From NCBI RefSeq assembly GCF_003334765.1, contig NZ_QOWT01000022.1: a stretch of DNA of 64,000 bases. The stretch is one strand, 5' to 3'. The notes beneath the pieces were generated by a model. That model ran no database searches. It saw nothing but the letters and a program-made list of their open reading frames with translations, and was not told the DNA's origin. This document shows positions 1 through 64,000 of this stretch, piece after piece; position 1 is the first letter of the stretch, and each line of letters starts with the position of its first letter. Position numbers and translations under genes: made by a program. This stretch comes from Escherichia coli (lineage in GTDB: Bacteria > Pseudomonadota > Gammaproteobacteria > Enterobacterales > Enterobacteriaceae).

Positions 1-1325
1 ATCCCGCCATCTGCGAATCCCTCAATATTTCTTATTGCATCCCCCTGTGAAGATAATAATTGTCGCCCGGCATCCACTCCACGTCCGTCATCCCAGCCAC
101 GAATAAATTCACCGCGTAAATCAGGCAATTTATTTGTCGGATAAACCTTTGCCAGTTCCGGGTATTCTTCAGCAGAAAAAGCCGCACCATTGCATTTTAG
201 CCAGCCTGTTGGCGGAGTGGCGGAAGGCCACGGGACAGGCACACCAACGGGTAATGCCGAACCTTCTCCCAAACCAAGGTATGTGAGAAGACCAGCTACA
301 TCCTTTCCACTCAAATTAGTCAGCGTATTGTCCAGCGGTTGTTTACCTGCCAGCGCATTAAGCATTGTCGTGGCAAAGTTCGGATCATTCCCCAGTGCCG
401 CCGCCAGTTCGTTCAGTGTATCCAGTGCCGCAGGTGCAGAACCCACCATTGCCGCAATCGCCGATTTCACAAAAGCCGTAGTGGCAATCTGTGTATTGTT
501 GACCGACTGCGCCGCCGTGGGGGCTGTTGGCGTTCCGGTGAGTGCCGGATTCGACAGCGGCGCTTTCAGTGCCAGCGCATTGTTAATGGTGGTACTGAAT
601 TTCGGGTCATTGTTAATGGCTGCGGCTATTTCTTTCAGCGTGTCCAGCGTGGCTGGCGCACCATTAATCAGGGCCGTCAGTGCCGCCTGAACAAATGCGG
701 TGGTCGCAAGCTGAGTGGTATTATTCCCCGCCGCTGGCGTTGGCGCTTTGGGGGTTCCGGTAAATGTCGGACTTTCTTTGGGTGCATACTGTGAATGCGG
801 GTCCAGTGCGGCAAGATGTTTTGCTATCAGGTCATCCACGTACACCTTCAGCTCCAGTGCCTTGTCATCCACATACTTGCGGGTTGCCAGCACTACAGCA
901 GGGTCGATTTTCAGGATGATATTGCCCGTACTGCTGGTAATCAGCACCATGCGCACGGTCTGGGTACGCCCACTGCCTTCAGCCAGTTGCGGCTTATAGC
1001 TTTCCGGGCAGTTACCCACGGCAATCAATGCCCCGGACTCATCAAACAAGCCCACTTCACGTATCCACCAACCGCCCTCGTTTTCAGGGATCACCTGTTC
1101 AGCAATAATCTGGCTGCTGTTCTGCGGGTCGATATAGAGCATATTCAGCGCAGCCCGGCGTTTCTCATTTACCAGTGCTGTCTGCTTTGCGTCCGGCGTT
1201 GGTAATGTTCCGCCGCCATCGCCGACCGCCATATGGGTAATTTTTAAAGGCACACCGAGCGCGGCGGCGCTGGCAAGTTTCGCCGCGCCAATATCCGTCA
1301 GCAGGGTATAAAATTTTGTGCTCAT
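1..1325 (-). CDS. H: Tail fiber protein (P2 gpH-like). The N-terminal 441 codons are in the window; the C-terminus runs off the left edge.
   Basis: I translated the minus strand from the ATG at 1325 (ATGA overlap with the stop of I). It is open to position 1. The product starts MSTKFYTLLTDIGAAKLASAAALGVPLKITHMAVGDGGG, a P2 H-like N-terminus. It contains tail-fibre repeats and a tail-collar-like segment (PVGVPVPWPSATPPTGWLKCNGAAFSAEEYPELAKVY...LPDLRGEFIRGWDDGRGVD). The ORF track omits it because it is open-ended. Confidence 0.85.
   Translation of the reverse strand, partial: MSTKFYTLLTDIGAAKLASAAALGVPLKITHMAVGDGGGTLPTPDAKQTALVNEKRRAALNMLYIDPQNSSQIIAEQVIPENEGGWWIREVGLFDESGALIAVGNCPESYKPQLAEGSGRTQTVRMVLITSSTGNIILKIDPAVVLATRKYVDDKALELKVYVDDLIAKHLAALDPHSQYAPKESPTFTGTPKAPTPAAGNNTTQLATTAFVQAALTALINGAPATLDTLKEIAAAINNDPKFSTTINNALALKAPLSNPALTGTPTAPTAAQSVNNTQIATTAFVKSAIAAMVGSAPAALDTLNELAAALGNDPNFATTMLNALAGKQPLDNTLTNLSGKDVAGLLTYLGLGEGSALPVGVPVPWPSATPPTGWLKCNGAAFSAEEYPELAKVYPTNKLPDLRGEFIRGWDDGRGVDAGRQLLSSQGDAIRNIEGFADGG
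333..770 (-). repeat. Two tandem ~73-aa tail-fibre repeat units inside H.
   Basis: The units are aa ~186-258 (PTFTGTPKAPTPAAGNNTTQLATTAFVQAALTALINGAPATLDTLKEIAAAINNDPKFSTTINNALALKAP) and aa ~259-331 (ALTGTPTAPTAAQSVNNTQIATTAFVKSAIAAMVGSAPAALDTLNELAAALGNDPNFATTMLNALAGKQP). They also explain the repetitive plus-strand shadow ORFs at 190-794. Confidence 0.7.
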
Positions 1326-1927
1326 GGATTCACTCTCATTGTGTCAATAACATGGACCGCCCCGCCTTCATGCGCGGTGCCGCCGGAAATAATTGTTTCG
1401 TTGATATACGGATAGATCGTGATTTCTTCGCCAAGATAACTGGCGGCTCCCACCCAATGCGGGCCGCTGGTCTGCAGATTGATGGACATGCCGATCATGT
1501 GACGGCTACATGGTTTGGCATCGCTTATCAGTCGCTCAAGTTCCAGATAGGTATCTTCAGTGATGCCCTGATCCTGCACGCCGATATCCAGGCGAAACGT
1601 GCCTGGTGTTTCTCCGGTCTGCCACCACTCAATAATGCGGATCAGAAAGCCGAACGGCTCCACCACCCGCCGCACGGCACTGGTGGTTCCTTTATGCTGA
1701 TGAATATAAAAAGCATCCTTCACCACCTGGCGTTTGACACTTTCCGTCCAGTCCTCGTCCCAGCGATCCACAGAGAACGCCCAGGCGAGATAAGGCAGGA
1801 AACTGACCGGACAGGTCGTTGGATTCCACAAGTCACGCAGCGGCACCTGCAAATCAGAAATCCCGCTGCAGGTTTGCGCCAGTCGGCGCTCCAGTGAAGT
1901 TGAACCCGGTGGCAGCAGACTATTCAT
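1322..1927 (-). CDS. I: Tail protein I (P2 gpI-like baseplate/tail fiber attachment protein).
   Basis: 201-aa ORF (MNSLLPPGSTSLERRLAQ...FLPYLAWAFSVDRWDEDW), typical of the gpI family. It is synteny-locked between J and H, with overlapping stop/start signals on both sides. Confidence 0.85.
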   Translation of the reverse strand: MNSLLPPGSTSLERRLAQTCSGISDLQVPLRDLWNPTTCPVSFLPYLAWAFSVDRWDEDWTESVKRQVVKDAFYIHQHKGTTSAVRRVVEPFGFLIRIIEWWQTGETPGTFRLDIGVQDQGITEDTYLELERLISDAKPCSRHMIGMSINLQTSGPHWVGAASYLGEEITIYPYINETIISGGTAHEGGAVHVIDTMRVNP

Positions 1928-2828
1928 CCGTTCCTCCGTTGGTTACGCTCCACTGCGTACATGATGCCGCCTGTGTTTTGTTCAGGACCACATCCGCCAG
2001 CGGCGAAGCCAGCTCCACACGCTGCACACCCTCAACATGCAGGGCGGCAAAGATGGCGCTACGGCGAATATCCCGGCCAAGACGCGTCTGACTGGCGATG
2101 TACTTCTGCAGACTGGCTTTTGCCGCTGCCATTACCGGCTCTGCTTCCGGTCCCGGATAGAGAAAAATGGTGGCTTCCACGCGGTACGGGATGATTTCTG
2201 CGCTGCGAACCGTCAGACGGTCAGCCACCGGGCGGACGTTCTCACTGTTCAGGGCTTTCTCCACCACATCCAGCAAGTCTTTTTCTGCTGTTCCATCGCC
2301 TTCGCGGCTAAGGACAGTCAGCACCACCTCTGCAGGTGCCGGACTGGTTGCACTGGCATCCGCCACCCGACCGTCGGCGCTTCGGGCATGAAATTCATAA
2401 GCTGCAGTTGGCCCCGCAACTGAAAGCCCTTCAAAGGCTGCAGGCACACGCAGGCGTAACGCTTCATCGCTTTCCATCACAGCTGCAACGGGCGGCACAG
2501 CGTCATCATCAGCAGGCGTCACCGTCAGGCGTTTCACGTTGTAGTTGGCAGCGAGCTGGTCAAGATCGCCGCCCATCGCATAAGCCACCATCACCGCCTG
2601 CGCGGCTTCGTTAATGCGCTGGCGCAGAAGCAACTCACGGTAAGCGTTCTCCTGCAACAATTTGGTGACGGGTTCAGATTCCAGTTCCAGCGTGCGGATC
2701 ACTGCTTCCTGCTCATCTTTCGGATGAAGCGCCACAAATTCTGCCTTGCGTTCGGCAAGCAGCGTCTCAAAGTCCGGCACATCCACAATCTGCGGCGCAG
2801 GCAACTGCGAAAGGTCAATCACTGCCAT
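1920..2828 (-). CDS. J: Baseplate assembly protein J (P2 gpJ-like).
   Basis: Starting from MAVIDLSQLPAPQIVDVPDFETLLAERKAEF, the protein is colinear with my recollection of P2 gpJ through ...HVEGVQRVELASPLADVVLN...GGTDE. The upstream ATG at 2867 was rejected as an extension. 302 aa. Confidence 0.9.
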   Translation of the reverse strand: MAVIDLSQLPAPQIVDVPDFETLLAERKAEFVALHPKDEQEAVIRTLELESEPVTKLLQENAYRELLLRQRINEAAQAVMVAYAMGGDLDQLAANYNVKRLTVTPADDDAVPPVAAVMESDEALRLRVPAAFEGLSVAGPTAAYEFHARSADGRVADASATSPAPAEVVLTVLSREGDGTAEKDLLDVVEKALNSENVRPVADRLTVRSAEIIPYRVEATIFLYPGPEAEPVMAAAKASLQKYIASQTRLGRDIRRSAIFAALHVEGVQRVELASPLADVVLNKTQAASCTQWSVTNGGTDE

Positions 2829-3174
2829 TCTCTGCTCCTGTTGATACGGAAAGGGAAACAGGCACACCGTTATTACGCCGCCCGGTCAGCTCCACCACCA
2901 TTGAACCGTCAAAATCGCTGTTGATGGTGATGGAATCCAGCGTCAGCCGTGGCTCCCAGCGACTCAGCGCCACATACACTGCCGACATGACCTGCAGGCG
3001 TAATGCCGGATTTTGTGGCTGGTCTATCAGTGCCGACAGCAGAGAACCATATTCCCGACGGGCAATACGGCTACCCTGCGGTGTCAGCAGAATGTCCCGC
3101 ACCGACTGGCGCAGATGGTCAATATCAGTAATGGCTTTGCCGCTGGTATTGTTCATCCCGCTATAAAGCGTCAT
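2815..3174 (-). CDS. W: Baseplate protein W (GPW/gp25 lysozyme-like family).
   Basis: 119-aa ORF with DIDHLRQSVRDILLTPQGSRIARREYGS, typical of gpW/gp25. Its start overlaps the V stop as ATGA. Confidence 0.85.
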   Translation of the reverse strand: MTLYSGMNNTSGKAITDIDHLRQSVRDILLTPQGSRIARREYGSLLSALIDQPQNPALRLQVMSAVYVALSRWEPRLTLDSITINSDFDGSMVVELTGRRNNGVPVSLSVSTGAENGSD

Positions 3175-3749
3175 ACCGGACCTCCGGTTGTGTCGCCGCC
3201 TTTCAGGACGCCAGTATGCTGATGCGCATCAACCACAATCCCGTTAGAGCTCATCGCTCCACCGCCCTGGGTAACGCCACCATTGATCACCACTTCGCTG
3301 TTAATACGCGTGCGGTCAGCCTCCAGCATAAACTCACTGGTTTTCAGGGTGATATTGTCAGCGGCCTCAATGACCATTGATTTGATGCCCCTGACATACC
3401 AGCGCCCGGTGGCGGGTTCGTATTCAAACCAGCCGCCGTCAGGATGTTCTGTCACGCAGGCGTCCGCCGACGTCGAAGGTGGCGCGAACTGATTCGAATA
3501 GATGGCGGGTAACGCAAAGGCGGTTTCCAGATTGCCGCCCAGACTCAGCAGCACCACCTGCTCACCTTCCGATGGTCGCCACCATGTGCGGGCATTACCC
3601 GCGCGCAGCGTCAGCCAGTTAATCCAGTTGGTTTCAAGGTCGCCCGTTTTCACCCGACAAAGCCAGTTTTCCCGGTCCACTTCGGTGACTACACCTATGC
3701 GGATCAGATTGGTGATAAGGCGCATGATTTCGGTTAGTTGTGCGTTCAT
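3171..3749 (-). CDS. V: Baseplate spike / assembly protein V (P2 gpV-like).
   Basis: From MNAQLTEIMRLITNLIRIGVVTEVD...WINWLTLRAGNARTWWRPSEGEQVVLLSLGG the protein is colinear with remembered P2 gpV. The ORF-track start at 3992 extends into AT-rich inserted DNA and was rejected. 192 aa. Confidence 0.9.
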   Translation of the reverse strand: MNAQLTEIMRLITNLIRIGVVTEVDRENWLCRVKTGDLETNWINWLTLRAGNARTWWRPSEGEQVVLLSLGGNLETAFALPAIYSNQFAPPSTSADACVTEHPDGGWFEYEPATGRWYVRGIKSMVIEAADNITLKTSEFMLEADRTRINSEVVINGGVTQGGGAMSSNGIVVDAHQHTGVLKGGDTTGGPV

Positions 3750-3852
3750 AGATATATGATGACAGCTGAAAACTTGTTTATAACTTCTTGCAAATTGTGG
3801 TATCGATGGTACAAATTGATAAAAGGATAAAAAACAACCAATAGGTGGATAA

Positions 3853-4659
3853 ATGAGTGTTATGAATCCAATAAGTTCTAATATATTTAATGCTGAATTT
3901 TTAAACACCCCGGCAGCGGCACTTGCCGCATGGATTTCCATTATTGGAGCTGTTATAACTTTGGTGACGATAGTTATAAGAGCACTATTCAAATATAGAA
4001 AATCTCATGATGTAATTTTGAAAAAATCAGGAATACCTGCGTTTATATTGAATTTTTTTCTTATACGAATATCATTAAAAAGGCTGCCTACTATCACATG
4101 GGCTGAAAAATCAATCACGGTTCTCTTTTCACTTCTTTTTTTGTGTGCAATTTATATTTTTGGTCCAGTTTTCATCCAAGCCATTAGAACCCCACCAAAT
4201 AGCACATTGCTTTATTGGATAAAATCCGGTGAATCATTTTATATGTCAAAAAAACTGGCGACTGCAGCTACAATATTAACCACTCCTGATTGGGAAATAT
4301 CAAAGGATGATTGCGAAGAGTCATCCTCTGCCAGTACAGAGAAGTACAAATCATTAACTATCGAACATAAAGAAATTCTTTGTAAACTACTAACCACTGA
4401 TGAAGGGAATGCTTACATTGATGAAGAAGTCAAGAATTTCGTTAAAGACAAATTCTTTATCTATTCCTTTGCCCCAACAACCATATTTATTCTATTATGG
4501 ATTTCTTTGGGTTTTATACTGACCATTCACTATTCTAAAAAAGTTAGGAAATATATTCTGACTGAACAAAAAAATGCAATTCATTGGGCATATGGTGAAT
4601 TCAAGACAGAAGGAATCTATTCAATATATCAAGAGTTAGAACGTAAGACTCACCATTAA
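3853..4659 (+). CDS. Hypothetical multi-pass membrane protein (268 aa), an AT-rich moron in the S/V (P2 orf30) locus.
   Basis: RBS AGGTGG lies 5 nt before the ATG. Hydrophobic segments are AALAAWISIIGAVITLVTIVI, ITVLFSLLFLCAIYIFGPVFIQAI and TTIFILLWISLGFILTI. It is on the opposite strand to the tail operon and its composition is clearly AT-rich compared with the flanks. I recognise no homology. Confidence 0.6.
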   Translation: MSVMNPISSNIFNAEFLNTPAAALAAWISIIGAVITLVTIVIRALFKYRKSHDVILKKSGIPAFILNFFLIRISLKRLPTITWAEKSITVLFSLLFLCAIYIFGPVFIQAIRTPPNSTLLYWIKSGESFYMSKKLATAATILTTPDWEISKDDCEESSSASTEKYKSLTIEHKEILCKLLTTDEGNAYIDEEVKNFVKDKFFIYSFAPTTIFILLWISLGFILTIHYSKKVRKYILTEQKNAIHWAYGEFKTEGIYSIYQELERKTHH

Positions 4660-5047
4660 GACCCAACAAACGACGCTCTGCGTAACGCACTTCCGGTCCT
4701 TTGCGGCTGACGCGATCGCGCAGGCCATAATGGTGAACGCGGGCAATGCGCTGCACCTTACCTTCAAACTGCACGCTGGCAGAATCGGCGCTGGCGGCAG
4801 TTTTCAGGTATTTGGTGGTGCGCAGCTTTGCAAACATCTGACGTTTGATGCGGCCTTTTTTACTGCGCGCCGTGACCTTGCGCGGTTCATAACTGCTGCC
4901 ATCTGGATTGCGCTGCATCCTGATATTCTGCTGCTGTGTCCGGCGCAGTTCCTGCGCCAGCTGGCGCATCATGCGGCTTCTTGCGACTGGTTCCAGATTC
5001 GCCAGTAAGGCACTAAGCCAGTCGTCCACCTTCTGCAGTTCAGCCAC
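4601..5047 (-). CDS. S: Tail completion / virion morphogenesis protein S (P2 gpS-like).
   Basis: 148 aa with ...NIRMQRNPDGSSYEPRKV...KKGRIKRQMFAKL...HHYGLRD..., colinear with remembered gpS. The last ~17 codons lie in the AT-rich insert and overlap the convergent ORF 3853-4659. Confidence 0.85.
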   Translation of the reverse strand: MAELQKVDDWLSALLANLEPVARSRMMRQLAQELRRTQQQNIRMQRNPDGSSYEPRKVTARSKKGRIKRQMFAKLRTTKYLKTAASADSASVQFEGKVQRIARVHHYGLRDRVSRKGPEVRYAERRLLGLNGESYVLTLDILNRFLLS

Positions 5048-5357
5048 GTTTCACCGTCCACATTTCTTCAGGTTCATCGGGTTCTGCTACCGCTTCAACG
5101 CTCGACACACTGCCGTCAGTGCTGACCAGCACACGTTCCGTCAGTTGCAGGTTAAGGCTGATATCACAGACATCGTTGCGCAGAATATCCACCTCAAAGG
5201 TAAATAGTTTTTCCCGTAACGCCGGGTTATTGATGGCATCGGGCTGGTTATCCCGCAGCCACAGCAAAACCGGGGCCATCAGCAGATTCTGGTCGCCGCT
5301 GAAATCCTCAATCACCACGTTCAGGGTGTAACCACGCAGCCCTACGAGTTCACTAAA
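5040..5357 (-). pseudogene. R: 5'-truncated tail completion gene R (P2 gpR-like). The N-terminal ~40 codons are deleted.
   Basis: Residues ...GYTLNVVIEDFSGDQNLLMAPVLLWLRDNQPD...ISLNLQLTERVLV match the central and C-terminal part of gpR. The upstream part of the 152-aa ORF (5358-5498) is merely the antisense of the Q fragment. Confidence 0.7.
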
Positions 5358-5906
5358 GGCAGTATCTTTCACCTGATGGAGCCGGACCTGAACCAGGAAA
5401 TTTACGGCCTGCCGGAATATCTGTCCGCCATTCCGTCCGCCTTGCTGAACGAGTCCGCTACGCTGTTCCGGCGTAAATACTACATCAATGGCAGTCATGC
5501 AGGGTTCATCATGTATATGACCGACGCCGCGCAGAACCAGGAGGACGTGAACAACATCCGCCAGGCCATGAAAAGCGCTAAAGGACCGGGCAACTTCCGC
5601 AACCTGTTTATGTATTCACCCAACGGCAAAAAGGACGGGATTCAGATAATCCCGCTGTCAGAGGTAGCGGCAAAGGATGAGTTTCTGAACATTAAGAACG
5701 TGAGCCGAGACGACATGATGGCTGCACACCGCGTTCCGCCGCAGATGATGGGGATTATGCCGAGTAATGTTGGGGGATTTGGGGATGTGGAAAAGGCGAG
5801 TAAGGTGTTTGTCCGTAACGAATTGATACCGCTGCAAAAGCGAATTAAAGAAATTAATGAATGGTTGAGTGATGAAATAATTTCTTTCCAACCATATGAA
5901 TTATAA
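5358..5906 (+). pseudogene. Q: C-terminal ~half of portal (capsid) protein Q (P2 gpQ-like). The N-terminal half is deleted.
   Basis: GSIFHLMEPDLNQEIYGLPEYLSAIPSALLNESATLFRRKYYINGSHAGFIMY...VFVRNELIPLQKRIKEINEWL is colinear with remembered P2 gpQ residues ~165-340. No Q N-terminus or P terminase gene is present upstream. Confidence 0.8.
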
Positions 5907-5907
5907 T

Positions 5908-5934
5908 AAAGTAGGGCAAATAATGCCCTACTTT
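5908..5934. terminator. Perfect 11-bp stem hairpin between the convergent 'Q and 285-aa genes.
   Basis: AAAGTAGGGCA-aataa-TGCCCTACTTT. It has A/T-rich flanks on both sides and overlaps the stop codon (5928-5930) of the minus-strand gene. Confidence 0.55.
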
Positions 5935-6785
5935 AACCAAATATTATAATCCAATCTTCCTACGTATCTTGAAAAAACAGCCAGAGCAATTGCTTGCCCT
6001 ACACTTGTTAATTCAATTCCTTGATAGTTGCTCTTTGAAAATTTTTCTAAAAATGCAGACACATGAGGGGCAACTAACTTAAGATTTGAAATATATGCAC
6101 TCTTATCTTTTATATCAGTCGGATATTTACTCATAAAATAGTCTTCAACATCCATCCCTAAAAAAGTATTCCATGAACAAGCCCCTGCATATTGAATGTG
6201 ATATATCTGGGCTTGAGACAAATTAAACCCATTAGTATACATTGATTCAAAGTTTCTAAAATTGTGCTCCAACAAATCCAATCGAACACCATTAACAGGG
6301 TCTTTGATCTCAACATTCTTGAGAAGAAAAACTATCGTTATAAGTGATATTTGTTGCTGTGTTAACTTGGGAACGACGGTAACTGCCTCCGTTAAAACTA
6401 TATCTCTAAAATCGTCATTGTTATTGGAGACTCGTTCAACTAACAACTGAGAAAGCACATCCATATTAGCTTTCTTTCCCTTCCTGGCTGATGACTTTAA
6501 TGCCTCAGTCAATGTAGCCTGAACGTCCGGATCGCAAAATTTATCAATAATCAATCTATCAACGTTTTTTGTTAAATCCGAAACGACACGCTCTTCAAAA
6601 TCTTTTGCATTCTCTTGAGCTGCAGCATAAGCAACATCTTTCAATTTTGGAAACTGATTTTCGAAGAGAATGTTGAATAGTTCTCTAACCTCGGAAAACG
6701 ACATCCCTGAAACATTTACATTATTTCCAGCTTGAATTGCATACGAATTATTACCTATTTGTTGCTTTTGCTTATCACTAAACAT
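5928..6785 (-). CDS. Hypothetical 285-aa protein (cargo locus between Q and cos), a candidate defence/Abi component.
   Basis: RBS GGAGGA lies 7 nt before the ATG at 6785 and 9 nt after the stop of the upstream 81-aa ORF. It is AT-rich. The N-terminus is KQQIGNNSYAIQAGNNVNVSG and the rest looks all-helical. I recognise no catalytic motif. Confidence 0.75.
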   Translation of the reverse strand: MFSDKQKQQIGNNSYAIQAGNNVNVSGMSFSEVRELFNILFENQFPKLKDVAYAAAQENAKDFEERVVSDLTKNVDRLIIDKFCDPDVQATLTEALKSSARKGKKANMDVLSQLLVERVSNNNDDFRDIVLTEAVTVVPKLTQQQISLITIVFLLKNVEIKDPVNGVRLDLLEHNFRNFESMYTNGFNLSQAQIYHIQYAGACSWNTFLGMDVEDYFMSKYPTDIKDKSAYISNLKLVAPHVSAFLEKFSKSNYQGIELTSVGQAIALAVFSRYVGRLDYNIWLK

Positions 6786-6794
6786 ATATCCTCC

Positions 6795-7040
6795 TTATTT
6801 TTTATCACCTGTATTTATACAATCAATTTTAATATCACCTCTAGCCTGGACAGCAGTTGAATTATCACCAACTGATTGGCTCATAGAATTATATTTATTT
6901 TTTGTAGTGATAAGTAATCCAGCTAAAGCGCTAACTGCAGCCAAAAATGCAACAATAGAATCAAAACCAGGATCCATATAAAGCCATAATCCTGCAATCG
7001 ATGCCAGCATACATGTAATGACTATTGCAAAAATTTTCAT
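6795..7040 (-). CDS. Small 2-TM membrane protein (81 aa), first gene of a two-gene cargo operon.
   Basis: RBS AGGAGA precedes the ATG at 7040. There are two hydrophobic helices (IFAIVITCMLASIAGLWLY and IVAFLAAVSALAGLLI). The polar tail SQSVGDNSTAVQARGDIKID resembles the N-terminus of the downstream protein. Confidence 0.65.
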   Translation of the reverse strand: MKIFAIVITCMLASIAGLWLYMDPGFDSIVAFLAAVSALAGLLITTKNKYNSMSQSVGDNSTAVQARGDIKIDCINTGDKK

Positions 7041-7063
7041 AAATTCTCCTTCTAATGGAAGTG

Positions 7064-7092
7064 GTTATACCGAAAACAATTTCCTTTTACAA
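7064..7092 (-). promoter_or_regulatory. Candidate sigma70 promoter for the 81-aa/285-aa operon.
   Basis: The minus strand reads TTGTAA-N17-TATAAC, ending ~24 nt upstream of the ATG at 7040. Confidence 0.35.
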
Positions 7093-7107
7093 CCACGCAC
7101 AGCGCGC

Positions 7108-7127
7108 GCTCGTATCCCCGCCACGCC
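7108..7127. other. cos-like site (cohesive-end region of a 186/P2-type phage).
   Basis: The reverse complement reads GGCGTGGCGGGGATACGAGC. As I recall them, the 186 and P2 cohesive ends begin GGCGTGGCGGGGAAAG... and GGCGAGGCGGGGAAAG.... The site is a GC-rich island between two AT-rich loci, at the expected map position next to the end of Q. Confidence 0.5.
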
Positions 7128-7215
7128 TGCCCGCTTTGTGTAGTGGTTTTCATGCACCTGCATGACATAAGTAAAAGCCCGCCAGAACTGGCGGGACTGA
7201 GCAAAAACGATCCTT

Positions 7216-7245
7216 TTGCGATCATTCATTTTCATGCGCTATAGT
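7216..7245 (+). promoter_or_regulatory. Candidate sigma70 promoter for the 3-gene operon.
   Basis: TTGCGA-N18-TATAGT. It would give a ~95-nt leader before the AAGGAG RBS and the ATG at 7346. Confidence 0.3.
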
Positions 7246-7345
7246 CATGCAACAAACGCATACGAACCATATGGTTAGATTACTCATCAAGTCAGATGGA
7301 TTTTCAGGCAGATTGCCACAGCAATTGTAAAGGAGCGAGATTGAA

Positions 7346-8347
7346 ATGGGTGGAGAGACTTCGGCTATACAACGAGTCGCGGGTAAGATTTCTGATGATA
7401 TTTTCTCAGTGTTCAAATGGGATCGTGCCGCTAGAGCGGACATGAATTGGGATTGTTGCCAAGAGGCTCATTCCAAGAAAACACATCCAAGCGATGTTGT
7501 ATTTTTCTACATAGATCCATATGAGGAGGAAATGGTCTATCTCAACACAGACCTCAAAAGCTATGCAGAAGGTACTATTGGGAAAAAAATAGTCGAGGGA
7601 GCTTTAACATCGCTTGCTTTAGCTACCGAGTGTGCAAATGTCAGTGAAGAATGGCGATTGAAATATGTTCATGATGATTCTTTAGGTTATAACGTAAGAG
7701 GGTTATTATTCTTATATAACCATGATAATTTATATGATAAAGACTTCTATGAGAATATTACAAAAAAATTAGATCACTCATCTATAAATTGCCCTCCAAA
7801 CATCAAACTACATTTGCTTGACCCTTATAAAATATCAGATTTGATAAACATATCTTCTGACATAACTAAGTTAATTGGTTCAGGCAAACTTCCTCAACCT
7901 GATAAGTTCACATATTATTATCCAGATCTTTCCCTAACAAGAATAAAGCACCCTATTAATCAGACAACACCTGCAACAATTGAATTATTAACATCACCAT
8001 ACATTATAATAAAGCATGAGGCTTTCAGTTGGCTCAGGGATAAAAACCCTGAGGGATATGTTGTTTATTACAATCAACCGGGGGATTCAGTAGACGAATT
8101 CGTTTACTTCTTTGATATGTTATCAACTTATCAGATATTAACCGAAGGTAAACCAATCGTATTACGCCATTGTCACATTCACCCAAATGAAAATGCCATT
8201 CATCATTTTGAAAGAGCGAAAAAGAAATACAGCACAGACTGGCTCTTAGGCGAGGATGAAAGACTTTTTCTTAAAATTGACTTCGACAAGACAGACAAAA
8301 TTGTTGTTGAATATAATCTTGAACAAATCGGCATGGAGCAACGATAA
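7346..8347 (+). CDS. Hypothetical 333-aa protein with an N-terminal PD-(D/E)xK nuclease-like motif, gene 1 of a 3-gene cargo operon.
   Basis: RBS AAGGAG. The N-terminus has an acidic helix (E4, D17-D18), then HPSD50VVFFY, then VYLNTD69-L-K71, which is the canonical restriction-endonuclease-fold spacing. The gene is AT-rich. I do not recognise the C-terminal ~220 aa. Confidence 0.7.
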   Translation: MGGETSAIQRVAGKISDDIFSVFKWDRAARADMNWDCCQEAHSKKTHPSDVVFFYIDPYEEEMVYLNTDLKSYAEGTIGKKIVEGALTSLALATECANVSEEWRLKYVHDDSLGYNVRGLLFLYNHDNLYDKDFYENITKKLDHSSINCPPNIKLHLLDPYKISDLINISSDITKLIGSGKLPQPDKFTYYYPDLSLTRIKHPINQTTPATIELLTSPYIIIKHEAFSWLRDKNPEGYVVYYNQPGDSVDEFVYFFDMLSTYQILTEGKPIVLRHCHIHPNENAIHHFERAKKKYSTDWLLGEDERLFLKIDFDKTDKIVVEYNLEQIGMEQR

Positions 8348-9426
8348 TGGCTAAAAAACTATATTTCGCAACTGATAAAAATATTTATGATGCATTACAT
8401 CATAAAAGGATAACCGCTGCAAAGTTGCATGAATTATTGTTGAATCGAGGTGTGTTTTTATCACCAGAACTCGACAAGGAAATACTAATCGAGGAAATAT
8501 CCAAACTTCCTCACGGATTTAATGAATTAGAACACATAAAAAAACTGGTCAAAACATATGACCCAAGGGAAAGCACTACTAGTGTGAGCTTCCAAACCTC
8601 AACAAATCAGGCCGAATTAAAAAGTGCTGCTGAAGCACTAAAAAAAACATGCTCCCCTAGTAAAGGTCAAAGCCTGAATATTGTAGCTAAAAAAGATGGC
8701 TCGCTTACAGTAGAATACAAATATGAAGAAATAGACCTGTCTAAAACTGCATTACGTCAGATCGACAAGCGGAATGTTATAATAGAACTTCGCCCTGGAG
8801 CTGACAAAGTTGAAGTACGTATGCCTCAAAACCCCGAGGCAAAAAAAGTTATTGAGAGCTTGCAAAACGAGCTATCTAAAATCAAGTCCGAACCTATCGA
8901 GCGCTTCGAAATATCATTACTAGCAATAACTGATCCTACATTGCGAAGTCAGTTTTTTCAGGAATTAATGAATGGTCTACGCGGTTATGAGACTGATGAC
9001 GTAACAAAAGTCGAATTAAATCGCAGTACTGATGCTAGTGAGGATGAAGACAAGGAAGAAACTATTGATACCGGATTTGTTAAGAAAGCCGTCCTTAATG
9101 GTGAAGGGGTAAATAGTTCAGCTATATTTTCTCAACTACATGAGAAAGGTTATTATATCGGGCGTATTGCATGGTCTTCAAAGCCGACAAGTGGAATTGG
9201 AGACAGAATCAACGTCGAAGCATTTTTCAAAGACTCAGAAAAATGCTGTGACTTTGCCTATCAAATTAAAGGTATAAACAATCAAAAAGAAGACGGTTTC
9301 AATGTAACCATTCGCGCGGCAACGGCACAAGAGAAAAAACATATTAGTGAATTAATTGAGTCCGCCGCTGAAAATGCCTATAATATAATAATAGGATCAG
9401 AGGTGAACGAAGATGAAAAAGGTTAA
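8347..9426 (+). CDS. Hypothetical 359-aa protein, gene 2 of the 3-gene cargo operon.
   Basis: The start overlaps the gene-1 stop (TAATG). It contains an acidic linker, DASEDEDKEE. I recognise no motif. Confidence 0.7.
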   Translation: MAKKLYFATDKNIYDALHHKRITAAKLHELLLNRGVFLSPELDKEILIEEISKLPHGFNELEHIKKLVKTYDPRESTTSVSFQTSTNQAELKSAAEALKKTCSPSKGQSLNIVAKKDGSLTVEYKYEEIDLSKTALRQIDKRNVIIELRPGADKVEVRMPQNPEAKKVIESLQNELSKIKSEPIERFEISLLAITDPTLRSQFFQELMNGLRGYETDDVTKVELNRSTDASEDEDKEETIDTGFVKKAVLNGEGVNSSAIFSQLHEKGYYIGRIAWSSKPTSGIGDRINVEAFFKDSEKCCDFAYQIKGINNQKEDGFNVTIRAATAQEKKHISELIESAAENAYNIIIGSEVNEDEKG

Positions 9427-10096
9427 ATGGCTTAAGTTAAACATACGGCTTGAGTTTGAAACAGCCGTTAGACGTCTTTCTCTTGATTCTTTTACAGAGG
9501 ATAAAGGGAAAGGGTTCATTTTTGATAAAATACGCCATGATTTTGCAAATGGTCGCTTTGTCGAGCGTATTGTTTATCATGATAAAATATTAAGCTTTGA
9601 CGGAAGCGAAACTACCGTTGAAAGAATCGAATATCGCACCACAAATTTTAGCGTGGCTTTAGACTCTCTTCCTGTAATGCAGATTACTAACCCACCCAGA
9701 ACTTTAAAGCCTTTTTCGCAGGCTTTGGTAAAAAATCTTGGCTTAGGTGTTAGTTTGGAAGAAATTGACATAAACCCTATAGACTGGCTTAATGAAATAT
9801 CTTCAAGTGTAAATATCAATTTAACACAACTTGATATTTCAAGGGTTAGAGTTTCTGATTACGCCACAGCTAAAATGCAAATAATTGGCAGCAATGATCT
9901 TAGGAAGTATTATAAAGAAGAATTAGAGGGTAAAAAAATAAGAATTGACAGGCTTGTTTGCTCTGTTAATTCATTAGAATATTCCGGTAAGCTCAAGATC
10001 ACCAATAGCGGCCTTGCTTATATTGATGTTAGAAATGAGAATGAGTTTACGAAAATCGTTTTTGATACGTTAAAAAAAGTCACCCTTCAATCATAG
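9413..10096 (+). CDS. Hypothetical 227-aa protein, gene 3 of the 3-gene cargo operon.
   Basis: The start lies 14 nt inside the end of gene 2. The sequence looks beta-rich. I recognise no motif. Confidence 0.65.
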   Translation: MKKVKWLKLNIRLEFETAVRRLSLDSFTEDKGKGFIFDKIRHDFANGRFVERIVYHDKILSFDGSETTVERIEYRTTNFSVALDSLPVMQITNPPRTLKPFSQALVKNLGLGVSLEEIDINPIDWLNEISSSVNINLTQLDISRVRVSDYATAKMQIIGSNDLRKYYKEELEGKKIRIDRLVCSVNSLEYSGKLKITNSGLAYIDVRNENEFTKIVFDTLKKVTLQS

Positions 10097-10152
10097 ATGG
10101 CTTATAAGGAGTTACTTCACCTAACGCCTCGCCTTACTCGTTGTTCAACCTC

Positions 10153-10183
10153 GTAGGCGTCAGAATCAAGTTCTGACGCCTAC
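10153..10183. terminator. Strong hairpin between the convergent operons (end of the 3-gene operon and end of the dinI-like gene).
   Basis: GTAGGCGTCAGAA-tcaag-TTCTGACGCCTAC, a perfect 13-bp stem. There is no clear U-tract on either strand. Confidence 0.5.
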
Positions 10184-10191
10184 AATGTTTC

Positions 10192-10425
10192 TTAATGCAG
10201 CCAGCTATCGTCCTCCCAGACCTGCTGCATTATTTCCATCACTCGCTTTTTGTCTTCATCCAGTTTTAACCCGCTCAGCTCAACGCCATTGGCGCTGCCC
10301 TTACGGATACGAATTGCTGTTTTGGGATACAGAGGGCGCAAATTACGGTAAAGCTCGGATTCAAGGGCGTCCAGGGTAGACTGGCTAATCTTCTGCTCTT
10401 TATCGATCATTATTTCAATGCGCAT
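10192..10425 (-). CDS. DinI-family protein (77 aa).
   Basis: MRIEIMIDKEQKISQSTLDALESELYRNLRPLYP...IRIRKGSANGVELSGLKLDEDKKRVMEIMQQVWEDDSWL is colinear with E. coli DinI (MRIEVTIAK...ALAGELSRRI...EDKQRISEILQETWE). RBS GAGGTGG. The longer ORF-track start at 10497 was rejected. Confidence 0.8.
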   Translation of the reverse strand: MRIEIMIDKEQKISQSTLDALESELYRNLRPLYPKTAIRIRKGSANGVELSGLKLDEDKKRVMEIMQQVWEDDSWLH

Positions 10426-10435
10426 AAAAGCCACC

Positions 10436-10624
10436 TCAGCTGATGACATCCATTGAGCGGTTGTATTCGTGGGTTCTGATTTTTGCCATGAGTTCATCTG
10501 TCAGTTCAGAAACCCACTGCAGAGCCAGCCCCTTCTCTTCATCACTACACTCACTAGCCGCTACAAGCTTAAGAAAAAAATCAATGCGCTGGAGCTTCAA
10601 AGACTCCAAAAAATAGTCCTGCAT
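10436..10624 (-). CDS. Small hypothetical protein (62 aa), first gene downstream of the LexA box and possibly Tum-like.
   Basis: RBS AGGAGGAAAG precedes the ATG at 10624. The position corresponds to the SOS-controlled tum locus of 186. I did not verify any sequence homology. Confidence 0.5.
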   Translation of the reverse strand: MQDYFLESLKLQRIDFFLKLVAASECSDEEKGLALQWVSELTDELMAKIRTHEYNRSMDVIS

Positions 10625-10665
10625 CTTTCCTCCTATGACACCAAAGCAACACTGTATACATAACC

Positions 10666-10685
10666 ACTGTTTGTATTTACAGTAT
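10666..10685. promoter_or_regulatory. LexA (SOS) box.
   Basis: ACTGTTTGTATTTACAGTAT fits CTG-N10-CAG with the TACTGTATATATATACAGTA consensus flanks. It lies ~40 nt upstream (minus-strand sense) of the 62-aa ORF. Confidence 0.65.
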
Positions 10686-10775
10686 ATAATAATATTACTG
10701 ATGTAAAACGTTTTTTACGTTCATCAGCCTGATATGCCTGGTATTATTAAGAGCACGAATTGTTAACCTGCGTAA

Positions 10776-13190
10776 TTAATACAGGTTCCGCCACTTATCA
10801 TCTTCCTGCAAACGCTGGTTCCGATAGAAGATACGCAGGCCTGCTCCTGACGGAATACTGCCACCACGTAGGAGTAAATCGACCTCTTTCTCGCTGCCAT
10901 CAAATCCTCTGGACTTCAGCTCATAGACGAGCTGCTGTCGCTGATGATCTGTAATTCGCTGTTTGTAGTCTTTACGCCGTTTCAGCTTAACTAGGCGTAA
11001 CCTCGCTGCCAGTTCCCGGCGCTCTTTTTTGCTCATACTGTGCAGGTAATCGTGCAATTCCTTGTCATCCATGCGGGTAATGTCCGTTCTGGTGTCCCCA
11101 TCAGCTGATTTATCTTTATCCTGTTGGTTCAAATTTTCAGCAAGGGGACAGTTATTGCCACGAGTCCAAGGGGCGCAAGCGCCCTGGTCGGCTGCCGCCT
11201 CCTGAACGTCAACGGCTTTACGAACCATTTTCCACTTCACTGCATGAGTGCAGATCTTGCCCTCTGCAATGGGTGACCAGATGCCATAAATACGAATGCC
11301 GTGATCGCCATAGGCGGTCGGCTCTTCGTTGATTTCATAAGCGGTTCTGATGAGGTGATATTTACGGGGAACCAGTACGCCGCCCTGCTTCATGATGTAG
11401 GTGGCAAAACAACCAGCATCAGCAGCAGCCAGAATGGCATCAAGACGCGGGTTATCCAGTACCGGCGCACCTGCTTTTTTGTCACCCTGTTGCCTTGCCG
11501 CCTGACCAGCCAGCAAGCGAAGTTCACGGTAAGCCTGACGCCCCGGAATACCAAAGAAGCGGAATTGCTGAACACGATGCAGAGACGCCCAGGCATTAAC
11601 GTATTCAGCGTTATCACGCAGGGATTTACCCGTTTCCTTGCTGATCTCGCCAGCCAGACCACGCCCGTCAATGTTCTTACTGATGTATTTCGCGATGTAG
11701 CTTGTTGGCGTACCTTTGCGCGGGTTTATCAGCTCAGACTTAAAGCGTGGCCCCGTGTTATTGCCCAGCTCCTCGCGGTCTTCACGGATGGCAAACTTAC
11801 GCAACAATGCAGTAATGGCGCGGCGGTCTTTTTTGCGCATGAAACACAACAGGTGCCAGTGAACTGTGCCGTCATGATGCGGTTCAGCCACCCGCACGCC
11901 ATACCAGCGCAACCCGGCTTTGTGCATAGCCTTACGAAATGCAGCAAACATGCCGACCAGATAATCGCTGCTTTGTCTTACCGTCGCGTTTGTCCAGGTC
12001 GGGTTTGGTCTGCCGTTATTGAGCGTGGAATGGAAACGCGACGGACAGGTGATAGTGTAGAAAACGGCACAGTCACTGCGCATTTCTGCGATAAGCTCCA
12101 GACCTTTAACACAGGCCATCATCTCATTGCGGCGATGCGCCGGGTTGCTGCTGCTGGCGTTTACCACATCCTCCATGTCCAGCGTGTCGCCGTCTTCGTT
12201 CACCAGTTCATGAGAACGGAAAAACTCCAGCGACTTACGGCGCTGCTCACGTTTATGCATCACGGCTTCATAGCTGACATAGGGAGATGCTTTTTTGCTG
12301 ACCAGGCAAACAGCACGCAACTGCTCTTCCCGCCATTCGCAACGCATCTTCCATAATTTCCGGTACCACCAATCGGCGCACAACATACGCGCCAGCGAAC
12401 CCGGAATGAGTTCATAGGGCACGGGTTTACGGCGGTTTCTTTTCCGACGAAGTTGCTCAAACGCAGGCGGGATAACATCCAGTCGCAGGGTTTCTGCTGC
12501 CACCTTTTCCCATGTCTTGCGGATTTCTTCTGGCTTAACATCATCGGTGGCGTACAAATCACCACAAGCGGCATCAAGACACATGCTCATATGCGCAGCG
12601 ACAAGAGTAGACAGGCGTTTCACCTGATCCTGACTCATTTCAGGCAGAATCAGCAGGCCGTCCAGCCCTACATGGCTTGCCATAAAACGAAAAGATGCAG
12701 ATAGCTGGCTGTCGCGTACATGCTCCAGTCGCTCCAAACATGGCTTAATCGTCTCACGCAAATAGCGGGAATAAGCCTTTGGCCTGCCCAGGCTGCTGAA
12801 GTATTCAATACGTTGCATCAGCGGCTTGCTGATATGGGAAGGCTGGGCATTGACGTCCGCCAGAATGACCATATCTGGATTAAAACGCTGCTGCTCATGC
12901 GCCAGCTTTGCCCGACTAATGAGCTTATCCTGCTCCATTTCGCGCTGGACAGGATCACGGGATTCATTAAAGAAATAACGCTCCCAGACCTGATCACTCA
13001 GTGCCTCGCGGCGCAGGTGTTCCTGTTCGTTATCGGCAGCGTACAGAGCGATCAGGTTTGAAAGCGCAGAAACCGGCGCAACTTCCGCCGGGTCCAGATA
13101 AGGGTTAATGGCCTTTTTCGGGCTGTTCCATGAGAACGCTGCGGCAGCCTCGTTAAAGCCGCAGCAGTTGTTCATATCGGCATGGCTCAT
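10776..13190 (-). CDS. A: Replication initiation endonuclease A (P2/186 gpA, HUH rolling-circle nickase).
   Basis: 804 aa. The HUH-type motif is [15 protein letters not shown] and the catalytic Tyr region is [12 protein letters not shown]. Size and position match gpA. Confidence 0.92.
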
Positions 13191-14044
13191 GCACGTACTC
13201 CGTACACGGCAGAACTATCCACGCCACGCGAATAATCAAATCCCACCCAGCAGCGCGGCCCGGAAACAGCAATGATTTCTGTTGCTGATTTACCCTCGCC
13301 AGCTGCCACACCGATGCTGCGTTTTACCTTGATATAGTGGTGAGTAAAATTGCGATACAGCGAACGGATCAGGGATGTATCACTGTTAGAAACAATGACC
13401 GGATGTCCTTCTGATGACCGATGTTCAAGAACGGATGCCAGGTGATACTGGTCATCTTCAGTGAAACCATCAGTGTGATAGCCGGAAAACGTACCGTCAT
13501 ACGGCGGATCGCAATACACCACATCCCCCGCCTTCAACATCGCCAGCGTTTCATCAAAGCTGGCGCAGATAAACGTTGCTCGCTGGGCTTTTTCTGCAAA
13601 TGCGCGAATTTCTTTTTCAGGGAAATACGGATTTTTATAATTACCGTAGGGAATGTTGAAATGCCCGCTCTTGTTATAGCGACATAAACCACGGTAACCG
13701 TGACGATTGAGATACAGGAAATATACCGCTTTCATGAAATCAGTAATTTCAGTTGAGTAATTAAACTCCTGCCTTATGTTGTAATAAGCCCCCCCCCTGT
13801 TTGCGATCTCAAATAAAACTCTGGCGCGAGATATAAACGATTCACAATCAGCAGCAACCTTTTTATAGAGGTTGATTAAATCAGGATTAATATCCGCAAC
13901 AAGATAGCTGGGGTACTCCGTCTCCATCATCACTGCACAGGAACCCGCGAAAGGTTCAACCAGTCGCGGGCCAGCAGGAAGATGCTTTTTCAGTTCGGAC
14001 ATAATGGCGGTTTTATTTCCCGCCCATTTCAGGATGGTGCTCAT
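13187..14044 (-). CDS. dam: Phage-encoded DNA adenine methyltransferase (Dam family, GATC-type).
   Basis: [11 protein letters not shown]..., the SAM motif EPFAGS and the catalytic DPPY motif ([10 protein letters not shown]) are present. The start overlaps the traR-like stop (ATGA) and the stop overlaps the start of A. Confidence 0.9.
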
Positions 14045-14268
14045 ACAGCACCTCCGTTGTAATGTTTGCCTTTCAGCTCTGCGATTTCCTGACAGGTAAT
14101 GCAAAGCTGCACACCCGGAATGGCACGGCGGCGTGCTGGCGGAATTGGCGCTTCACACTCAATGCAAAGCACGCGGGACACGCCCGGCGTTTTGGCACGG
14201 GCAGCACGGATATGACGCTGGCGTTCTTCTTCAACGCGCTGCTGTACGAGATCCATTGCATCAGCCAT
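14041..14268 (-). CDS. TraR/DksA-family C4 zinc-finger protein (P2 orf82-like).
   Basis: 75 aa with CIECEAPIP...CITCQ, four Cys in CxxC...CxxC spacing. This is the usual position upstream of A in P2-like phages. Confidence 0.8.
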   Translation of the reverse strand: MADAMDLVQQRVEEERQRHIRAARAKTPGVSRVLCIECEAPIPPARRRAIPGVQLCITCQEIAELKGKHYNGGAV

Positions 14269-14507
14269 TAGTGGATCTCCTGCGCTTCGTTCTGGATTGC
14301 TTCAGCTGCCACACGCAGCAGTTCAGCCGCTTCAACGTGGTTTAGCTGGCGGGATGTGATATGGCACGCAAGGCTATCAAGGCGAGCTGCCATTGCTTCA
14401 GCTCTTGCCCGACGTTCTTCCAGACGAGCCTCTGTCAGTAAAATATTAAGTCCTGCGTCATCCGGTCCGGTTTTAGTCGAGAGGGTTTCAATATTACGCA
14501 TAATCAA
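14268..14507 (-). CDS. Small early-operon protein (DUF2732-like by recollection).
   Basis: 79-aa helical protein (...ARLEERRARAEAMAARLDSLACHI...VEAAELLR...), coupled to the downstream gene. The family assignment is from memory only. Confidence 0.55.
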   Translation of the reverse strand: MIMRNIETLSTKTGPDDAGLNILLTEARLEERRARAEAMAARLDSLACHITSRQLNHVEAAELLRVAAEAIQNEAQEIH

Positions 14508-14568
14508 TTCTCCTGAATTTAGATAAAGGAATGCCCGGCGGGTTTACGCCATGAATTTCATTAATTGG

Positions 14569-14910
14569 TTAATTCGGCATGGCTAGCCGTCTGGGAAATA
14601 AGCTCACCACTGCACGAAGATGATTCATTACTTTAATCAACTCCCGCTTTTCGTCAGTGGTCAGCTCATTAATGCTGATGCTATGACGTTCAGCTGGAAT
14701 TTTTGCTATAAAGAATATAGCAGCCAGTGCTCGTTTATTTCGTTCATAATTAATATCCCGTGGATCACGCATATCTTTAATAAACCGCTCAAGCTCTGAC
14801 TCAATATTCAGGCCAAAAACTTTCGCCCTTAACTCTGCAATGTGATTAAGTCCATTCAGGCGTTCACCGGGGCTTAATGGAACAGTTGCTGCAGCGCCAT
14901 TAATTGCCAT
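14569..14910 (-). CDS. Hypothetical 113-aa early-operon protein.
   Basis: Clean ORF in the early operon, somewhat more AT-rich than its neighbours. I recognise no motif. Confidence 0.5.
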   Translation of the reverse strand: MAINGAAATVPLSPGERLNGLNHIAELRAKVFGLNIESELERFIKDMRDPRDINYERNKRALAAIFFIAKIPAERHSISINELTTDEKRELIKVMNHLRAVVSLFPRRLAMPN

Positions 14911-14932
14911 ACTTCATATCCCCCAAACGCAG

Positions 14933-15157
14933 CTATCGTTCTTTGTTCTTACGGTAACGCTCAAGAGGAGATACATTTTTTCGTATCGTCTCTTTAACCT
15001 GCTCTCCCCGTAAAAACGTCCCATCCTTTAACGTGAAAAAGTAACTGCCATCGCCCGACAATGACGGATAGCAACAGAGCAAATCATCTTCAGGTACTGA
15101 ATAACTCTCCCCTCTGTAACGAAACTGATAAACCACTTCACTTTCTGCCGCATACAT
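14933..15157 (-). CDS. Hypothetical 74-aa early-operon protein.
   Basis: RBS GGAGAAAG precedes the ATG at 15157. The amino-acid composition is plausible (MYAAESEVVYQFRYRGESYSVPEDD...). Confidence 0.5.
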   Translation of the reverse strand: MYAAESEVVYQFRYRGESYSVPEDDLLCCYPSLSGDGSYFFTLKDGTFLRGEQVKETIRKNVSPLERYRKNKER

Positions 15158-15324
15158 TTGGACTTTCTCCGTTTCCTCGTGGTCAATTCAGACAGCAATT
15201 CATCTTGTGAATGACATGGATGCCAGCGTTTTCCATCCTCACCCGTGATCCAGCCGTGACCGTAGTGCATTGCCGGGCTTTGTTTTACCAGCAGCGATGC
15301 AAATGATGGTTCTTTCGTCAGCAT
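15028..15324 (-). CDS. Fil-like protein (186 fil position). The 3' ~43 codons overlap the next gene out of frame.
   Basis: MLTKEPSFASLLVKQSPAMHYGHGWITGEDGKRWHPC resembles what I recall of 186 Fil. The tail (KVKWFISFVTEGRVIQYLKMICSVAIRH...) looks non-protein-like, suggesting a lost stop codon or an over-extended ORF. Confidence 0.4.
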   Translation of the reverse strand: MLTKEPSFASLLVKQSPAMHYGHGWITGEDGKRWHPCHSQDELLSELTTRKRRKSKCMRQKVKWFISFVTEGRVIQYLKMICSVAIRHCRAMAVTFSR

Positions 15325-15331
15325 AAGCACC

Positions 15332-15841
15332 TCACAGCAAACCGAATGAAGCACCGAGGCCAGTCACGGTATCAACTGCACTCGCCATCGCAGGATTAGC
15401 CTGTAAACGGGCCTGCAATGAAACAGCAGCCAGCGCCATCAGTCGTGTTACAGAGTTAATGCTGCTGATAGCATCACGACGACCGGCACTAGTTTTTACA
15501 TCACCAGATACCGCACCTGCTGCAACACGCCCGATCTCTGCAGTTGCGCTCATGACGTAATGCGGCAGTTTCTCTTTTGCTACCTCATTAATCGGTACAC
15601 ATGGCAGACAATGAATCTGTGCCAGAAAACCATCTACCAACGTTGAATCTTCAGTCAGATCGGTAAGCAGCCAGATTTCTGGTGCGGTTAATAAATGAGG
15701 TTGAGCTGGGTTCAGCTTGTTCCGCAGAATCTGCACATTCATGCCCGCACGTTCTGCCAGTTGCACCAGATTGTGGCGCAGTGCGAATGCACGACAGGCT
15801 TCATCAAAATGTGGATGTTTGGAAACTTGGTAATCAAACAT
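15332..15841 (-). CDS. cII: CII lysogeny-establishment transcriptional activator (phage 186 CII homologue, 169 aa).
   Basis: [24 protein letters not shown]...[30 protein letters not shown]...GASFGLL is nearly colinear with remembered 186 CII. The ATG at 15841 has a GGAG RBS. The TTG start at 15850 was rejected. Confidence 0.85.
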
Positions 15842-15905
15842 GGTTTTCAACTCCGAACTTATCGCAAAATCGAACTCAGCGTCTTATTGCGAAAATAGAC
15901 GTCTA

Positions 15906-16109
15906 TTAAGCAGACAAAGCATCAACAGTCAGAGCAGCCAGGTTAATCATTACCTTTTCACGTTTTTTGTCTTTACGAAGACGATGACGAGGTAGTCGGC
16001 CATCAGCCAACATGTCGTTAATCGTATCAATAGAAAGGCCAGTCAGTTCGCTATAACGTTCGATTGTGACATGTGGTGTATTCAGAGTAATTGAAATGTT
16101 AGGTGTCAT
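15906..16109 (-). CDS. Apl/Cox-like HTH protein (early lytic repressor of the lysogenic promoter / excisionase).
   Basis: 67 aa, the first gene of the lytic operon and divergent/face-to-face with cI. It has an HTH-like segment, [25 protein letters not shown]. Confidence 0.65.
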
Positions 16110-16254
16110 AAGGCAACATTCCTTCTAGATATGGCTTGTGGCGAGCCGTTGTTTGTCGTGATTAGTAGTGAAGGCTCCAAAAGAACACTTCTGGTTCAAC
16201 TTTAAGATCGCTTTTGGAATCTGTCAACGAATTTTGGATTTCTTTGGAGGACTT
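16110..16254. promoter_or_regulatory. Lysis/lysogeny switch region (expected pR/pL-type promoters and operators).
   Basis: The interval lies between the oppositely oriented apl-like and cI-like genes, as in 186/P2. I did not confidently map individual promoters. Confidence 0.4.
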
Positions 16255-16824
16255 GTGGATTTCAATAGCGGCGGTAAGAAAGCCATAGAACGTTTAGTTG
16301 AAGCATATGGGTTCGGTACCCGTCAGGCTCTATGTGATCATTTAGGTGTTTCTAAGAGCACCATGGCAACGCGCTATATGCGTGATATTTTTCCAGCAGA
16401 TTGGGTAATCCAGTGCGCCCTTGAAACGGGCACCTCGCTTAATTGGCTAACAACAGGGCATGGTTCAAAGCAAGCATCAGCAAATACAAATACTATAGAA
16501 GTAGAAAAATATTTATTGTCTGATGGAGCATTGCAGAAAGACGGTTTTTATATTTTTGATAAGGGATTTCTACCCTCTACGTTTAAAAAACCTTTTGTCA
16601 TCACAGATAACAATTCTGAATTTATTTGTGATAAAGAATTTGATGATATACGTGATGGTAAATGGGTAATAAGTATTGATGGCGAAATAACGATCCGTGA
16701 CATTACTCGTTTACCCGGTGGAAGAATCTTCGTCGAGGGTGGAAACAGAGCCTTCGAATGCAAGATAGAAGACATTGAAATAATTGGTAAAATTATAAGT
16801 TTAACAGTCAAGTATGTTAAATAG
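16255..16824 (+). CDS. cI: CI-type immunity repressor (N-terminal HTH, 189 aa from a GTG start).
   Basis: RBS GGAGGA lies before the GTG at 16255. The HTH segment is FGTRQALCDHLGVSKSTMATRYMRD. No S24 Ser/Lys cleavage motif is seen, which is consistent with an antirepressor-type induction as in 186. The start is uncertain; the ORF track gives 16168. Confidence 0.65.
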   Translation: MDFNSGGKKAIERLVEAYGFGTRQALCDHLGVSKSTMATRYMRDIFPADWVIQCALETGTSLNWLTTGHGSKQASANTNTIEVEKYLLSDGALQKDGFYIFDKGFLPSTFKKPFVITDNNSEFICDKEFDDIRDGKWVISIDGEITIRDITRLPGGRIFVEGGNRAFECKIEDIEIIGKIISLTVKYVK

Positions 16825-16839
16825 TACCGGGAGGAAACT

Positions 16840-17031
16840 ATGCTTGGTAAGGTATTTTTTGTGGTTTTGTCATGTTCTTTGTTATTAAACCCACTAACTA
16901 CCTATGCTAGAAATTATCCCTGCTCAGGGAAAAAGGGAGGTGTTTCTCACTGTACCTCAGATGGCAAATTCGTTTGCAATGATGGAACTATTAGTAAATC
17001 CAAAAAAATCTGTACTAAAAACTCACGATAA
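16840..17031 (+). CDS. Small secreted Cys-rich protein (63 aa), a moron between cI and int.
   Basis: RBS GGGAGGAAA. Signal-peptide-like N-terminus with a TYA|RN cleavage-type site. The mature ~40 aa has 4 Cys ([32 protein letters not shown]). Confidence 0.5.
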
Positions 17032-17219
17032 CTTTTGCTTTTATATCTGCGTCTAAAATAAAAATGAGCCGCAGGTTAACCGCAAAAGTTACATGCTCAC
17101 ATAGCAAAAAGAATAGCCAACTTAATTATGGCTTCAGTGAGATGTATGGTCGTAGGATTTCATACATTGACACTGGTTATACATACAGTGAAAATGCTCT
17201 CTACTGGAGGGCATTTTTT

Positions 17220-18296
17220 ATGGCAGTACGAAAACTCACCACTGGGAAATGGCTTTGCGAATGTTACCCCGCCGGACGAAGTGGGCGTCGTGTGCGTAAA
17301 CAATTCGTCACCAAAGGCGAAGCACTGGCTTTTGAGCGCCACACGATGGAAGAAACCGAAGCAAAGCCCTGGCTGGGTGAATCAGTGGATCGTCGAACAC
17401 TGAAAGACGTGGTTGAGCTATGGTTCAAACTACATGGTAAATCTCTGACAGCTGGGCAGCATGTCTATGACAAATTGCTGTTGATGGTTGACGCTCTGGG
17501 CAATCCTCTTGCAACCGATCTCACCTCTAAAATGTTTGCCCACTATCGAGATAAACGCCTGACAGGCGAGATCTACTTCAGCGAGAAATGGAAGAAAGGA
17601 GCAAGCCCGGTCACCATTAACCTGGAGCAAAGCTATCTAAGTAGTGTTTTTAGCGAACTATCCCGTCTGGGCGAATGGTCGTATCCGAACCCACTGGAGA
17701 ACATGCGAAAATTCACCATCGCAGAAAAAGAGATGGCATGGCTTACCCATGAGCAGATTGTTGAATTGCTGGCTGATTGCAAACGTCAGGACCCAATTCT
17801 GGCACTGGTAGTTAAGATATGCTTAAGCACAGGCGCACGCTGGCGTGAAGCCGTAAATCTTACCCGCTCACAGGTGACCAAATACCGAATTACCTTTGTC
17901 AGAACGAAGGGGAAGAAAAACAGAAGCATCCCTATCAGTAAAGAGCTTTACGAAGAGATCATGGCGCTTGATGGGTTCAATTTCTTCACAGACTGCTATT
18001 TTCAATTTTTATCCGTGATGGAAAAAACGTCTATCGTGCTCCCTCGCGGTCAACTCACACACGTTCTGCGCCATACGTTTGCGGCGCACTTCATGATGTC
18101 GGGTGGAAACATTCTGGCCTTACAAAAAATTCTCGGACACCACGATATAAAAATGACTATGCGTTACGCACATCTGGCACCGGATCATCTGGAAACGGCG
18201 CTCCGTTTCAATCCTCTGGCAACGCTGCCAAGTGGCGACAAAGTGGCGACAAAGTGGCGGCAGCGGTTGGCATTACCCCGTAATAACCACCACTGA
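17220..18296 (+). CDS. int: Tyrosine integrase (P2/186 Int family).
   Basis: MAVRKLTTGKWLCECYPAGRSGRRVRKQF is a typical P2-family Int N-terminus. Catalytic residues lie in TGARWREA, HVLRHTFA and MTMRYAHL. The ORF-track start at 17064 was rejected. Confidence 0.9.
   Translation: MAVRKLTTGKWLCECYPAGRSGRRVRKQFVTKGEALAFERHTMEETEAKPWLGESVDRRTLKDVVELWFKLHGKSLTAGQHVYDKLLLMVDALGNPLATDLTSKMFAHYRDKRLTGEIYFSEKWKKGASPVTINLEQSYLSSVFSELSRLGEWSYPNPLENMRKFTIAEKEMAWLTHEQIVELLADCKRQDPILALVVKICLSTGARWREAVNLTRSQVTKYRITFVRTKGKKNRSIPISKELYEEIMALDGFNFFTDCYFQFLSVMEKTSIVLPRGQLTHVLRHTFAAHFMMSGGNILALQKILGHHDIKMTMRYAHLAPDHLETALRFNPLATLPSGDKVATKWRQRLALPRNNHH
18232..18260 (+). repeat. Tandem 11-nt repeat GTGGCGACAAA x2 plus a partial copy, inside the 3' end of int.
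   Basis: Read directly: GTGGCGACAAA GTGGCGACAAA GTGGCGG. Confidence 0.8.
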
Positions 18297-18304
18297 CCAC
18301 CAAC

Positions 18305-18338
18305 CTAACTTATTGTTTTTAATCTAACTTATTGTTTT
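18305..18338 (+). repeat. Two direct copies of CTAACTTATTGTTTT, 19 nt apart, just downstream of int (possible Int arm-type sites).
   Basis: Read directly at 18305-18319 and 18324-18338. The functional assignment is inference from P2-type attP architecture. Confidence 0.6.
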
Positions 18339-18342
18339 CATT

Positions 18343-18371
18343 AACCCGTTTACATAAATGGGTTTTTTGTT
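18343..18371 (+). terminator. rybB: Rho-independent terminator hairpin at attR. Its right arm and U-tract match the 3' end of sRNA rybB as I recall it.
   Basis: AACCCGTTT-acat-AAATGGGTT followed by TTTTTGTT. The remembered RybB 3' end is ...GGUUGAUGGGUUUUUUGUU, 17 nt from the rcdA stop in K-12, and the same 17-nt spacing is seen here. The RybB 5' seed region is not present in the window. Confidence 0.5.
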
Positions 18372-18387
18372 ATCTAAAACTTATCTA

Positions 18388-18924
18388 CTACCCTGCAACC
18401 CTCTCAACCATCCTCAAAATCTCCTCGCGCGATAGCGGCTTACGGTCGGTGACAAAATGCAGCGTCATCCCCTCAATAAACGCATCAAGCGCGCGGGCGG
18501 TTCCGGGTTCAAACCATTGTTCGAGCGTTTGCTGACTGCGCTGCATCCAGTTTTGCATTACCGTTTTTAATAGCGGTTTTCGGCTAGCCAGCGCGTAGAG
18601 CTGGTACATCAGCTCCATGTTATCCGGCGTTGCAACCTGTGAGCTGTAGATCATATCGGTGATAGCCTGGCATGCGCCCGGAGCATCACTAACATCGCTA
18701 AAAAATGCCTGATATTGCCGGGACATGATCTCAGTAAAACTGCTGAACGCCTCCAGTAACAACTCATCAATTCCTGAAAAATAGTAGGTCATCGATCCCA
18801 ACGGTACCCCGGCAAGGGTAGCAATTTTGCGGTGCGTAACAGCATGTATTCCGTAAAGTTTCACCGCCTCCAGCGTGGCCTGGATAATTTTTTCTCGCCG
18901 TTGCGGATCGTTAGCGCGACGCAT
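18388..18924 (-). CDS. rcdA: TetR-family transcriptional regulator RcdA (YbjK).
   Basis: 178 aa from [35 protein letters not shown], which matches K-12 RcdA. Confidence 0.9.
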
Positions 18925-19007
18925 GTCATTTCCTCTCTCTGCAATTGTGTACAAATGTACACAACCTTGCTAATGTTGTCTTCCCTCTTCTTATTTTGAC
19001 GTGATCT

Positions 19008-20216
19008 ATGACCGTAAATTCTTCACGTAATGCATTGAAACGCCGAACCTGGGCGCTGTTTATGTTCTTCTTTTTGCCAGGCCTGTTAATGGCGTCCTGG
19101 GCAACCCGTACGCCTGCTATCCGCGATATTCTCTCTGTCTCGATCGCTGAAATGGGCGGTGTTCTCTTTGGTCTGTCGATCGGTTCGATGAGCGGTATTC
19201 TCTGCTCGGCGTGGTTAGTGAAACGCTTTGGGACACGTAATGTCATCCTGGTCACGATGTCCTGCGCATTGATCGGGATGATGATATTAAGTCTGGCACT
19301 CTGGCTGACATCGCCCCTGCTCTTTGCCGTTGGTCTCGGCGTCTTTGGGGCAAGTTTTGGTTCTGCGGAAGTGGCGATAAACGTTGAAGGTGCTGCCGTT
19401 GAGCGAGAAATGAATAAGACGGTTTTGCCGATGATGCACGGTTTTTATAGCCTGGGCACGCTGGCAGGCGCAGGTGTCGGGATGGCACTGACGGCCTTTG
19501 GCGTTCCGGCAACGGTGCACATTTTATTGGCGGCGCTGGTAGGTATCGCACCTATTTATATCGCCATTCAGGCAATCCCTGACGGTACGGGCAAAAATGC
19601 TGCCGATGGCACCCAGCATGGCGAAAAAGGCGTACCTTTTTATCGCGATATCCAGTTGCTGCTGATAGGTGTTGTGGTGCTGGCGATGGCCTTTGCCGAA
19701 GGTTCTGCCAACGACTGGTTACCCTTATTAATGGTTGACGGTCACGGTTTTAGCCCTACTTCCGGCTCGCTGATTTATGCCGGTTTTACCCTGGGGATGA
19801 CCGTTGGACGCTTCACCGGCGGTTGGTTCATCGACCGTTACAGTCGCGTTGCCGTGGTTCGGGCCAGTGCACTAATGGGGGCGTTGGGTATTGGGCTGAT
19901 TATTTTTGTCGATAGCGCCTGGGTCGCTGGGGTGTCTGTTGTACTCTGGGGACTGGGTGCCTCGCTGGGCTTCCCGCTGACCATTTCTGCCGCCAGCGAT
20001 ACCGGCCCCGATGCACCAACCCGCGTCAGTGTGGTAGCAACGACCGGTTATCTGGCTTTCCTCGTCGGGCCGCCGCTGCTGGGCTATCTCGGCGAACATT
20101 ATGGATTACGTAGTGCAATGCTGGTTGTACTGGCGCTGGTTATTCTCGCGGCTATTGTCGCGAAAGCCGTCGCCAAACCCGATACCAAAACGCAGACGGC
20201 GATGGAGAATAGTTGA
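19008..20216 (+). CDS. ybjJ: MFS transporter YbjJ.
   Basis: 402 aa, [27 protein letters not shown]..., with K-12 synteny. Confidence 0.9.
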
Positions 20217-21031
20217 TGAGCATTAAATTAATTGCGGTAGACATGGATGGTACTTTCTTAAGCGATCAAAAAACCTATAACCGTGAGCGGTTTATGGCTC
20301 AGTATCAGCAAATGAAAGCACAAGGAATTCGCTTTGTAGTCGCCAGCGGGAATCAATATTATCAGTTGATCTCTTTCTTCCCTGAAATTGCTAATGAAAT
20401 TGCCTTTGTGGCTGAAAACGGCGGCTGGGTAGTGAGCGAAGGCAAAGATGTTTTTAATGGCGAGCTATCGAAGGATGCGTTTGCTACTGTCGTGGAACAT
20501 TTGCTGACGCGCCCGGAAGTGGAAATTATTGCCTGCGGAAAAAATAGTGCCTATACACTCAAAAAATATGACGATGCCATGAAAACGGTGGCGGAAATGT
20601 ATTATCACCGTCTGGAATACGTCGATAACTTTGACAACTTAGAGGATATCTTCTTTAAGTTTGGCCTGAATCTTTCCGATGAACTGATTCCACAAGTACA
20701 AAAAGCATTACATGAGGCCATCGGCGATATTATGGTGTCGGTCCACACCGGCAACGGCAGCATCGATCTGATTATCCCCGGCGTACATAAAGCCAATGGC
20801 CTTCGCCAACTGCAGAAATTATGGGGAATAGACGACAGCGAAGTGGTGGTCTTTGGCGATGGCGGTAACGATATTGAGATGCTGCGTCAGGCAGGCTTTA
20901 GTTTTGCAATGGAAAATGCCGGTAGCGCGGTCGTCGCAGCGGCAAAATACCGCGCAGGCTCCAATAACCGTGAAGGCGTACTGGATGTGATCGATAAAGT
21001 TCTTAAACACGAAGCGCCATTTGACCAATAA
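20216..21031 (+). CDS. ybjI: HAD-family FMN/sugar phosphatase YbjI.
   Basis: [15 protein letters not shown] (the DxD HAD motif), 271 aa. Confidence 0.9.
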   Translation: MSIKLIAVDMDGTFLSDQKTYNRERFMAQYQQMKAQGIRFVVASGNQYYQLISFFPEIANEIAFVAENGGWVVSEGKDVFNGELSKDAFATVVEHLLTRPEVEIIACGKNSAYTLKKYDDAMKTVAEMYYHRLEYVDNFDNLEDIFFKFGLNLSDELIPQVQKALHEAIGDIMVSVHTGNGSIDLIIPGVHKANGLRQLQKLWGIDDSEVVVFGDGGNDIEMLRQAGFSFAMENAGSAVVAAAKYRAGSNNREGVLDVIDKVLKHEAPFDQ

Positions 21032-21116
21032 AACCGGCAGCACGCCCGGCAACACAATGCCTGAATGAAGGCTGCATAATTCGCGGAAATTAACCCGCTG
21101 CATTATTTCAGGCGAA

Positions 21117-21401
21117 ATGATTATGAAAAATTGTCTACTGTTGGGCGCGCTTTTAATGGGCTTTACTGGTGTGGCGATGGCGCAAAGTGTCACCGTCGAT
21201 GTGCCGAGTGGATACAAAGTGGTTGTGGTTCCTGATTCAGTCAGCGTTCCACAAGCGGTCAGCGTCGCGACTGTGCCGCAAACCGTCTATGTGGCTCCTG
21301 CGCCAGCTCCGGCTTACCGCCCGCATCCTTATGTTCGCCATCTTGCCAGCGTAGGTGAAGGGATGGTTATCGAACACCAGATTGACGACCATCACCATTA
21401 A
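21117..21401 (+). CDS. ybjH: Small secreted protein YbjH.
   Basis: 94 aa with a signal peptide, in K-12 synteny. Confidence 0.8.
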   Translation: MIMKNCLLLGALLMGFTGVAMAQSVTVDVPSGYKVVVVPDSVSVPQAVSVATVPQTVYVAPAPAPAYRPHPYVRHLASVGEGMVIEHQIDDHHH

Positions 21402-21441
21402 TTCGAGAATGCCTGATCGCACAAAGCAGTCAGGCATTTTT

Positions 21442-22674
21442 TTACCCTTCGTGAGAATTTCCCATCTGTTTATCTTTTAAAAAGATAACCATCAGCGACA
21501 GCCACAAAATTCCGTTGACAAGGTTGAAGAGATTAAACAGTCCGTTGCCCCCGTTCAGCCAGGCATGTTTGCTGATTTCAATACCAACGGTAAAGATCAG
21601 CATTTGCAGCATTCCCATCGCGGCAGAAACCGTACCTTTACTCATATCGCTGGCAAACAGGGTTAATCGCACCAGTCCCGCATTCGCCAGACCAATACCG
21701 AAAGCATAAATACTTAACCCGGCAGTCATCCATAAATACGCGTGCGATGAGATAACCGTTGCCGCAGCAGCGACCAATAGACCAATCATAATCGGCCAGC
21801 CGCCCATAATAATCAGCGAACGTACGGTGCGGCGCGAGGTCAGACGCGCTAACAGCAAGTTACCCGCAATTAACGCCCCGAAAATAGGCACTTGCAGCAA
21901 GCCATATTCATAGCTGCTCAACTGCTCGCCGGTAATGATGATAATCGGCGACTGGGCGATCCACGCCAGCAACGGCAGACTAACGAATCCCAGCGCCAGC
22001 GCCCCCGCCACAAAGCGGCCGTTCTTCAGCACCAGCTTATAGTCACGACCGAGTTCTTTCAGTGACAGTTTCTCGCCTATACGCGTGGCGGTTTCAGGCA
22101 TGGCTCGTTGCAGACCGAAAAAGGAGATCGCTGCCAATGCGGCAAACAAAACAAACATCCCCTCCCAGGGCAGCACATGGATCCACGCCGCGCCCACCAG
22201 CGGACCAAGTAGCGGAGCAATCAGCGCCACGTTCGCCATCAGCGCGGTGATCTTGATACAAACCGCCTCTTCGAAGGATTCCTGAATTGCGGCGTATCCC
22301 ACAGCGCCAATGAAACAGAGGCTTATGCCCTGCAAGAAGCGCAACAGGGTGAATTGTTCAATGTTTTGCGCCAGCAATATTGCCAGACAGGTGACGATAA
22401 ACCACACCACTCCCGCCAGCATCACCGGACGGCGACCAATACGATCCGACAGCGGCCCCAGCAGCCATTGTAAAAACATCCCGCCCGCCAGATACGCGGT
22501 CATCGAAGTAGGAACCCAATCAATGCCCGCCTGATATTGTTCCACCACGGCCAACATACCGGGTTGAATCATATCGTTGCCGATATAGGTTGAAAATTCG
22601 TAAAGCACCAGACAGAGAGGGAAAAGTAACGCCTGACGTCCAAGCCTGGCACCGGAAGCTAATTTATTTTGCAT
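21442..22674 (-). CDS. mdfA: Multidrug efflux MFS transporter MdfA (Cmr).
   Basis: 410 aa, [39 protein letters not shown].... Confidence 0.92.
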
Positions 22675-22958
22675 GCAATTTCTTCGCCAATAATAATCGC
22701 GCAGAGTTTAATAAAAGCGCAGCTAACGAGAAAGCGAATTTTGTAGCTGAAACCACGGTTAAGCACATTCTTACATTATTACGAGTATAGCTACGCTTTC
22801 TTTAAGTTTTATTTAACCTATGCCCGTTACAATCACCCACCGTAAACAGGCCGCTTGAGGGAAATAAGACGATGCCGCTTTACCCAGTTTAACCTGCACT
22901 TTATTCTCAACGACTTGCCTGTATTGGCTCCCTTTTAATCACTTTGCGTCGGGAAGTT

Positions 22959-23555
22959 ATGCTGGAAAATTTGAATCTCTCTCTATTCTCTCTTATTAAC
23001 GCGACGCCAGACTCGGCTCCGTGGATGATCTCGTTGGCGATTTTTATTGCTAAAGATTTGATTACCGTGGTGCCGTTGCTGGCCGTGGTACTTTGGTTGT
23101 GGGGGCTTACAGCACAACGGCAACTGGTGATAAAAATCGCTATCGCGCTGGCGGTCAGCCTGTTTGTGTCCTGGACGATGGGACATCTTTTTCCGCACGA
23201 CCGACCCTTTGTCGAAAATATCGGCTATAACTTCCTGCATCATGCGGCGGATGACTCATTCCCAAGCGATCACGGTACGGTGATTTTCACCTTTGCACTG
23301 GCATTTTTATGCTGGCATCGCCTGTGGTCCGGCTCACTTTTAATGGTGCTGGCCGTCGTCATTGCCTGGTCGCGCGTTTATCTTGGCGTCCACTGGCCGC
23401 TGGATATGCTCGGTGGATTGCTGGCAGGTATGATTGGCTGCCTTAGTGCCCAGATTATCTGGCAAGCGATGGGGCATAAACTCTATCAACGTCTGCAATC
23501 GTGGTATCGCGTCTGTTTTGCATTACCGATCCGCAAAGGCTGGGTGCGTGACTGA
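22959..23555 (+). CDS. ybjG: Undecaprenyl-pyrophosphate phosphatase YbjG (PAP2 family).
   Basis: 198 aa from MLENLNLSLFSLINATPDS, with PAP2 motifs (PSDHG and SRVYLGVHWPLD). Confidence 0.9.
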   Translation: MLENLNLSLFSLINATPDSAPWMISLAIFIAKDLITVVPLLAVVLWLWGLTAQRQLVIKIAIALAVSLFVSWTMGHLFPHDRPFVENIGYNFLHHAADDSFPSDHGTVIFTFALAFLCWHRLWSGSLLMVLAVVIAWSRVYLGVHWPLDMLGGLLAGMIGCLSAQIIWQAMGHKLYQRLQSWYRVCFALPIRKGWVRD

Positions 23556-23612
23556 TCTCTGCTAAAAAGTGTAGTATTGAGCGGCTCGCTTCAATAACTA
23601 TTCAGAGGGATT

Positions 23613-24371
23613 ATGGAAACACGTCGCGAAGAGCGTATCGGGCAGCTGCTGCAAGAATTAAAACGCAGCGATAAGTTACATCTTAAAGACGCCGCCGCCC
23701 TGCTTGGGGTTTCGGAGATGACGATTCGTCGCGATCTGAACAACCACAGTGCGCCCGTCGTTTTGCTCGGCGGCTATATTGTTCTGGAACCGCGCAGTGC
23801 CAGCCATTACCTGTTAAGCGATCAAAAATCCCGCCTGGTGGAAGAAAAACGCCGGGCGGCAAAACTGGCTGCGACGCTGGTAGAACCCGATCAGACCCTC
23901 TTTTTTGACTGTGGCACCACCACGCCGTGGATTATTGAAGCGATTGATAATGAAATCCCTTTTACCGCCGTTTGTTATTCGCTAAATACCTTTCTGGCGC
24001 TGAAAGAGAAACCCCATTGCCGCGCGTTTCTTTGCGGTGGTGAATTTCACGCCAGCAACGCCATTTTCAAACCCATCGATTTTCAGCAAACGCTGAATAA
24101 TTTTTGCCCGGATATCGCTTTTTATTCTGCGGCGGGCGTGCATGTCAGTAAAGGCGCTACCTGTTTTAATCTTGAAGAGTTGCCGGTAAAACACTGGGCC
24201 ATGTCGATGGCGCAAAAGCATGTGCTGGTTGTCGACCACAGTAAATTTGGCAAGGTGCGTCCGGCGCGCATGGGTGACCTGAAACGCTTTGATATTGTGG
24301 TGAGCGATTGTTGCCCGGAAGATGAGTATGTGAAGTACGCGCAGACGCAGCGCATTAAGTTGATGTATTAA
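23613..24371 (+). CDS. deoR: Deoxyribose operon repressor DeoR.
   Basis: 252 aa, METRREERIGQLLQELKRSDKLHLKDAAALLGVSEMTIRRDL. Confidence 0.92.
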   Translation: METRREERIGQLLQELKRSDKLHLKDAAALLGVSEMTIRRDLNNHSAPVVLLGGYIVLEPRSASHYLLSDQKSRLVEEKRRAAKLAATLVEPDQTLFFDCGTTTPWIIEAIDNEIPFTAVCYSLNTFLALKEKPHCRAFLCGGEFHASNAIFKPIDFQQTLNNFCPDIAFYSAAGVHVSKGATCFNLEELPVKHWAMSMAQKHVLVVDHSKFGKVRPARMGDLKRFDIVVSDCCPEDEYVKYAQTQRIKLMY

Positions 24372-24379
24372 TGACGTAT

Positions 24380-24408
24380 AACCGGATGACGTTTCGCGCC
24401 ATCCGGTT
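24380..24408. terminator. Hairpin between the convergent deoR and dacC genes.
   Basis: AACCGGATG...CATCCGGTT inverted repeat. Confidence 0.45.
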
Positions 24409-24417
24409 ATCAGAAGA

Positions 24418-25620
24418 TTAAGAGAACCAGCTGCCGAACCACTGATGGAATTTCATCATCACGAAATCCCACACCCGACCAAAGAATCCGCCCTCTTCCA
24501 CATTTTCCATCACGATCAGCGGACGCTGCTCAATGGATTTACCGTTAAGCTGGAAATCAATGGTCCCGACAACCTGACCTTTTTTCAGCGGTGCGGTAAG
24601 CTGCGGTTCCGTTAACGTATAACTCGCTTTCAGGTTTTTCAGCTGCCCACGCGGTATGGTCACTGAGCCCGCTTCACCTGCCCCGAGATTCACTTCGCTC
24701 TTATCACCAAACCAGACGCGCTGAGTCACAAAGGTGGCATCAGGTTTAATTGGCGTCACGGTTTCAAAGAAGCGGAAACCCCAGGTCAATAATTTCTCAG
24801 ACTCATTAAAACGGATACGGTCGGTTTTCGCCCCCAACACTACGGAGATTAAACGCATATCGCCCTGGGTAGCCGAAGCAACCAGATTATATCCCGCGCC
24901 TGCCGTGGTTCCTGTCTTCATGCCATCAACATTCAGATTGCTGCTCCACAGCAGACGGTTACGGTTAGGCTGACGAATTTTGTTGAAGGTGAACTCTTTC
25001 TCTTTATGAATGGCGTACTCTTCCGGCACATCGTGGATCAATGCTTTACCCAGCAATGCCATATCGCGCGCGGTGCTGAACTGCCCCGGCGCATCCAGGC
25101 CGTGCACCGTCTGGAAGGTAGTGTTGGTCAGACCCAGTTTTTTGGCATAACCATTCATCAGACCAATAAATGACTCCTGGCTCCCGGCAACGTAATCAGC
25201 CAGCGCAATACAGGCGTCATTACCGGACTGGATAATCACACCTTTGTTCAAGTCTGCCACCGAAACCTGATCGCCCGGTTTGAGGAACATTACCGATGAA
25301 CCACGCAGTGCCGGATTTCCCGTCGCCCAGGCATCTTTACCGACCGTCACCATATCGGTGAGTTTAATCTTATCGGCCTTAAGCGCCTGCCCAACCACAT
25401 AGCTGGTCATGATTTTAGTCAGGCTCGCGGGATCCAGTTTCTCATCCGCATTGCCTTCTGCCAGCACTTTACCGCTGGCGTAATCCATTAAAATCCATGC
25501 ACGCGCATCCACGCTCGGCGCTTCAACGGTTTGTTCCGCCGCGAATGCCGTTGGGGCAAAAAGGAATAAAAATGCAGAACCCGCTGCAAGACCACGAAGG
25601 AGAGAGGAGTATTGCGTCAT
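24418..25620 (-). CDS. dacC: D-alanyl-D-alanine carboxypeptidase DacC (PBP6).
   Basis: 400 aa from [17 protein letters not shown], with SLTK, SGN and KTG motifs. Confidence 0.92.
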
Positions 25621-25866
25621 AAATGCCACCCGAGTATCCATTCAAAAAAAATACGTTATATCGCCGTATGATAAGTTTGGTGATTAATAACGCACACACA
25701 AACTTAAAGAAACCGTAAGTTGGTAAAGTTTTTAAAGTTTATGCAATATCCTGCCGCTTCGCTGCTTCTGGTGTCATTTTTTTGCCAGCTGTTGCTTAAA
25801 AGTTAACTTTACTTCACCATCGGAGTCCTGTTCAGCCTGTGGCTGCCTGTCGGAAAAGGGGTGAGT

Positions 25867-26493
25867 ATGATTACGCTGTGGGGTCGGAATAATTCAACTA
25901 ACGTAAAAAAAGTATTGCTGACGCTCGAAGAACTGGAACTACCTTATGAGCAAATTCTCGCGGGCCGTGAGTTTGGGATAAATCACGATGCTGATTTTCT
26001 GGCGATGAACCCTAACGGGCTGGTGCCGTTGTTGCGTGACGACGAAAGTGATCTCATTCTTTGGGAATCAAACGCCATTGTCCGCTATCTGGCGGCACAG
26101 TACGGGCAAAAACGCCTGTGGATCGACTCACCGGCACGTCGTGCGGAAGCGGAAAAATGGATGGACTGGGCAAACCAGACGCTCAGTAATGCTCATCGCG
26201 GGATCCTGATGGGATTAGTCAGAACACCACCGGAAGAGCGCGATCAGGCCGCCATTGATGCCAGTTGCAAAGAGTGCGACGCCCTGTTTGCCCTGCTCGA
26301 TGCGGAACTGGCAAAAGTAAAATGGTTCTCTGGCGACGAGTTTGGTGTGGGCGATATCGCTATCGCACCGTTCATCTACAATTTGTTTAACGTTGGCCTG
26401 ACCTGGACACCGCGTCCAAATCTGCAACGCTGGTATCAGCAACTCACTGAACGCCCCGCAGTGCGCAAAGTGGTGATGATTCCCGTTAGCTAA
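25867..26493 (+). CDS. gstB: Glutathione S-transferase GstB (YliJ).
   Basis: 208 aa from [23 protein letters not shown]. Confidence 0.9.
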
Positions 26494-27605
26494 TTGCGTG
26501 GGCTAACTTTAAGTAATTCCCCACTGGACTCGTCGGTGAGAACGTATAAATAACCGTCGGGTCCAGTGCGAACATCACGAATTCGCTGCCCTCTGTCCGT
26601 TAAAATACGGCCATCTTCTGTCACTTTGTCGCCGTTGACGCTCATCACAATGACATCTTTATCTTTCAGCGCGCCAATAAATAATTTTTGCTGCCACTGG
26701 GGGAATTTATCGCTGTTATAGAAGGCCATGCCGCTCACAGCGGGCGAATCTTTCCAGTAAAAAACAGGTTGCTCGGTCCCGGCGACGATCTCCCCTTTCG
26801 CTTCCGGTATCTTAAAGCCTGAATAGTTGATTCCCCAGGTTGCCAGCGGCCAGCCGTAGTTTTTGCCTTTTTGCGGGATATTAATTTCATCACCACCGCG
26901 CGGGCCATGTTCATTCAGCCACAGTGCATTACTCCACGGATTCATCGCCATTCCTTGCGGATTACGAATGCCATAAGACCAGATCTCGGCGCGCGCACCG
27001 GATTCCTTTATAAAAGGATTATCATCCGGGATTTCGCCCTGGTCGGTCAGACGCACCAGTTTGCCCTGTAATTTATCCAGATCCTGCGCCGTCGGGCGCT
27101 GATTGTTTTCGCCCAGAGCAATAAAAAGATAACCTTTACCGTCGAATACCAGCCGCCCGCCAAAATGGTTGCCGGTAGACAGTTTTGGCATCTGGCGAAA
27201 GACGGTGCGGAAGTCGGTCACTTTTGAGAGATCATCACTTAAGCGGCCATAACCCACAGCAGTTCCGGCTTTGCCATCATCGCCAACTTCGGAATAACTT
27301 AACCAGATGCGGCGAGACTGAGCAAAATCAGGCGCTAAAACCACGTCCAGCAGGCCGCCCTGCCCGTGCGCCCAAACGTCCGGAACTCCGGAAAGCGGCG
27401 CAGATAATCCTTTTCCTGCTTGCCAGTGACGCAACTCGCCGCCGCGCAGAGTGATTAACATACCGTGATTATCGGGTAAAAAGGCCAGTGCCCAGGGATG
27501 GTCGAGTTTGTCTTGCAGTACTTCGACATTTACCGTTGCAGGAGCCGCCCAGAGAGCGGAAGAAAGACAAATAAGGGGCACAAGGAAAAAGGATTGTCGA
27601 TGCAT
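26490..27605 (-). CDS. yliI: Soluble aldose sugar dehydrogenase YliI (PQQ-dependent beta-propeller).
   Basis: 371 aa with a signal peptide, in K-12 synteny. Confidence 0.9.
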
Positions 27606-27715
27606 AACGCCTCCGGATTGACTCTGGCTTAAAGCGTAGTCAGTGGAGGAGATAACAAATTCATTTTTACAAAAACTTAAACATGAAGGGGGAGACGCTT
27701 TCTCCCCCTTAGTTT

Positions 27716-28099
27716 TCAGGCCTTCTCAAGCATGGCGTGCTTCTGCAGGCTCTGGATACTCAGCGTTAAGCTCATCAGACAATTTTCAAGCTTATCGGCG
27801 TTGACGGTAATAACAGTCGGGCAATCATGGTGCCCACTCATCAAACATACTGCGGCTGTCGCTAATGCTTCTTCAGCATGATGAAGAGCACTCCACTCTT
27901 CCTGATCCAGATGAAGATTCAACCGCAGCGATTTATCGTGCAGTTCGCGATTCAGTTTAAAAAAGTTATCTCGTAGATGATTGCTTTCGCTGACGGACAT
28001 GTATCCTTTTGCCTTCCTCAGTTGCACGTATGCGGCGAGGTCAACGCGTGCGTCGATCAACCGGTTCAGCAGATCGATTCGCTGTCTGTCAACGAACAT
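27716..28099 (-). CDS. bssR: Biofilm regulator BssR (YliH).
   Basis: 127 aa from MFVDRQRIDLLNRLIDARVDLAAYVQL. Confidence 0.88.
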   Translation of the reverse strand: MFVDRQRIDLLNRLIDARVDLAAYVQLRKAKGYMSVSESNHLRDNFFKLNRELHDKSLRLNLHLDQEEWSALHHAEEALATAAVCLMSGHHDCPTVITVNADKLENCLMSLTLSIQSLQKHAMLEKA

Positions 28100-28311
28100 A
28101 CTTCGATCCTCCTCTTCCCAGCCTTGTTGCAATTAAATAGTATGGCTATTTTTTGAGCAAAATGCTGTCCAGGATCAATTCTTCACGCCGAATTAACAAA
28201 ATTTACATTTCCTTCGCCTCCGCCAGCGAATGAGATTGCGATACAAATTTTATCCAGAACTCTGTAGAATCCCTGCCCTGACCTTTCCTGTAACTGAATA
28301 TTTTTTAAGCT

Positions 28312-29637
28312 ATGAGCAAAGTAACTCCCCAGCCGAAAATCGGCTTTGTTTCCCTTGGCTGTCCGAAAAACCTTGTTGATTCAGAGCGTATTCTCACCGA
28401 ACTCCGCACTGAAGGTTATGACGTGGTACCGAGCTATGACGATGCGGACATGGTGATCGTCAACACCTGCGGCTTTATTGACAGCGCGGTACAAGAATCA
28501 CTGGAAGCCATTGGTGAAGCGTTGAATGAAAACGGCAAGGTTATTGTGACCGGTTGTCTGGGGGCAAAAGAAGATCAGATCCGCGAAGTCCACCCGAAAG
28601 TGCTGGAAATCACCGGGCCTCATAGCTATGAGCAGGTTCTGGAGCACGTTCATCACTACGTGCCAAAACCGAAACACAACCCATTCCTGAGCCTGGTGCC
28701 AGAACAAGGTGTGAAACTGACGCCGCGTCATTATGCCTATCTGAAAATTTCTGAAGGCTGTAATCACCGCTGCACCTTCTGCATTATTCCGTCTATGCGC
28801 GGCGACCTGGTGAGCCGTCCGATTGGCGAAGTGTTAAGTGAAGCGAAACGTCTGGTAGATGCGGGCGTTAAAGAGATTCTGGTGATCTCGCAGGATACTT
28901 CCGCCTATGGCGTTGATGTTAAACATCGTACTGGCTTCCACAACGGCGAGCCGGTAAAAACCAGCATGGTCAGCCTGTGCGAACAGTTATCGAAACTGGG
29001 GATCTGGACACGTCTGCACTACGTTTACCCTTATCCGCATGTGGACGACGTCATCCCACTGATGGCAGAAGGCAAAATCCTGCCGTATCTGGACATTCCG
29101 TTGCAGCACGCCAGCCCGCGCATTCTCAAACTGATGAAGCGTCCGGGTTCTGTAGATCGCCAACTGGCGCGCATCAAACAGTGGCGCGAAATCTGCCCGG
29201 AACTGACCCTACGCTCAACCTTTATTGTCGGCTTCCCTGGCGAGACAGAAGAAGATTTCCAGATGCTACTCGACTTCCTGAAAGAAGCGCGTCTGGATCG
29301 CGTTGGCTGCTTTAAATACAGCCCGGTTGAAGGTGCAGACGCCAATGCCCTGCCTGACCAGGTTCCGGAAGAAGTTAAAGAAGAACGCTGGAACCGTTTC
29401 ATGCAGCTGCAGCAGCAGATTTCCGCCGAGCGCCTGCAAGAGAAAGTGGGCCGTGAAATTCTGGTGATTATCGACGAAGTGGACGAAGAAGGCGCGATTG
29501 GTCGCAGCATGGCAGATGCACCGGAAATCGACGGCGCGGTTTATCTCAATGGTGAAACCAACGTTAAGCCGGGTGATATCCTGCGTGTGAAAGTCGAGCA
29601 CGCCGATGAGTACGATTTGTGGGGTAGCCGGGTTTAA
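28312..29637 (+). CDS. rimO: Ribosomal protein S12 methylthiotransferase RimO (radical SAM).
   Basis: 441 aa with the CNHRCTFC radical-SAM motif. Confidence 0.92.
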
Positions 29638-29683
29638 TTAATTCAGGCCGGGCAAAATCATTTGTCCGGCCTGCGAATAATGA

Positions 29684-31012
29684 TTACTGCCAGCTAATCT
29701 GTGCCCTGCCGTTTTTCTTACTCTTATACAGCCGCTCATCCGCCAGCATTTTCAAGCGTTCGACGGTAGGACATTCATTTGAATGTGCTACACCGATACT
29801 GGTACTTAAATTAATGCTTCCCACCTGGAAATGAACGATTTCTTTTAGAATCGATAGCAACTCTTCCAGCGTTCCACCCGTATAAATCACCGCAAATTCG
29901 TCACCGCCGAAGCGGTAGACTTTACCTTTATCTACCGGGATCTGTGATTTAAGGATTTTCACCACTTTCATCAACACTTCATCGCCCAGCAAATGACCGA
30001 AGGTGTCGTTAATGTTTTTGAATTTATCGACGTCAAACAGGCACAAATAACCGCCTTTTTCCGGCAGCGCTTTTAAATCTTCGTCAAAGGATTTTCTGCC
30101 CATTGCTTTGGTCAGGTCGTCCAGGAACGCCGAGTTATACATACTGTAGAGTTTTTTGACATCGGCAGCCGAAAAGAAAAGCCCGCCATCCAGTACGCGT
30201 TCAAAATGGTTATTAATGATGGCTTCTTTCTCCACAATACCACGATTAATCACTCTGCGTACCAGATAGAGGCAACTGGCACCCGATATCACTGCCACCA
30301 ATGCGGCAAAGAAAATAATCAATGTACAAACCCGCAAATAAACATCTTTTTTATACGCAAATACATACAATCCGGTCGGCAAATAGGCGAAGTGCTCCAT
30401 CGCTTCCGAAACGGTGAAGATGGCGTTTTTAGCATTATATTCATCACCGGTCACCGGTTTACCGTTCTTAAATAGAGAGAACATCAGGTTCTCGCTGTCC
30501 ATCGCCAGCGATTTTGACAGTAAAGAAAAACGCTCCAGACCAAGCAAAAATATCAGACTACGATTGTGAGTTACCGGATAGAGGTAATAGACGAAGGTTT
30601 TACCGTCAAAAGAGATAAACCCTGTATTTTTGACATGTCGATACTTCACAACCTGCATAATATCTGCACAATAATTTTTCTCGAACTCCTTTACCTGAAT
30701 ACATTCGTCACTGGAAATCAGATAAGGACCGACATCGTACAAATAAGAGGGGGAAACCGAGTCGGCGTAAGCTGTGCGCAAACCAACCAACAGCTGTTCC
30801 TCCGTGGGATTTAGCGTGTTGATAAGATCAATTGCCACGCTACGCCGATATTCAGCAATATTTGCCACCGCAAAAGCAGTATCAATAACGGACTGTTTCA
30901 GGCTATACACCCGTTCCTTTACCATTTGAGTGTAGATCCCGCAGGCAACTGCTGAAATCATGATAAAAATCAGCAGACTGACTGTAAGTACGAACTTATT
31001 GATTCTGGACAT
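29684..31012 (-). CDS. dgcI: Diguanylate cyclase DgcI (YliF).
   Basis: 442 aa with N-terminal TM helices and a periplasmic domain. GGDEF motif RFGGDEF. Confidence 0.9.
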
Positions 31013-31019
31013 ACGTAAA

Positions 31020-33368
31020 CTACTCTTTTACTAATTTTCCACTTTTATCCCAGGCGGAGAATGGCATGGGTTTCTGGTACAGATACCCCTGAGCCTGAAC
31101 ACATCCTAATTTGATTAATTCGCGCGCAACGTCTTCGCTCTCTACGCCTTCCGCAATCACCGGGATCCGGTTATAGCGTGCCAGGTCGAAAATAATGCGC
31201 ACAATTTTTCCCGCAGTACCGAAAATATCGCCGGTGAATTGCGAGTCCACCTTTATGCTGTCTGGATTAATTTCATAAAAACGTTTCAGGTTTGACAAAC
31301 CGGTGCCAAAGTCATCAATCGATATCCGTACCCCTTGTTTACGCAGTTGTTCAATATTGAGATAAAAATGTTCATTAATTCGCTCGATCACGGTTTCAGT
31401 GATCTCAACACAGAGGCTGTTCGCCTTCAGGCCATTTTCTTTCATGATGGTGGTAAAACGCTCATGAAAGTGTGGTTCGTTTAACTGCCAGGGCGAAACA
31501 TTAATATGCAGTAAGAAATCATCCTTCAGCGACGCACGCTGACTAAAATGTCTGAATTCACCCATTGCCGTTTTAATAATCTGATAACCCAGCTCATTGA
31601 TAAACCCGATATCTTCAGCAATGGTAATGAACTTCAGCGGTGAAATGATCCCCCGCTCCGCAGACACCCAACGGCACAACGCCTCCGCGCCCAGAATGGC
31701 GCGGGTGTTAATATCAACGATCGGTTGATAGACGAGGAATAGTTCGCCAATTTCCATTGCATGGCGAATATTACGCGCAATCCAGATATTCTCTTCTATT
31801 TCGTTGAGTTTCGCGTCATCACAGAAAATAAACTCTGAGAACATATGGTCACGGATACTGGAAATCGCCAGTTTCAGTTTTTCTGCGTAACTCCAGGCGT
31901 TTTCCCCCTGCAAAGGTTCACAAATGGCAGACTTATGGATGCGCAGATTGCGGTAGCCAAAGCTGCTGTCAAAATCGTTTACCATCGCTATTTTACGGGT
32001 AAATGTCTGTACATTTTCCCGACACAGAAGTAAATAGAGATCGGCATTGAATGTCACGATATCGCAGCATTGCGCATATTTCTCGGCAATTCGCTGACAC
32101 AATTTCCTGACGATTTTATTGCGCTCATCAACACCAAACACCGCTTCCACGGCTTCCAGACCACACAGTTTGATGATCCCCACAGCCAGATACTGATTAT
32201 TGTTAGACTCAATAATCGCCATATTTTTAATAAAACCACTTTCCTGATCGTAAGAGATCAGTGAGAGCAATTTATTTGACCGTTCAATTTCGGCATCTTT
32301 CATTTCCGCGATCGAATTTTTGATGCTGATAATCTCTTTCGCATCGCCTTCACGAATTTTCAGAGCCTCGATTTGATCCGTTGAGTCAGGCAAAAACGCC
32401 AGCGTATTAACCAGCTCTGTCATTTCAGAAAATTGCCGACGGAACACACGAGTGGTCATTAAATAAACCACCAGCAATACGATAATAATGAACGCAAACG
32501 GCAGATAAAAAAGTTTATCTGATGCGTTCAATAAATTACCGCCAGGATAATAAAAATAGATTTCGAATAATGCGTTGTTTGGCACCGCTGATGTTTTTTC
32601 GATATATTCAGTATCGACAGAATCAATAATATTATAATTACCTTCGCTATTATAAATAATCAGTTTTTCACGAGCGAGTTGATTCTTGGCAATGATCTCA
32701 TGGCCTTGTTTCAAAAATAGAACTTCATCATTAGCGCTGATTTGATCAAGATACTCGTTCAGATATCGCCAGTTTAAATCGACATGAATTTTATCCACCG
32801 CTAACAAATCGTGATCTTTGCCGTTGATGTGTAGCGTAAAAGAGATACATTTTTTACCCGGACGATCAAAGCAATTGTATGCCGGATTCCAGCTGTTGTT
32901 AGAGTCATCTGAAGCCACCGACCACGGTCGTTTCGATGGGTTAAAATCGGCAAAAATAACCCGCCCTGACTCGTCGACAAGCGGTCCATTTACTTGTTCC
33001 TGATGATAAACAACGATTTTATCATTCGCCCTCCGCGAAAAAAGATAATATTTATTATCATCAAGTACCAGTCCCACCGAGTCTAAAAATGGCATCATTT
33101 CCATTTTAAGAATCACGGCGCGTTGAATCTCCTCTGTATTTTTTAATAAATACAGTGAGTCCTTTAATGTCAGGGCCGAACGTTCAATATCTTTAAAGAA
33201 ATAGCCAACGTTTTTCTGAATAAGTTCAAAGCGGCTATCGGCACGTTTTACCGCGCGCTCCGATACCAGTTGATAGTTAATGATGAAAAAAAGACCAATA
33301 AATGACAGTGCTGCCAATAAAAATAAAATTATCAGCCTTATCTTTATCTTTTCGTATAAACTCAGCAT
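31020..33368 (-). CDS. pdeI: c-di-GMP phosphodiesterase PdeI (YliE), EAL domain.
   Basis: 782 aa from [18 protein letters not shown], with a C-terminal EAL domain (EALCRW..., DDFGTG). The longer ORF-track start was rejected. Confidence 0.9.
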
Positions 33369-33545
33369 GTTAATACATTTAACAAAATAACTATCTGAAC
33401 GCTGTGCCGCTGCAAAAATTGTCCCTTGCTGCGGCTTTTTAACCAAATTACCCGATTCTACAAAATCAGCAGAAAGTTACAACACTTGCTTAGGGCAATA
33501 ATTTCCTGTGAGGTGATTACCCTTTCAAGCAATATTCAAACGTAA

Positions 33546-34457
33546 CTATCCTTTAATTTTCGGATCCAGCGCATCGCGTAAACCATCGCCCAACAAATTG
33601 AACGCCAGTACGGTCAGAAAAATAGCCAGGGCCGGAAAAACAGCGACATGCGGCGCGATAACCATATCCGCTCGAGCCTCATTGAGCATTGCTCCCCACT
33701 CTGGTGTCGGCGGCTGCGCACCGAGGCCGAGAAATGAGAGGCTGGCGGCAGAGATAATCGAGGTACCAATGCGCATGGTGAAAAACACCACGATAGAAGA
33801 GACGGTCCCAGGCAGGATATGACGCAACAAAACGGTCATATCGCTGGCACCAATACTGCGTGCTGACTCAATAAAGGTTTGCTGTTTCAACACCAGCGTG
33901 TTGCCGCGCACCAGGCGGGCAAACGCGGGGATGGAAAAAATGGCGACTGCAATAATCACGTTAGCAATGCCGCTTCCCAACACCGCAACAACAGCGATCG
34001 CCAGTAAAATACCCGGGAAGGCAAACAGCACATCGCAAATGCGCATGATCAGCCGATCCCACCAGCCTTCATAATATCCAGTGAGCAAGCCCAGCAACGT
34101 CCCGATCGCCGCACCGATAAACACGGCAAACACGCCCGCCGCCAGCGAGATTTGCGCACCAACCAGGACACGGCTGAAAATGTCACGCCCCAGTGAATCG
34201 ACGCCAAACCAGTGCTGCAAAGAAGGTCCGTTATTCAGATTGTCATAATCAAAATAATTTTCGGCGTCATAGGGAGCGATCCAGCGTGCAAAAATGGCCA
34301 CCACAATCAATAAAATAACGAATAATGCGGCGGTCATCGCCATATGCTGACGGCGAAATCGTCGCCAGAATTCATGCCACGGTGTACGTACCTGGTCAGG
34401 TTTGACCAGTGGCATGGCGTTTAACACCGCCTGACGTCGCCAGTTAAATAGTCGCAT
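33546..34457 (-). CDS. gsiD: Glutathione ABC transporter permease GsiD.
   Basis: 303 aa, in K-12 synteny. Confidence 0.9.
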
Positions 34458-34459
34458 CC

Positions 34460-35380
34460 TTACTTGTACCTGATAGCCGGGTTAATGGCGGCGTAAAGCA
34501 CATCCACCACTAAGTTGATAAGAATAAATTCCAGCGAGAAAAGCAGAATTTCCGCCTGAATCACCGGGTAATCACGCATTTCTACGGAGTCAACGAGTAA
34601 GCGTCCAAGTCCCGGCCAGTTGAAAACTTTCTCCACAACGATGGAACCACCGAGCAAAAAGCCAAACTGTAAGCCCATCATGGTCACTACCGGGATCATC
34701 GCGTTACGTAGCCCGTGTTTGAGGACAACCCAGGTTTCGCTCACCCCTTTCGCCCTCGCGGTACGCATATAATCTTCGCTTAAAACATCGACAAACGACG
34801 CGCGGGTAAAGCGCGCCATCACGGCGGCCACTGCCGCGCCGAGCGTCAGGGAGGGTAAAATGTAGTGCTGCCAACTGTCTGCTCCCACGGTAGGCAGCCA
34901 GCCCAGTTCAACGGAGAATACCTGAATTAAAAGCATCCCCAGAGCAAATGCCGGAAACGAGATCCCCGACACCGCAATGGTCATACTCAATCGATCCGGC
35001 CAACGGTTACGCCAGACGGCGGCGATAATTCCCGCCGCCATACCAAATATAACCGCCCAGACCATACTGGTTATGGTCAGCCACAGCGTTGGCATAAAGC
35101 GGCTGGCAATCTCATCGGCAACCGGACGACGCGACACCATCGACAGGCCAAAATCCCCCTGCACAGCATTGCTGATATAGTGCCAGAACTGGTGATACAG
35201 CGGCTGATCCAACCCCAGCTGCTGACGCACCAGTTCTATAACCTGCGCATCAGCTTCGGGCCCGGCAATCAATCGCGCCGGATCGCCGGGCAGCATATGG
35301 ACAAATAAAAACACCAGCACCGAGACGATAAACAGCGTCGGAATCAACCCCAGTAAGCGTTTGATAACGTAATTAAGCAT
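34460..35380 (-). CDS. gsiC: Glutathione ABC transporter permease GsiC.
   Basis: 306 aa, in K-12 synteny. Confidence 0.9.
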
Positions 35381-35397
35381 TCCACTCCCTGCGTTGC

Positions 35398-36936
35398 TTA
35401 TTGCAAATCCGCGTCTTCAAAGCTGAAGCCGGTGTCTGGCATGATCCAAAAACCGGTCAGGTTTTTACTGTGTGCCGACACCAGTTTTTCTACCACCAGC
35501 GGGATCCACGGCGATTCTTGCCAGATGATATCCTGCGCCGCCTTATATAAGCGGGTCTTTTCCGCCGGATCATTAGTTTTCAGTGCCTGAGCCAGGAAGT
35601 CATCCACCTGTTTATTGCTGTAAAACGCGGTATTAAACAGCGTCGGTGGCCAGTTCTGCGAGGCAAACAGCGGCGATAGTGCCCAGTCCGCTTCGCCGGT
35701 TGAAGCCGACCAGCCAGTGTAGAACATCCGCACGCCGCTCTCTTTTTGCCCTTTACCTTCAACTTCTGCCGCCCGCTGTCCGGCATCCATCGCAGTCACC
35801 TGGGCTTTAATCCCGACCTGCGCTAACTGCTGCTGGGTAAATTGCAGCACTTTCTGCGCGGTGCTGTGGTTATGTGACGACCACAGCGTGGTACTGAAAC
35901 CGTTGGGATATCCCGCCTCTTTCAGTAATTCGCGCGCTTTCACTGGATCGTAAGGCCACGGTTTATAACTTTGCGCGTAGGCGATACTTGGCGGTACCAC
36001 ACCAGTAGCTGGCGTTGCATAGCCCGCAAAGGCAACTTTCACCAGCGCCGGACGGTTAATGGCGTAATTCAGCGCCTCACGGACCTTCGGGTTATCGAAC
36101 GGCTTTTGCGTCACGTTCATACTGATATAACGCTGCATAATTGACGGACTGGCCATCAACTCGATATTTTTGTTTTTCTCCAGCAGTGTGGCCTGCTCGT
36201 AAGGAATGGGGAAAGCAAACTGCGCTTCACCGGTTTGCAGCATTGCCGCGCGGGTGTTGTTATCCGCCACCGGACGCCAGGTTATGCTGTCCAGTTTGGG
36301 CAATCCTGGCTGCCAGTAACCCGCGAATTTTTTCACCTTCACAAAATCGGTCTGATTCCAGGTATCCAGTTCATACGGTCCGGTTCCCACCGGATAAAAA
36401 CCAATCTCCTTGCCATATTTTTCCAGCGCTGCCGGTGAAATCATCGCGGTCGCCGGATGGGCAAGAATATTAATAAACGCTGAGAACGGCTGTTTGAGGG
36501 TAATCTTTACCGTTGTCGGATCGATCGCTTCCGTTTTAGCAATATTCTTATACAGGTTATAGCGTTTAAGATGATTCGCCGGATCGCTGGCCCGGTCCAG
36601 ATTCGCTTTCACCGCCGCGGCGTTGAAATCGGTGCCATCCTGGAATTTAATGCCTTCCCGCAATTTCACGGTGTAAGTAATGCCGTCATCGGAAACGGTA
36701 TAACTCTCCGCCAGCACGTTTTTCAGTTTCATCTCTTTATCCAGACCGAACAGCCCCTGGTAAAACGATTTCGCTACGGCCTGAGATAACGTGTCATTTG
36801 CGTCATACGGATCGAGCGTGGTGAAATTCGATCCTACCGCCACCACCACATCTTTGGCAGCGAATGCACAAGATGCCATCAACGCTGTCGCAATGCCCAG
36901 CGCCACTAACCCACTACGGTGTACAGCTCTTGCCAT
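35398..36936 (-). CDS. gsiB: Glutathione-binding periplasmic protein GsiB.
   Basis: 512 aa from [26 protein letters not shown]. The 601-aa ORF-track extension was rejected. Confidence 0.9.
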
Positions 36937-36955
36937 TTTATTCTCCGCCTGAATG

Positions 36956-38827
36956 TTATCTACGCATGAATGCGTATTCTGATTGTGGTTGTGCGACGTA
37001 ATGCCCCGGCCCGACGCATTGCAACGAGACGGCTGCCACCTCTTCGCCACGCAGATGAATATTGCTGGGAAGATCGTCCGACAGCAGTACACGCTGCGGT
37101 CGTTGTCGGGACGGTTCAGCGACCGGAACTGCCGCCAGTAATTTACGCGTATAAGGATGCTGCGGGTTTTCGAAGACCGCGCGCCGTGGACCAATTTCAA
37201 CAATTTGCCCGAGATACATCACCGCCACACGATGACTAATCCGCTCTACCACCGCCATATCGTGGGAGATAAACAGATACGCAATGCCGAAATCACGCTG
37301 GAGATCGAGCAACAAGTTGATAATCTGCCCGCGAATAGAAACATCCAGCGCCGAAACGGCTTCGTCGGCAATGATCACTTTTGGATTCAATGCCAACGCG
37401 CGAGCAATGCAGATGCGCTGGCGCTGACCGCCGGAAAACTCATGCGGGTAACGCCAGGCATGTTCAGGTAACAGGCCCACGCGCTCCAGCAACCACGCAA
37501 CGCGTGCAGCCGCGTCTTTACCTGGCAATAAACCGTGTACACGCAGCGGTTCGATAATCGAATCACCGATGGTCTGACGTGGGTCCAGCGAAGCGTAAGG
37601 GTCCTGAAAAATAAACTGAATATCCCGGCGTAATGCCTGAAGTTTGCCGGGTGACAAGGTATCGATTCGCTGACCGTTAAAGATAATTTCGCCGCCCTGC
37701 GATTCGACCAGGCGCAGCAACGCCCGCCCGGTAGTGGATTTACCGCTGCCAGACTCGCCCACCAGCGATAGCGTTTCGCCAGGCCAGAGATCAAAACTGA
37801 CTTTCTCAACGGCATGCACTTCCCGCGTTACGCGATTCAACAAACCGCTGCGCAAAGGGAAACGGGTGACAAGATTACGCACTCGTAAAACAGGTTCGCC
37901 ATCCACCACCGTTTTCTGCTCGATGGGGGGGGCCTGTTTCGCTGGATGTTCAAGCGATATCAACGGGAAACGTCGGGGATAATCTAACCCTTTCATCGCA
38001 CCAAGTTGCGGAACAGCAGCTAACAGCGCACGGGTGTAAGGATGTTGCGGTGCATGAAAAATCTGTTCGACGGTACCCGTTTCCACCGCCTCGCCCTGAT
38101 ACATCACCAGTACCCGATCGGCAATCTCTGCCACCACGCCCATATCGTGAGTGATAAAGATAACGCCCATCGACATCTCTTTTTGCAATACTTTGATTAA
38201 TTGCAGGATCTGCGCCTGAATAGTGACATCCAGCGCGGTGGTTGGCTCATCGGCAATCAGCACCGCCGGGCGGCATGACAGCGCCATCGCAATCATCACT
38301 CGCTGGCGCATCCCGCCAGAGAGTTGATGCGGATAACGTGAAAGAATGGTTTGTGCCTCAGGAATGCGTACCTGATCCAGCATCCGCTTCGCCTCGACCA
38401 TCGCTTCTTCACGACTGGCGTTCTGATGCAGACGAATTGATTCGGCAATCTGTTCACCCACAGTAAATACCGGGTTCAGCGATGTCATCGGCTCCTGAAA
38501 TATCATCGCCATATCCGCACCGCGAACATGGCGCATTTGTGCAGCGTTCTGCTCGCTAAGTTCAATCACTTCGCGACTGCGCCGCTGCAACAGCATTTTA
38601 TCGCACTGTACTAAACCGCCCGCCTGTTCCAACAGGCGCATCAATGCCAACGCAGTCACTGACTTACCGGAGCCGGATTCGCCAACAATTGCCAGCGTCT
38701 CACCGCGTTGCAGACTAAAAGAGAGATTGCGGACCGCAGCTATTTTCTGCTGGTCCTGCATAAAGGCAATATTCAGATTTTCAACCGCCAGCACATTACC
38801 GGCATCAAGTTCATCACTGTGTGGCAA
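36956..38827 (-). CDS. gsiA: Glutathione ABC transporter ATP-binding protein GsiA (two ABC domains).
   Basis: 623 aa from a TTG start ([18 protein letters not shown]). It has two Walker A motifs (GESGSGKS), and its start overlaps the 3' end of iaaA. Confidence 0.88.
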
Positions 38828-39779
38828 CGGTGTCCCCTTTTTCACGGTAGATACCGGTGGTTGGCGTATCGCCTGCGTAGCCCCAGGCGCGATACATTCC
38901 TTCGGTGTTAAACGGTAGCGCGACATTCCCTTCATGGTCGATAGCGATTAAGCCACCGCTACCGCCAAGCGCAGGGAGTTTTTCCATTACTACCCGCTCG
39001 CAGGCTTCCGCGAGACTTAATCCGCCGTAATCCATTAACGCGGCGATGTCATATGCCGCCAGCGCGCGGATGAAGACTTCGCCCGTGCCGGTACAAGAAA
39101 CCGCCACACTGGCGTTATTGGCGTAGCATCCGGCACCCACTAAGGGACTATCGCCAACTCGTCCGGGTAATTTATTGGTCATTCCGCCTGTGGACGTGGC
39201 TGCCGCCAAATTGCCGTCTAAATCCAACGCCACGGCCCCCACGGTGCCCATTTTCTGTTTTTCATCCAGTGGCGCACCGCTATGGTCGAGGACGGTTGCC
39301 CCTTCCTTGCGCGCTGCCAGTAGTTGTTCATAACGCAAAGGCGTGGAGAAAATCTCCGGCGAGACGCGCTCCATGCCACGAGCAAACGCAAAATTTTCTG
39401 CCCCTTCGCCAATCATCATCACATGCGGGCTTTGCTCCATCACCAGCCGGGCGGCAAGAACCGGATTACGCAGATGACTAACGCCCGCCACCGCACCGGC
39501 TTTCAGGGTGTTACCATCCATCACACAGGCGTCCAGTTCATGGGTTTCATCACGCGTAAAGACAGCGCCAATTCCGGCGTTAAACAGTGGACACTCTTCC
39601 AGCAGACGCACCGCTTCCGTCACCACATCCAGCGCACTTTCGCCCGCTTCCAGCATTTTCTGCCCGGTTTCAACAATGGCAGACAACGCCTCGATGTAGC
39701 GTAATTCCTGTTGCAGACTCATCTGCGCGCGGCTAATTGCACCTGCGCCACCATGAATTGCAATGACTGCTTTGCCCAT
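38814..39779 (-). CDS. iaaA: Isoaspartyl peptidase / L-asparaginase IaaA.
   Basis: 321 aa, [20 protein letters not shown]... Ntn-hydrolase with a GTVGAVALD autoprocessing site. Confidence 0.92.
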
Positions 39780-39982
39780 AGTATTCGTCCATTAAGGGTG
39801 GTTCGCCACTTTTGCTATAAATATCAGAATTTTTATGAATTACTCATTCAATTTTTGAATATAGAAAGATGGATATGGCATGTAAAGGCAGGACCCAGCG
39901 CTACGCCCGAGGTGGCATACAGTCTGTGGCGTTTTTCTGACATAATAGGCAAATTCGATTTTGCCTCCGCAGGAGTGTTTTC

Positions 39983-41218
39983 ATGGAATTTACCACCGGA
40001 TTGATGTCGCTCGACACCGCGCTTAATGAGATGCTTTCTCGCGTCACCCCACTGACCGCCCAGGAAACGCTGCCACTGGTACAGTGTTTTGGTCGTATTC
40101 TGGCGAGCGATGTCGTTTCGCCGCTTGATGTTCCGGGGTTTGATAACTCCGCAATGGACGGCTACGCGGTGCGTTTAGCCGATATTGCCTCCGGGCAACC
40201 GCTGCCCGTTGCCGGTAAATCCTTTGCCGGTCAGCCATACCATGGTGAATGGCCTGCGGGTACCTGCATTCGTATTATGACCGGTGCGCCGGTGCCGGAA
40301 GGCTGCGAAGCGGTGGTGATGCAGGAGCAGACTGAACAAATGGACAATGGCGTGCGTTTTACTGCTGAAGTGCGTAGCGGGCAAAATATTCGCCGTCGCG
40401 GTGAAGATATCTCTGCAGGTGCGGTTGTTTTCCCGGCGGGAACTCGCCTGACTACCGCAGAGCTGCCAGTAATTGCTTCACTGGGGATTGCCGAAGTTCC
40501 GGTGATTCGTAAAGTGCGTGTAGCGCTTTTTTCTACCGGTGATGAACTCCAGTTGCCCGGTCAGCCGCTGGGCGACGGCCAAATCTACGATACCAACCGT
40601 CTCGCCGTACACCTGATGTTAGAACAGTTGGGATGCGAGGTAATTAACTTAGGGATTATCCGCGACGATCCCCATGCCCTGCGCGCCGCATTTATTGAAG
40701 CCGACAGCCAGGCGGATGTGGTGATCAGTTCCGGCGGTGTTTCAGTGGGTGAGGCGGATTACACCAAAACGATTCTTGAAGAGCTGGGGGAGATCGCCTT
40801 CTGGAAGCTGGCGATTAAACCAGGTAAACCGTTCGCGTTCGGTAAACTCAGCAATAGCTGGTTCTGCGGCCTGCCGGGCAACCCGGTTTCAGCGACGCTG
40901 ACCTTCTATCAACTGGTACAGCCTTTGCTGGCAAAACTAAGCGGTAACACCGCCAGCGGCCTGCCCGCGCGCCAGCGCGTACGCACAGCGTCCCGCCTGA
41001 AAAAAACGCCAGGACGTCTTGATTTCCAGCGCGGCGTGCTGCAACGCAACGCCGATGGCGAACTGGAAGTGACGACCACCGGACATCAGGGTTCACATAT
41101 ATTTAGCTCCTTTAGCCTCGGCAACTGCTTTATCGTGCTGGAACGCGATCGCGGCAATGTGGAAGTGGGCGAATGGGTGGAAGTAGAACCGTTTAACGCG
41201 TTGTTCGGAGGCCTGTAA
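39983..41218 (+). CDS. moeA: Molybdopterin molybdenumtransferase MoeA.
   Basis: 411 aa, [24 protein letters not shown]. Confidence 0.92.
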
Positions 41219-41967
41219 TGGCGGAACTCAGCGATCAGGAGATGCTGCGCTACAACCGGCAAATCATTCTGCGCGGCTTTGATTTTGACGGCCAGGAGGC
41301 GCTGAAAGATTCTCGCGTGCTGATAGTGGGCCTGGGCGGCCTCGGCTGTGCAGCCTCGCAGTATCTGGCAAGCGCCGGTGTCGGTAACCTGACGCTGCTC
41401 GACTTCGACACGGTTTCGCTCTCGAATCTGCAACGCCAGACACTGCACAGTGATGCCACGGTCGGGCAACCGAAGGTGGAATCCGCCCGTGACGCCCTGA
41501 CGCGGATCAACCCACATATCGCGATTACGCCAGTCAATGCACTGCTGGATGACGCAGAACTTGCAGCATTGATTGCTGAACACGATCTGGTGCTCGACTG
41601 TACGGATAACGTTGCGGTACGTAATCAACTGAACGCAGGCTGTTTTGCCGCGAAGGTACCGCTGGTTTCCGGCGCGGCAATTCGTATGGAAGGTCAAATC
41701 ACCGTCTTTACTTATCAGGACGGTGAACCGTGCTATCGCTGCCTTAGCCGTTTGTTTGGTGAAAATGCATTAACCTGCGTGGAAGCAGGCGTAATGGCAC
41801 CGTTGATCGGCGTAATTGGTTCGTTGCAGGCAATGGAAGCGATCAAAATGCTGGCAGGTTATGGCAAACCGGCCAGCGGGAAAATCGTCATGTACGATGC
41901 GATGACCTGTCAGTTTCGCGAAATGAAACTGATGCGTAATCCGGGGTGTGAGGTGTGTGGGCAGTAA
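41218..41967 (+). CDS. moeB: Molybdopterin-synthase adenylyltransferase MoeB.
   Basis: 249 aa with the ThiF-family motif GLGGLG. Its start overlaps the moeA stop. Confidence 0.92.
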   Translation: MAELSDQEMLRYNRQIILRGFDFDGQEALKDSRVLIVGLGGLGCAASQYLASAGVGNLTLLDFDTVSLSNLQRQTLHSDATVGQPKVESARDALTRINPHIAITPVNALLDDAELAALIAEHDLVLDCTDNVAVRNQLNAGCFAAKVPLVSGAAIRMEGQITVFTYQDGEPCYRCLSRLFGENALTCVEAGVMAPLIGVIGSLQAMEAIKMLAGYGKPASGKIVMYDAMTCQFREMKLMRNPGCEVCGQ

Positions 41968-42042
41968 TTGCCACCTCCAGGCCTGATAAGACGCGGCACT
42001 CCGCCACGTCATCAGCAATTTATGAGGATGCAGAACGTCCGG

Positions 42043-42705
42043 TTAAATCGACGTTCTGCCAAACGCTCCCTGCCAGTCCTGCTCAAACTTCGCCACAGCG
42101 GCATCAACCGCCGGATAGCTAATCATCTGTTGTGCCACATCCAGTGGCAGAGTAATTGATTCACATCCTGCCAGTAAGCAGTCCAGCGCCTGACGCGGGG
42201 TTTTGAAACTCGCTGCCAGCACTTTCGCCTGCGGCGCATGCATTTTCAATAACTGGTGTAAGTCGGTCACAGTCTGAATGCCGCTACCGCCCTGAGCATC
42301 AATACGATTAACGTAAGGCGCAACATATTCCGCACCTGCCAGCGCCGACAGCAGCCCTTGTGCTGCGCCATATACCGCGGTTCCCAGCGTCGGAATCCCT
42401 TCCGCTTTTAACATCTTAATAGCTGCCAGCCCCTCGGCGGTCACCGGAACTTTCACCACGATATCCGCAATAATAGAACGCAGCTTAAGCGCGTCATTAA
42501 CCATCCCTTCGGCAGTGGTAGCCATTACCTGGGCAAACAGACGCCCCTGACCGCCCATCGCTTCATGAAGTTGCGGAAGCACAACATCCAGCGGTTTTTT
42601 ACCCGCGGCGATAATGCTTGGGTTAGTGGTCACACCCGCCAGCGGAAAAATACGTGACAGCGCCTTCACCGCAACAACGTCTGAAGTATCCAGATACAGT
42701 TCCAT
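42043..42705 (-). CDS. fsaA: Fructose-6-phosphate aldolase 1 (FsaA).
   Basis: 220 aa from [32 protein letters not shown]. Confidence 0.9.
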
Positions 42706-42835
42706 AACCATCCTCAAAATGTACTTTTTGTCTGAATGTAGACTATCACGGGAAAACTCTCTGAACAGTTGACGCACATCAATCTAACTTTCATTCGAAA
42801 GTATTTTAATGCTTGAACGAAATAGAGAGGCAACT

Positions 42836-43735
42836 ATGATTTTCAATATTCAGCGCTACTCGACCCATGATGGCCCCGGTATCCGCACGGTCGTATTTCT
42901 TAAAGGCTGTTCGCTGGGCTGCCGCTGGTGTCAGAACCCGGAAAGCCGCGCCCGCACGCAGGATCTGCTGTATGACGCACGACTGTGTCTGGAAGGCTGC
43001 GAGCTGTGCGCTAAGGCCGCGCCGGAAGTGATTGAGCGCGCGCTGAATGGTTTGCTTATTCATCGGGAAAAGTTAACCCCGGAGCATCTGACGGCGTTAA
43101 CCGACTGCTGTCCGACACAGGCATTAACCGTGTGTGGTGAAGTGAAAAGCGTTGAGGAGATCATGACGACCGTTCTGCGCGATAAACCGTTTTACGATCG
43201 CAGCGGCGGCGGTTTAACGCTTTCGGGTGGTGAGCCCTTTATGCAGCCGGAAATGGCGATGGCGCTACTGCAAGCCAGCCACGAGGCAGGCATTCATACT
43301 GCGGTAGAAACCTGTCTGCATGTGCCGTGGAAATATATCGCCCCTTCTCTGCCCTATATCGATCTGTTTCTTGCCGATTTAAAACACGTTGCCGACGCGC
43401 CGTTTAAACAGTGGACCGACGGTAACGCCGCCAGAGTGCTGGATAACCTGAAAAAACTCGCCGCAGCGGGCAAAAAAATCATTATCCGCGTGCCGCTGAT
43501 TCAGGGCTTTAATGCCGACGAAACCTCTGTAAAAGCCATTACCGATTTTGCCGCCGACGAGCTGCACGTTGGCGAAATTCATTTTCTGCCCTACCACACG
43601 CTGGGCATCAACAAATATCACTTACTTAATCTGCCCTATGACGCCCCGGAAAAACCGCTTGATGCGCCAGAACTGCTCGACTTTGCCCAGCAGTATGCCT
43701 GCCAGAAAGGGTTAACCGCGACCTTACGAGGATAA
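42836..43735 (+). CDS. ybiY: Glycyl-radical enzyme activase YbiY (radical SAM).
   Basis: [36 protein letters not shown], 299 aa. Confidence 0.88.
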
Positions 43736-43740
43736 CAACC

Positions 43741-46173
43741 ATGACCACACTGAAACTGGACACGCTCAGCGACCGCATTAAAGCGCACAAAAATGCGCTG
43801 GTGCATATTGTGAAACCGCCAGTCTGTACCGAGCGCGCGCAGCACTATACCGAGATGTATCAACAACATCTCGATAAGCCGATCCCGGTACGTCGCGCGC
43901 TGGCACTGGCGCATCACCTGGCGAATCGCACCATCTGGATCAAACACGATGAGTTGATCATTGGCAACCAGGCAAGCGAAGTTCGCGCCGCGCCGATCTT
44001 CCCGGAATATACTGTCTCGTGGATCGAAAAAGAGATTGATGATCTGGCAGATCGTCCCGGTGCTGGCTTTGCGGTGAGCGAAGAGAACAAACGCGTTCTG
44101 CATGAAGTGTGCCCGTGGTGGCGCGGTCAGACCGTACAGGATCGCTGCTACGGCATGTTTACCGATGAGCAAAAAGGTCTGCTGGCGACCGGAATCATTA
44201 AAGCGGAAGGCAATATGACCTCCGGCGATGCGCACCTGGCGGTGAATTTCCCGCTGCTGCTGGAAAAAGGGCTTGATGGTCTGCGCGAGAAAGTAGCGGA
44301 ACGTCGCTCGCGCATCAACCTGACGGTGCTGGAAGATTTACACGGTGAGCAATTCCTGAAAGCGATTGATATCGTGCTGGTGGCAGTCAGTGAACACATT
44401 GAACGTTTCGCTGCCCTGGCGCGTGAAATGGCCGCGACCGAAACCCGCGAAAGCCGTCGCGATGAACTGCTGGCGATGGCAGAAAACTGCGATCTTATCG
44501 CCCACCAGCCGCCGCAGACTTTCTGGCAGGCGCTGCAACTGTGTTACTTCATCCAGTTGATTTTGCAGATCGAATCTAACGGTCACTCAGTATCGTTTGG
44601 TCGTATGGACCAGTATCTCTACCCGTACTATCGCCGCGACGTTGAACTCAACCAGACGCTGGATCGCGAACACGCCATCGAGATGCTGCATAGCTGCTGG
44701 CTGAAACTGCTGGAAGTGAACAAGATCCGCTCCGGCTCACACTCAAAAGCCTCTGCGGGAAGTCCGCTGTATCAGAACGTCACTATTGGCGGGCAAAATC
44801 TGGTTGATGGTCAACCAATGGACGCGGTGAATCCACTCTCTTACGCGATCCTCGAATCCTGCGGTCGCCTGCGTTCCACTCAGCCTAACCTCAGCGTGCG
44901 TTACCATGCAGGAATGAGCAACGATTTCCTCGACGCCTGCGTACAGGTGATCCGTTGCGGCTTCGGGATGCCGGCGTTCAACAACGACGAAATCGTGATC
45001 CCGGAATTTATTAAACTCGGTATTGAACCGCAGGACGCTTATGACTACGCAGCGATTGGTTGTATAGAAACCGCCGTCGGTGGCAAATGGGGCTATCGCT
45101 GTACCGGCATGAGCTTTATCAACTTCGCCCGCGTGATGCTGGCGGCGCTGGAAGGCGGGCATGATGCCACCAGCGGCAAAGTGTTCCTGCCACAAGAAAA
45201 AGCGTTGTCGGCAGGTAACTTCAACAACTTCGATGAAGTGATGGACGCGTGGGATACGCAAATCCGTTACTACACCCGCAAATCAATCGAAATCGAATAT
45301 GTCGTCGACACCATGCTGGAAGAGAACGTGCACGATATTCTCTGCTCGGCGCTGGTGGATGACTGTATTGAGCGAGCGAAAAGTATCAAGCAAGGCGGCG
45401 CGAAATATGACTGGGTTTCTGGCCTGCAGGTCGGCATTGCCAACCTCGGCAACAGCCTGGCGGCAGTGAAGAAACTGGTGTTTGAACAAGGTGCGATTGG
45501 TCAGCAACAGCTTGCTGCCGCACTGGCAGATGACTTCGACGGCCTGACTCACGAGCAGCTGCGTCAGCGGCTGATTAACGGTGCGCCGAAGTACGGCAAC
45601 GACGATGATACTGTCGATACGCTGCTGGCTCGCGCTTATCAGACCTATATCGACGAACTGAAACAGTACCATAATCCGCGCTACGGTCGTGGTCCGGTTG
45701 GCGGCAACTATTACGCGGGTACGTCATCAATCTCCGCTAACGTACCGTTTGGCGCGCAGACTATGGCAACACCGGACGGGCGTAAAGCCCACACCCCGCT
45801 GGCAGAAGGCGCAAGCCCGGCCTCCGGTACTGACCATCTTGGCCCTACTGCGGTCATTGGCTCAGTGGGTAAACTGCCTACGGCAGCGATTCTCGGCGGC
45901 GTGTTGCTCAACCAGAAACTGAATCCGGCAACGCTGGAGAACGAATCTGACAAGCAGAAACTGATGATCCTGCTGCGTACCTTCTTTGAAGTGCATAAAG
46001 GCTGGCATATTCAGTACAACATCGTTTCCCGCGAAACGCTGCTGGATGCGAAAAAACATCCCGATCAGTATCGCGATCTGGTAGTGCGTGTCGCGGGCTA
46101 TTCCGCGTTCTTCACCGCGCTCTCTCCAGACGCTCAGGACGATATCATCGCCCGTACTGAACATATGCTGTAA
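43741..46173 (+). CDS. ybiW: Glycyl-radical enzyme (pyruvate formate-lyase-like) YbiW.
   Basis: 810 aa with the C-terminal glycyl radical motif VRVAGYSAFF. Confidence 0.92.
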   Translation: MTTLKLDTLSDRIKAHKNALVHIVKPPVCTERAQHYTEMYQQHLDKPIPVRRALALAHHLANRTIWIKHDELIIGNQASEVRAAPIFPEYTVSWIEKEIDDLADRPGAGFAVSEENKRVLHEVCPWWRGQTVQDRCYGMFTDEQKGLLATGIIKAEGNMTSGDAHLAVNFPLLLEKGLDGLREKVAERRSRINLTVLEDLHGEQFLKAIDIVLVAVSEHIERFAALAREMAATETRESRRDELLAMAENCDLIAHQPPQTFWQALQLCYFIQLILQIESNGHSVSFGRMDQYLYPYYRRDVELNQTLDREHAIEMLHSCWLKLLEVNKIRSGSHSKASAGSPLYQNVTIGGQNLVDGQPMDAVNPLSYAILESCGRLRSTQPNLSVRYHAGMSNDFLDACVQVIRCGFGMPAFNNDEIVIPEFIKLGIEPQDAYDYAAIGCIETAVGGKWGYRCTGMSFINFARVMLAALEGGHDATSGKVFLPQEKALSAGNFNNFDEVMDAWDTQIRYYTRKSIEIEYVVDTMLEENVHDILCSALVDDCIERAKSIKQGGAKYDWVSGLQVGIANLGNSLAAVKKLVFEQGAIGQQQLAAALADDFDGLTHEQLRQRLINGAPKYGNDDDTVDTLLARAYQTYIDELKQYHNPRYGRGPVGGNYYAGTSSISANVPFGAQTMATPDGRKAHTPLAEGASPASGTDHLGPTAVIGSVGKLPTAAILGGVLLNQKLNPATLENESDKQKLMILLRTFFEVHKGWHIQYNIVSRETLLDAKKHPDQYRDLVVRVAGYSAFFTALSPDAQDDIIARTEHML

Positions 46174-46318
46174 TCTCCTCGGCCCGGCGGCGTCGTCGCC
46201 GGGCTAAATCATTCACATCATCAATTTCATCCTTACTTTCATTCGAAATATAATTTGTGCTCTGCGTCACATTGTTATTACACTGTTACGGTTTCATTTT
46301 CGAGCCAGGAGCACACCT

Positions 46319-47134
46319 ATGAGCGTAAAAGTTATCGTCACAGACATGGACGGTACTTTTCTTAACGACGCCAAAACGTACAACCAACCACGTTTTATGG
46401 CGCAATATCAGGAACTGAAAAAGCGCGGCATTAAGTTCGTTGTTGCCAGCGGTAATCAGTATTACCAGCTTATTTCATTCTTTCCTGAGCTAAAGGATGA
46501 GATCTCTTTTGTCGCGGAAAACGGCGCACTGGTTTACGAACATGGCAAGCAGTTGTTCCACGGCGAACTGACCCGACATGAATCGCGGATTGTTATTGGC
46601 GAGTTGCTAAAAGATAAGCAACTCAATTTTGTCGCCTGCGGTCTGCAAAGTGCATATGTCAGCGAAAATGCCCCCGAAGCATTTGTCGCACTGATGGCAA
46701 AACACTACCATCGCCTGAAACCTGTAAAAGATTATCAGGAGATTGACGACGTACTGTTCAAGTTTTCGCTCAACCTGCCGGATGAACAAATCCCGTTAGT
46801 GATCGACAAACTGCACGTAGCGCTCGATGGCATTATGAAACCCGTTACCAGTGGTTTTGGCTTTATCGACCTGATTATTCCCGGTCTACATAAAGCAAAC
46901 GGTATTTCGCGGTTACTGAAACGCTGGGATCTGTCACCGCAAAATGTGGTAGCGATTGGCGACAGCGGTAACGATGCGGAGATGCTGAAAATGGCGCGTT
47001 ATTCCTTTGCGATGGGCAATGCTGCGGAAAACATTAAACAAATCGCCCGTTACGCTACCGATGATAATAATCATGAAGGCGCGCTGAATGTGATTCAGGC
47101 GGTGCTGGATAACACATCCCCTTTTAACAGCTGA
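46319..47134 (+). CDS. ybiV: HAD-family sugar phosphatase YbiV.
   Basis: 271 aa, [15 protein letters not shown]. It is a paralogue of ybjI. Confidence 0.9.
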
Positions 47135-47285
47135 CCTCTCTACCGGAGCCGTGCGCTCCGGTTTTCCCTTCTTTTTACATCCTGTACATCACATCAAATC
47201 ATTAAACTTGCATTAACTTATTTATAACTTATATTGTCACATGCAAATCAGAATGGTTTCGAATGAAAGTTAATGAGAGGTGGTT

Positions 47286-48551
47286 ATGGCTTCTACTTTT
47301 ACCAGCGACACATTGCCTGCCGATCACAAAGCAGCTATCCGTCAGATGAAGCACGCGCTGCGGGCGCAGCTTGGCGACGTCCAGCAGATCTTTAATCAGC
47401 TAAGCGATGACATTGCCACGCGAGTGGCTGAAATCAACGCACTCAAAGCACAGGGCGATGCCGTCTGGCCGGTGCTGTCTTATGCCGATATCAAAGCAGG
47501 TCATGTTACTGCAGAGCAGCGCGAACAGATTAAACGTCGCGGTTGTGCGGTGATAAAAGGCCATTTCCCCCGCGAACAAGCGCTAGGCTGGGATCAGTCG
47601 ATGCTGGACTATCTGGACCGCAACCGCTTTGACGAGGTCTACAAAGGCCCCGGCGATAATTTCTTCGGGACGCTCAGCGCTTCACGTCCCGAGATTTACC
47701 CCATCTACTGGTCGCAGGCGCAAATGCAGGCCCGCCAGAGTGAAGAAATGGCGAATGCGCAGTCGTTTCTCAATCGTCTGTGGACATTTGAAAGTGATGG
47801 AAAGCAATGGTTTAACCCGGATGTGAGCGTCATCTACCCTGACCGTATCCGCCGCCGTCCGCCCGGAACGACCTCCAAAGGTCTTGGAGCGCATACCGAC
47901 TCCGGGGCACTGGAACGCTGGCTGCTTCCAGCGTATCAGCGCGTTTTCGCCAACGTCTTTAATGGCAATCTGGCGCAATATGATCCCTGGCATGCGGCAC
48001 ATCGTACGGAAGTTGAAGAGTACACGGTGGACAACACCACCAAATGTTCCGTGTTTCGGACATTCCAGGGCTGGACAGCGCTCTCTGATATGCTGCCTGG
48101 TCAGGGGCTGCTGCACGTCGTGCCCATTCCTGAAGCTATGGCGTACGTACTGTTACGTCCGCTGCTTGATGATGTGCCGGAGGATGAACTGTGCGGCGTA
48201 GCGCCCGGAAGAGTATTGCCGGTATCAGAGCAATGGCATCCACTGTTGATTGAGGCGTTAACCAGCATTCCAAAACTCGAAGCCGGAGACTCCGTCTGGT
48301 GGCACTGCGACGTCATCCATTCCGTTGCCCCCGTTGAAAATCAACAAGGTTGGGGCAACGTGATGTACATTCCTGCGGCACCGATGTGCGAGAAAAATCT
48401 TGCCTACGCGCACAAGGTGAAGGCCGCACTGGAAAAAGGCGCATCGCCGGGCGACTTCCCGCGCGAGGACTATGAAACAAACTGGGAAGGACGCTTTACG
48501 CTTGCCGACCTCAACATTCACGGTAAGCGAGCGTTGGGCATGGATGTTTGA
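47286..48551 (+). CDS. ybiU: DUF1479-family protein YbiU.
   Basis: 421 aa from MASTFTSDTLPADHKAAIRQMKHAL, in K-12 synteny. Confidence 0.85.
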   Translation: MASTFTSDTLPADHKAAIRQMKHALRAQLGDVQQIFNQLSDDIATRVAEINALKAQGDAVWPVLSYADIKAGHVTAEQREQIKRRGCAVIKGHFPREQALGWDQSMLDYLDRNRFDEVYKGPGDNFFGTLSASRPEIYPIYWSQAQMQARQSEEMANAQSFLNRLWTFESDGKQWFNPDVSVIYPDRIRRRPPGTTSKGLGAHTDSGALERWLLPAYQRVFANVFNGNLAQYDPWHAAHRTEVEEYTVDNTTKCSVFRTFQGWTALSDMLPGQGLLHVVPIPEAMAYVLLRPLLDDVPEDELCGVAPGRVLPVSEQWHPLLIEALTSIPKLEAGDSVWWHCDVIHSVAPVENQQGWGNVMYIPAAPMCEKNLAYAHKVKAALEKGASPGDFPREDYETNWEGRFTLADLNIHGKRALGMDV

Positions 48552-48634
48552 GAATTAATGGAAGTGAATTGATGTGGGATTAAGAAAATCGATTCGACGT
48601 TACTCAGATTGCTGACAAATGCGCTTTGTTAATG

Positions 48635-48732
48635 CCTGATGCGGCGTTAACGCCTTATCCGGCCTACAAAGTCCTGCAGATTCAATATATTGCAGGTACT
48701 GCGTAGGCCTGATAAGCGTAGCGCATCAGGCT
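48635..48732. repeat. REP/BIME element (two inverted REP units).
   Basis: GCCTGATGCGGCGTTAACGCCTTATCCGGCCTAC ... GTAGGCCTGATAAGCGTAGCGCATCAGGC. Confidence 0.85.
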
Positions 48733-48791
48733 ATTTTGCATTTGTCATCAGCCGCCGTCACCCCGACAGTATCGGGGTGACGGATAATCAC

Positions 48792-50384
48792 TTACTCGAT
48801 CCCTTTACTACGCAGGTAATCTTCGTAATTACCGCTAAAGTCGATCACGCGTTCCGGGGTGATTTCCAGAATGCGGGTCGCCAGGGAGCTTACGAACTCA
48901 CGGTCGTGTGAAACAAAGATCAGCGTGCCCTGATACAGTTCCAGTGCCATGTTCAGCGACTCAATGGATTCCATATCCAGGTGGTTGGTCGGTTCGTCCA
49001 TGATCAGAATGTTCGGCTTCTGCATCATTAACTTACCAAACAGCATCCGCCCTTTTTCCCCACCGGAAAGCACTTTAGCTGGCTTTTTGATGTCGTCCTG
49101 GCTGAACAGCAAACGACCGAGAATACTGCGTACCGCCTGCTCGTCATCGCCTTCCTGCTTCCACTGGCTCATCCATTCGAACACGGTCAGATCATTTTCA
49201 AACTCATATTCGTGGTCCTGAGCATAGTAACCAATGCGCGCGTTCTCAGACCATTTTACGGTGCCGCTGTCCGGTTGCAGATCGCCCACCAGCGTTTTCA
49301 GCAGCGTTGATTTACCGACGCCGTTGGTACCCAGTACCGCCAGTTTTTCACCCACTTCCAGCAGCAGGTTGAGATTTTTAAACAGCGGACCGTTATCAAA
49401 CCCTTTGGTCAGACCTTCCACTTCCAGCGCGTTACGGAACAGTTTCTTATCCTGTTCAAAACGGATGAACGGGTTCTGACGGCTGGAGGCTTTCACCTCT
49501 TCCAGTTTGATTTTATCAATCTGGCGCGCGCGCGAAGTTGCCTGGCGAGATTTCGAGGCGTTGGCGCTAAAGCGGCTAACGAAAGATTGCAACTCAGCAA
49601 TCTGCGCTTTCTTCTTGGCGTTATCGGCCAGCAGACGTTCACGCGCCTGGGTCGCCGCCGTCATGTACTCATCGTAGTTACCCGGATAAACGCGCAGCTC
49701 GCCGTAATCCAGATCCGCCATGTGGGTACAGACCATGTTAAGGAAGTGACGGTCGTGCGAGATGATGATCATGGTGCTGTCACGCTCGTTCAGCACCTGT
49801 TCCAGCCAGCGAATGGTGTCGATGTCGAGGTTGTTGGTCGGTTCGTCGAGCAGGAGAATATCCGGATCAGCAAACAGCGCCTGCGCCAGAAGCACACGCA
49901 GCTTCCAGCCAGGAGCAACTTCACTCATCGGGCCGTAGTGCTGTTCCACTGGAATTCCCACGCCAAGCAACAGTTCACCGGCGCGAGCTTCCGCAGAGTA
50001 ACCGTCCATTTCGCCGTATTTAACTTCCAGATCGGCCACTTTATAGCCGTCTTCTTCACTCATTTCCGGCAAAGCATAGATGCGGTCGCGCTCCTGCTTC
50101 ACTTCCCACAACTCTTTATGCCCCATGATCACCGTATCCAGCACAGTGAACTCTTCAAAGGCAAACTGATCCTGACGCAGTTTACCAATGCGCTCGTTGG
50201 GATCGAGGGAAACGTTACCCAGCGTCGGCTCAAGGTCGCCGCCGAGGATCTTCATAAAGGTGGATTTACCACTACCGTTCGCGCCAATCAGGCCGTAACG
50301 GTTGCCGCCGCCAAATTTGACGGAAATGTTTTCAAACAACGGCTTACTGCCGAACTGCATGGTGACGTTACTGGAAACTAACAC
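48792..50384 (-). CDS. ybiT: ABC-F family ATPase YbiT.
   Basis: 530 aa with two ABC cassettes (GANGSGKST and GTNGVGKST). Confidence 0.92.
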
Positions 50385-50602
50385 AGGCGTATCCTGAAAA
50401 GAGATATGACAAACCGCGCATTATGCCATAAGTCTGAAAGAAGATCCTGCTCCTCGCTTAAGGTCTACACTCAAGCCAAAGGCAAAAAATGTGATTTCGT
50501 ACACATCTGATTTCACTGTGAGCTGGAATGAACTTATAATGCGCTTCCAATACTCTAATATTCTCAACCCAATGGCCTGCCAGGCACAAAATCTCGCTTA
50601 AC

Positions 50603-51523
50603 ATGAATATGAAATTGAAAACATTATTCGCAGCGGCCTTCGCTGTTGTCGGCTTTTGCAGTACCGCCTCTGCGGTAACTTATCCTCTGCCAACCGACGG
50701 GAGTCGCCTGGTTGGTCAGAATCAGGTGATCACCATTCCTGAAGGTAACACTCAGCCGCTGGAGTATTTTGCCGCCGAGTACCAGATGGGGCTTTCCAAT
50801 ATGATGGAAGCGAACCCGGGTGTGGATACCTTCCTGCCGAAAGGCGGTACTGTACTGAACATTCCGCAGCAGCTGATCCTGCCGGATACCGTTCATGAAG
50901 GCATCGTCATTAACAGTGCTGAGATGCGTCTTTATTACTATCCGAAAGGGACCAACACCGTTATCGTGCTGCCGATCGGCATTGGTCAGTTAGGCAAAGA
51001 TACGCCTATCAACTGGACCACCAAAGTTGAGCGTAAAAAAGCAGGCCCGACCTGGACGCCGACCGCCAAAATGCACGCAGAGTACCGCGCTGCGGGCGAA
51101 CCGCTTCCGGCTGTCGTTCCGGCAGGTCCGGATAACCCGATGGGGCTGTATGCACTCTATATCGGTCGCCTGTATGCTATCCATGGCACCAACGCCAACT
51201 TCGGTATCGGCCTGCGTGTAAGTCATGGTTGTGTGCGTCTGCGTAACGAAGACATCAAATTCCTGTTCGAGAAAGTACCGGTCGGTACCCGCGTACAGTT
51301 TATTGATGAGCCGGTAAAAGCGACCACCGAGCCAGACGGCAGCCGTTATATTGAAGTCCATAACCCGCTGTCTACCACCGAAGCCCAGTTTGAAGGTCAG
51401 GAAATTGTGCCAATTACCCTGACGAAGAGCGTGCAGACAGTGACCGGTCAGCCAGATGTTGACCAGGTTGTTCTTGATGAAGCGATTAAAAACCGCTCCG
51501 GGATGCCGGTTCGTCTGAATTAA
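50603..51523 (+). CDS. ldtB: L,D-transpeptidase LdtB (YbiS).
   Basis: 306 aa with a signal peptide and the YkuD active site SHGCVRL. Confidence 0.92.
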
Positions 51524-51540
51524 TCTTCAAAACTTAAAGC

Positions 51541-51570
51541 AAAAGGCGGACTCATAATCCGCCTTTTTTA
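51541..51570. terminator. Bidirectional rho-independent terminator between ldtB and ybiR.
   Basis: AAAAGGCGGA-ctcataa-TCCGCCTTTTTTATT. Confidence 0.8.
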
Positions 51571-51581
51571 TTTGCCAGACC

Positions 51582-52700
51582 CTAGTTGGCCGGGAGTATA
51601 ACTAACAAAACATATCCCACCAACGCCGCCCACAACAGCATCGGTATTGAATAGAGATGGAAACGCCACCAGATGCGGCGATCGTTCGCCATACGTAGCG
51701 CAATCAAATTTGCCAGCGATCCGGGTAATAACCCAAAGCCACCTACGTTTACCGCCCATACCAGTAATAAAGACGGCGGCACATAGTTCAGCAACAATAT
51801 GGTACTCGGCACGTTACTGATCACCTGCGATAAACCGATTGCCGTTAACCATAACCCGGGTTCAGATAGATGACTCACGTTACCCAACACGCCTTGCAAC
51901 GCTGGAAGCTGGGTCAGTAAATGGACGTCGATAAACATCGCCATAAACACCAGCAGCAGCGTCCAGTCCACACTGAGCACCACGCGACGTGCCAGCAGCG
52001 CAAAGCCTGCCGCCACAATCACCAGTCCCCACAGCTCTTGTTTGAACTCCAGCGCCGTCAGAAAGACGATATACAGCCCCAGACAACTCCACACCAGCCG
52101 CGGTTTCCACTCCGGTGTTTGCACCCCCGTATGGTATTGCATCGCCTTTCCAGGGAAACAACACCAGCACAGGAGCAGGAGCGTCAGCATCATTGCGCCA
52201 GCCAGCGGTGCCATTTGGGCAATAAATCCGGCAAACGAAAGACCAGAACGTCCCCAGATAAGAATATTTTGCGGGTTGCCAATTGGCGTCAGTAGCGAAC
52301 CAGCGTTGACTGCCAGCGCCTCAAAAATAATCAGCCGATTAACCGGGATCTCACACAGTCTTTTTAGCGTGATAGTCAGCGGAACAACAATAAACAGCGC
52401 GACATCGTTGGTCAGAAAGGTAGAAAGCAGCGCCGCCGCCAGCACCATAAACATCGCCAGCCGACGCTCCGTAGCAAAGCGGCGCACCATTTTGCGCCCC
52501 AGCACATCAAAATAACCGCTTAACTCCACACCTTTGGTCAGCAGCATCAGGCCGCTTAAGGTGATGATGGTGTGCCAGTCGATAGCAGCAGGCCAGGATT
52601 TCGGTGCAAAGGGCACGAAAAAGCTTAATCCGATACCAACAAGAATTAATAACTGAAAAAAACGATCGCCTTGCAGCGTGCGTAAAAAAGGCAGGCTCAT
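51582..52700 (-). CDS. ybiR: Inner-membrane anion transporter-family protein YbiR.
   Basis: 372 aa, polytopic, with a start overlapping the mntR stop. Confidence 0.88.
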
Positions 52701-53164
52701 TTGGCACCGTGTTTCTGGGTAAACAAACGAAAAGCGTCGAGCGTCTCTTCACTAACATGGTGCTCCATGCCTTCCGCGTCGCGACGGGCGATTTCCGGAC
52801 TGACGCCCAACACCAACAAGAAATTTTCGACTATCTGATGTCGCTCGCGGCTTTCCTGCGCCAGCTTCTCTCCTTCTGCCGTTAAAAACACGCCACGCCA
52901 GGGGATCATTTCAATCAGCCCCATGGTTGCCAGCCGCTTAAGCATTTTAGCCACCGTCGGTTGCGAAACTCCCAGACGAGCAGCCATGTCCACCTGACGA
53001 GCTTCCCCCACTTCCCTGATCAAGTCAGAAATCAGCTCAACGTAATCATCAATAAGCTCGCGCCGATGCGCCTCTCTGACCTGGCGGAACCCTTCAACGT
53101 GCTCTTCCACGTTCACTAACTGCGTCACTTTTTTTGCTGTTGGCGTACCTGCGCGACGACTCAT
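52697..53164 (-). CDS. mntR: Manganese-responsive transcriptional regulator MntR (DtxR family).
   Basis: 155 aa, [45 protein letters not shown]. Confidence 0.92.
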
Positions 53165-53273
53165 TGTGCTTCCTCATTATGGTGACGCATACATAGCGTT
53201 CTCATTTCGTGCGCACATTGTAAACCAGAGTTGCGAAGGTACAAAAAATTAACGTTTTAGCAATAGCTATATA

Positions 53274-53291
53274 ATATAGCCTGTGCTATAT
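53274..53291. promoter_or_regulatory. Perfect palindrome resembling an MntR operator, upstream of mntS.
   Basis: ATATAGC-ctgt-GCTATAT, preceded by a second ATAGCTAT palindrome. MntR boxes are ATAGC...GCTAT-type inverted repeats, and mntS is a known MntR target. Confidence 0.55.
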
Positions 53292-53349
53292 CTGTATGTA
53301 ATGCAATCATCCCTCAAGGATCGACGGGATTAGCAAGTCAGGAGGTCTT

Positions 53350-53478
53350 ATGAATGAGTTCAAGAGGTGTATGCGCGTGTTTAGTCATTCTCCCTTTAAA
53401 GTACGGTTAATGCTGCTCTCTATGTTGTGCGATATGGTCAACAACAAACCGCAGCAAGATAAACCTTCCGATAAATAG
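53350..53478 (+). CDS. mntS: Small manganese-homeostasis protein MntS (within the RybA transcript).
   Basis: 42 aa, MNEFKRCMRVFSHSPFKVRLMLLSMLCDMVNNKPQQDKPSDK, with a GGAGG RBS. It is absent from the ORF track because it is too short. Confidence 0.85.
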   Translation: MNEFKRCMRVFSHSPFKVRLMLLSMLCDMVNNKPQQDKPSDK

Positions 53479-53749
53479 CGGCGTCGCGGTACGCCGCTTC
53501 ACTCCTGCTTTCATGCAGGCATAACGCGTTTTGGTCTGAAAAACCCCACTTTTTGTCGGATTTGCAATCCCCTTCGCAAAAGATTTGTTCGTCAGTAGTT
53601 GACCTGAACGGCGGCTCGCTCTATCTTCTTGCAGCCCTGCGTATATTGCGGCTCGCGGATGCGGACCCCTTTCCACTCTTCACGCACTCTTGCAGGTATT
53701 GACCCTTGACGCCAGGGTAAGCACATGGCGTTTGTTACGATAGTGGCAT

Positions 53750-55333
53750 ATGAATTTAACCCTCAAAGAATCGCTTGTTACCCGTAGCCGGGTATTTAGC
53801 CCGTGGACTGCGTTCTACTTTTTACAGTCGCTATTAATTAACCTCGGCTTAGGTTACCCCTTCAGTTTGCTCTACACCGCTGCGTTTACGGCTATTTTGC
53901 TTTTGCTATGGCGAACATTGCCTCGCGTACAAAAAGTTCTGGTCGGTGTCAGTTCGCTGGTGGCGGCTTGTTATTTCCCTTTTGCTCAGGCCTACGGCGC
54001 GCCTAATTTCAATACATTGCTGGCATTGCACTCCACCAATATGGAAGAGTCGACCGAAATCCTGACGATTTTTCCGTGGTACAGCTACCTGGTCGGCTTA
54101 TTTATTTTTGCGCTCGGCGTAATAGCAATCAGGCGAAAAAAAGAGAATGAAAAAGCGCGCTGGAATACCTTCGACAGCCTGTGTCTGGTATTCAGTGTGG
54201 CGACATTTTTTGTTGCTCCCGTGCAAAACCTGGCCTGGGGTGGCGTATTTAAACTGAAAGATACTGGCTATCCGGTATTTCGTTTTGCTAAGGATGTCAT
54301 CGTCAATAATAACGAGGTGATTGAAGAGCAAGAACGGATGGCAAAACTTTCCGGAATGAAAGATACCTGGACGGTCACTGCCGTTAAGCCGAAGTATCAG
54401 ACCTATGTGGTGGTGATCGGTGAAAGCGCGCGTCGCGATGCCCTCGGTGCCTTTGGCGGTCACTGGGACAATACCCCGTTTGCCAGCAGCGTTAACGGTT
54501 TGATATTTGCTGACTACATTGCCGCCAGTGGCTCCACGCAGAAATCGCTTGGCTTAACGCTCAATCGCGTTGTCGATGGCAAACCACAGTTTCAGGATAA
54601 CTTTGTCACCCTGGCAAATCGCGCGGGCTTCCAGACCTGGTGGTTTTCCAACCAGGGTCAAATCGGCGAATACGATACCGCTATCGCCAGCATCGCCAAA
54701 CGAGCAGATGAAGTGTACTTCCTGAAAGAAGGTAATTTTGAAGCAGATAAAAACACCAAAGACGAAGCGTTACTGGATATGACCGCTCAAGTGCTGGCGC
54801 AAGAGCACTCGCAACCGCAGCTGATTGTTCTACATCTGATGGGCTCACATCCGCAGGCCTGCGACAGGACACAAGGAAAATACGAAACCTTTGTGCAATC
54901 GAAAGAAACGTCGTGCTATCTCTATACCATGACGCAAACGGACGATTTACTGCGCAAGCTGTACGATCAGTTACGCAACAGCGGCAGCAGCTTCTCGCTG
55001 GTTTACTTTTCTGACCACGGTCTGGCCTTTAAAGAGCGCGGTAAAGACGTGCAATACCTTGCCCATGATGATAAATATCAGCAAAATTTCCAGGTGCCTT
55101 TTATGGTCATTTCCAGCGACGATAAAGCGCATCGTGTGATTAAAGCCCGCCGCTCAGCCAATGACTTCTTAGGCTTTTTCTCCCAGTGGACGGGGATTAA
55201 AGCGAAGGAAATTAACATCAAATACCCGTTTATATCTGAGAAGAAAGCCGGGCCGATATACATCACCAACTTCCAGTTACAGAAGGTGGATTACAACCAT
55301 CTCGGAACCGATATTTTCGACCCGAAACCTTAA
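53750..55333 (+). CDS. opgE: Phosphoethanolamine transferase OpgE (YbiP).
   Basis: 527 aa with N-terminal TM helices and a sulfatase-type domain, in K-12 synteny. Confidence 0.88.
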   Translation: MNLTLKESLVTRSRVFSPWTAFYFLQSLLINLGLGYPFSLLYTAAFTAILLLLWRTLPRVQKVLVGVSSLVAACYFPFAQAYGAPNFNTLLALHSTNMEESTEILTIFPWYSYLVGLFIFALGVIAIRRKKENEKARWNTFDSLCLVFSVATFFVAPVQNLAWGGVFKLKDTGYPVFRFAKDVIVNNNEVIEEQERMAKLSGMKDTWTVTAVKPKYQTYVVVIGESARRDALGAFGGHWDNTPFASSVNGLIFADYIAASGSTQKSLGLTLNRVVDGKPQFQDNFVTLANRAGFQTWWFSNQGQIGEYDTAIASIAKRADEVYFLKEGNFEADKNTKDEALLDMTAQVLAQEHSQPQLIVLHLMGSHPQACDRTQGKYETFVQSKETSCYLYTMTQTDDLLRKLYDQLRNSGSSFSLVYFSDHGLAFKERGKDVQYLAHDDKYQQNFQVPFMVISSDDKAHRVIKARRSANDFLGFFSQWTGIKAKEINIKYPFISEKKAGPIYITNFQLQKVDYNHLGTDIFDPKP

Positions 55334-55340
55334 AAACAAA

Positions 55341-55366
55341 AATCCGCCCCGAGAGGCGGATTTTTT
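55341..55366. terminator. Rho-independent terminator between opgE and ompX.
   Basis: AATCCGCC-ccgaga-GGCGGATTTTTT. Confidence 0.8.
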
Positions 55367-55381
55367 ATATCACCAAAGTGA

Positions 55382-55897
55382 TTAGAAGCGGTAACCAACA
55401 CCGGCAATCCAGGTGCCTACGTCAACGCTACGAATACGGCTCTGCTCGTAAGAGAAGTCCAGAGCAACGTTTTCCATCGGGTTGAACTGCAGACCCGCAC
55501 CGTAGGAGAAACCGTAGTCGCTGGTGTCGTGTTTGTAGGTCGGGTATTCAGTGGTCTGGAATTTACCATAACCCACACCCACTACACCGTAGATGCTTGC
55601 CCAGTCGTTAATGCGGTAAGCCGGACCAGCAGTGATGCCGTAGTACTGGTTTTTGTTGTAGTCACCAGAGCTTGCAGTACGGCTTTTCTCGGTGTAAGTG
55701 AAAGAACCGATCACACCCAGCGGGCTGTTGTCTTCTTCATAGCGGTATTTCAGGTTGAAACCGCCCATTTTGTTCATTTGGCCCTGAGCGTCGCTCTGTG
55801 CGTAACCGCCAGTTACAGTAGAAGTCGCAGCTACGGAAGTACCTGCGGTGAAAGCCAGAACTGCGGCCAGTGCTGAAAGACATGCAATTTTTTTCAT
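55382..55897 (-). CDS. ompX: Outer membrane protein X.
   Basis: 171 aa from MKKIACLSALAAVLAFTAGTSVA, ending ...AGVGYRF. Confidence 0.95.
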   Translation of the reverse strand: MKKIACLSALAAVLAFTAGTSVAATSTVTGGYAQSDAQGQMNKMGGFNLKYRYEEDNSPLGVIGSFTYTEKSRTASSGDYNKNQYYGITAGPAYRINDWASIYGVVGVGYGKFQTTEYPTYKHDTSDYGFSYGAGLQFNPMENVALDFSYEQSRIRSVDVGTWIAGVGYRF

Positions 55898-56249
55898 AAC
55901 CACCTCAAATGTGATTCAAATAAGTCCTAAGTTTTAAATATATCAAAAATTAATGGGAAACTCTTCGCGATTTGTGATGTCTAACGGGCCATTTCATGTA
56001 ACAGAACGTTTCCATACACCGCTATCCATCTAAATTTAAATCACTTTTTCAGAGAACTGCGTAAGTATTACGCATGTTTTCCCTGTCATTCATCCAGATT
56101 ATTCCTAATCACCAGACTAATGATTCCATCAATCCTGGCGCATTTTAGTCAAAACGGGGGAAAATTTTTTCAACAAATGCTCAACCAGCATTGGGTATAT
56201 CCAGTACACTCCACGCTTTACTTAAGTCTAGATATTTGTGGGAGAAAGG

Positions 56250-57137
56250 ATGCCTGGTTCATTACGTAAAATGCCGGTCTGGTTACCAATAGTCATATTG
56301 CTCGTTGCCATGGCGTCTATTCAGGGTGGAGCCTCGTTAGCTAAGTCACTTTTTCCTCTGGTGGGCGCACCGGGTGTCACTGCGCTGCGTCTGGCATTAG
56401 GAACGCTGATCCTCATCGCGTTCTTTAAGCCATGGCGACTGCGCTTTGCCAAAGAGCAACGGTTACCGCTGTTGTTTTACGGCGTTTCGCTGGGTGGGAT
56501 GAATTATCTTTTTTATCTTTCTATTCAGACAGTACCGCTGGGTATTGCGGTGGCGCTGGAGTTCACCGGACCACTGGCGGTGGCGCTGTTCTCTTCTCGT
56601 CGCCCGGTAGATTTCGTCTGGGTTGTGCTGGCGGTTCTTGGTCTGTGGTTCCTGCTACCGCTGGGGCAAGACGTTTCCCATGTCGATTTAACCGGCTGTG
56701 CGCTGGCACTGGGGGCCGGGGCTTGTTGGGCTATTTACATTTTAAGTGGGCAACGCGCAGGAGCGGAACATGGCCCTGCGACGGTGGCAATTGGTTCGTT
56801 GATTGCAGCGTTAATTTTCGTGCCAATTGGAGCGCTTCAGGCTGGTGAAGCACTCTGGCACTGGTCGGTTATTCCATTGGGTCTGGCTGTCGCTATTCTC
56901 TCGACCGCTCTGCCTTATTCGCTGGAAATGATTGCCCTCACCCGTTTGCCAACACGGACATTTGGTACGCTGATGAGCATGGAACCGGCGCTGGCTGCCG
57001 TTTCCGGGATGATTTTCCTCGGAGAAACACTGACACCCATACAGCTACTGGCGCTCGGCGCTATCATCGCCGCTTCAATGGGGTCTACGCTGACAGTACG
57101 CAAAGAGAGCAAAATAAAAGAATTAGACATTAATTAA
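56250..57137 (+). CDS. rhtA: Threonine/homoserine exporter RhtA (DMT family).
   Basis: 295 aa from MPGSLRKMPVWLPIVILLVAMASIQGG. Confidence 0.92.
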   Translation: MPGSLRKMPVWLPIVILLVAMASIQGGASLAKSLFPLVGAPGVTALRLALGTLILIAFFKPWRLRFAKEQRLPLLFYGVSLGGMNYLFYLSIQTVPLGIAVALEFTGPLAVALFSSRRPVDFVWVVLAVLGLWFLLPLGQDVSHVDLTGCALALGAGACWAIYILSGQRAGAEHGPATVAIGSLIAALIFVPIGALQAGEALWHWSVIPLGLAVAILSTALPYSLEMIALTRLPTRTFGTLMSMEPALAAVSGMIFLGETLTPIQLLALGAIIAASMGSTLTVRKESKIKELDIN

Positions 57138-57291
57138 ATTTACATTTCTGCATGGTTATGCATAACCATGCAGAATTTCTCGCTACTTTTCCTCTACACC
57201 GTCTTTATATATCGAATTATGCAAAAGCATATTTATTCCGAAAATTCCTGGCGAGCAGATAAATAAGAATTGTTCTTATCAATATATCTAA

Positions 57292-57939
<648 letters not shown>

Positions 57940-58156
57940 ATCCATCGCTGATGGTGCAGAACTTTAGTACCCGATAAAAGCGGCTTCCTGACAGGAGGCC
58001 GTTTTGTTTTGCAGCCCACCTCAACGCACTTATTTAGTGCATCCATCTGCTATCTCCAGCTGATTAAGTAAATTTTTTGTATCCACATCATCACACAATC
58101 GTTACATAAAGATTGTTTTTTCATCAGGTTTTACGCTAAATAATCACTGTGTTGAG

Positions 58157-58199
58157 TGCACAATTTTAGCGCACCAGATTGGTGCCCCAGAATGGTGCA
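58157..58199. promoter_or_regulatory. Cluster of NtrC-binding sites upstream of glnHp2.
   Basis: TGCACAATTTTAGCGCA, GCACCAGATTGGTGC and TGCCCCAGAATGGTGCA fit the TGCACC-N5-GGTGCA-type consensus. Confidence 0.6.
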
Positions 58200-58272
58200 T
58201 CTTCAGGGTATTGCCCTATAAATCGTGCATCACGTTTTTGCCGCATCTCGAAAAATCAAGGAGTTGCAAAAC

Positions 58273-58288
58273 TGGCACGATTTTTTCA
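58273..58288 (+). promoter_or_regulatory. Sigma54 promoter glnHp2.
   Basis: TGGCAC-gattt-TTTCA fits the -24 GG / -12 GC-type spacing, ~55 nt upstream of the glnH ATG. Confidence 0.7.
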
Positions 58289-58327
58289 TATATGTGAATG
58301 TCACGCAGGGGATCGTCCCGTGGATAG

Positions 58328-59089
<762 letters not shown>

Positions 59090-59121
59090 TAACGCTACAC
59101 CTGTAAAACGCACTGGCAGTT

Positions 59122-59143
59122 CCCTCTCCCCTATGGGGAGAGG
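59122..59143. repeat. GC-rich intergenic hairpin/repeat-like element between glnH and glnP.
   Basis: CCCTCTCCCC-tat-GGGGAGAGG, followed by GGGTGAGGGGCGC. It resembles a dispersed enterobacterial intergenic repeat. I did not assign a family. Confidence 0.5.
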
Positions 59144-59227
59144 ATTAGGGTGAGGGGCGCAAACCCGCTCCGGGGCCATTAATTACCCTGAATTTGATTA
59201 TTTACACCACGGTAACAGGAACAACAT

Positions 59228-59887
59228 ATGCAGTTTGACTGGAGTGCCATCTGGCCTGCCATTCCGCTTCTGATTGAAGGTGCCAAAATGACCCTGTGGA
59301 TTTCGGTCCTCGGTCTGGCAGGCGGTCTGGTAATCGGATTGCTGGCAGGTTTTGCACGCACCTTCGGAGGTTGGATAGCCAACCACGTCGCGCTGGTCTT
59401 TATTGAAGTGATCCGCGGCACACCTATCGTCGTCCAGGTGATGTTTATTTATTTCGCCCTGCCGATGGCGTTTAACGACTTACGCATCGACCCATTTACT
59501 GCGGCGGTGGTCACCATCATGATCAACTCCGGCGCGTATATTGCGGAAATCACGCGTGGTGCGGTGCTGTCTATCCACAAAGGTTTTCGTGAAGCAGGAC
59601 TGGCGCTCGGTCTTTCACGTTGGGAAACCATTCGCTACGTCATTTTACCGCTGGCACTGCGTCGTATGCTGCCGCCGCTGGGTAACCAGTGGATCATCAG
59701 CATTAAAGACACCTCGCTGTTTATTGTGATCGGCGTGGCGGAACTGACCCGTCAGGGGCAAGAAATTATTGCCGGTAACTTCCGCGCCCTTGAGATCTGG
59801 AGCGCCGTGGCGGTGTTCTATCTGATTATTACCCTGGTGCTGAGCTTTATTCTGCGTCGTCTGGAAAGAAGGATGAAAATCCTGTGA
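59228..59887 (+). CDS. glnP: Glutamine ABC transporter permease GlnP.
   Basis: 219 aa, in K-12 synteny. Confidence 0.93.
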
Positions 59888-60606
59888 TTGAATTTAAAAA
59901 CGTCTCCAAGCACTTTGGCCCAACCCAGGTGCTGCACAATATCGATTTGAACATTGCCCAGGGCGAAGTCGTGGTGATTATCGGGCCGTCCGGTTCCGGT
60001 AAATCGACCCTGCTGCGCTGCATCAACAAACTGGAAGAAATCACCTCCGGCGATCTGATTGTCGATGGCCTGAAGGTTAACGATCCGAAAGTTGACGAGC
60101 GCCTGATTCGCCAGGAAGCAGGTATGGTGTTCCAGCAGTTTTACCTCTTCCCGCATCTGACAGCGCTGGAAAACGTCATGTTTGGCCCGCTACGCGTGCG
60201 TGGCGCGAACAAAGAAGAGGCGGAAAAACTGGCACGTGAGCTGCTGGCGAAAGTCGGTCTGGCAGAACGTGCACATCACTACCCTTCCGAACTTTCTGGT
60301 GGTCAACAGCAGCGTGTGGCGATTGCCCGCGCGCTGGCGGTGAAGCCGAAAATGATGCTGTTTGATGAACCGACTTCCGCTCTTGACCCGGAACTGCGCC
60401 ATGAAGTGCTGAAGGTTATGCAGGATCTGGCTGAAGAAGGGATGACGATGGTGATCGTGACCCACGAAATCGGTTTTGCCGAGAAAGTAGCTTCGCGGCT
60501 GATCTTTATCGACAAAGGCCGGATTGCGGAAGATGGCAATCCGCAGGTGTTGATCAAGAACCCGCCGAGCCAGCGCTTGCAGGAATTTTTGCAGCACGTC
60601 TCTTAA
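59884..60606 (+). CDS. glnQ: Glutamine ABC transporter ATP-binding protein GlnQ.
   Basis: 240 aa with Walker [10 protein letters not shown] and the signature LSGGQQQR. Confidence 0.95.
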
Positions 60607-60617
60607 TAAGACACATT

Positions 60618-60717
60618 GCCTGATGCGCTACGCTTATCAGGCCTACAGGATATCTGGCAACTTATTAAAATTGCATGAACTTGTAGGACGGATAAGGCGT
60701 TCACGCCGCATCCGGCA
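60618..60717. repeat. REP/BIME element (two REP units).
   Basis: GCCTGATGCGCTACGCTTATCAGGCCTAC ... GTAGGACGGATAAGGCGTTCACGCCGCATCCGGCA. Confidence 0.85.
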
Positions 60718-60866
60718 AAAAAGCCCGCACGTTGTCAGCAACCTGCTTAATATCCCTTCCTCCCTTTCACCCGAAAGGGAGGCACACCAGATTCCTCTCA
60801 TTTAAAATCGCCCCTCCTCCAGCATCTATACTTATCTTTTTGCTCTATTTTCTCACTGGAGGAGTC

Positions 60867-63092
60867 ATGCGGTGGATCCTGTTCATCCTCTTCTGCCTGC
60901 TGGGCGCACCTGCCCACGCGGTATCCATACCCGGCGTTACAACCACAACGACAACGGACTCAACGACTGAACCGGCCCCGGAACCGGATATCGAACAAAA
61001 AAAAGCAGCCTATGGCGCACTGGCGGATGTGCTGGATAATGACACCTCGCGTAAAGAGTTGATCGACCAGTTGCGCACCGTTGCCGCTACGCCCCCTGCT
61101 GAACCGGTACCAAAAATAGTGCCGCCGACGCTGGTCGAAGAGCAAACCGTGCTGCAAAAGGTCACCGAAGTCAGCCGCCATTATGGTGAAGCCCTTTCCG
61201 CCCGCTTCGGGCAACTTTATCGCAATATCACCGGCTCCCCGCATAAGCCGTTTAATCCACAAACCTTCAGCAATGCGCTGACCCATTTTTCAATGTTAGC
61301 GGTATTAGTGTTTGGTTTTTACTGGCTGATTCGCCTGTGCGCACTGCCGCTGTATCGCAAAATGGGTCAGTGGGCGCGGCAAAAAAATCGTGAGCGCAGC
61401 AACTGGTTGCAGCTTCCGGCGATGATTATCGGGGCGTTTATTATCGACCTGCTGTTACTGGCCCTGACATTATTTGTCGGCCAGGTATTAAGCGACAACC
61501 TGAATGCAGGCAGTCGCACCATCGCTTTCCAACAAAGTTTGTTTCTCAACGCCTTTGCCCTCATTGAATTTTTCAAAGCCGTACTACGCCTGATTTTTTG
61601 CCCAAACGTGGCGGAGCTGCGCCCGTTCACGATTCAGGACGAGAGCGCCCGTTACTGGAGTCGTCGCCTGAGCTGGTTAAGCAGTTTGATAGGTTATGGC
61701 CTGATTGTGGCCGTGCCGATTATCTCTAATCAGGTGAATGTACAGATAGGTGCGCTGGCGAACGTCATCATTATGCTGTGCATGACCGTCTGGGCGTTGT
61801 ACCTGATCTTTCGTAATAAAAAAGAGATTACCCAGCATTTGCTCAACTTCGCGGAGCATTCGCTGGCCTTTTTCAGCCTGTTTATCCGCGCCTTTGCGCT
61901 GGTGTGGCACTGGCTGGCAAGCGCCTATTTTATCGTGCTGTTTTTCTTTTCGTTGTTCGATCCGGGCAACAGCCTGAAATTTATGATGGGTGCAACGGTG
62001 CGCAGCCTGGCGATTATTGGTATCGCAGCGTTTGTTTCCGGTATGTTTTCCCGCTGGCTGGCGAAAACCATCACTCTCTCGCCACATACTCAGCGTAACT
62101 ATCCGGAGCTGCAAAAACGGTTGAATGGCTGGCTGTCGGCGGCGCTGAAAACGGCGCGTATTCTGACAGTCTGCGTGGCGGTAATGTTGCTGTTGAGCGC
62201 ATGGGGATTGTTCGATTTCTGGAACTGGCTGCAAAACGGCGCGGGGCAGAAAACCGTAGATATCCTGATCCGTATCGCACTCATTCTTTTCTTCTCGGCG
62301 GTTGGCTGGACGGTGCTCGCCAGTTTGATCGAAAACCGGCTGGCTTCGGATATTCATGGCCGCCCGCTACCCAGCGCCCGCACGCGTACCCTGCTTACGC
62401 TGTTTCGTAACGCGCTGGCGGTGATTATCAGTACCATCACCATCATGATTGTGTTGTCGGAAATCGGCGTCAATATCGCGCCATTGCTGGCAGGTGCCGG
62501 GGCATTAGGTCTGGCTATCTCGTTTGGTTCGCAAACGCTGGTGAAAGATATTATCACCGGGGTATTTATTCAGTTTGAAAACGGCATGAACACTGGAGAT
62601 TTGGTGACTATCGGGCCGTTGACCGGCACAGTGGAACGGATGTCGATTCGCTCCGTGGGCGTACGACAGGATACCGGGGCGTATCACATCATTCCGTGGT
62701 CTTCGATAACCACCTTTGCTAACTTTGTCCGCGGCATTGGTTCGGTGGTGGCAAATTATGATGTTGATCGCCATGAAGATGCTGATAAAGCCAATCAGGC
62801 ACTGAAAGATGCGGTAGCGGAATTAATGGAAAACGAAGAAATTCGCGGGCTGATTATTGGTGAACCGAATTTTGCCGGGATTGTCGGCTTAAGCAATACC
62901 GCGTTTACACTGCGTGTTTCGTTCACCACGCTGCCACTCAAACAGTGGACGGTACGCTTTGCCCTCGACAGCCAGGTGAAAAAACATTTCGACCTGGCGG
63001 GCGTTCGCGCGCCAGTGCAGACTTATCAGGTGCTGCCTGCTCCGGGCGCGACCCCGGCTGAACCGTTACCGCCGGGGGAACCAACGCTTTAA
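60867..63092 (+). CDS. ybiO: MscS-family mechanosensitive channel YbiO.
   Basis: 741 aa from [18 protein letters not shown]. The 786-aa ORF-track extension was rejected. Confidence 0.9.
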
Positions 63093-64000
63093 CGCTGGCG
63101 ATTGACAAAACGGCGGCGCTGCTCGTCGTTCATAAAGGTCCAGGCAATAAAGCGACTCTGCTTTTGCCCCTGGGCCATCTCTTTTTTAACCACCTTCACC
63201 GCGCCCACGTCCGTCAGGGCACGATACAACGGCGGTAAGTTTTCACCACGAGATACCAGTGATGTAAACCACATCACCTGCTTCGCGAAGCCTTTGCTCT
63301 CTTCAATCATCTTTTTGATAAAGGTGACTTCACCGCCTTCACACCACAACTCCTGTTGCTGGCCGCCAAAGTTCAGTGCATCGTCTTTGTTCAGCCCCAG
63401 GTTACGGCGTTTACGCTCACTACCTGCCCGTGCCGCAGCGGCGGAATCGTGGAATGGCGGGTTACACAAGGTCGCGTCGTATTGCTCGTTTTTATGGATG
63501 ATGCCGTTAAAAATCGCCCCACTCTCTTTTTGCCGACGCAGACGAATGGCGCGGTTAAGCCCCGGATTAGAACTGATAATCGCCTGCGCACTGCTTAACG
63601 CCTGGCTGCTGGTTTCACTACCGGTAAAACGCCAGCCATATTCATGTACGCCAATCAGCGGATAAATACAGTTCGCACCAACGCCGATATCCAGAATGCT
63701 GGCATTCGCTGGAATTGTTCCGCTTGCTTCTGCCAGTAAATCGGCAAGGTGATGAATATAATCCGCCCGGCCCGGTACTGGTGGGCAGAGAAAACCGTCG
63801 GGGATATCCCAGTTCGCTACGGCGTAAAAATGGGCCAGCAACGCCTTATTGAGCGCCTTCACCGCCAGCGGATTGGCAAAGTCTACGCTTTGCTCCCCGG
63901 CGGGTGTAAGCGTGAGGAATTGCCTGAGTTCAGGATTGACCTGACAAAGCGTGGCGAGATCGTAGCGGCTGTGATGACGGTTGCGCGGATGCAACCCCGG
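63089..64000 (-). CDS. rlmF: 23S rRNA m6A1618 methyltransferase RlmF (YbiN). The first ~7 codons lie beyond the right edge.
   Basis: ...[28 protein letters not shown]... is open to the window end, with the NPPF methyltransferase motif (LCNPPFH). Confidence 0.9.

What the first reader, a model, noticed from the sequence alone, without database searches (positions are those of the whole stretch)
3750..4660. AT-rich moron in the S/V (P2 orf30) slot encoding a 268-aa multi-TM protein that convergently overlaps the 3' end of tail gene S
Seen in sequence:
- About 900 bp of AT-rich DNA interrupts the otherwise GC-normal tail operon between V (start 3749) and S.
- It carries one plus-strand ORF (3853-4659, RBS AGGTGG) with at least three clear hydrophobic helices and a central soluble segment rich in D, E and S.
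- Its last 59 nt overlap the last ~19 codons of S on the opposite strand, and the C-terminal ~17 residues of S are themselves encoded by the AT-rich DNA. The insertion junction therefore lies inside S.
- No obvious RBS remains upstream of V.

Established knowledge: P2 has a non-essential, AT-rich orf30 at this same position, so this is a recognised exchange point.

Inference: a membrane protein expressed from a prophage against the direction of the late operon is a typical superinfection-exclusion or defence candidate.
Basis: partly seen in the sequence, partly recalled or inferred. Interest (0 to 1): 0.5.

Follow-up and report, generated by a model that had tools for sequence, protein, structure and literature searches.

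The report
Membrane-protein cargo gene in a P2 prophage
This is a real, selectively maintained accessory gene for an inner-membrane protein of unknown function (Pfam DUF6216, also present in E. coli B/BL21), sitting in a known swap site between two tail-gene operons of a defective P2-like prophage; it is a reasonable but untested candidate for blocking other phages.

Summary
Window 3750-4660 is 32.8% GC against 53-56% flanks. It carries one 268-aa ORF (3853-4659, +) whose last 59 nt overlap the 3' end of tail gene S.

The ORF is a genuine gene. It is a Pfam DUF6216 member, RefSeq already names it so, and dN/dS is 0.12-0.33.

It occupies the slot that holds orf30 in phage P2. That slot is a gap between the O...S and V...G late operons, not the inside of one operon.

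About half of related E. coli prophages have this site empty and about 11% carry DUF6216. Others carry unrelated single genes, always AT-rich and always antisense to the tail genes.

Each cassette brings its own V promoter and its own S C-terminus. The promoter's Ogr box is centred 55.5-56.5 nt from the V ATG.

V lacks an RBS in every P2-like phage examined, so the insertion did not cause that.

The protein is predicted to have three transmembrane helices, N-terminus out and C-terminus in, with a roughly 90-aa periplasmic domain holding two invariant cysteines. It has no match to any known fold or defence family.

It stays intact in heavily decayed prophages. Distant relatives sit in moron or defence hotspots of other mobile elements.

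Superinfection exclusion is the best guess but is unproven. It is a new member of a known kind, of moderate interest.

The parts
3750..4660 (.). AT-rich exchangeable cassette. It contains the V promoter region, the cargo gene and the 3' end of S.
   Evidence: GC is 32.8% against 53-56% flanks. Homology to other slot alleles ends at 3749-3751 and resumes at 4623-4698.
3853..4659 (+). DUF6216 family gene of 268 aa. E. coli B/BL21 carries it as WP_000115390.1; one source names a protein of the same 90%-identity cluster ybl42.
   Evidence: Pfam PF19723 scores 45.6 bits against a cut-off of 27.3. RefSeq uses the same name. dN/dS is 0.12-0.33. The open frame is far longer than chance allows.
3843..3848 (+). 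Shine-Dalgarno sequence AGGTGG of the cargo gene.
   Evidence: Read directly from the sequence. A GGAGG or GGTGG is conserved at the same place in homologous loci.
3796..3813 (.). TGT-N12-ACA Ogr/activator box of late promoter P_V, centred 55.5 nt from the V ATG.
   Evidence: The geometry is the same in ten different cassettes and matches the annotated P2 site. The consensus comes from PMC3931495.
3788..3815 (+). Putative promoter of the cargo gene: TTGCAA (3788-3793), a 16-nt spacer, then TGgTACAAA (3807-3815). It overlaps the Ogr box.
   Evidence: TTCTTGCAA and GATGGTACAA are invariant in 9 loci. These include remnants that have lost V and in which the TGT half-site has decayed. The consensus scanner did not call it. 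This part is inferred.
3171..3749 (-). Baseplate spike gene V, the first gene of the V operon. It has no Shine-Dalgarno sequence.
   Evidence: Pfam Phage_base_V plus Apex.
4601..5047 (-). Tail completion gene S, the last gene of the O operon. Its last ~18 codons are specific to the cassette.
   Evidence: Pfam Phage_tail_S at 8.9e-40 covers residues 3-146. The C-terminal tails are compared.
4601..4659 (.). Convergent dual-coding overlap of 59 nt between the 3' ends of the cargo gene and S.
   Evidence: The overlap is conserved at 47-83 nt in homologous loci and is 33 nt in a relative with 19% identity.
3913..3987 (+). Predicted transmembrane helix 1 (about residues 21-45).
   Evidence: Hydropathy peak of 2.58. 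The AF2 model has a helix at 20-58.
4108..4182 (+). Predicted transmembrane helix 2 (about residues 86-110).
   Evidence: Hydropathy peak of 2.55. The AF2 model has a helix at 83-112.
4183..4458 (+). Predicted periplasmic alpha/beta domain (residues 111-202). It holds the family's only invariant residues, Cys154 (4312-4314) and Cys177 (4381-4383).
   Evidence: Invariance across 40 diverse members. pLDDT is about 90 with four strands plus helices. The segment is acidic and is flanked by K/R-rich loops on the other side of the membrane.
4459..4530 (+). Predicted transmembrane helix 3 (about residues 203-226).
   Evidence: Hydropathy peak of 2.07. It lies within the long AF2 helix 183-246.
4531..4656 (+). 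Conserved K/R-rich cytoplasmic tail (residues 227-268).
   Evidence: It contains 8 K/R. The motif YSKKVRKYILTEQK...GEF..EGIY.IYQEL is highly conserved.

Best explanation
Shown
- Window 3853-4659 is a real, single-gene accessory cassette (moron) of the uncharacterised DUF6216 family.
- It lies in the gap between the O...S and V...G late operons of a P2-like prophage. This is the position P2 fills with orf30.
- The cassette is bounded by the V start codon and by about codon 130 of S. It carries its own copy of the Ogr-dependent V promoter and its own S C-terminus.
- It is swapped as a unit among Enterobacterales P2-like prophages.
- The protein is under purifying selection. It stays intact in prophage remnants that have lost the surrounding tail genes.

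Inferred
- The protein is an inner-membrane protein with three TM helices, N-terminus in the periplasm and C-terminus in the cytoplasm. It exposes a roughly 90-aa, probably disulfide-bonded domain to the periplasm.
- It is transcribed in the lysogen from a promoter (TTGCAA / TGgTACAAA) that overlaps the Ogr box. Ogr binding, plus convergent read-through from S, would then silence it late in lytic growth.
- Its most likely job is to protect the lysogen at the envelope. This would be superinfection exclusion that blocks genome entry of incoming phages across the periplasm or inner membrane.
- It is probably a distant homologue of P2 Orf30.

Identity and anatomy are about 0.9 certain. The exclusion function is about 0.35-0.4 certain.
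For: Real gene
- Pfam DUF6216 scores above threshold.
- There are 32 full-length clusters at 50-99% identity in Escherichia, Salmonella, Klebsiella, Citrobacter and Serratia.
- dN/dS is 0.12-0.33.

Cassette and slot
- Related phages have V, 68 bp, then S with nothing between.
- Sampling 60 of 1047 E. coli records gave 31 empty sites, 7 with DUF6216 and 7 with other single ORFs. All sequenced cargos are 31-35% GC and antisense to V and S.
- The Ogr-box geometry is identical in ten cassettes.

Retention
- Six independent remnants have V reduced to a stub, S or R broken, or both absent. The DUF6216 ORF is full length in all of them.
- The window prophage itself has lost 7,058 bp of lysis and head genes.

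Topology
-.

Promoter
- The -35-like and -10-like blocks are invariant even where V and the TGT half-site are gone.

Hotspot contexts of distant members
- Another P2-like V/S slot.
- A lambdoid Q-holin moron site.
- Next to a GAAD/GASH/DO-GTPase/GAP1 conflict system.
- Next to an Mrr-type nuclease.
- An island with a relaxase and SIR2.

Orf30 link
- Same slot and strand.
- Same order of secondary-structure elements in both AF2 models.
- Two invariant Cys in each family.
- Collinear hhalign hit at E=2.7e-4.

Literature
- Defective P2 elements keep defence genes intact (bioRxiv 10.64898/2026.02.27.708500).
Against: - No paper reports a function.
- Expression in the lysogen is not shown.
- The promoter-like -10 element lacks the usual final T and was not called by the scanner.
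- DNA at 33% GC in E. coli may be silenced by H-NS (general knowledge).
- No terminator was found.
- The Orf30 relationship is below significance with a narrow profile. It is only 42% probable by hhalign.
- One distant member sits among ordinary chromosomal genes.
- Morons of this design can be virulence factors rather than defences (neaT, PMC3573123).
Confidence: 0.4

Rival explanations
1. It is a lysogenic-conversion or fitness factor unrelated to phages. The membrane protein would alter the envelope, stress tolerance, host interaction, or immunity to a bacteriocin or contact-dependent toxin. That benefit to the host would explain why it is kept.
For: - The same evidence of selection and retention applies.
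- It has a periplasm-facing domain and no enzymatic or nuclease signature.
- There is a precedent. neaT is an AT-rich single gene antisense to the tail genes in a P2-like prophage, and it promotes bacteraemia fitness (PMC3573123).
- One relative lies among housekeeping genes.
Against: - Several relatives sit directly beside recognised conflict or defence genes.
- Other P2 accessory loci are dominated by anti-phage functions (PMC9122126).
- There is no similarity to known immunity or virulence families.
Confidence: 0.25
2. It is an abortive-infection effector. On sensing infection, the membrane protein would permeabilise or depolarise the inner membrane and kill the cell before phage release.
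For: - It has three TM helices and acts as a single gene.
- Relatives occur in hotspot contexts.
- There is a weak, sub-threshold resemblance of TM1 to HP1-family holins (E=0.037, 14.5 bits against a cut-off of 28.8).
Against: - No recognisable sensor domain or partner gene is present.
- The conserved soluble domain faces the periplasm by the positive-inside rule. That suits sensing incoming particles more than sensing intracellular infection.
- The holin hit is below threshold and confined to a TM helix.
Confidence: 0.12
3. It serves the phage's own lytic cycle, for example as a modulator of lysis timing or tail assembly. Alternatively its transcription matters only as antisense regulation of S and V.
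For: - It sits between tail genes.
- It overlaps S convergently in all relatives.
- Its start lies 40 nt from the V activator box.
Against: - It is absent from about half of closely related prophages and from all 50,697 phage records.
- It is retained intact where lysis, head and tail genes are deleted or decayed, including in this window.
- Protein-level purifying selection argues against a purely RNA role.
- P2 Orf30 in the same slot is annotated as non-essential.
Confidence: 0.06

Closest known systems
Pfam PF19723 (DUF6216), uncharacterised bacterial membrane proteins
   Same: The whole protein scores above the gathering cut-off. All close homologues carry the same precomputed domain. RefSeq uses this name.
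   Different: Only profile positions 114-265 of 270 are matched, so the N-terminal third is subfamily-specific. The family has no known function, so membership says nothing about mechanism. It is small: 50 representatives at 50% identity among 1.84 billion proteins.
Phage P2 Orf30 (NP_046770.1), the non-essential gene between S and V
   Same: - Same slot, same orientation antisense to the late genes, and AT-rich at 34% GC.
- Similar length, 261 against 268 aa.
- Same predicted order of TM1, cytoplasmic helices, TM2, four strands, a helix with the first Cys, a helix with the second Cys, and a long TM3 helix.
- Two invariant cysteines.
- Collinear hhalign match at E=2.7e-4.
   Different: - Sequence similarity is not significant by BLASTP (E=0.042), by Pfam scan or by a narrow profile.
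- Orf30 has a longer cytoplasmic segment between TM1 and TM2.
- In P2 the gene does not overlap S, and a terminator lies between them.
P2 lysogenic-conversion genes old, tin and Z/fun, and the P2 tin-old hotspot of anti-phage systems (Rousset et al. 2022)
   Same: They are AT-rich, non-essential cargo at fixed variable positions of P2-like prophages and are exchanged rapidly. The orf30 locus is listed beside the TO and Z regions as a variable locus (PMC3091744).
   Different: It lies at a different locus and has no sequence relation to these genes. Anti-phage activity has been shown for them but not for this gene. The S/V slot was not analysed in PMC9122126.
Inner-membrane superinfection-exclusion proteins (T4 Imm, P22 SieA, HK97 gp15), recalled from general knowledge
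   Same: It works like these only by inference. It is a small phage-borne membrane protein acting as a single gene, with a periplasm-facing part positioned where incoming DNA must cross.
   Different: No sequence or fold similarity was detected. It is larger, with three TM helices and a structured two-Cys domain. No phenotype is known.
[quoted passage not shown]
   Same: It is an exceptionally AT-rich, single membrane-protein gene in a P2 moron slot, oriented against the flanking tail genes.
   Different: neaT is an acyltransferase (PF01757) at the G/FI (Z/fun) slot with a virulence phenotype. The present protein has no enzyme domain.

Membership tests
Pfam DUF6216 (PF19723) | Whole-protein HMM score at or above the curated gathering cut-off. 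| tested here: met
   The score is 45.6 bits against 27.3, E=7e-12. The match is partial: residues 72-237 against profile positions 114-265 of 270.
Pfam DUF6216 (PF19723) | Shared architecture across members: three TM helices and a central domain with two conserved cysteines. | tested here: met
   In 40 diverse members, C154 and C177 are the only invariant columns, and W147 and F129 are at least 90% conserved.
P2 Orf30 family | Significant sequence similarity to P2 Orf30. | tested here: inconclusive
   - BLASTP gives E=0.042.
- A narrow profile gives E=0.22.
- A broad profile gives E=2.7e-4 with probability 42%, collinear.
- HMM scores are 8-12 bits.
- Orf30 gives no self-hit in BFVD, so the fold search was uninformative.
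P2 Orf30 family | Same genomic slot and orientation, between S and V and antisense to the late genes. | tested here: met
P2 Orf30 family | Same predicted fold or order of secondary-structure elements. | tested here: met
   Both AF2 models show TM1, helices, TM2, four beta strands, two Cys-bearing helices and a long TM3 helix. No direct superposition could be run.
Moron (accessory gene unit inserted between conserved phage genes) | Absent from otherwise collinear relatives. | tested here: met
   Empty sites occur in phage 500465-1, in Klebsiella phages and in Fels-2. They also occur in 31 of 60 sampled E. coli records.
Moron (accessory gene unit inserted between conserved phage genes) | Base composition distinct from the phage backbone. 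| tested here: met
   32.8% GC against 53-56%.
Moron (accessory gene unit inserted between conserved phage genes) | Its own promoter and terminator. | tested here: inconclusive
   Conserved -35-like and extended -10-like blocks are present, but the consensus scan did not call them. No intrinsic terminator was found, and the gene ends inside S.
Known anti-phage defence or superinfection-exclusion families | Match to a curated defence or exclusion model or fold. | tested here: not met
Known anti-phage defence or superinfection-exclusion families | Expressed in the lysogen and reduces infection by other phages. | not testable with these tools
   This needs RNA-seq or 5'-RACE, plus plating and DNA-entry assays.
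Structural or assembly proteins of P2-like phages | Conserved in all functional relatives and lost together with the virion module. | tested here: not met
   It is absent from about half of relatives and from all phage records. It is kept intact when V, S and R decay.

The most novel reading that the evidence does not exclude
DUF6216 and P2 Orf30 would form one ancient family of single-protein, periplasm-sensing inner-membrane exclusion or defence determinants. The S/V gap would then be a third anti-phage hotspot of P2-like phages, so far overlooked. Its cargo would be switched off by the late activator Ogr, because every cassette places its promoter under the Ogr box of P_V.
Probability: 0.25. 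Interest if true: 0.55.

Novelty: new member of a known kind. Interest (0 to 1): 0.35.

Why it matters
The gene is present in E. coli B and BL21(DE3), and the exact protein is seen on at least 1000 public contigs, yet its function is unknown. If it excludes phages, it would add a single-gene membrane mechanism to the list of prophage-borne defences. It would also mark the S/V gap of P2-like phages as a further reservoir of such genes. The cassette design found here gives concrete handles for testing how these swap sites work and how cargo expression is tied to the lysogenic state. Those handles are the fixed Ogr-box geometry, the cassette-specific S tail and the antisense orientation. If it is not a defence gene, it is still a clear case of a prophage gene domesticated by the host.

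Tried and rejected
- PHROGs, PADLOC and NCBIfam scans of the protein gave nothing useful.
- tblastn of the protein, and of the distant relative P0040, against 50,697 phage records found no match.
- Foldseek against BFVD gave no hit with E<=0.001.
- A PDB sequence search with the family profile gave none.
- AFDB50 was not available.
- Searching BFVD with the Orf30 model returned no self-hit. The earlier failure to hit Orf30 there therefore says nothing.
- An Rfam scan of 3000-5600 gave nothing.
- The promoter and terminator scanner found no site upstream of the ORF and no terminator.
- An inverted-repeat search found no GC-rich hairpin after S.
- The weak Pfam hit to HP1-family holins was rejected as TM-composition noise, being below the cut-off.
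- An Ogr-activated rightward transcript starting at Met4 was considered and rejected, because Met4 is not conserved.
- Literature searches for DUF6216 and for the RefSeq accessions found no functional study.
- Nilsson et al. 2004 could not be read.
- The search for related loci with the diverse alignment failed, and the closer alignment returned only 5 loci.
Full report
**1. What is in the sequence**

The window from 1 to about 5500 is the tail-gene block of a P2-like prophage on the minus strand. It reads H', I (1322-1927), J (1920-2867), W (2815-3174), V (3171-3749), S (4601-5047) and R'.

Between V and S lies 911 bp at 32.8% GC. The flanks are 55.7% and 52.9% GC. This stretch holds one plus-strand ORF, 3853-4659 (268 aa), preceded by AGGTGG.

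A frame this long is not expected by chance in such AT-rich DNA. The probability is about 6e-10, and shuffles gave a mean longest frame of 68 codons. GC3 is 0.27, below GC1 and GC2 at 0.36, as expected for coding DNA.

The ORF's last 59 nt overlap the 3' end of S on the other strand. RefSeq annotates the same pair of overlapping genes in BL21(DE3).

**2. Identity of the gene**

- The protein matches Pfam DUF6216 above threshold.
- It matches no PHROG and no PADLOC model, and gives no informative NCBIfam match.
- RefSeq calls it 'DUF6216 family protein'.
- The DNA is present at 99-100% identity, with at least 80% coverage, in 111 of 5,426 complete E. coli genomes. These include E. coli B, BL21(DE3) and C41/C43.
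- The exact protein is on at least 1000 contigs. One source names a protein of the same 90%-identity cluster ybl42.
- Full-length homologues at 50-99% identity occur in Escherichia, Salmonella, Klebsiella, Citrobacter, Serratia, Scandinavium and Buttiauxella.
- The wider family is small, with 50 representatives among 1.84 billion proteins.
- Pairwise dN/dS across eight loci is 0.12-0.33, so the protein is under purifying selection.

**3. The slot**

In P2 the same interval holds Orf30. It is 261 aa, lies on the opposite strand, is annotated as non-essential and is 34% GC. A terminator of the O operon follows S, and the Ogr-dependent promoter P_V lies in front of V.

P2 has four late operons, and S ends ONMLKRS while V starts VWJIHG (PMC3931495). 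The cassette therefore sits between operons, not inside one.

The orf30 position is listed with the tin-old (TO) and Z/fun regions as a place where P2-like phages carry foreign genes (PMC3091744). Phage R18C has yet another ORF there (PMC6823313).

I queried E. coli genomes with V plus S from an empty-site phage and sampled the 1047 matching records evenly:

| State of the S/V slot | Records (of 60) |
|---|---|
| Empty | 31 |
| DUF6216 | 7 |
| Other single ORFs | 7 |
| Only V (12), only S (1) or a short stub (1) matched | 15 |

Seven cargo loci outside the DUF6216 family were fetched and examined: a 250-253-aa two-TM family (three loci), a 179-aa one-TM protein, a 145-aa multi-TM protein, a 176-aa soluble protein identical to the phage Cartapus ORF, and a DUF2971 protein. 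All are single genes at 31-35% GC, on the strand opposite V and S.

**4. Cassette boundaries and built-in regulatory parts**

Homology between the window and nine other alleles ends at 3749-3751, which is the V ATG. It resumes at 4623-4698 inside S.

The last ~18 residues of S differ between cassettes but keep the same pattern, LLG.N followed by an amphipathic helix. They still fit the Pfam S profile to its end. DUF6216 cassettes share their own S tail...LTLDIL(N/H)R(F/Y)LLS.

Upstream of V the sequence is cassette-specific. Yet all ten cassettes examined have a TGT-N12-ACA box centred 55.5-56.5 nt from the V ATG. In the window it is at 3796-3813, and the annotated P2 site has the same centre.

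No P2-like V gene examined has a Shine-Dalgarno sequence. The P2 record puts the V transcription start on the first base of the gene. The missing RBS is therefore ancestral and probably reflects a leaderless or near-leaderless message. It is not damage from the insertion.

**5. A likely promoter for the cargo**

I aligned the V-to-cargo intergenic region of nine DUF6216 loci. The ~103-nt spacing is conserved, and the blocks TTCTTGCAA and GATGGTACAA are invariant. The Shine-Dalgarno sequence is also conserved.

These blocks read as a -35 element TTGCAA (3788-3793), a 16-nt spacer and an extended -10 element TGgTACAAA (3807-3815). They overlap the right half of the Ogr box.

In three remnants that have lost V (L008, L013, L014) the left TGT half-site has mutated, while these blocks are unchanged. 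That argues they serve the cargo gene.

This is an inference. The -10 element lacks the usual final T and the scanner did not report it.

If it is correct, Ogr binding late in infection would occlude the cargo promoter. No terminator was found after S, so late transcripts from P_O would also run antisense through the cargo gene. Both effects would confine expression to the lysogenic state.

**6. The protein**

Hydropathy gives three TM helices, at about 21-45, 86-110 and 203-226. Charge distribution is as follows:

| Segment | K/R | D/E |
|---|---|---|
| N-terminal 20 residues | 0 | 1 |
| Loop 46-86 | 9 | 2 |
| Central 111-202 | 12 | 16 |
| C-terminal tail 227-268 | 8 | 5 |

By the positive-inside rule the topology is N-out and C-in, with residues 111-202 in the periplasm.

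Across 40 members down to 14% identity, the only invariant residues are Cys154 and Cys177. Trp147 and Phe129 are at least 90% conserved. This fits a periplasmic disulfide.

AlphaFold2 gives mean pLDDT 76.9, with about 90 in the central domain. The domain has a four-stranded sheet and helices that lead into one long helix forming TM3.

**7. Relation to P2 Orf30**

Sequence evidence is weak. BLASTP gives E=0.042 and a narrow profile is not significant. A broad profile gives hhalign E=2.7e-4 with 42% probability, collinear over the two-Cys motif and TM3. Local HMM scores are low.

Other evidence points towards a relationship:
- Orf30 shares the slot, the strand, the length and the AT-richness.
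- It has two invariant cysteines, in DC... and ...(A/L)C.KLL motifs.
- Its AF2 model has the same order of secondary-structure elements.
- A DUF6216 member only 19% identical to the window protein (Tatumella) also occupies the V/S slot and overlaps S.

I consider remote homology likely, at about 0.6, but not demonstrated.

**8. Evidence bearing on function**

*(a) Independence from virion function.* The gene is absent from half of related prophages and from all 50,697 phage records.

*(b) Retention.* In six independent loci the P2 late region has decayed, yet the DUF6216 ORF is intact:
- Klebsiella aerogenes: V cut to 23 codons by an IS, S broken, R in fragments.
- Serratia rubidaea: V reduced to 80 codons, head genes in fragments.
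- Citrobacter youngae: S frameshifted.
- Scandinavium: only CI, an ATPase gene and this gene are left.
- An Enterobacteriaceae MAG and Citrobacter sedlakii: no V or S at all.

The window's own prophage lacks 7,058 bp, from the 5' end of R to the 5' part of Q. It is 100% identical to an intact relative up to the 8-bp microhomology at 5325-5332. This matches the reported tendency of defective P2 elements to keep defence cargo intact.

*(c) Contexts of distant members*:
- Between antiterminator Q and the holin in a lambdoid prophage.
- Just upstream of a GAAD/GASH/DO-GTPase/GAP1 system in an AlpA/CbtA island.
- Beside an Mrr-type nuclease.
- In an island with a relaxase and a SIR2 gene.
- In one ordinary chromosomal islet.

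No partner gene is conserved, so the protein acts alone.

**9. Interpretation**

The best reading is a lysogen-expressed inner-membrane protein whose periplasmic domain interferes with incoming phages, that is, superinfection exclusion. I give this about 0.35-0.4.

A non-phage fitness or immunity role gets about 0.25. It is kept alive by the neaT precedent (PMC3573123).

An abortive-infection membrane effector gets about 0.12. A role in the phage's own lytic cycle or a purely antisense role gets about 0.06. These are less likely for the reasons given under the rival explanations.

**10. Novelty**

The gene is already annotated and the slot is already known to be variable. This is a new member of a known kind.

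The points that go beyond the annotation are:
- the exact cassette limits;
- the cassette-borne P_V promoter with fixed geometry;
- the conserved dual-coding overlap with S;
- the selective retention in decayed prophages;
- the likely link between DUF6216 and P2 Orf30.

Interest is moderate. The gene sits in the most widely used E. coli expression strain, so testing it would be easy.

Noticed in passing
window 5325-5332 (junction); R' 5040-5498 (-), Q' 5376-5906 (+): The prophage is a deletion derivative. The window is 100% identical to an intact relative up to 5332, then jumps 7,058 bp across an 8-bp microhomology. The deletion removes the 5' end of R, lysB/C, K, Y, X, L, M, N, O, P and the 5' part of Q. 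The prophage cannot make heads or lyse.
   Followed up: yes
window 7346-8347, 8347-9426, 9413-10096 (+): Three overlapping ORFs in the P2 tin-old (TO) hotspot match PADLOC models Hp1, Hp2 and Hp3 end to end, with E from 1e-157 to 1e-248. This looks like the three-gene system of unknown mechanism that Rousset et al. 2022 reported to protect against P1 (PMC9122126). The link between the PADLOC models and that system is my inference.
   Followed up: partly
window 5928-6785 (-) and 6795-7040 (-): Two more AT-rich ORFs lie between Q' and the three-gene system. One is a 285-aa protein that RefSeq calls LPO_1073/Vpar_1526 family. The other is an 81-aa protein with hydrophobic stretches. Neither has a PADLOC hit or a significant Pfam hit.
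   Followed up: partly
window 3750-3813 and the same region of L002, L003, L016, L023, L027-L030, L033: Every S/V cassette, empty or loaded, keeps a TGT-N12-ACA box centred 55.5-56.5 nt from the V ATG, although the DNA between is unrelated. No V gene has a Shine-Dalgarno sequence. The P2 record places the transcription start on V's first base, which suggests a leaderless V message.
   Followed up: partly
L027, L028, L032 (772-1533 region); L029; L030; L033: Other cargo families occupy the same slot in E. coli prophages. They are a 250-253-aa two-TM family (48-77% identical to one another), a 179-aa one-TM protein, a 145-aa multi-TM protein and a DUF2971 protein. All are uncharacterised, AT-rich and antisense to the tail genes.
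   Followed up: partly
L011 (NZ_CP148585.1, 55,571 bp): This record is labelled a plasmid, but it carries an intact P2-like prophage followed by ordinary chromosomal genes (rcdA, ybjJ, ybjI, mdfA, ybjG). It is probably a chromosomal segment that was mis-assembled or circularised.
   Followed up: no
L025 and L026, 5001-10741: A 246-aa DUF6216 relative lies directly upstream of a GAAD/GASH/DO-GTPase/GAP1 gene set, in an island with AlpA, CbtA and DUF932. Whether the two are functionally linked is unknown.
   Followed up: no

Follow-up and report, generated by a model that had tools for sequence, protein, structure and literature searches.

Probable Loss of 7,066 bp by a Single Recent Deletion in a P2/186-Family Prophage Next to rcdA in Escherichia coli

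The Prophage and Its Retained Genes

The DNA considered here, referred to below as the window, is a 64-kb stretch from Escherichia coli that begins inside the tail-fibre gene H of a prophage, with G, the sheath, tube and tape measure genes, D and ogr lying outside of it. The prophage/chromosome boundary is found just before rcdA (18391-18924), a gene that an integrase adjoins in about 20% of complete E. coli genomes. Judged by its gene content, gene order, cos and late-promoter motif (Table 1), the element is assigned to the P2/186 family (Peduoviridae), as a predicted defective derivative and not as a functional phage.

Table 1. Features of the prophage and of the deletion site, with positions in the window.
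Feature	Position	Strand	Remarks
Baseplate gene I	1322-1927	-	Full length, 100% to H3
Baseplate gene J	1920-2828	-	Full length, 100% to H3
Baseplate gene W	2815-3174	-	Full length, 100% to H3
Baseplate gene V	3171-3749	-	Full length, 100% to H3; baseplate block 1322-3749 with Pfam Phage_base_V, Apex
TGT-N12-ACA motif	3796-3813	-	47-64 nt upstream of the V start codon
Cargo locus 1, DUF6216 membrane protein	3853-4659	+	S/V site, the position of P2 orf30; GC 34-42%
S (virion morphogenesis/tail completion)	4601-5047	-	Pfam Phage_tail_S 2-147/148; full length, 99.3% to H3
R' remnant (tail completion/terminator gene R)	5040-5332	-	Codons ~47-143 and stop
152-aa ORF	5040-5498	-	Chimera: ~56 antisense-Q codons in frame with R codons 48-143
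Deletion junction	5329-5332		4-bp TAAC overlap of R-side and Q-side identity
'Q remnant (portal gene Q)	5329-5906	+	Codons ~152-343 and stop
176-aa ORF	5376-5906	+	Pure Q codons 168-343, internal ATG, no chimera
Cargo locus 2	5928-7040	-	Between the Q stop and cos; GC 34-40%
LPO_1073/Vpar_1526-family protein	5928-6785	-	In cargo locus 2
81-aa protein	6795-7040	-	In cargo locus 2; function unassigned
cos-like site GGCGTGGCGGGGATACGAG	7109-7127	-	15/19 identical to the phage 186 cohesive end
Cargo locus 3, 3HP anti-phage system	7346-10096	+	tin/old hotspot; PADLOC
Hp1	7346-8347	+	PADLOC profile 1-333/333
Hp2	8347-9426	+	PADLOC profile 1-359/359
Hp3	9413-10096	+	PADLOC profile 1-227/227
Replication endonuclease A	10776-13190	-	Full length
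Dam methylase	13187-14044	-	Full length
CII	15332-15841	-	Open, full length
Apl-like gene	15906-16109	-	Open, full length; allele divergent from H3
CI repressor	16255-16824	+	Open, full length; allele divergent from H3
Integrase int	17220-18296	+	Residues 1-343 identical to relatives

The gene order I-J-W-V-(moron)-S-R ... Q-cos-(hotspot)-A is shared with coliphages 186 (NC_001317, Eganvirus) and P2 (NC_001895, Peduovirus), whose R and Q proteins are 44-48% and 64-65% identical to those of the window, respectively. Also shared are the 19-nt cos core (15/19 to 186), the TGT-N12-ACA motif upstream of V, the immunity region of the 186 type (CI/CII/Apl-like/Fil), and a DinI-family gene near cos. 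Structural genes in the P2 order, followed by cos and A, are recognized through Pfam matches, synteny with relatives and the P2/186 maps, and a 19-nt cos of the GGCG(A/T)GGCGGGG... type is located near the 3' end of Q. Not all of the late genes essential to such a phage (Q P O N M L X Y K R S V W J I H G FI FII E T U D) are there: the window, which starts inside H, lacks P, O, N, M, L, X, Y, and K altogether and carries Q and R in truncated form only. In contrast to 186 and P2, the entire lysis-head-terminase block is thus missing, and the morons differ as well, with DUF6216 in place of orf30, 3HP in place of tin/old, and an extra cassette between Q and cos.

The visible prophage genes other than R, Q, and int are all full length. 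The products of I, J, W, V, the DUF6216 gene, S, the LPO_1073-family and 81-aa genes, Hp1-3, the DinI-like gene, A, Dam, TraR, CII, the Apl-like gene and CI are 87-100% identical to the proteins of the more distant relative H3, and the retained genes are essentially identical at the DNA level to their copies in two sibling prophages, in strains Z1322HEC0001 and HSP425. The 186-type immunity region (15332-16824) is identical to those of the two siblings save for one SNP versus Z1322HEC0001, at 15392. S is intact and lies directly downstream of the R remnant, the promoter of its operon (the P2 P_O equivalent) being deleted. As to the promoter of the V operon, the TGT-N12-ACA motif is the signature of an Ogr/B-activated late promoter, equivalent to P_V, and this promoter appears to be retained; the P2 record (NC_001895) annotates a P_V activator site. 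The cos-like site has the orientation relative to Q that is expected, with a 1.1-kb cargo cassette between the two. The P2 cos 19-mer gave no match at up to 3 mismatches, and the variant was found by reading the Q-A interval by eye. No hits were obtained in an Rfam scan of positions 1-19000.

The three cargo loci stand out by their GC content (32-42% versus about 55-58% for the core genes). The DUF6216 protein, while encoded at the same site as P2 Orf30, has no significant similarity to it (E 0.042). The third locus is identified as 3HP (Rst_3HP; PDLC03004-03006) by full-length matches to three adjacent genes, with E values of 1e-157 to 1e-248. Its position is the A-Q hotspot, from which a three-gene system without recognisable domains has been described that confers protection from P1 (PMC9122126). 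Function is presumably preserved in all three cargo loci, 3HP included, and in the genes for CI immunity, integration and replication, which the deletion left structurally untouched.

One retained gene departs from its relatives. In int, 11 bp are duplicated in tandem (AAGTGGCGACA at 18230-18240, then once more at 18241-18251). This duplication is private, being found in none of the relatives, and it frameshifts the gene and replaces the last 7 residues; the Pfam match to the catalytic domain (residues 280-321) lies upstream and is unaffected. The initial annotation, which had the immunity and integration region, A, Dam, the baseplate and tail-fibre genes, cos and the cargo loci all kept apparently intact, thus holds for everything of full length in this list, with the exceptions of int, altered at its 3' end, and of the tail-fibre gene H, which is only partly within the window.

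The Junction Between R and Q

Truncated R, on the minus strand, abuts truncated Q, on the plus strand, within 5300-5400, as the initial annotation had proposed, both Pfam matches starting mid-profile and the alignment to relatives agreeing. In a base-by-base alignment, the R-side nucleotide identity to undeleted relatives ends at position 5332 and the Q-side identity begins at 5329, placing the junction about 26 nt further left than the 5357/5358 first suggested. Likewise, megablast against phage records matches the R/S side only up to 5330-5332, and the Q side is matched only from 5325 onward, in the phage records and in 5,426 complete E. coli genomes. The bases in the overlap, TAAC, are a microhomology common to both parental breakpoints (7/8 over GGTgTAAC/GGTcTAAC; GGTNTAAC), the parental R sequence breaking between ...CAGGGTGTAAC and GGTACTCC... 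and the parental Q sequence between ...ATACGGTCTAAC and CACGCAGC... For two breakpoints placed at random in this DNA, the probability of sharing a microhomology of at least 4 bp is about 0.016-0.018. Comparison with the undeleted parents revealed no IS, IS scar or other foreign sequence at the junction, and an IS-mediated or site-specific deletion is ruled out by this lack of anything foreign.

On the R side, the gene has lost codons 1-46 together with the promoter of its operon. The 152-aa ORF matches the Pfam profile P2_Phage_GpR at positions 47-133/133 only (E 3.5e-27), over its last ~85 residues, and the remnant is 97% identical to residues 48-143 of the full-length, 143-aa R. A tblastn search with full-length R did align through the junction (residues 2-143, 75% identity), and this is a BLAST extension artefact, the ungapped DNA identity stopping at 5332. 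On the Q side, about 151 first codons are gone, along with the start codon and promoter; the remnant is 99.5% identical to residues 151-343 of the 343-aa portal protein WP_001573372.1, and the plus-strand frame from 5358 matches the Pfam profile Phage_portal only from position 116. Truncation of both genes had been recognized correctly from the start, with the residues somewhat misplaced: R homology was said to begin at about residue 40, and residues 48-143 of 143 remain, and Q homology at about residue 165, and residues 151/152-343 of 343 remain (the peptide originally quoted, GSIFHLMEPD, corresponds to Q residues ~161-170).

Two ORFs overlap head to head at this site, and both had been called chimeric. 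This description fits the 152-aa ORF, which is an artefact of the junction, and not the 176-aa ORF, made of Q residues 168-343 only. The two gene remnants, pointing away from the junction, would be dead fragments, because neither has a promoter or a start codon; a scan of 4500-6000 for a new promoter at the junction found no sigma-70-like sequence.

Undeleted Counterparts and the Missing Block

Undeleted sibling prophages occupy the same rcdA (ybjK) site in E. coli Z1322HEC0001/Z1323HEC0009 (NZ_CP148585/CP148400) and HSP425 (NZ_CM136999). The Z1322HEC0001 record containing the prophage is labelled a plasmid, yet it is a chromosomal fragment. The Z1322HEC0001 prophage is 100.000% identical to the window over 391-5332 (4.9 kb) and 99.976% identical over 5325-17900 (12.6 kb), with 2 true SNPs in the 12.6 kb right of the junction and 2 SNPs in 17.5 kb overall, and it carries 7,066 bp that the window is missing. 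The same 7,066 bp are present in HSP425 (from urine, Brazil), which differs by 3 SNPs in the prophage arm and by 4 SNPs in 21.6 kb of chromosomal flank, and which is near-clonal with the window, chromosomal flank included. Both siblings share with the window the integration site, the three cargo loci (DUF6216, LPO_1073 with the 81-aa gene, and 3HP) and the CI allele, and differ from it in having kept the 7,066 bp and in possessing int without the 11-bp duplication. Full R-to-Q modules are also present in LT883142 and E47.

The size of the deletion is taken from the near-identical parents, Z1322HEC0001 and HSP425, and not from H3 or LT883142. With H3 as the reference, the gap measures 5,073 bp, which is misleading, as H3 carries a 1,991-bp deletion of its own; with LT883142 it measures 7,442 bp, owing to an extra lysA-like gene. 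The missing 7,066 bp comprise R codons 1-46, lysC, lysB, the endolysin gene K, the holin gene Y, X, L, M, N, O, P, the O-P intergenic region, and Q codons 1-~152. For the ten missing genes, the rest of the 64-kb window contains no homologue. The initial annotation had listed lysC/lysB/lysA/K/Y/X, L, M, N, O, P, and the 5' half of Q as lost, and all of these were indeed lost except lysA: a lysA-like gene is absent from the closest parent, and thus could not be lost here.

The comparison bears out the earlier proposal of an internal deletion of the lysis, capsid, and terminase modules: there is an undeleted, near-identical counterpart, the arms are collinear with it, and the missing genes are absent elsewhere. 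The alignment to relatives that had been called for delivered exact end points and the TAAC microhomology. Chance resemblance is excluded, because the flanks are 100%/99.98% identical over 4.9/12.6 kb to a prophage with 7,066 bp between them. The idea that R and Q might be naturally short and adjacent in this lineage, for which nothing speaks beyond the ORFs spanning the site, has practically no probability left: it is refuted by prophages of 99.98-100% identity in which R has 143 aa, Q has 343 aa and the two junction points are 7,066 bp apart, and it does not agree with Pfam matches beginning mid-profile in both genes. Instead, a P2/186-family prophage beside rcdA has very probably undergone one recent deletion of 7,066 bp, of which the site is the scar.

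Origin of the Deletion and Its Consequences

The deletion would have joined two points 7 kb apart in one DNA molecule, one of them in R and the other in the oppositely oriented Q. That the join falls within the TAAC microhomology suggests RecA-independent illegitimate recombination, by replication slippage or microhomology-mediated end joining. Illegitimate recombination at short homology is likely because TAAC is present at the breakpoints and there is no IS scar. The join would have removed the lysis cassette, the tail gene X, the head-completion gene L, both terminase subunits, and the capsid and scaffold genes. R and Q would have lost their 5' ends in the same event, and the divergent late promoters would have gone with the O-P interval. 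In P2 and 186, the counterpart of the lost O-P intergenic region holds divergent late promoters and an activator site, the P_P/P_O promoters being annotated in this interval in both records (NC_001895, NC_001317). The prophage would then be left without the means for head building, DNA cutting and packaging, tail completion and cell lysis, if the known roles of the P2 genes apply. Q, P, O, N, M, L, X, R, Y, and K are essential according to the annotations in the P2 and 186 records, and it is on these annotations that we infer a locked-in, defective prophage; the earlier statement that the element can neither package DNA nor lyse the cell is what they predict.

The loss of the head genes next to a P2-like baseplate and tail-fibre module brings other kinds of elements to mind. 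R-type tailocins are bacteriocins derived from P2 tails, R-pyocins being one example, and these, too, lack head genes while having a baseplate and tail-fibre module of the P2 kind. Unlike these, the window has R truncated, X and the lysis cassette deleted, and the late promoter for R and S gone, and the complete tail assembly set plus lysis cassette that a tailocin should possess is not there. With R lacking codons 1-46, and with X, holin, endolysin, and spanins deleted, a tailocin is ruled out.

As to mobilisation by a helper, a genome shorter by about 7 kb, presumably with its ori kept, might be excised, replicated, and packaged by the terminase and capsids of a P2/186-like helper, either co-resident or superinfecting, which would turn the element into a large satellite-like carrier of defence genes. 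A cos-like site is retained (7109-7127), the reading frames of A, CII, the Apl-like gene, and int are open, and P4 has its cos acted on in trans by the terminase of a P2-family phage (PMC9122126). However, the genomes and databases searched give no sign of spread, the junction being found in this sequence only, no satellite-type genes for helper exploitation are seen, the window is without a helper, and the C-terminus of int is altered. The element shows no satellite features beyond the retained cos, and we consider its dependence on a helper very unlikely.

Age and Spread of the Deletion

The junction is present in none of the 5,426 complete E. coli genomes searched, though 1,186 of these match parts of the query, and in none of them does one place cover both sides of the junction. 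Scans for the exact junction in the GTDB representative genomes and in JGI metagenome contigs produced 0 hits. The sole other record with the junction is IMG/VR UViG_3300045988_157682, which shows 100% identity across 9,518 bp and extends from window position 23 to ~18412, the provirus boundary. This record probably represents the same assembly, cut down to its provirus part, and hence is not an independent confirmation. As the junction is absent from the genomes searched and only 2-3 SNPs separate the prophage from undeleted copies, the deletion event is private and very recent. In Z1322HEC0001, the chromosomal flank has diverged by about 1% and the prophage by about 0.01%, and therefore the phage must have been spreading as a phage until very recently.

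A junction without an independent record could in principle be an assembly mis-join, or else a rare deletion variant in a mixed population, and the window, which probably stems from a metagenome or a draft assembly, does start inside a tail-fibre gene, with an end of the IMG/VR provirus contig within 23 nt of that start. Against this, the two arms run collinear with the parent and are oriented as in it, the 4 bp shared are far below any assembler k-mer, which would imply that spanning reads were needed, deletions at microhomologies of this kind arise normally in biology, and comparable, real deletions are found in the finished genomes of the siblings. An artefact is, on balance, highly improbable, and we retain the reading of a genuine deletion.

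Is the Prophage Being Domesticated?

The initial annotation had interpreted the pattern as one of a domesticated prophage, retained for its cargo and immunity functions. In such a scenario, selection would have shaped both the deletion and the retention of the remaining genes, the host benefiting from the loss of lytic capacity and from keeping CI along with 3HP/DUF6216/LPO_1073. What may be said in its favor comes from the siblings, in which separate inactivating lesions are accompanied by retention of the same cargo, immunity, and replication genes. One example is H3, with an independent 1,991-bp lysC'-'M deletion at a microhomology of no more than 2 bp. Another example is HSP425, in which V is fused at codon ~51 to D (V'::'D), W through U being removed, and which also has a stop codon at Q97. 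Both keep the cargo and immunity genes. The losses are thus of head and lysis functions in the window, of the tail module in HSP425, along with a portal nonsense mutation, and of lysis and head-completion functions in the more distant H3, and in all three the three cargo loci, CI, and the replication gene are full length and nearly or fully identical. These sibling lesions are only suggestive of domestication.

Multiple observations run counter to it. The junction is private (0/5,426 genomes), and the 2-3 SNPs that separate the prophage from undeleted copies mean that there was no time for neutral decay, because of which the intact neighbours are uninformative on selection. By the same token, the deletion is too young for the retention of the remaining genes to say anything on selection, and with only 2-3 substitutions versus the undeleted copies there is no power for dN/dS on the retained genes. 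The same lesion, expected in many diverged host genomes if the prophage were domesticated, is found in 0 of 5,426 E. coli genomes and in 0 GTDB or JGI sequences, and one IMG/VR record has it, probably from the same assembly. The reverse pattern is presented by LT883142, in which ISKpn26 removed LPO_1073, the 81-aa gene, and Hp1, the virion genes being intact. The sample of lesions is small, and int itself gained a frameshift. Defective P2-like prophages with conserved defence genes have been described, domestication having been left undecided (bioRxiv 10.64898/2026.02.27.708500). We consider domestication unlikely for the prophage in question, and this part of the earlier interpretation is not upheld. 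Likewise doubtful, to about the same degree, is domestication in progress, in the sense of one prophage disabled independently by module-scale deletions in a near-clonal lineage and perhaps mobilisable in trans via cos.

The recent, private deletion that we favor is better viewed against prophage decay at large. Defective or cryptic prophages are reportedly a general phenomenon in E. coli, and in these, as in the window, virion and lysis genes are lost by deletion, defence genes being left intact. Classic domesticated remnants are old, vertically inherited, and under purifying selection, in contrast to the window, whose lesion is very young and private to one sequence.

Conclusions

Overall, this is ordinary prophage decay; such defective prophages are well known, and only this particular allele is new. 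It does present a cleanly resolved and dated case of the decay of a P2-like prophage, with a parent within 2 SNPs, exact end points, and a 4-bp microhomology. In terms of annotation, the prophage deserves to be labelled as defective, the 152-aa and 176-aa ORFs are best marked as fragments of the pseudogenes R and Q, and the 3HP defence cargo and CI immunity should continue to be listed among the probably functional traits of the host. Along with the differing lesions of sibling strains, the deletion could feed a census of the routes of decay at this very common prophage site. If domestication in progress, however improbable, turned out to be true, it would mean strong and repeated selection to disarm the prophage yet to keep its cargo.

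Cargo loci of the prophage

The AT-rich cassette inserted between the portal gene Q and cos encodes a 285-aa protein of the LPO_1073/Vpar_1526 family along with an 81-aa protein; it is 1.1 kb long, and the interval in which it lies measures only about 170 bp in both P2 and 186. The cassette, for which no match was returned by PADLOC, is shared with the intact relatives E47 and Z1322HEC0001. The tin/old (A-Q) hotspot of P2 is occupied by three genes, of a GC content of 32-40%, that match Hp1, Hp2 and Hp3 of the 3HP anti-phage system. A third cargo locus is the DUF6216 moron (GC content approximately 34-42%), located where P2 carries orf30, but on the opposite strand; the similarity of the DUF6216 protein to P2 Orf30 is not significant (E 0.042). 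E47 and LT883142 carry prophages that are similar in other respects but lack the moron.

Coordinates of the features discussed; L001, L003, L009 and L010 are sequences of relatives
Feature	Sequence	Coordinates	Strand	Remark
DUF6216 membrane-protein moron	window	3853-4659	+	between S and V
AT-rich 1.1-kb cassette	window	5928-7040	-	Q stop codon to cos
Three-gene 3HP cassette	window	7346-10096	+	PADLOC Hp1/Hp2/Hp3, full length
int	window	17220-18296	+	11-bp tandem duplication at 18230-18251
lysC/M deletion	H3 (L001)	11037-11730
ISKpn26 replacement	LT883142 (L003)	14620-16731
Portal nonsense; V'::'D fusion	HSP425 (L009; L010)	7976-9007; 987-2165

Differently damaged siblings

We now have multiple examples of related prophages that carry lesions of their own. 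One example is the near-clonal relative HSP425 (NZ_CM136999), which possesses the same prophage damaged differently: the portal gene has a nonsense codon at residue 97, and an in-frame V'::'D fusion, joining V codons 1 to about 51 to D and named 'late control D family protein' in RefSeq, removes W, J, I, H, G, the sheath and tube genes, E, T and U. Another example is the H3 copy (NZ_CP028732), in which an independent deletion of 1,991 bp, with microhomology of at most 2 bp, fuses a truncated lysC to a truncated M, and in which the genes for the tail fibres and for the tape measure are annotated as frameshifted or incomplete. The sibling in NZ_LT883142 reverses the pattern of cargo kept and virion lost: its virion genes are intact, while ISKpn26, of the IS5 family, stands in place of LPO_1073, the 81-aa gene and Hp1, and truncates Hp2.

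Contig and record ends at the tail fibres

The start of the window (1-30) falls within the tail-fibre gene H, and an identical IMG/VR provirus contig terminates at position 23. These two observations suggest that the source contig itself ends at the window start, at an invertible or repeated tail-fibre region, and that assembly therefore never joined the left third of the prophage to it. Record NZ_CP148585.1 (also NZ_CP148400.1), labeled in RefSeq as a circular plasmid of 55,571 bp, 'plasmid pZ1322HEC0001-3', consists of the P2-like prophage from the middle of gene H onward and a stretch of core chromosome of about 30 kb (rcdA ... ybiU). Almost certainly it is a piece of the chromosome that was circularised in error and that breaks at the invertible tail-fibre region.

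Integrase and attachment site

The duplication in int (AAGTGGCGACA twice; in relatives a single copy, followed by AAGTGGCGGCA) frameshifts the integrase after residue 343, replacing the last 7 residues. Among the 5,426 complete genomes of E. coli that were searched, 1,108 contain the int-rcdA junction (16900-19900), counted as present at 80% query coverage or more. All the closest of these match over 2,990 bp and therefore lack the duplication, which is private to the window. P2-like prophages fill the rcdA attachment site in about one-fifth of the complete genomes.

Follow-up and report, generated by a model that had tools for sequence, protein, structure and literature searches.

An AT-rich operon beside the cos region of a P2-like prophage

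The 64-kb stretch of Escherichia coli DNA analyzed here (the window) contains a defective P2-like prophage in which two genes form an AT-rich operon between the end of the portal gene and the cos region. The small gene (6795-7040, minus strand) encodes an 81-aa membrane protein, the proposed effector, and the large gene (5928-6785, minus strand) encodes a 285-aa protein of the LPO_1073/Vpar_1526 family, the proposed sensor or regulator; both open reading frames lie where the preliminary description had placed them. The GC content of the operon is 0.33-0.37 compared to 0.53-0.55 in the P2 core genes, in agreement with the AT-richness relative to Q described earlier. The small gene is preceded by a Shine-Dalgarno sequence (AGGAG, 7046-7050, minus strand) 5 nt before its ATG. 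Its TAA is followed by GGAGGA-TAT-ATG, such that the Shine-Dalgarno sequence of the large gene (GGAGGA, 6789-6794, minus strand) abuts the TAA and the intergenic gap is 9 nt, as had been read from the sequence before. This arrangement implies that translation of the two genes would be coupled. At other loci, the two genes overlap or stand 1-13 nt apart. Translational read-through was also considered, as the open reading frames share a frame and are separated by the TAA and 9 nt, and was rejected because other loci do not preserve this frame relation.

A putative sigma-70 promoter (TTGTAA-N17-TATAAC, 7064-7092, minus strand), read from the sequence, adjoins the stretch of conserved cos-region homology, which begins near 7090. 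The sequence is present as reported, but its description as plausible has to be lowered to weak, as the final T of the -10 element is absent; with this base missing, the site was not reported by a consensus scan, and promoter-like sites in the region did not exceed chance (5 found versus 5.6 expected). At the other end of the operon, a terminator scan identified a perfect hairpin with a 5-nt loop (5907-5935, no strand assigned) just past the portal stop (5906) and overlapping the stop codon of the large gene (5928-5930). The earlier account of a perfect hairpin at the end of the portal fragment stands, but with 12 pairs instead of 11. The portal and large genes are convergent with the hairpin between them, and it is likely a two-way terminator.

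The conserved P2-type cos region (7090-7251, annotated as a feature at 7098-7250, no strand assigned) separates the operon from the Rst_3HP system. More than 1,200 E. coli genomes lacking the operon contain a match to it. In four diverged P2-like phages, a corresponding stretch immediately precedes the small gene, and the window sequence is 79-88% identical to this counterpart in Salmonella, Pantoea, and a further P2-like phage. This conserved position confirms that the operon lies on the Q side of cos. Within the region, positions 7109-7127 bear a weak resemblance, with 4-5 mismatches, to what we take to be the cohesive ends of 186 and P2. A placement of the Pantoea pair on the old/tin side of cos was rejected, as the cos-region alignment shows the same Q-side position as that of the window pair. 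The term "Q fragment" used previously is also correct, since R' through the first 450 nt of Q has been lost in a deletion of 7.06 kb, the junction of which lies at 5325-5332. In the Salmonella and Pantoea P2-like phages, the pair is the sole gpA-gpQ cargo, which supports the earlier view of a separate cargo insertion, and we regard it as a self-contained two-gene cargo module in the P2 cos-proximal (gpA-gpQ) defense hotspot. Membership in Rst_3HP was considered and rejected, as PADLOC assigns Hp1-3 to three open reading frames at 7346-10096 and the pair stands alone in Salmonella. Both proteins were listed only as "hypothetical" hotspot cargo by Rousset et al. 2022 (Table S5).

Elsewhere, a Mu-like prophage carries the pair as a moron, with a TIR protein as its neighbor. 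Another copy stands near an integrase and a long uncharacterized open reading frame that is GmrSD/DUF262-like by eye alone. An accessory role in the phage life cycle, such as holin-like or antiholin lysis timing or a moron that improves host fitness, would account for the pair without an immune function. The small protein is of holin size, the pair at locus L049 immediately precedes a cassette of holin and amidase genes, and at L048 it is near lysis genes. We nevertheless judge such a role very unlikely, as in P2-like phages the pair is far from the lysis genes and within a known defense hotspot, nearly all of these phages lack it (6 of 5,426 E. coli genomes have it), it also adjoins Shedu SduA and the toxin-antitoxin genes ParDE outside prophages, and the nuclease-bearing relatives described below would be senseless for lysis timing.

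The two proteins and their shared tail motif

The small protein contains two hydrophobic segments (approximately residues 3-21 and 28-45, each with a Kyte-Doolittle mean above 2) joined by an acidic loop, MDPGFDS. The AlphaFold model places helices at residues 2-22 and 26-44 (6909-7037, minus strand) with pLDDT 81-86 and a low-confidence C-terminal tail, so that hydropathy and the modeled hairpin agree on the two hydrophobic helices first described. Lysine and arginine residues of the hairpin region are found only outside the loop. Since lysines flank both ends of the hairpin, both termini should face the cytoplasm according to the positive-inside rule. The protein matches PHROG 27656 (1.9e-52), and its family includes at least 398 homologs of 74-114 aa, nearly all 77-90 aa, with a conserved W19 and P-G-F-D-S loop. 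No Pfam domain was found in this family and no significant Pfam match for the window protein, and in PADLOC-DB v2.0.0 the match to a generic 2TM effector model was not significant (E = 0.017).

The preliminary description could not name a family for the large protein. It does have one, the uncharacterized LPO_1073/Vpar_1526 family, which is also its RefSeq name (NCBIfam NF045477, 3e-72, 243.4 bits versus a cut-off of 45). Residues 27-284 align with model positions 1-257 and make up the Vpar_1526 domain (5934-6707, minus strand), which is all-alpha and globular; PF28206 (Vpar_1526) is precomputed on all homologs of the protein, and PHROG 19542 is also matched. The family (NF045477, PF28206) comprises about 2,290 clusters at 50% identity. 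The AlphaFold model is all-alpha with pLDDT 85.8, and residues 1-24 have pLDDT below 50. No fold relative of the domain was found among solved structures. Pfam and NCBIfam identified no NTPase or repeat domain, in line with a model of one all-alpha domain, and Pfam no TPR, GreA/B, or PIN match; matches to T4 Cef across residues 119-167 fell below threshold (PF24050, E 0.007; PHROG 1354, E 0.0012). A search of PADLOC-DB v2.0.0, which had been proposed, returned no family for the large protein and no defense-system match for the pair. PADLOC, Pfam, NCBIfam, and PHROGs thus provided family names without functional annotation for the window proteins, no functional study turned up in literature searches on LPO_1073, Vpar_1526, and the WP accessions, and the isolate-phage database held no close homolog.

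A motif common to the C-terminal tail of the small protein and the N terminus of the large protein had been pointed out before. In the window, the two tails align without gaps: the effector-side copy is residues 53-72 of the small protein (MSQSVGDNSTAVQARGDIKI; 6825-6884, minus strand), and the sensor-side copy, recognized by the conserved family N terminus and a profile match, is residues 6-25 of the large protein (QKQQIGNNSYAIQAGNNVNV; 6711-6770, minus strand), with 7 of 20 positions identical and 5 more conservative. Searching the six frames of the window with a profile of the small-protein family returned only the small open reading frame (4e-25) and the N terminus of the large protein (2e-5). 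This result and conservation in the same register elsewhere uphold the shared motif. The coding DNA of the two copies is identical at only 35 of 60 positions and therefore does not represent a recent duplication.

The effector-side consensus is Q-x-Q-x-V-x3-S-x-G-[IV]-Q-A-G-x-[DN]-V-x-I, and that over both tails is Q-x-Q-x-V-x3-S-x-[G/A]-[IV]-Q-A-G-x-[DN]-V-x-I. The motif was present in all 123 small-protein homologs examined and its G-phi-Q-phi-G core in 122; the sole exception is the window allele, in which both core glycines of the family G-[IV]-Q-A-G are replaced (A-V-Q-A-R). The Salmonella allele (P0122) has GVQAG. On the basis of these residues, the window effector allele may be weakened or altered. 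At the sensor N terminus, Q8, A16, Q18, A19, and G20 are invariant or nearly so across the family. The strict motif was found in 167 of 249 full-length relatives of the large protein, and most of the others listed carry looser variants; the sensor side reads A-phi-Q-A-G in 137 of the 249. The idea that the likeness is fortuitous or that the small open reading frame is not a gene has nothing more in its favor than the short length of both, and it is effectively refuted by conservation of the frame in hundreds of sequences, by the motif in every homolog examined, and by the profile match to the large protein within the window.

In composition, the motif is enriched in glycine (2.7-fold), glutamine (3.1-fold), and valine (1.5-fold), with asparagine at only 1.1-fold, and is depleted in leucine (0.17), proline (0.02), and lysine (0.43). 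Both tails are of low confidence or unstructured in the AlphaFold monomer models. The Pfam RHIM model matched none of 19 effectors (E up to 10) and neither of the window proteins (E up to 1). The copies of paired small and large proteins align gap-free and in the same register at about 50% identity (19 pairs), and the register also holds in 75 gene pairs. Cognate tails scored higher than non-cognate tails in both sets (BLOSUM 51.0 versus 44.8, p=0.0003, for the 19 pairs; 45.3 versus 40.9, 0 of 20,000 permutations, for the 75 pairs) in comparisons that ignore shared ancestry. Motif position 16 (R or G) covaries between cognate tails.

Pairing, fusions, and a proposed mechanism

Motif-paired small and large genes were identified at about 100 loci in many phyla and several phage types, the large protein beginning with the motif carried at the C-terminal end of an upstream membrane protein of about 60-86 aa. 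An upstream small gene with the motif was found at 20 of 20 full-length genome loci (19 intact and one frameshifted) from Beta-, Gamma-, and Alphaproteobacteria, Brocadiales, Chlorobi, Acidobacteria, Bacteroidota, and Desulfobacterota, at least six phyla. Five of six diverged viral loci (L043-L047) have the pair, the contig of the sixth (L048) beginning at the large gene, and viral loci found via the motif also show the pairing. Among 80 metagenome loci selected by the motif alone, 74 belonged to the small-protein family, 61 had Vpar_1526 downstream, and 6 were spurious frames in high-GC DNA. The two genes thus co-occur well beyond the window, and a survey of the neighbors of motif carriers, suggested earlier, mostly identified Vpar_1526, with a TPR partner and HNH or TM fusions in relatives. 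Orphan small genes were found at two loci (L027 and L056); the one at L027 adjoins a motif-free SLFN/AlbA_2 protein and is probably a remnant.

At other loci, the small and large proteins occur as true in-frame fusions. Two loci (L079 and L116) encode a 2TM-motif-linker-motif-Vpar arrangement in one reading frame, and five further proteins (P0341, P0348, P0378, P0307, and P0355) are 1TM-motif-Vpar fusions. The existence of such natural single-chain forms indicates that the small and large proteins act together. In three relatives (P0338, P0369, and P0367), an HNH nuclease stands ahead of the motif and the Vpar_1526 domain with no membrane part. This nuclease matches PDB 9om4 (1.6e-8) and Cap5 SAVED-HNH chains and, in PADLOC, PDC-M68A (6e-28), SduA (5.5e-17), and CBASS endonuclease effectors. 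At two loci (L102 and L104), a 57-aa 1TM-motif protein is paired with a protein composed of an N-terminal motif, a coiled coil, and TPRs. Replacement of the membrane part by HNH fits a swappable effector ahead of a constant sensor. Since the fused forms keep the motif although a pure adaptor would then be needless, the motif also appears to act in the assembly itself, beyond adapting.

The layout of a sensor and a membrane effector, with the motif linking the membrane and soluble parts, had been proposed from the window and is supported by the pairing, the fusions, and the HNH exchanges. The pair looks like an undescribed phage-defense system and is presented here as a candidate. Judging from sequence and from analogy to known systems, we consider it somewhat more probable than otherwise that the pair is a phage-carried abortive-infection module with amyloid-like signaling from sensor to membrane effector. 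The Vpar_1526 domain, taken to be cytoplasmic, would detect a phage-dependent cue and then self-associate, which would allow the N-terminal motifs of the sensors to stack into a beta-sheet (amyloid-like) seed. The seed would recruit and order the matching motif on the cytoplasmic tail of the membrane protein, and the clustered hairpins would breach the inner membrane, aborting the infection. We infer the anti-phage function, the direction of signaling, the cross-beta assembly, and the membrane permeabilization alike. Several observations count against this reading: the sensor has no NTPase or other recognizable switch, orphan small genes exist, the window allele lacks the otherwise invariant glycines, neither the Pfam RHIM model nor PADLOC gives a match, the fused forms keep the motif despite the covalent link, and the previous hotspot survey recorded both proteins only as hypothetical.

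The matching tails could instead form a stable beta-zipper that constitutively anchors the Vpar_1526 protein to the inner membrane, with no switch or prion-like templating, the anchored protein acting directly, for example, in superinfection exclusion at the DNA entry point. Membrane exclusion proteins are often encoded by prophages, and the TM-motif-domain fusions show that function tolerates lasting attachment to the membrane. In Veillonella, Vpar_1526 itself has been detected in membrane fractions (PMC5491611). However, the HNH-motif-domain relatives hold a nuclease at the position of the anchor, which argues for a swappable effector, the unrelated TPR partner uses the same motif, and the composition of the motif is that of self-stacking beta motifs, making a constitutive tether rather unlikely.

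A toxin-antitoxin-like arrangement would make the small protein a self-assembling membrane toxin that is capped by the motif of the large protein and freed upon its loss or titration during infection. The gene order and tight translational coupling fit a toxin and its neutralizer, the shared motif would permit capping, and orphan small genes seem rare. We regard this arrangement as unlikely, as the fusions place both parts on one chain, a few orphan small genes do exist, and a single small gene with two sensor paralogs at L015 and L047 better fits several sensors that converge on one effector.

Comparison with known systems

In both fungi and animals, prion-like signaling is an established route from an immune sensor to a cell-death effector. 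The bacterial precedent is one tested case, Bab/Agp, together with predicted systems whose range is said to be limited to multicellular species that have NLRs. Beyond the amyloid-like abortive-infection module proposed for the window, the family may represent a widespread, undescribed, and phage-carried amyloid signaling of the RHIM/PP-like type (G-phi-Q-phi-G) in unicellular bacteria, in which a non-NLR sensor (Vpar_1526 or TPR) templates the tail of a membrane protein of one or two helices for cross-beta membrane puncture, and the split, fused, and nuclease versions derive from one scheme. This broader proposal is tentative and on balance doubtful. If true, the same wiring would exist in a far larger family, in unicellular phyla, and in several phage types, with a new sensor fold and an effector near the smallest imaginable. 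The split, fused, doubled-sensor, and nuclease variants would serve as natural controls for signaling by a 20-residue tail, and a testable role would be provided for a named family without a function and for unexplained cargo of the P2 hotspot.

The BASS1-10 Bell/NLR pairs and HET-S/NWD2 share with the family the effector C-terminal motif, the receptor N-terminal motif, and adjacent genes (Dyrka et al. 2020, 10.1101/2020.01.06.895854). The motif also resembles BASS and FASS motifs in its length of about 20-25 aa and in being rich in Q/N/G/V/I and poor in K/P/L, N being enriched just 1.1-fold here. Both "all-in-one" and split architectures exist in BASS and in this family, and the fusions with tandem motifs are reminiscent of HET-s with its two pseudorepeats. 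However, the BASS receptor is an NLR (NB-ARC or NACHT with repeats), whereas the receptor here is not, and the fused forms here retain the motif. On the effector side, where BASS and FASS pairs have a Bell/HeLo-type or other known cell-death domain, the 2-TM hairpin of the window matched nothing significantly in Pfam and PADLOC, the profile sets searched, and relatives have a defense-type HNH at this position. BASS pairs were reported to be restricted to Actinobacteria, Cyanobacteria, and comparable groups with multicellular members and to be rare in Proteobacteria and Firmicutes, unlike the present family, members of which come from unicellular Proteobacteria, phages of the Firmicute type, and many further phyla. 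The effector core, G-[IV]-Q-A-G with S/N and D/N on either side, corresponds to the G-phi-Q-phi-G signature of RHIM, PP, and BASS3, but the Pfam RHIM model is not matched, the sensor side has A-phi-Q-A-G, and the window effector has A-V-Q-A-R.

The three HNH-bearing relatives resemble CBASS Cap5 in that a Cap5-type HNH is N-terminal to Vpar_1526, which takes the place of SAVED. This form is absent from the window, Vpar_1526 bears no relationship to SAVED, and no cyclase accompanies it. The validated Rst_3HP system (Rousset et al. 2022) occupies the same hotspot in the same strains and is listed with the pair in Table S5, but it lies across cos on the opposite strand (7346-10096), and the pair is found without 3HP in the Salmonella and Pantoea phages.

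A similar layout is that of Bab/Agp from E. coli ECOR25, in which a shared amyloid motif (BASS11) acts in abortive infection (Ibarlosa et al., 10.1101/2024.11.07.622273). Bab/Agp is an experimentally tested system, and the window pair is a candidate. [quoted passage not shown] The cited BASS11 residues of Bab (I87-G88-S89-V90, Q92, D99, and N100), compared by positions alone, are spaced unlike the motif here. Nevertheless, both pairs consist of adjacent genes in an E. coli prophage defense hotspot, both carry a C-terminal motif of about 20-25 aa on a small membrane-acting effector and the same motif at the N terminus of the sensor, and the TPRs of Agp have a counterpart in the relatives at L102 and L104 that pair the motif with a TPR protein.

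The operon and the motif shared by its two proteins

The two open reading frames between the end of portal gene Q and cos, their two ribosome-binding sites and the 9-nt intergenic gap were all found where the preliminary description had put them, the small gene (6795-7040, minus strand) encoding the proposed 81-aa effector and the large gene (5928-6785, minus strand) the proposed 285-aa sensor. The hairpin at the end of the operon is likewise present (5907-5935, 12 pairs), and the reported AT-richness corresponds to a GC content of 0.33-0.37 in the operon against 0.53-0.55 in the phage core. The promoter sequence that had been proposed does exist, but it is weak, being unlisted by a consensus scan, and promoter-like sites occurred without excess. 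The small protein has the two hydrophobic helices ascribed to it, with an acidic loop between them and lysines outside this loop; therefore, both its N- and C-terminus should face the cytoplasm.

The claim that the two proteins share a motif was borne out by a gap-free alignment of the small-protein tail with the large-protein N-terminus over 20 residues, of which 7 are identical and 5 conservative, and by a small-family profile that, run on the six frames of the window, matched nothing besides the small ORF and the N-terminal part of its larger neighbor (E = 2e-5 for the latter). The DNA encoding the motif is merely 58% identical between the two genes. The small-protein consensus reads Q-x-Q-x-V-x-x-x-S-x-G-[IV]-Q-A-G-x-[DN]-V-x-I, and that of the large protein is the same motif with alanine for the first glycine. 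Cognate tails were somewhat closer than non-cognate ones in a permutation test on 19 pairs that ignored shared ancestry (p = 0.0003). For 75 unique pairs, with shared ancestry again ignored, the observed cognate similarity was reached in 0 of 20,000 permutations, and permuting inside motif classes gave the same result. The strongest covariation of paired tails falls on position 16, which is R or G.

The effector core in the window (motif at 6825-6884) reads S-T-A-V-Q-A-R-G-D compared to S-I-G-V-Q-A-G-G-D in the Salmonella allele. While G-[IV]-Q-[AT]-G is present in 122 of 123 small-protein homologs, the window allele carries A63 and R67, and has thus lost two near-invariant glycines by one single-base change each. 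The AVQAR allele also occurs in an otherwise intact prophage and is therefore not merely decay of a deleted copy; the window effector may be weakened or altered in specificity.

The large protein belongs to the LPO_1073/Vpar_1526 family (NCBIfam NF045477, 3e-72; precomputed Pfam PF28206; same name in RefSeq), a family with no recorded function. Searched with a family profile, a set of 1.84 billion representative proteins yielded 2,290 clusters at E ≤ 0.001 and 1,597 at E ≤ 1e-10. The sole paper found in a literature search names Vpar_1526 as one of the proteins seen in Veillonella parvula membrane fractions (PMC5491611). Residues 119-167 of the large protein (6285-6431) show a weak likeness to T4 Cef, given independently by two libraries and below threshold in both (Pfam PF24050, E 0.007; PHROG 1354, E 0.0012).

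Position in the P2 defence hotspot

The prophage in the window is P2-like and lies in reverse orientation. The gene order starts with I, J, W and V (tail and baseplate), continues through an AT-rich gene for a DUF6216 protein, S, R in truncated form, the portal (Q) fragment, the two-gene operon and the cos region, and ends with three opposite-strand genes, the small ORFs of P2 and replication gene A. Compared to an intact prophage copy (locus L036, 5056-12113), 7.06 kb is missing at a junction at 5325-5332 with an 8-bp overlap. The deletion has cost R its 5' part and Q its first 450 nt, and took with it the lysis genes and X, L, M, N, O and P; this is why Q is present only as a fragment. The window prophage is defective, with its hotspot cargo intact. 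The L036 record (NZ_CP148585) is annotated as a 55.6-kb plasmid and carries chromosomal rcdA, ybjJ and ybjI beside the prophage; its replicon assignment may be wrong.

The P2 defence hotspot is the gpA-gpQ interval, which spans cos (PMC9122126, PMC13586616). On the gpA side of cos, the three plus-strand genes (7346-10096; 333, 359 and 227 aa) gave full-length PADLOC matches to Hp1, Hp2 and Hp3 of Rst_3HP (E 1e-157 to 1e-248), an anti-phage system (Rousset et al. 2022). The DUF6216 gene (3853-4659, plus strand, GC 0.33) encodes a 268-aa membrane protein without a PADLOC match, lies on the opposite strand between baseplate V and tail S, and is a second moron of the same prophage. Rousset et al. 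list exactly the locus of the operon with both proteins labelled "hypothetical," and their supplement and full-text literature searches gave no sign of a test of the pair on its own.

In the window, the small gene is immediately preceded by the conserved cos region. This is also so in Salmonella, in Pantoea and in another P2-like phage, whose pairs are only ~42% identical to the window pair, and it makes the cos-to-Q gap a recurring site for the module. In Salmonella, the pair is the sole cargo between gpA and gpQ. The operon was found in just 6 of 5,426 complete E. coli genomes. In one E. coli genome (L035, NZ_LT883142), an IS5-family element (4095-5357) takes the place of most of the operon, cos and Hp1, and of the large gene just the final ~84 nt are left. 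Elsewhere, the pair adjoins a TIR protein in a Mu-like prophage, ParDE and Shedu SduA, an integrase and a GmrSD-like gene (the latter assigned by eye), terminase genes of another phage type, or a holin-amidase lysis cassette on a Firmicute-type phage contig.

Conservation of the pair and variation around the motif

A genome survey identified 20 loci in at least six phyla with a full-length large-protein homolog (34-43% identity), and a gene of ~80 codons lies immediately upstream in all 20, frameshifted in one. In the upstream proteins, a pair of hydrophobic helices with a W...P-G-F-D-S turn precedes basic residues, after which comes the motif. Two of these loci contain one small gene followed by two tandem sensor paralogs, each with the N-terminal motif (L015, 3771-5846; L047, 1237-3370, equivalent to L011), a layout in which one effector could be fed by several sensors. 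The small-protein family numbers 398 sequences or more, 74-114 aa long but almost all within 77-90, and lacks a Pfam domain; the motif was present in 123 of 123 small proteins.

The motif alone, back-translated to a DNA pattern, was also searched for in viral contigs and metagenomes. All six viral loci matching it encode membrane-helix proteins ending in the motif. Among 80 metagenome loci examined, 74 belong to the small-protein family, with a Vpar_1526 gene downstream in 61 and the contig running off in 7; the other six were spurious matches in wrong frames of high-GC DNA. Two orphan small genes carry the motif without a downstream Vpar_1526 gene (L027, 8001-8240; L056, 4273-4767), one adjoining an SLFN/AlbA_2 gene and the other upstream of an apparent thymidylate synthase (ThyX) gene, called by eye from its N-terminal sequence.

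Other architectures retain the motif. Two metagenome contigs (L079, L116) encode a single 2TM-motif-linker-motif-Vpar_1526 reading frame with a linker of 12-15 residues, whose tandem motif copies recall the two pseudorepeats of HET-s. Among the top 150 representatives, five proteins (P0341, P0348, P0378, P0307, P0355) have one membrane helix fused directly ahead of the motif and domain, and in three of ~466 aa (P0338, P0369, P0367) an N-terminal Cap5/Shedu-type HNH nuclease replaces the helix, followed by a degenerate motif and the Vpar_1526 domain. This HNH matches PDB 9om4 (1.6e-8) and the Cap5 SAVED-HNH chains 7rwm and 7rwk, and in PADLOC PDC-M68A (6e-28), the Shedu SduA model (5.5e-17) and CBASS endonuclease effectors (4.8e-16). 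A low-GC Vpar_1526 subfamily of ~350 aa is partnered by a 63-aa one-helix protein, whose tail KQSQKLGNQSTGIQVGGDISI is a near-copy of NKQSQKVGDNSTSIQAGGNVKI in its partner. Finally, at two loci (L102, 5008-6666; L104, 406-2064), a one-helix protein of 57 aa (ENKDWLFSG...) with a motif variant at its end is partnered by one of 492 aa, in which an N-terminal motif is followed by a coiled coil and TPR repeats (TPR_12, 2.7e-32). The one-helix module weakly matches the N-terminus of the PADLOC candidate PDC-M43A (E 3e-4), and the L102 pair adjoins a P2 gpA-type gene. The N-terminal element therefore varies (2TM, 1TM or HNH, split or fused), as does the partner domain (Vpar_1526 or TPR), and the motif is the constant joint between them.

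Likeness to amyloid-signaling pairs

Fungal HET-S/NWD2, the bacterial pairs with amyloid signaling sequences (BASS) and Bab/Agp, an E. coli abortive-infection pair that has been tested, share the layout seen here, with a C-terminal motif on the effector and an N-terminal motif on the receptor, encoded by adjacent genes. In these systems, the receptor motif turns cross-β and templates the effector motif. By the same scheme, the sensor would signal to the membrane effector through co-assembly of the two tails, cross-β in nature, leading to abortive infection; the cross-β assembly, the direction of signaling and the defence role are all inferred. The fused forms, which keep the motif, and a sensor without a recognizable switch call for caution, and the pair could alternatively act as a constitutive tether, a capped toxin or a lysis accessory. 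We favor a sensor-to-membrane-effector abortive-infection module coupled by tail co-assembly, on the basis of the shared layout, a motif composition matching that reported for BASS, and an effector-family core of the form G-φ-Q-φ-G, the common signature of RHIM, PP and BASS3. The Pfam RHIM profile gave no match, which argues for caution. The earlier observation is confirmed, and comparative evidence supports its reading as a sensor-effector pair. Membership of the Bab/Agp or Rst_3HP systems was rejected, the sensor is not an NLR, and the effector, a 2TM hairpin with no significant Pfam or PADLOC match, probably lies outside the Bell type as well; in design, it is closest to the amyloid-signaling effector/receptor pairs.

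Follow-up and report, generated by a model that had tools for sequence, protein, structure and literature searches.

Organization of the locus

The window, that is, the whole stretch of 64 kb of E. coli DNA analyzed here, contains a P2/186-like prophage, the int-proximal end of which meets the chromosome at 18297-18387, where the P arm of the phage is followed by a common core and then by the host flank. Directly adjacent lies int (17220..18296, plus strand; TGA stop at 18294-18296), which encodes the tyrosine integrase of the prophage. Its product, with 358 amino acids here and 350 in relatives, carries an Int_N domain (PF24624, 3e-32) and a Phage_integrase domain (PF00589, 8e-22) according to Pfam, and is identical or nearly so to Int of the Klebsiella phage KP12, bar one substitution and the C-terminal tail. 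A promoter-like site, TTGACA-17-GAAAAT, is present at 17167-17195 (plus strand), just upstream of the int start codon (ATG at 17220). Between cI and int, an ORF of 63 amino acids (16840-17031, plus strand) has a hydrophobic N-terminus and several cysteines; it had no match in Pfam; in strain HSP425, it bears the annotation "YdcA family protein."

The DNA to the left of the junction encodes a CI repressor, CII, Fil, a replication endonuclease, DinI, and baseplate and tail proteins. Compared with the prophage of HSP425, to which it is 99.9% identical over the shared part, the one in the window lacks 7,059 bp (breakpoint at about 5325-5332, where the two pieces of the alignment overlap by 8 bp). 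The missing segment starts inside the portal gene, comprises the genes for terminase, scaffold, capsid, small terminase, head completion, holin, lysozyme, and LysB/C, and reaches into a tail gene. Because the terminase, capsid, and lysis genes are gone, the prophage is defective. A variable cargo region (5928-10096) is located beside the DinI-like gene, ∼0.7 kb from the replication gene, and holds a gene of the LPO_1073/Vpar_1526 family (5928-6785, minus strand) and three adjacent unnamed ORFs (7346-10096, plus strand). Its position corresponds to that of a retron (St85 type) in the rybB prophage of strain 20A24, and the rybB prophage of E. coli B carries the retron Ec86 (PMC3032704); the cargo region is possibly a defence locus. 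The single Rfam match in the window at the gathering threshold, to the sRNA ES036 (CssrF; 48668-48710, plus strand, 41.6 bits), lies in the art/ybj region and probably represents a REP-like element.

On the host side, the first gene is rcdA (ybjK; 18388..18924, minus strand, 537 nt), annotated in RefSeq as DNA-binding transcriptional regulator RcdA and convergent with rybB. According to Papenfort et al (2006; PMC1804206), the latter gene is located in the ybjK-ybjL spacer, has a promoter for sigmaE, and ends in a Rho-independent terminator. The original prediction had started from two direct repeats, a hairpin with a T-run, and a short gap to rcdA, all of which are found where it had placed them.

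The prophage boundary lies within the rybB terminator

To locate the boundary, the junction was compared with chromosomes not occupied at this site. In one of them (strain G1/2), rybB resides in the ybjL-rcdA spacer (L001:2436-2531; Rfam RF00110, 105 bits), and its terminus, ...CCCATCAACCCCGCCATTTCGGTTCAAGGTTGATGGGTTTTTTGTT, is followed by ATCTAAAACTTATCTA and the rcdA stop codon, which is identical to window positions 18358-18390. The rybB end at this empty site can also be written ...GGTTGATGGGTTTTTTGTT, with the same 16 nt and the rcdA stop thereafter. In the window, this host spacer (ATCTAAAACTTATCTA, plus strand) extends over the 16 nt at 18372..18387, between the T-run and the rcdA stop codon beginning at 18388 (plus-strand coordinates), and is identical to L001:2515-2530. 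Thus, the RybB 3′ end given in the original prediction, and its geometry relative to rcdA, were correct. When a 501-nt query spanning the junction was compared by megablast with 5,426 complete E. coli genomes, 5,423 gave matches, on the side annotated as rcdA, and most of the alignments started at query base 159 or 160, which corresponds to window positions 18358-18359 and the start of ATGGGTTTTTTGTT. It is within rybB that the match to the empty chromosome is interrupted; apart from this break, the host flank is colinear. The proposed integration into the rybB terminator is thereby substantiated, with the boundary at exactly 18358.

The common core, ATGGGTTTTTTGTT (18358..18371, plus strand), is the 14 bp over which attP and attB are identical in E. 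coli, and it equals the final 5 nt of the rybB terminator stem plus the U-tail. Judged by this identity, the crossover must lie within 18358-18371. That the 14 bp agree by chance is ruled out by the thousands of genomes with an empty site and by both junctions in relatives. The rybB gene itself is absent from the window (Rfam, gathering threshold), where only its last 14 nt are present; a search for partial RybB in 18200-18450 at E <= 10 gave no match to the covariance model, and the only Rfam hits in this interval at that threshold were two weak chance matches to CRISPR repeats in the 3′ end of int. As the window contains neither rybB nor a second copy of ATGGGTTTTTTGTT, which occurs only once in the 64 kb, the other end of the prophage lies outside of it.

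The extent of the core differs between hosts. In Klebsiella (4LV2017 and KP12), attP and attB are identical over 19 bp (ATGGGTTTTTTGTTGCCTG), compared with 14 bp in E. coli, where the identity ends because the host flank is ATCTAAAAC. The E. coli spacer ATCTAAAACTTATCTA resembles the P′ arm of attP, GCCTGAAATTTAT, at 9 of 13 positions. The int-side flank of several other genera goes on in the manner of the phage arm, as GCCTGAAAT, which suggests cores of 23 bp or more there. A further arrangement was observed in genomes of the cryptic clades (Escherichia sp.; L009-L011, about 2628-2660), in which the int-side junction reads ATGGGTTTTTTGTTGCCTGAAATTTATCTACTAC and a phage-like flank (GCCTGAAATTTAT) precedes the end of rcdA, the flank in E. 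coli being ATCTAAAACTTAT instead. Either attB differs in these lineages, or crossover or conversion extended further to the right.

By the usual convention, the int-proximal junction is called attL. The original prediction was right in identifying an attachment junction, but the name it chose, attR, applies only with respect to the orientation of the window; in KY271398, the record of phage 4LV2017, the int-proximal junction is annotated as attL.

The junction hairpin is native to attP

An inverted repeat, AACCCGTTT-ACAT-AAATGGGTT, spans 18343-18364 (stem 18343-18351/18356-18364, loop ACAT), and TTTTTTGTT carries on to 18371; the entire element (18343..18371, plus strand) is a putative int terminator. 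The 9-bp stem, which includes three G-C pairs, has a predicted folding energy of −9.0 kcal/mol (z = −2.4), a value equaled by 5 of 200 shuffled sequences, and a terminator scan detected the hairpin as well. It starts 47 nt after the int stop codon, in sense orientation, and is followed by six T. Thus, the sequence hallmarks of an intrinsic (Rho-independent) terminator are present, namely, a G+C-containing stem-loop, a U-run, sense orientation, and a position downstream of a gene, although the stem is weak. The folding energy of the native rybB terminator is −23.3 kcal/mol, as opposed to −9.0 for the junction hairpin, at which termination may be only partial.

A clone of phage KP12 (OM835953) provides an uninterrupted attP (L008:2290-2500), in which int is followed by AAGTGGCGACAAAGTGGCGGCA, two boxes (see below), CATTAACCCGTTTACATAA, ATGGGTTTTTTGTT, GTCTGAAATTTATGCC, GATGGCGACAAATTGGCGGCA, and ogr, in this order. 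The hairpin is present there unchanged, and its left arm is without counterpart in attB. This comparison verifies that the left arm is phage-derived, as had been proposed. It also shows that the hairpin was not made chimeric by integration, contrary to the original prediction, as hairpin and T-run are native to attP in their entirety. The hairpin survives integration because its right arm and the T-run constitute the core, with the crossover inside. Two other potential sources of attP were set aside: the record of phage vB_EcoM-813R9 is a prophage prediction that includes host genes, and of 80 IMG/VR contigs, most of which break off at the int stop or a few bases beyond it, none was used for the att region.

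The left arm had also been suggested to mimic the RybB stem, but the similarity of CATTAACCCG and CATCAACCCCG does not exceed chance and is out of structural register. A mimic by descent, in which the left arm would go back to a captured rybB stem that has since degenerated, is very unlikely for the same reasons: even though CATTAACCC and CATCAACCC agree at 8 of 9 positions, local alignments of shuffled sequences matched or beat the score in 1,350 of 2,000 cases for the whole arm and in 144 of 2,000 for its last 25 nt, the matched CCC pairs in another register than its equivalent in the RybB stem, and there was no match to the RybB covariance model at E <= 10 (see above).

More can be learned from 19 rybB-class loci of Escherichia, Klebsiella, Raoultella, Citrobacter, Enterobacter, Silvania, and others. 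There, substitutions in the left arm mostly keep the pairing (G.U to A-U, C-G to U.G), the two exceptions being L025 and the Serratia-type locus L057. Serratia-type relatives with the core CGGGTTTTTTGTT have no evident matching left arm, so the hairpin is not universal in the family. That the hairpin is the intrinsic terminator of int is plausible and the most economical reading of these data. Yet the inverted repeat AACCCGTTT/AAATGGGTT adjoins and overlaps the core and is conserved in rybB-class attP sites of many genera, as would be expected if it acted mainly in recombination, as core-type Int binding region or through intasome structure, and resembled a terminator only incidentally. This is rather unlikely, since the left arm has no equivalent in attB, since a run of six T follows directly downstream of the int stop and in sense orientation, and since the changes in the left arm of relatives preserve pairing of the RNA type, including G.U. 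The two roles are, moreover, not mutually exclusive. From its position and structure, we therefore infer that the hairpin functions as terminator of int.

Candidate binding sites for Int and IHF

The sequence CTAACTTATTGTTTT occurs exactly twice, at 18305-18319 and 18324-18338, and no third copy with two or fewer mismatches exists in the 64 kb. The repeat extends to 18 nt if one mismatch is allowed (18302-18319 and 18321-18338). By eye, a possible ACCACC repeat with a spacing of 10-11 bp can be discerned at 18280-18300.

The direct repeats had been nominated as Int arm-type sites, which is highly unlikely. They are exact, located between int and the core, and conserved in position among relatives, all of which would suit arm-type sites; however, they bear no likeness to the arm consensus published for the 186 type, tgccGCCActt (Nilsson et al; PMC3448106), and their motif is absent from the ogr-side arm, although arm sites should flank the core on either side. 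Instead, a different repeat 60-130 bp upstream fits tgccGCCActt, and does so on both arms. This repeat comprises the 11-mers AAGTGGCGACA, AAGTGGCGACA, and AAGTGGCGGCA, arranged in tandem at 18230..18262 (plus strand) inside the 3′ end of int. As AAGTGGCGRCA, they are the reverse complement (AAGTGGCggca) of the consensus, and a second pair, GATGGCGACA-AATTGGCGGCA, is found in the arm at the ogr side, both in attP and in related lysogens. Furthermore, the N-terminus of Int, GKWLCECY, holds the residues W, E, and Y, which are discriminators of 186-type arm-site recognition (PMC3448106). The pair TGGCGRCA-N3-TGGCGRCA also exists in 41 related loci of several target classes. The 11-mers at 18230-18262 are, therefore, the best candidate for the Int arm-type sites, and binding of Int to them is predicted from this agreement.

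Comparison with BL21(DE3) points in the same direction. Its locus (L002 2512-4150) has a prophage remnant at rybB, beside rcdA, and differs from the window in its int allele and in an extra ORF of 110 amino acids. Homology to the window begins just at the 11-mers, preceded by the different int allele and the extra ORF, which argues for cis elements rather than coding constraint. From the arm sites on, P arm, hairpin, and core are those of the window, bar a few substitutions in and between the two boxes.

The window carries three of the arm-type 11-mers, every relative two. The version with three copies was found neither in the 5,426 complete E. coli genomes (best match 177/188 nt) nor in 166 fetched loci; the int-side junction of HSP425 is that of the window except for one 11-mer. 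The extra 11 nt shift the reading frame at the C-terminus of Int from ...KVAAAVGITP* to ...KVATKWRQRLALPRNNHH*, so that the tail AAVGITP* is replaced by TKWRQRLALPRNNHH*. The third copy may be due to a genuine slippage mutation or to an error of sequencing. Together with the frameshifted Int tail, it might alter excision of the defective prophage.

What, then, are the two CTAACTTATTGTTTT boxes? Their central part, TAACTTATTGTTT (18306..18318 in the first and 18325..18337 in the second, both plus strand), was scored against YAANNNNTTGATW, the complement of the consensus for IHF sites, WATCAANNNNTTR. Both boxes agree with it at 8 of 9 specified positions and are flanked by an A/T tract. The comparison was extended to 41 loci from different species, with Int 50-100% identical, of which 19 target rybB, 9 ssrA, 5 ryeA/ryeB, and 8 other sites. 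In nearly all of them, the sequences closest to the IHF consensus are located 67/68 and 86/87 from the arm sites and agree with it at 7-9 of 9 positions; at the offset of box 1, all 9 are matched in many relatives. For phage 186, attP is known to contain IHF sites (PMC7498355). IHF sites are the preferred assignment for the boxes and probably the correct one, judging from consensus and spacing. On the other hand, the boxes are 19 bp apart, closer than two full IHF footprints, and could be sites for another protein instead.

The main alternative to IHF is a phage excisionase (recombination directionality factor, RDF), for which the boxes would be operators; a Cox/Apl-like protein encoded at 15906-16109 (minus strand) is a candidate RDF. 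In P2-like attP, RDF sites are indeed direct repeats between arm sites and core (PMC7498355). However, such operators are spaced 10-11 bp and at least three adjacent ones are needed, compared with only two boxes 19 bp apart here. In addition, the motif CTAACTTATTG is absent from the cI-cox switch region, to which such RDFs also bind, and the boxes are conserved across elements with Int only ∼50-55% identical, which a host factor explains better. Operators of an RDF thus fit poorly and are quite unlikely, and the boxes are best regarded as putative IHF sites; binding of IHF is what we infer from the comparison of the 41 loci.

rybB is restored at the far end of related prophages

The original prediction had expected an intact rybB and the same core at the other end of the prophage. 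For the prophage in the window, this end lies outside, but the expectation was confirmed in every related lysogen examined (H3, HSP425, and 4LV2017). In strain H3, the full element is inserted between rcdA and ybjL; rybB attains its full 105 bits at the ogr side, where the junction reads ...GGTTG ATGGGTTTTTTGTT gcctgaaatttatgcc. The ogr-side junctions in relatives have the form ...GGTTG-ATGGGTTTTTTGTT-gcctgaaat; HSP425, whose prophage is likewise located between rcdA and ybjL, shares this junction and has an intact rybB (105 bits). For Klebsiella phage 4LV2017 (KY271398), attL and attR are annotated at rybB, and the gene is again intact. A different situation was observed in Salmonella enterica s1 (L047, 180-2468), where an intact rybB is located only ∼1.3 kb upstream of a truncated int and the core next to int has deteriorated to ATGTTTTTTGTT; what is left at the rybB site is a prophage in an advanced state of decay.

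Taken together, the segment 18297-18387 is almost certainly the int-proximal junction of a P2/186-like (Fels-2-group) prophage in the 3′ end of rybB, with a hairpin native to attP. Sequence comparison establishes the position of the junction, the core, the phage origin of the hairpin, and the reconstitution of rybB in relatives. According to the proposed mechanism, a phage of this kind would insert into the 3′ end of the sigmaE-dependent sRNA gene by site-specific recombination of the tyrosine-recombinase type. Its attP would provide the 14 bp ATGGGTTTTTTGTT that it has in common with the end of the RybB terminator stem and the U-tail, and strand exchange within this identity would yield a complete rybB at the ogr end. 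The int end would keep the phage's own hairpin, of which the right arm and the T-run are the core and which most likely serves as intrinsic terminator of int. The P arm would have the standard layout of the 186 type, with Int arm-type 11-mers in the 3′ end of int (18230-18262) and, between these and the core, the two CTAACTTATTGTTTT boxes, which are most likely sites of bending by IHF. For the far end of the prophage in the window, the predicted order is intact rybB, ATGGGTTTTTTGTT, and gcctgaaatttat.

Relation to known integration systems

The locus is a classic example of a temperate phage that uses the 3′ end of a structured RNA gene and brings along a replacement for it. Published work has already described P2-like prophages integrated into rybB, and the site is an ordinary attachment site. 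Three P2-type prophages, Rybb*W in E. coli W, Rybb*B in E. coli B, and Rybb*Cr in the Crooks strain, were reported at the "rybB ncRNA" (Archer et al, 2011; PMC3032704), and Kpn38RybB "precisely within the gene for ... RybB" (Hudson et al, 2014; PMC4048246). PhiECO1, PhiECO2 (the host of which is the Crooks strain, ATCC 8739), and PhiECO3 form one integration-site class (Nilsson et al, 2011; PMC3448106), and hotspot #29, with 109 genomes, consists solely of Felsduovirus prophages in rybB (Hochhauser et al, 2023; PMC10121019). The P arm described here is carried by 1,123 of the 5,426 complete E. coli genomes (21%). The prophage in the window does not differ essentially from those at this hotspot, being of the same kind and at the same chromosomal site; its peculiarities are the extra 11-bp arm repeat, the frameshifted Int tail, and the 7-kb internal deletion.

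The Klebsiella phages 4LV2017 (KY271398, Elveevirus) and KP12 (OM835953) are 95-96% identical to the window at the DNA level from int to the core and have the same hairpin, boxes, and arm sites. Coliphage 186 has the same 186-type N-terminal residues in Int, and IHF is part of its attP complex; its attP contains Apl operators besides Int arm sites and IHF sites. Like the prophage in the window, 186 targets the 3′ end of a structured RNA gene, which is restored (PMC3448106, PMC7498355), but its core lies in a tRNA-Ile gene, whereas the target here is an Hfq-dependent sRNA. Core and target RNA are different again for Fels-2 and SopE-phi, which reside at ssrA, and for the ryeA/ryeB (SraC/SdsR) hotspot of Salmonella. 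Among the loci compared here, ssrA cores are represented by L053-L064 and L085, and ryeA/ryeB (SraC/RyeA-SdsR/RyeB) cores by L036, L039, L042, L044, and L051. Even relatives with Int 50-57% identical have the same pair of arm sites and two IHF-like boxes at the same spacing.

Implications

Lysogens should produce unchanged RybB, since the 3′ end brought in by the phage is identical, and because the RNA sequence is the same through the U-tail, no RybB phenotype is expected. On integration, a weak hairpin takes the place of the strong rybB hairpin (−23 kcal/mol), which ends up more than 25 kb from the 3′ end of rcdA. The 3′ half of the hairpin and the U-tail in the 3′-UTR of int (18297-18371) are identical to the Hfq-binding tail of RybB. 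It is conceivable, but highly improbable, that this 3′-UTR could yield a phage-derived, Hfq-binding fragment, that 3′-end formation of rcdA is changed, with antisense read-through into int, and that the third arm site alters excision.

The finding is of little importance beyond correct annotation. For the latter, the anatomy at the level of single bases could help to set prophage boundaries precisely, with a core of 14 bp in E. coli compared with 19 bp or more in Klebsiella and Enterobacter, and to design PCR assays of empty and occupied sites at rybB, which is known as a hotspot for P2-like prophages; defence systems are often carried by these. It could also help to avoid mislabeling of cis elements, as the arm sites are part of the int 3′ end and the two IHF-like boxes have a fixed spacing. 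This spacing spans relatives that target rybB, ssrA, and ryeA/ryeB, and what emerges from their comparison looks like a modular attP scaffold with exchangeable cores aimed at small-RNA genes.
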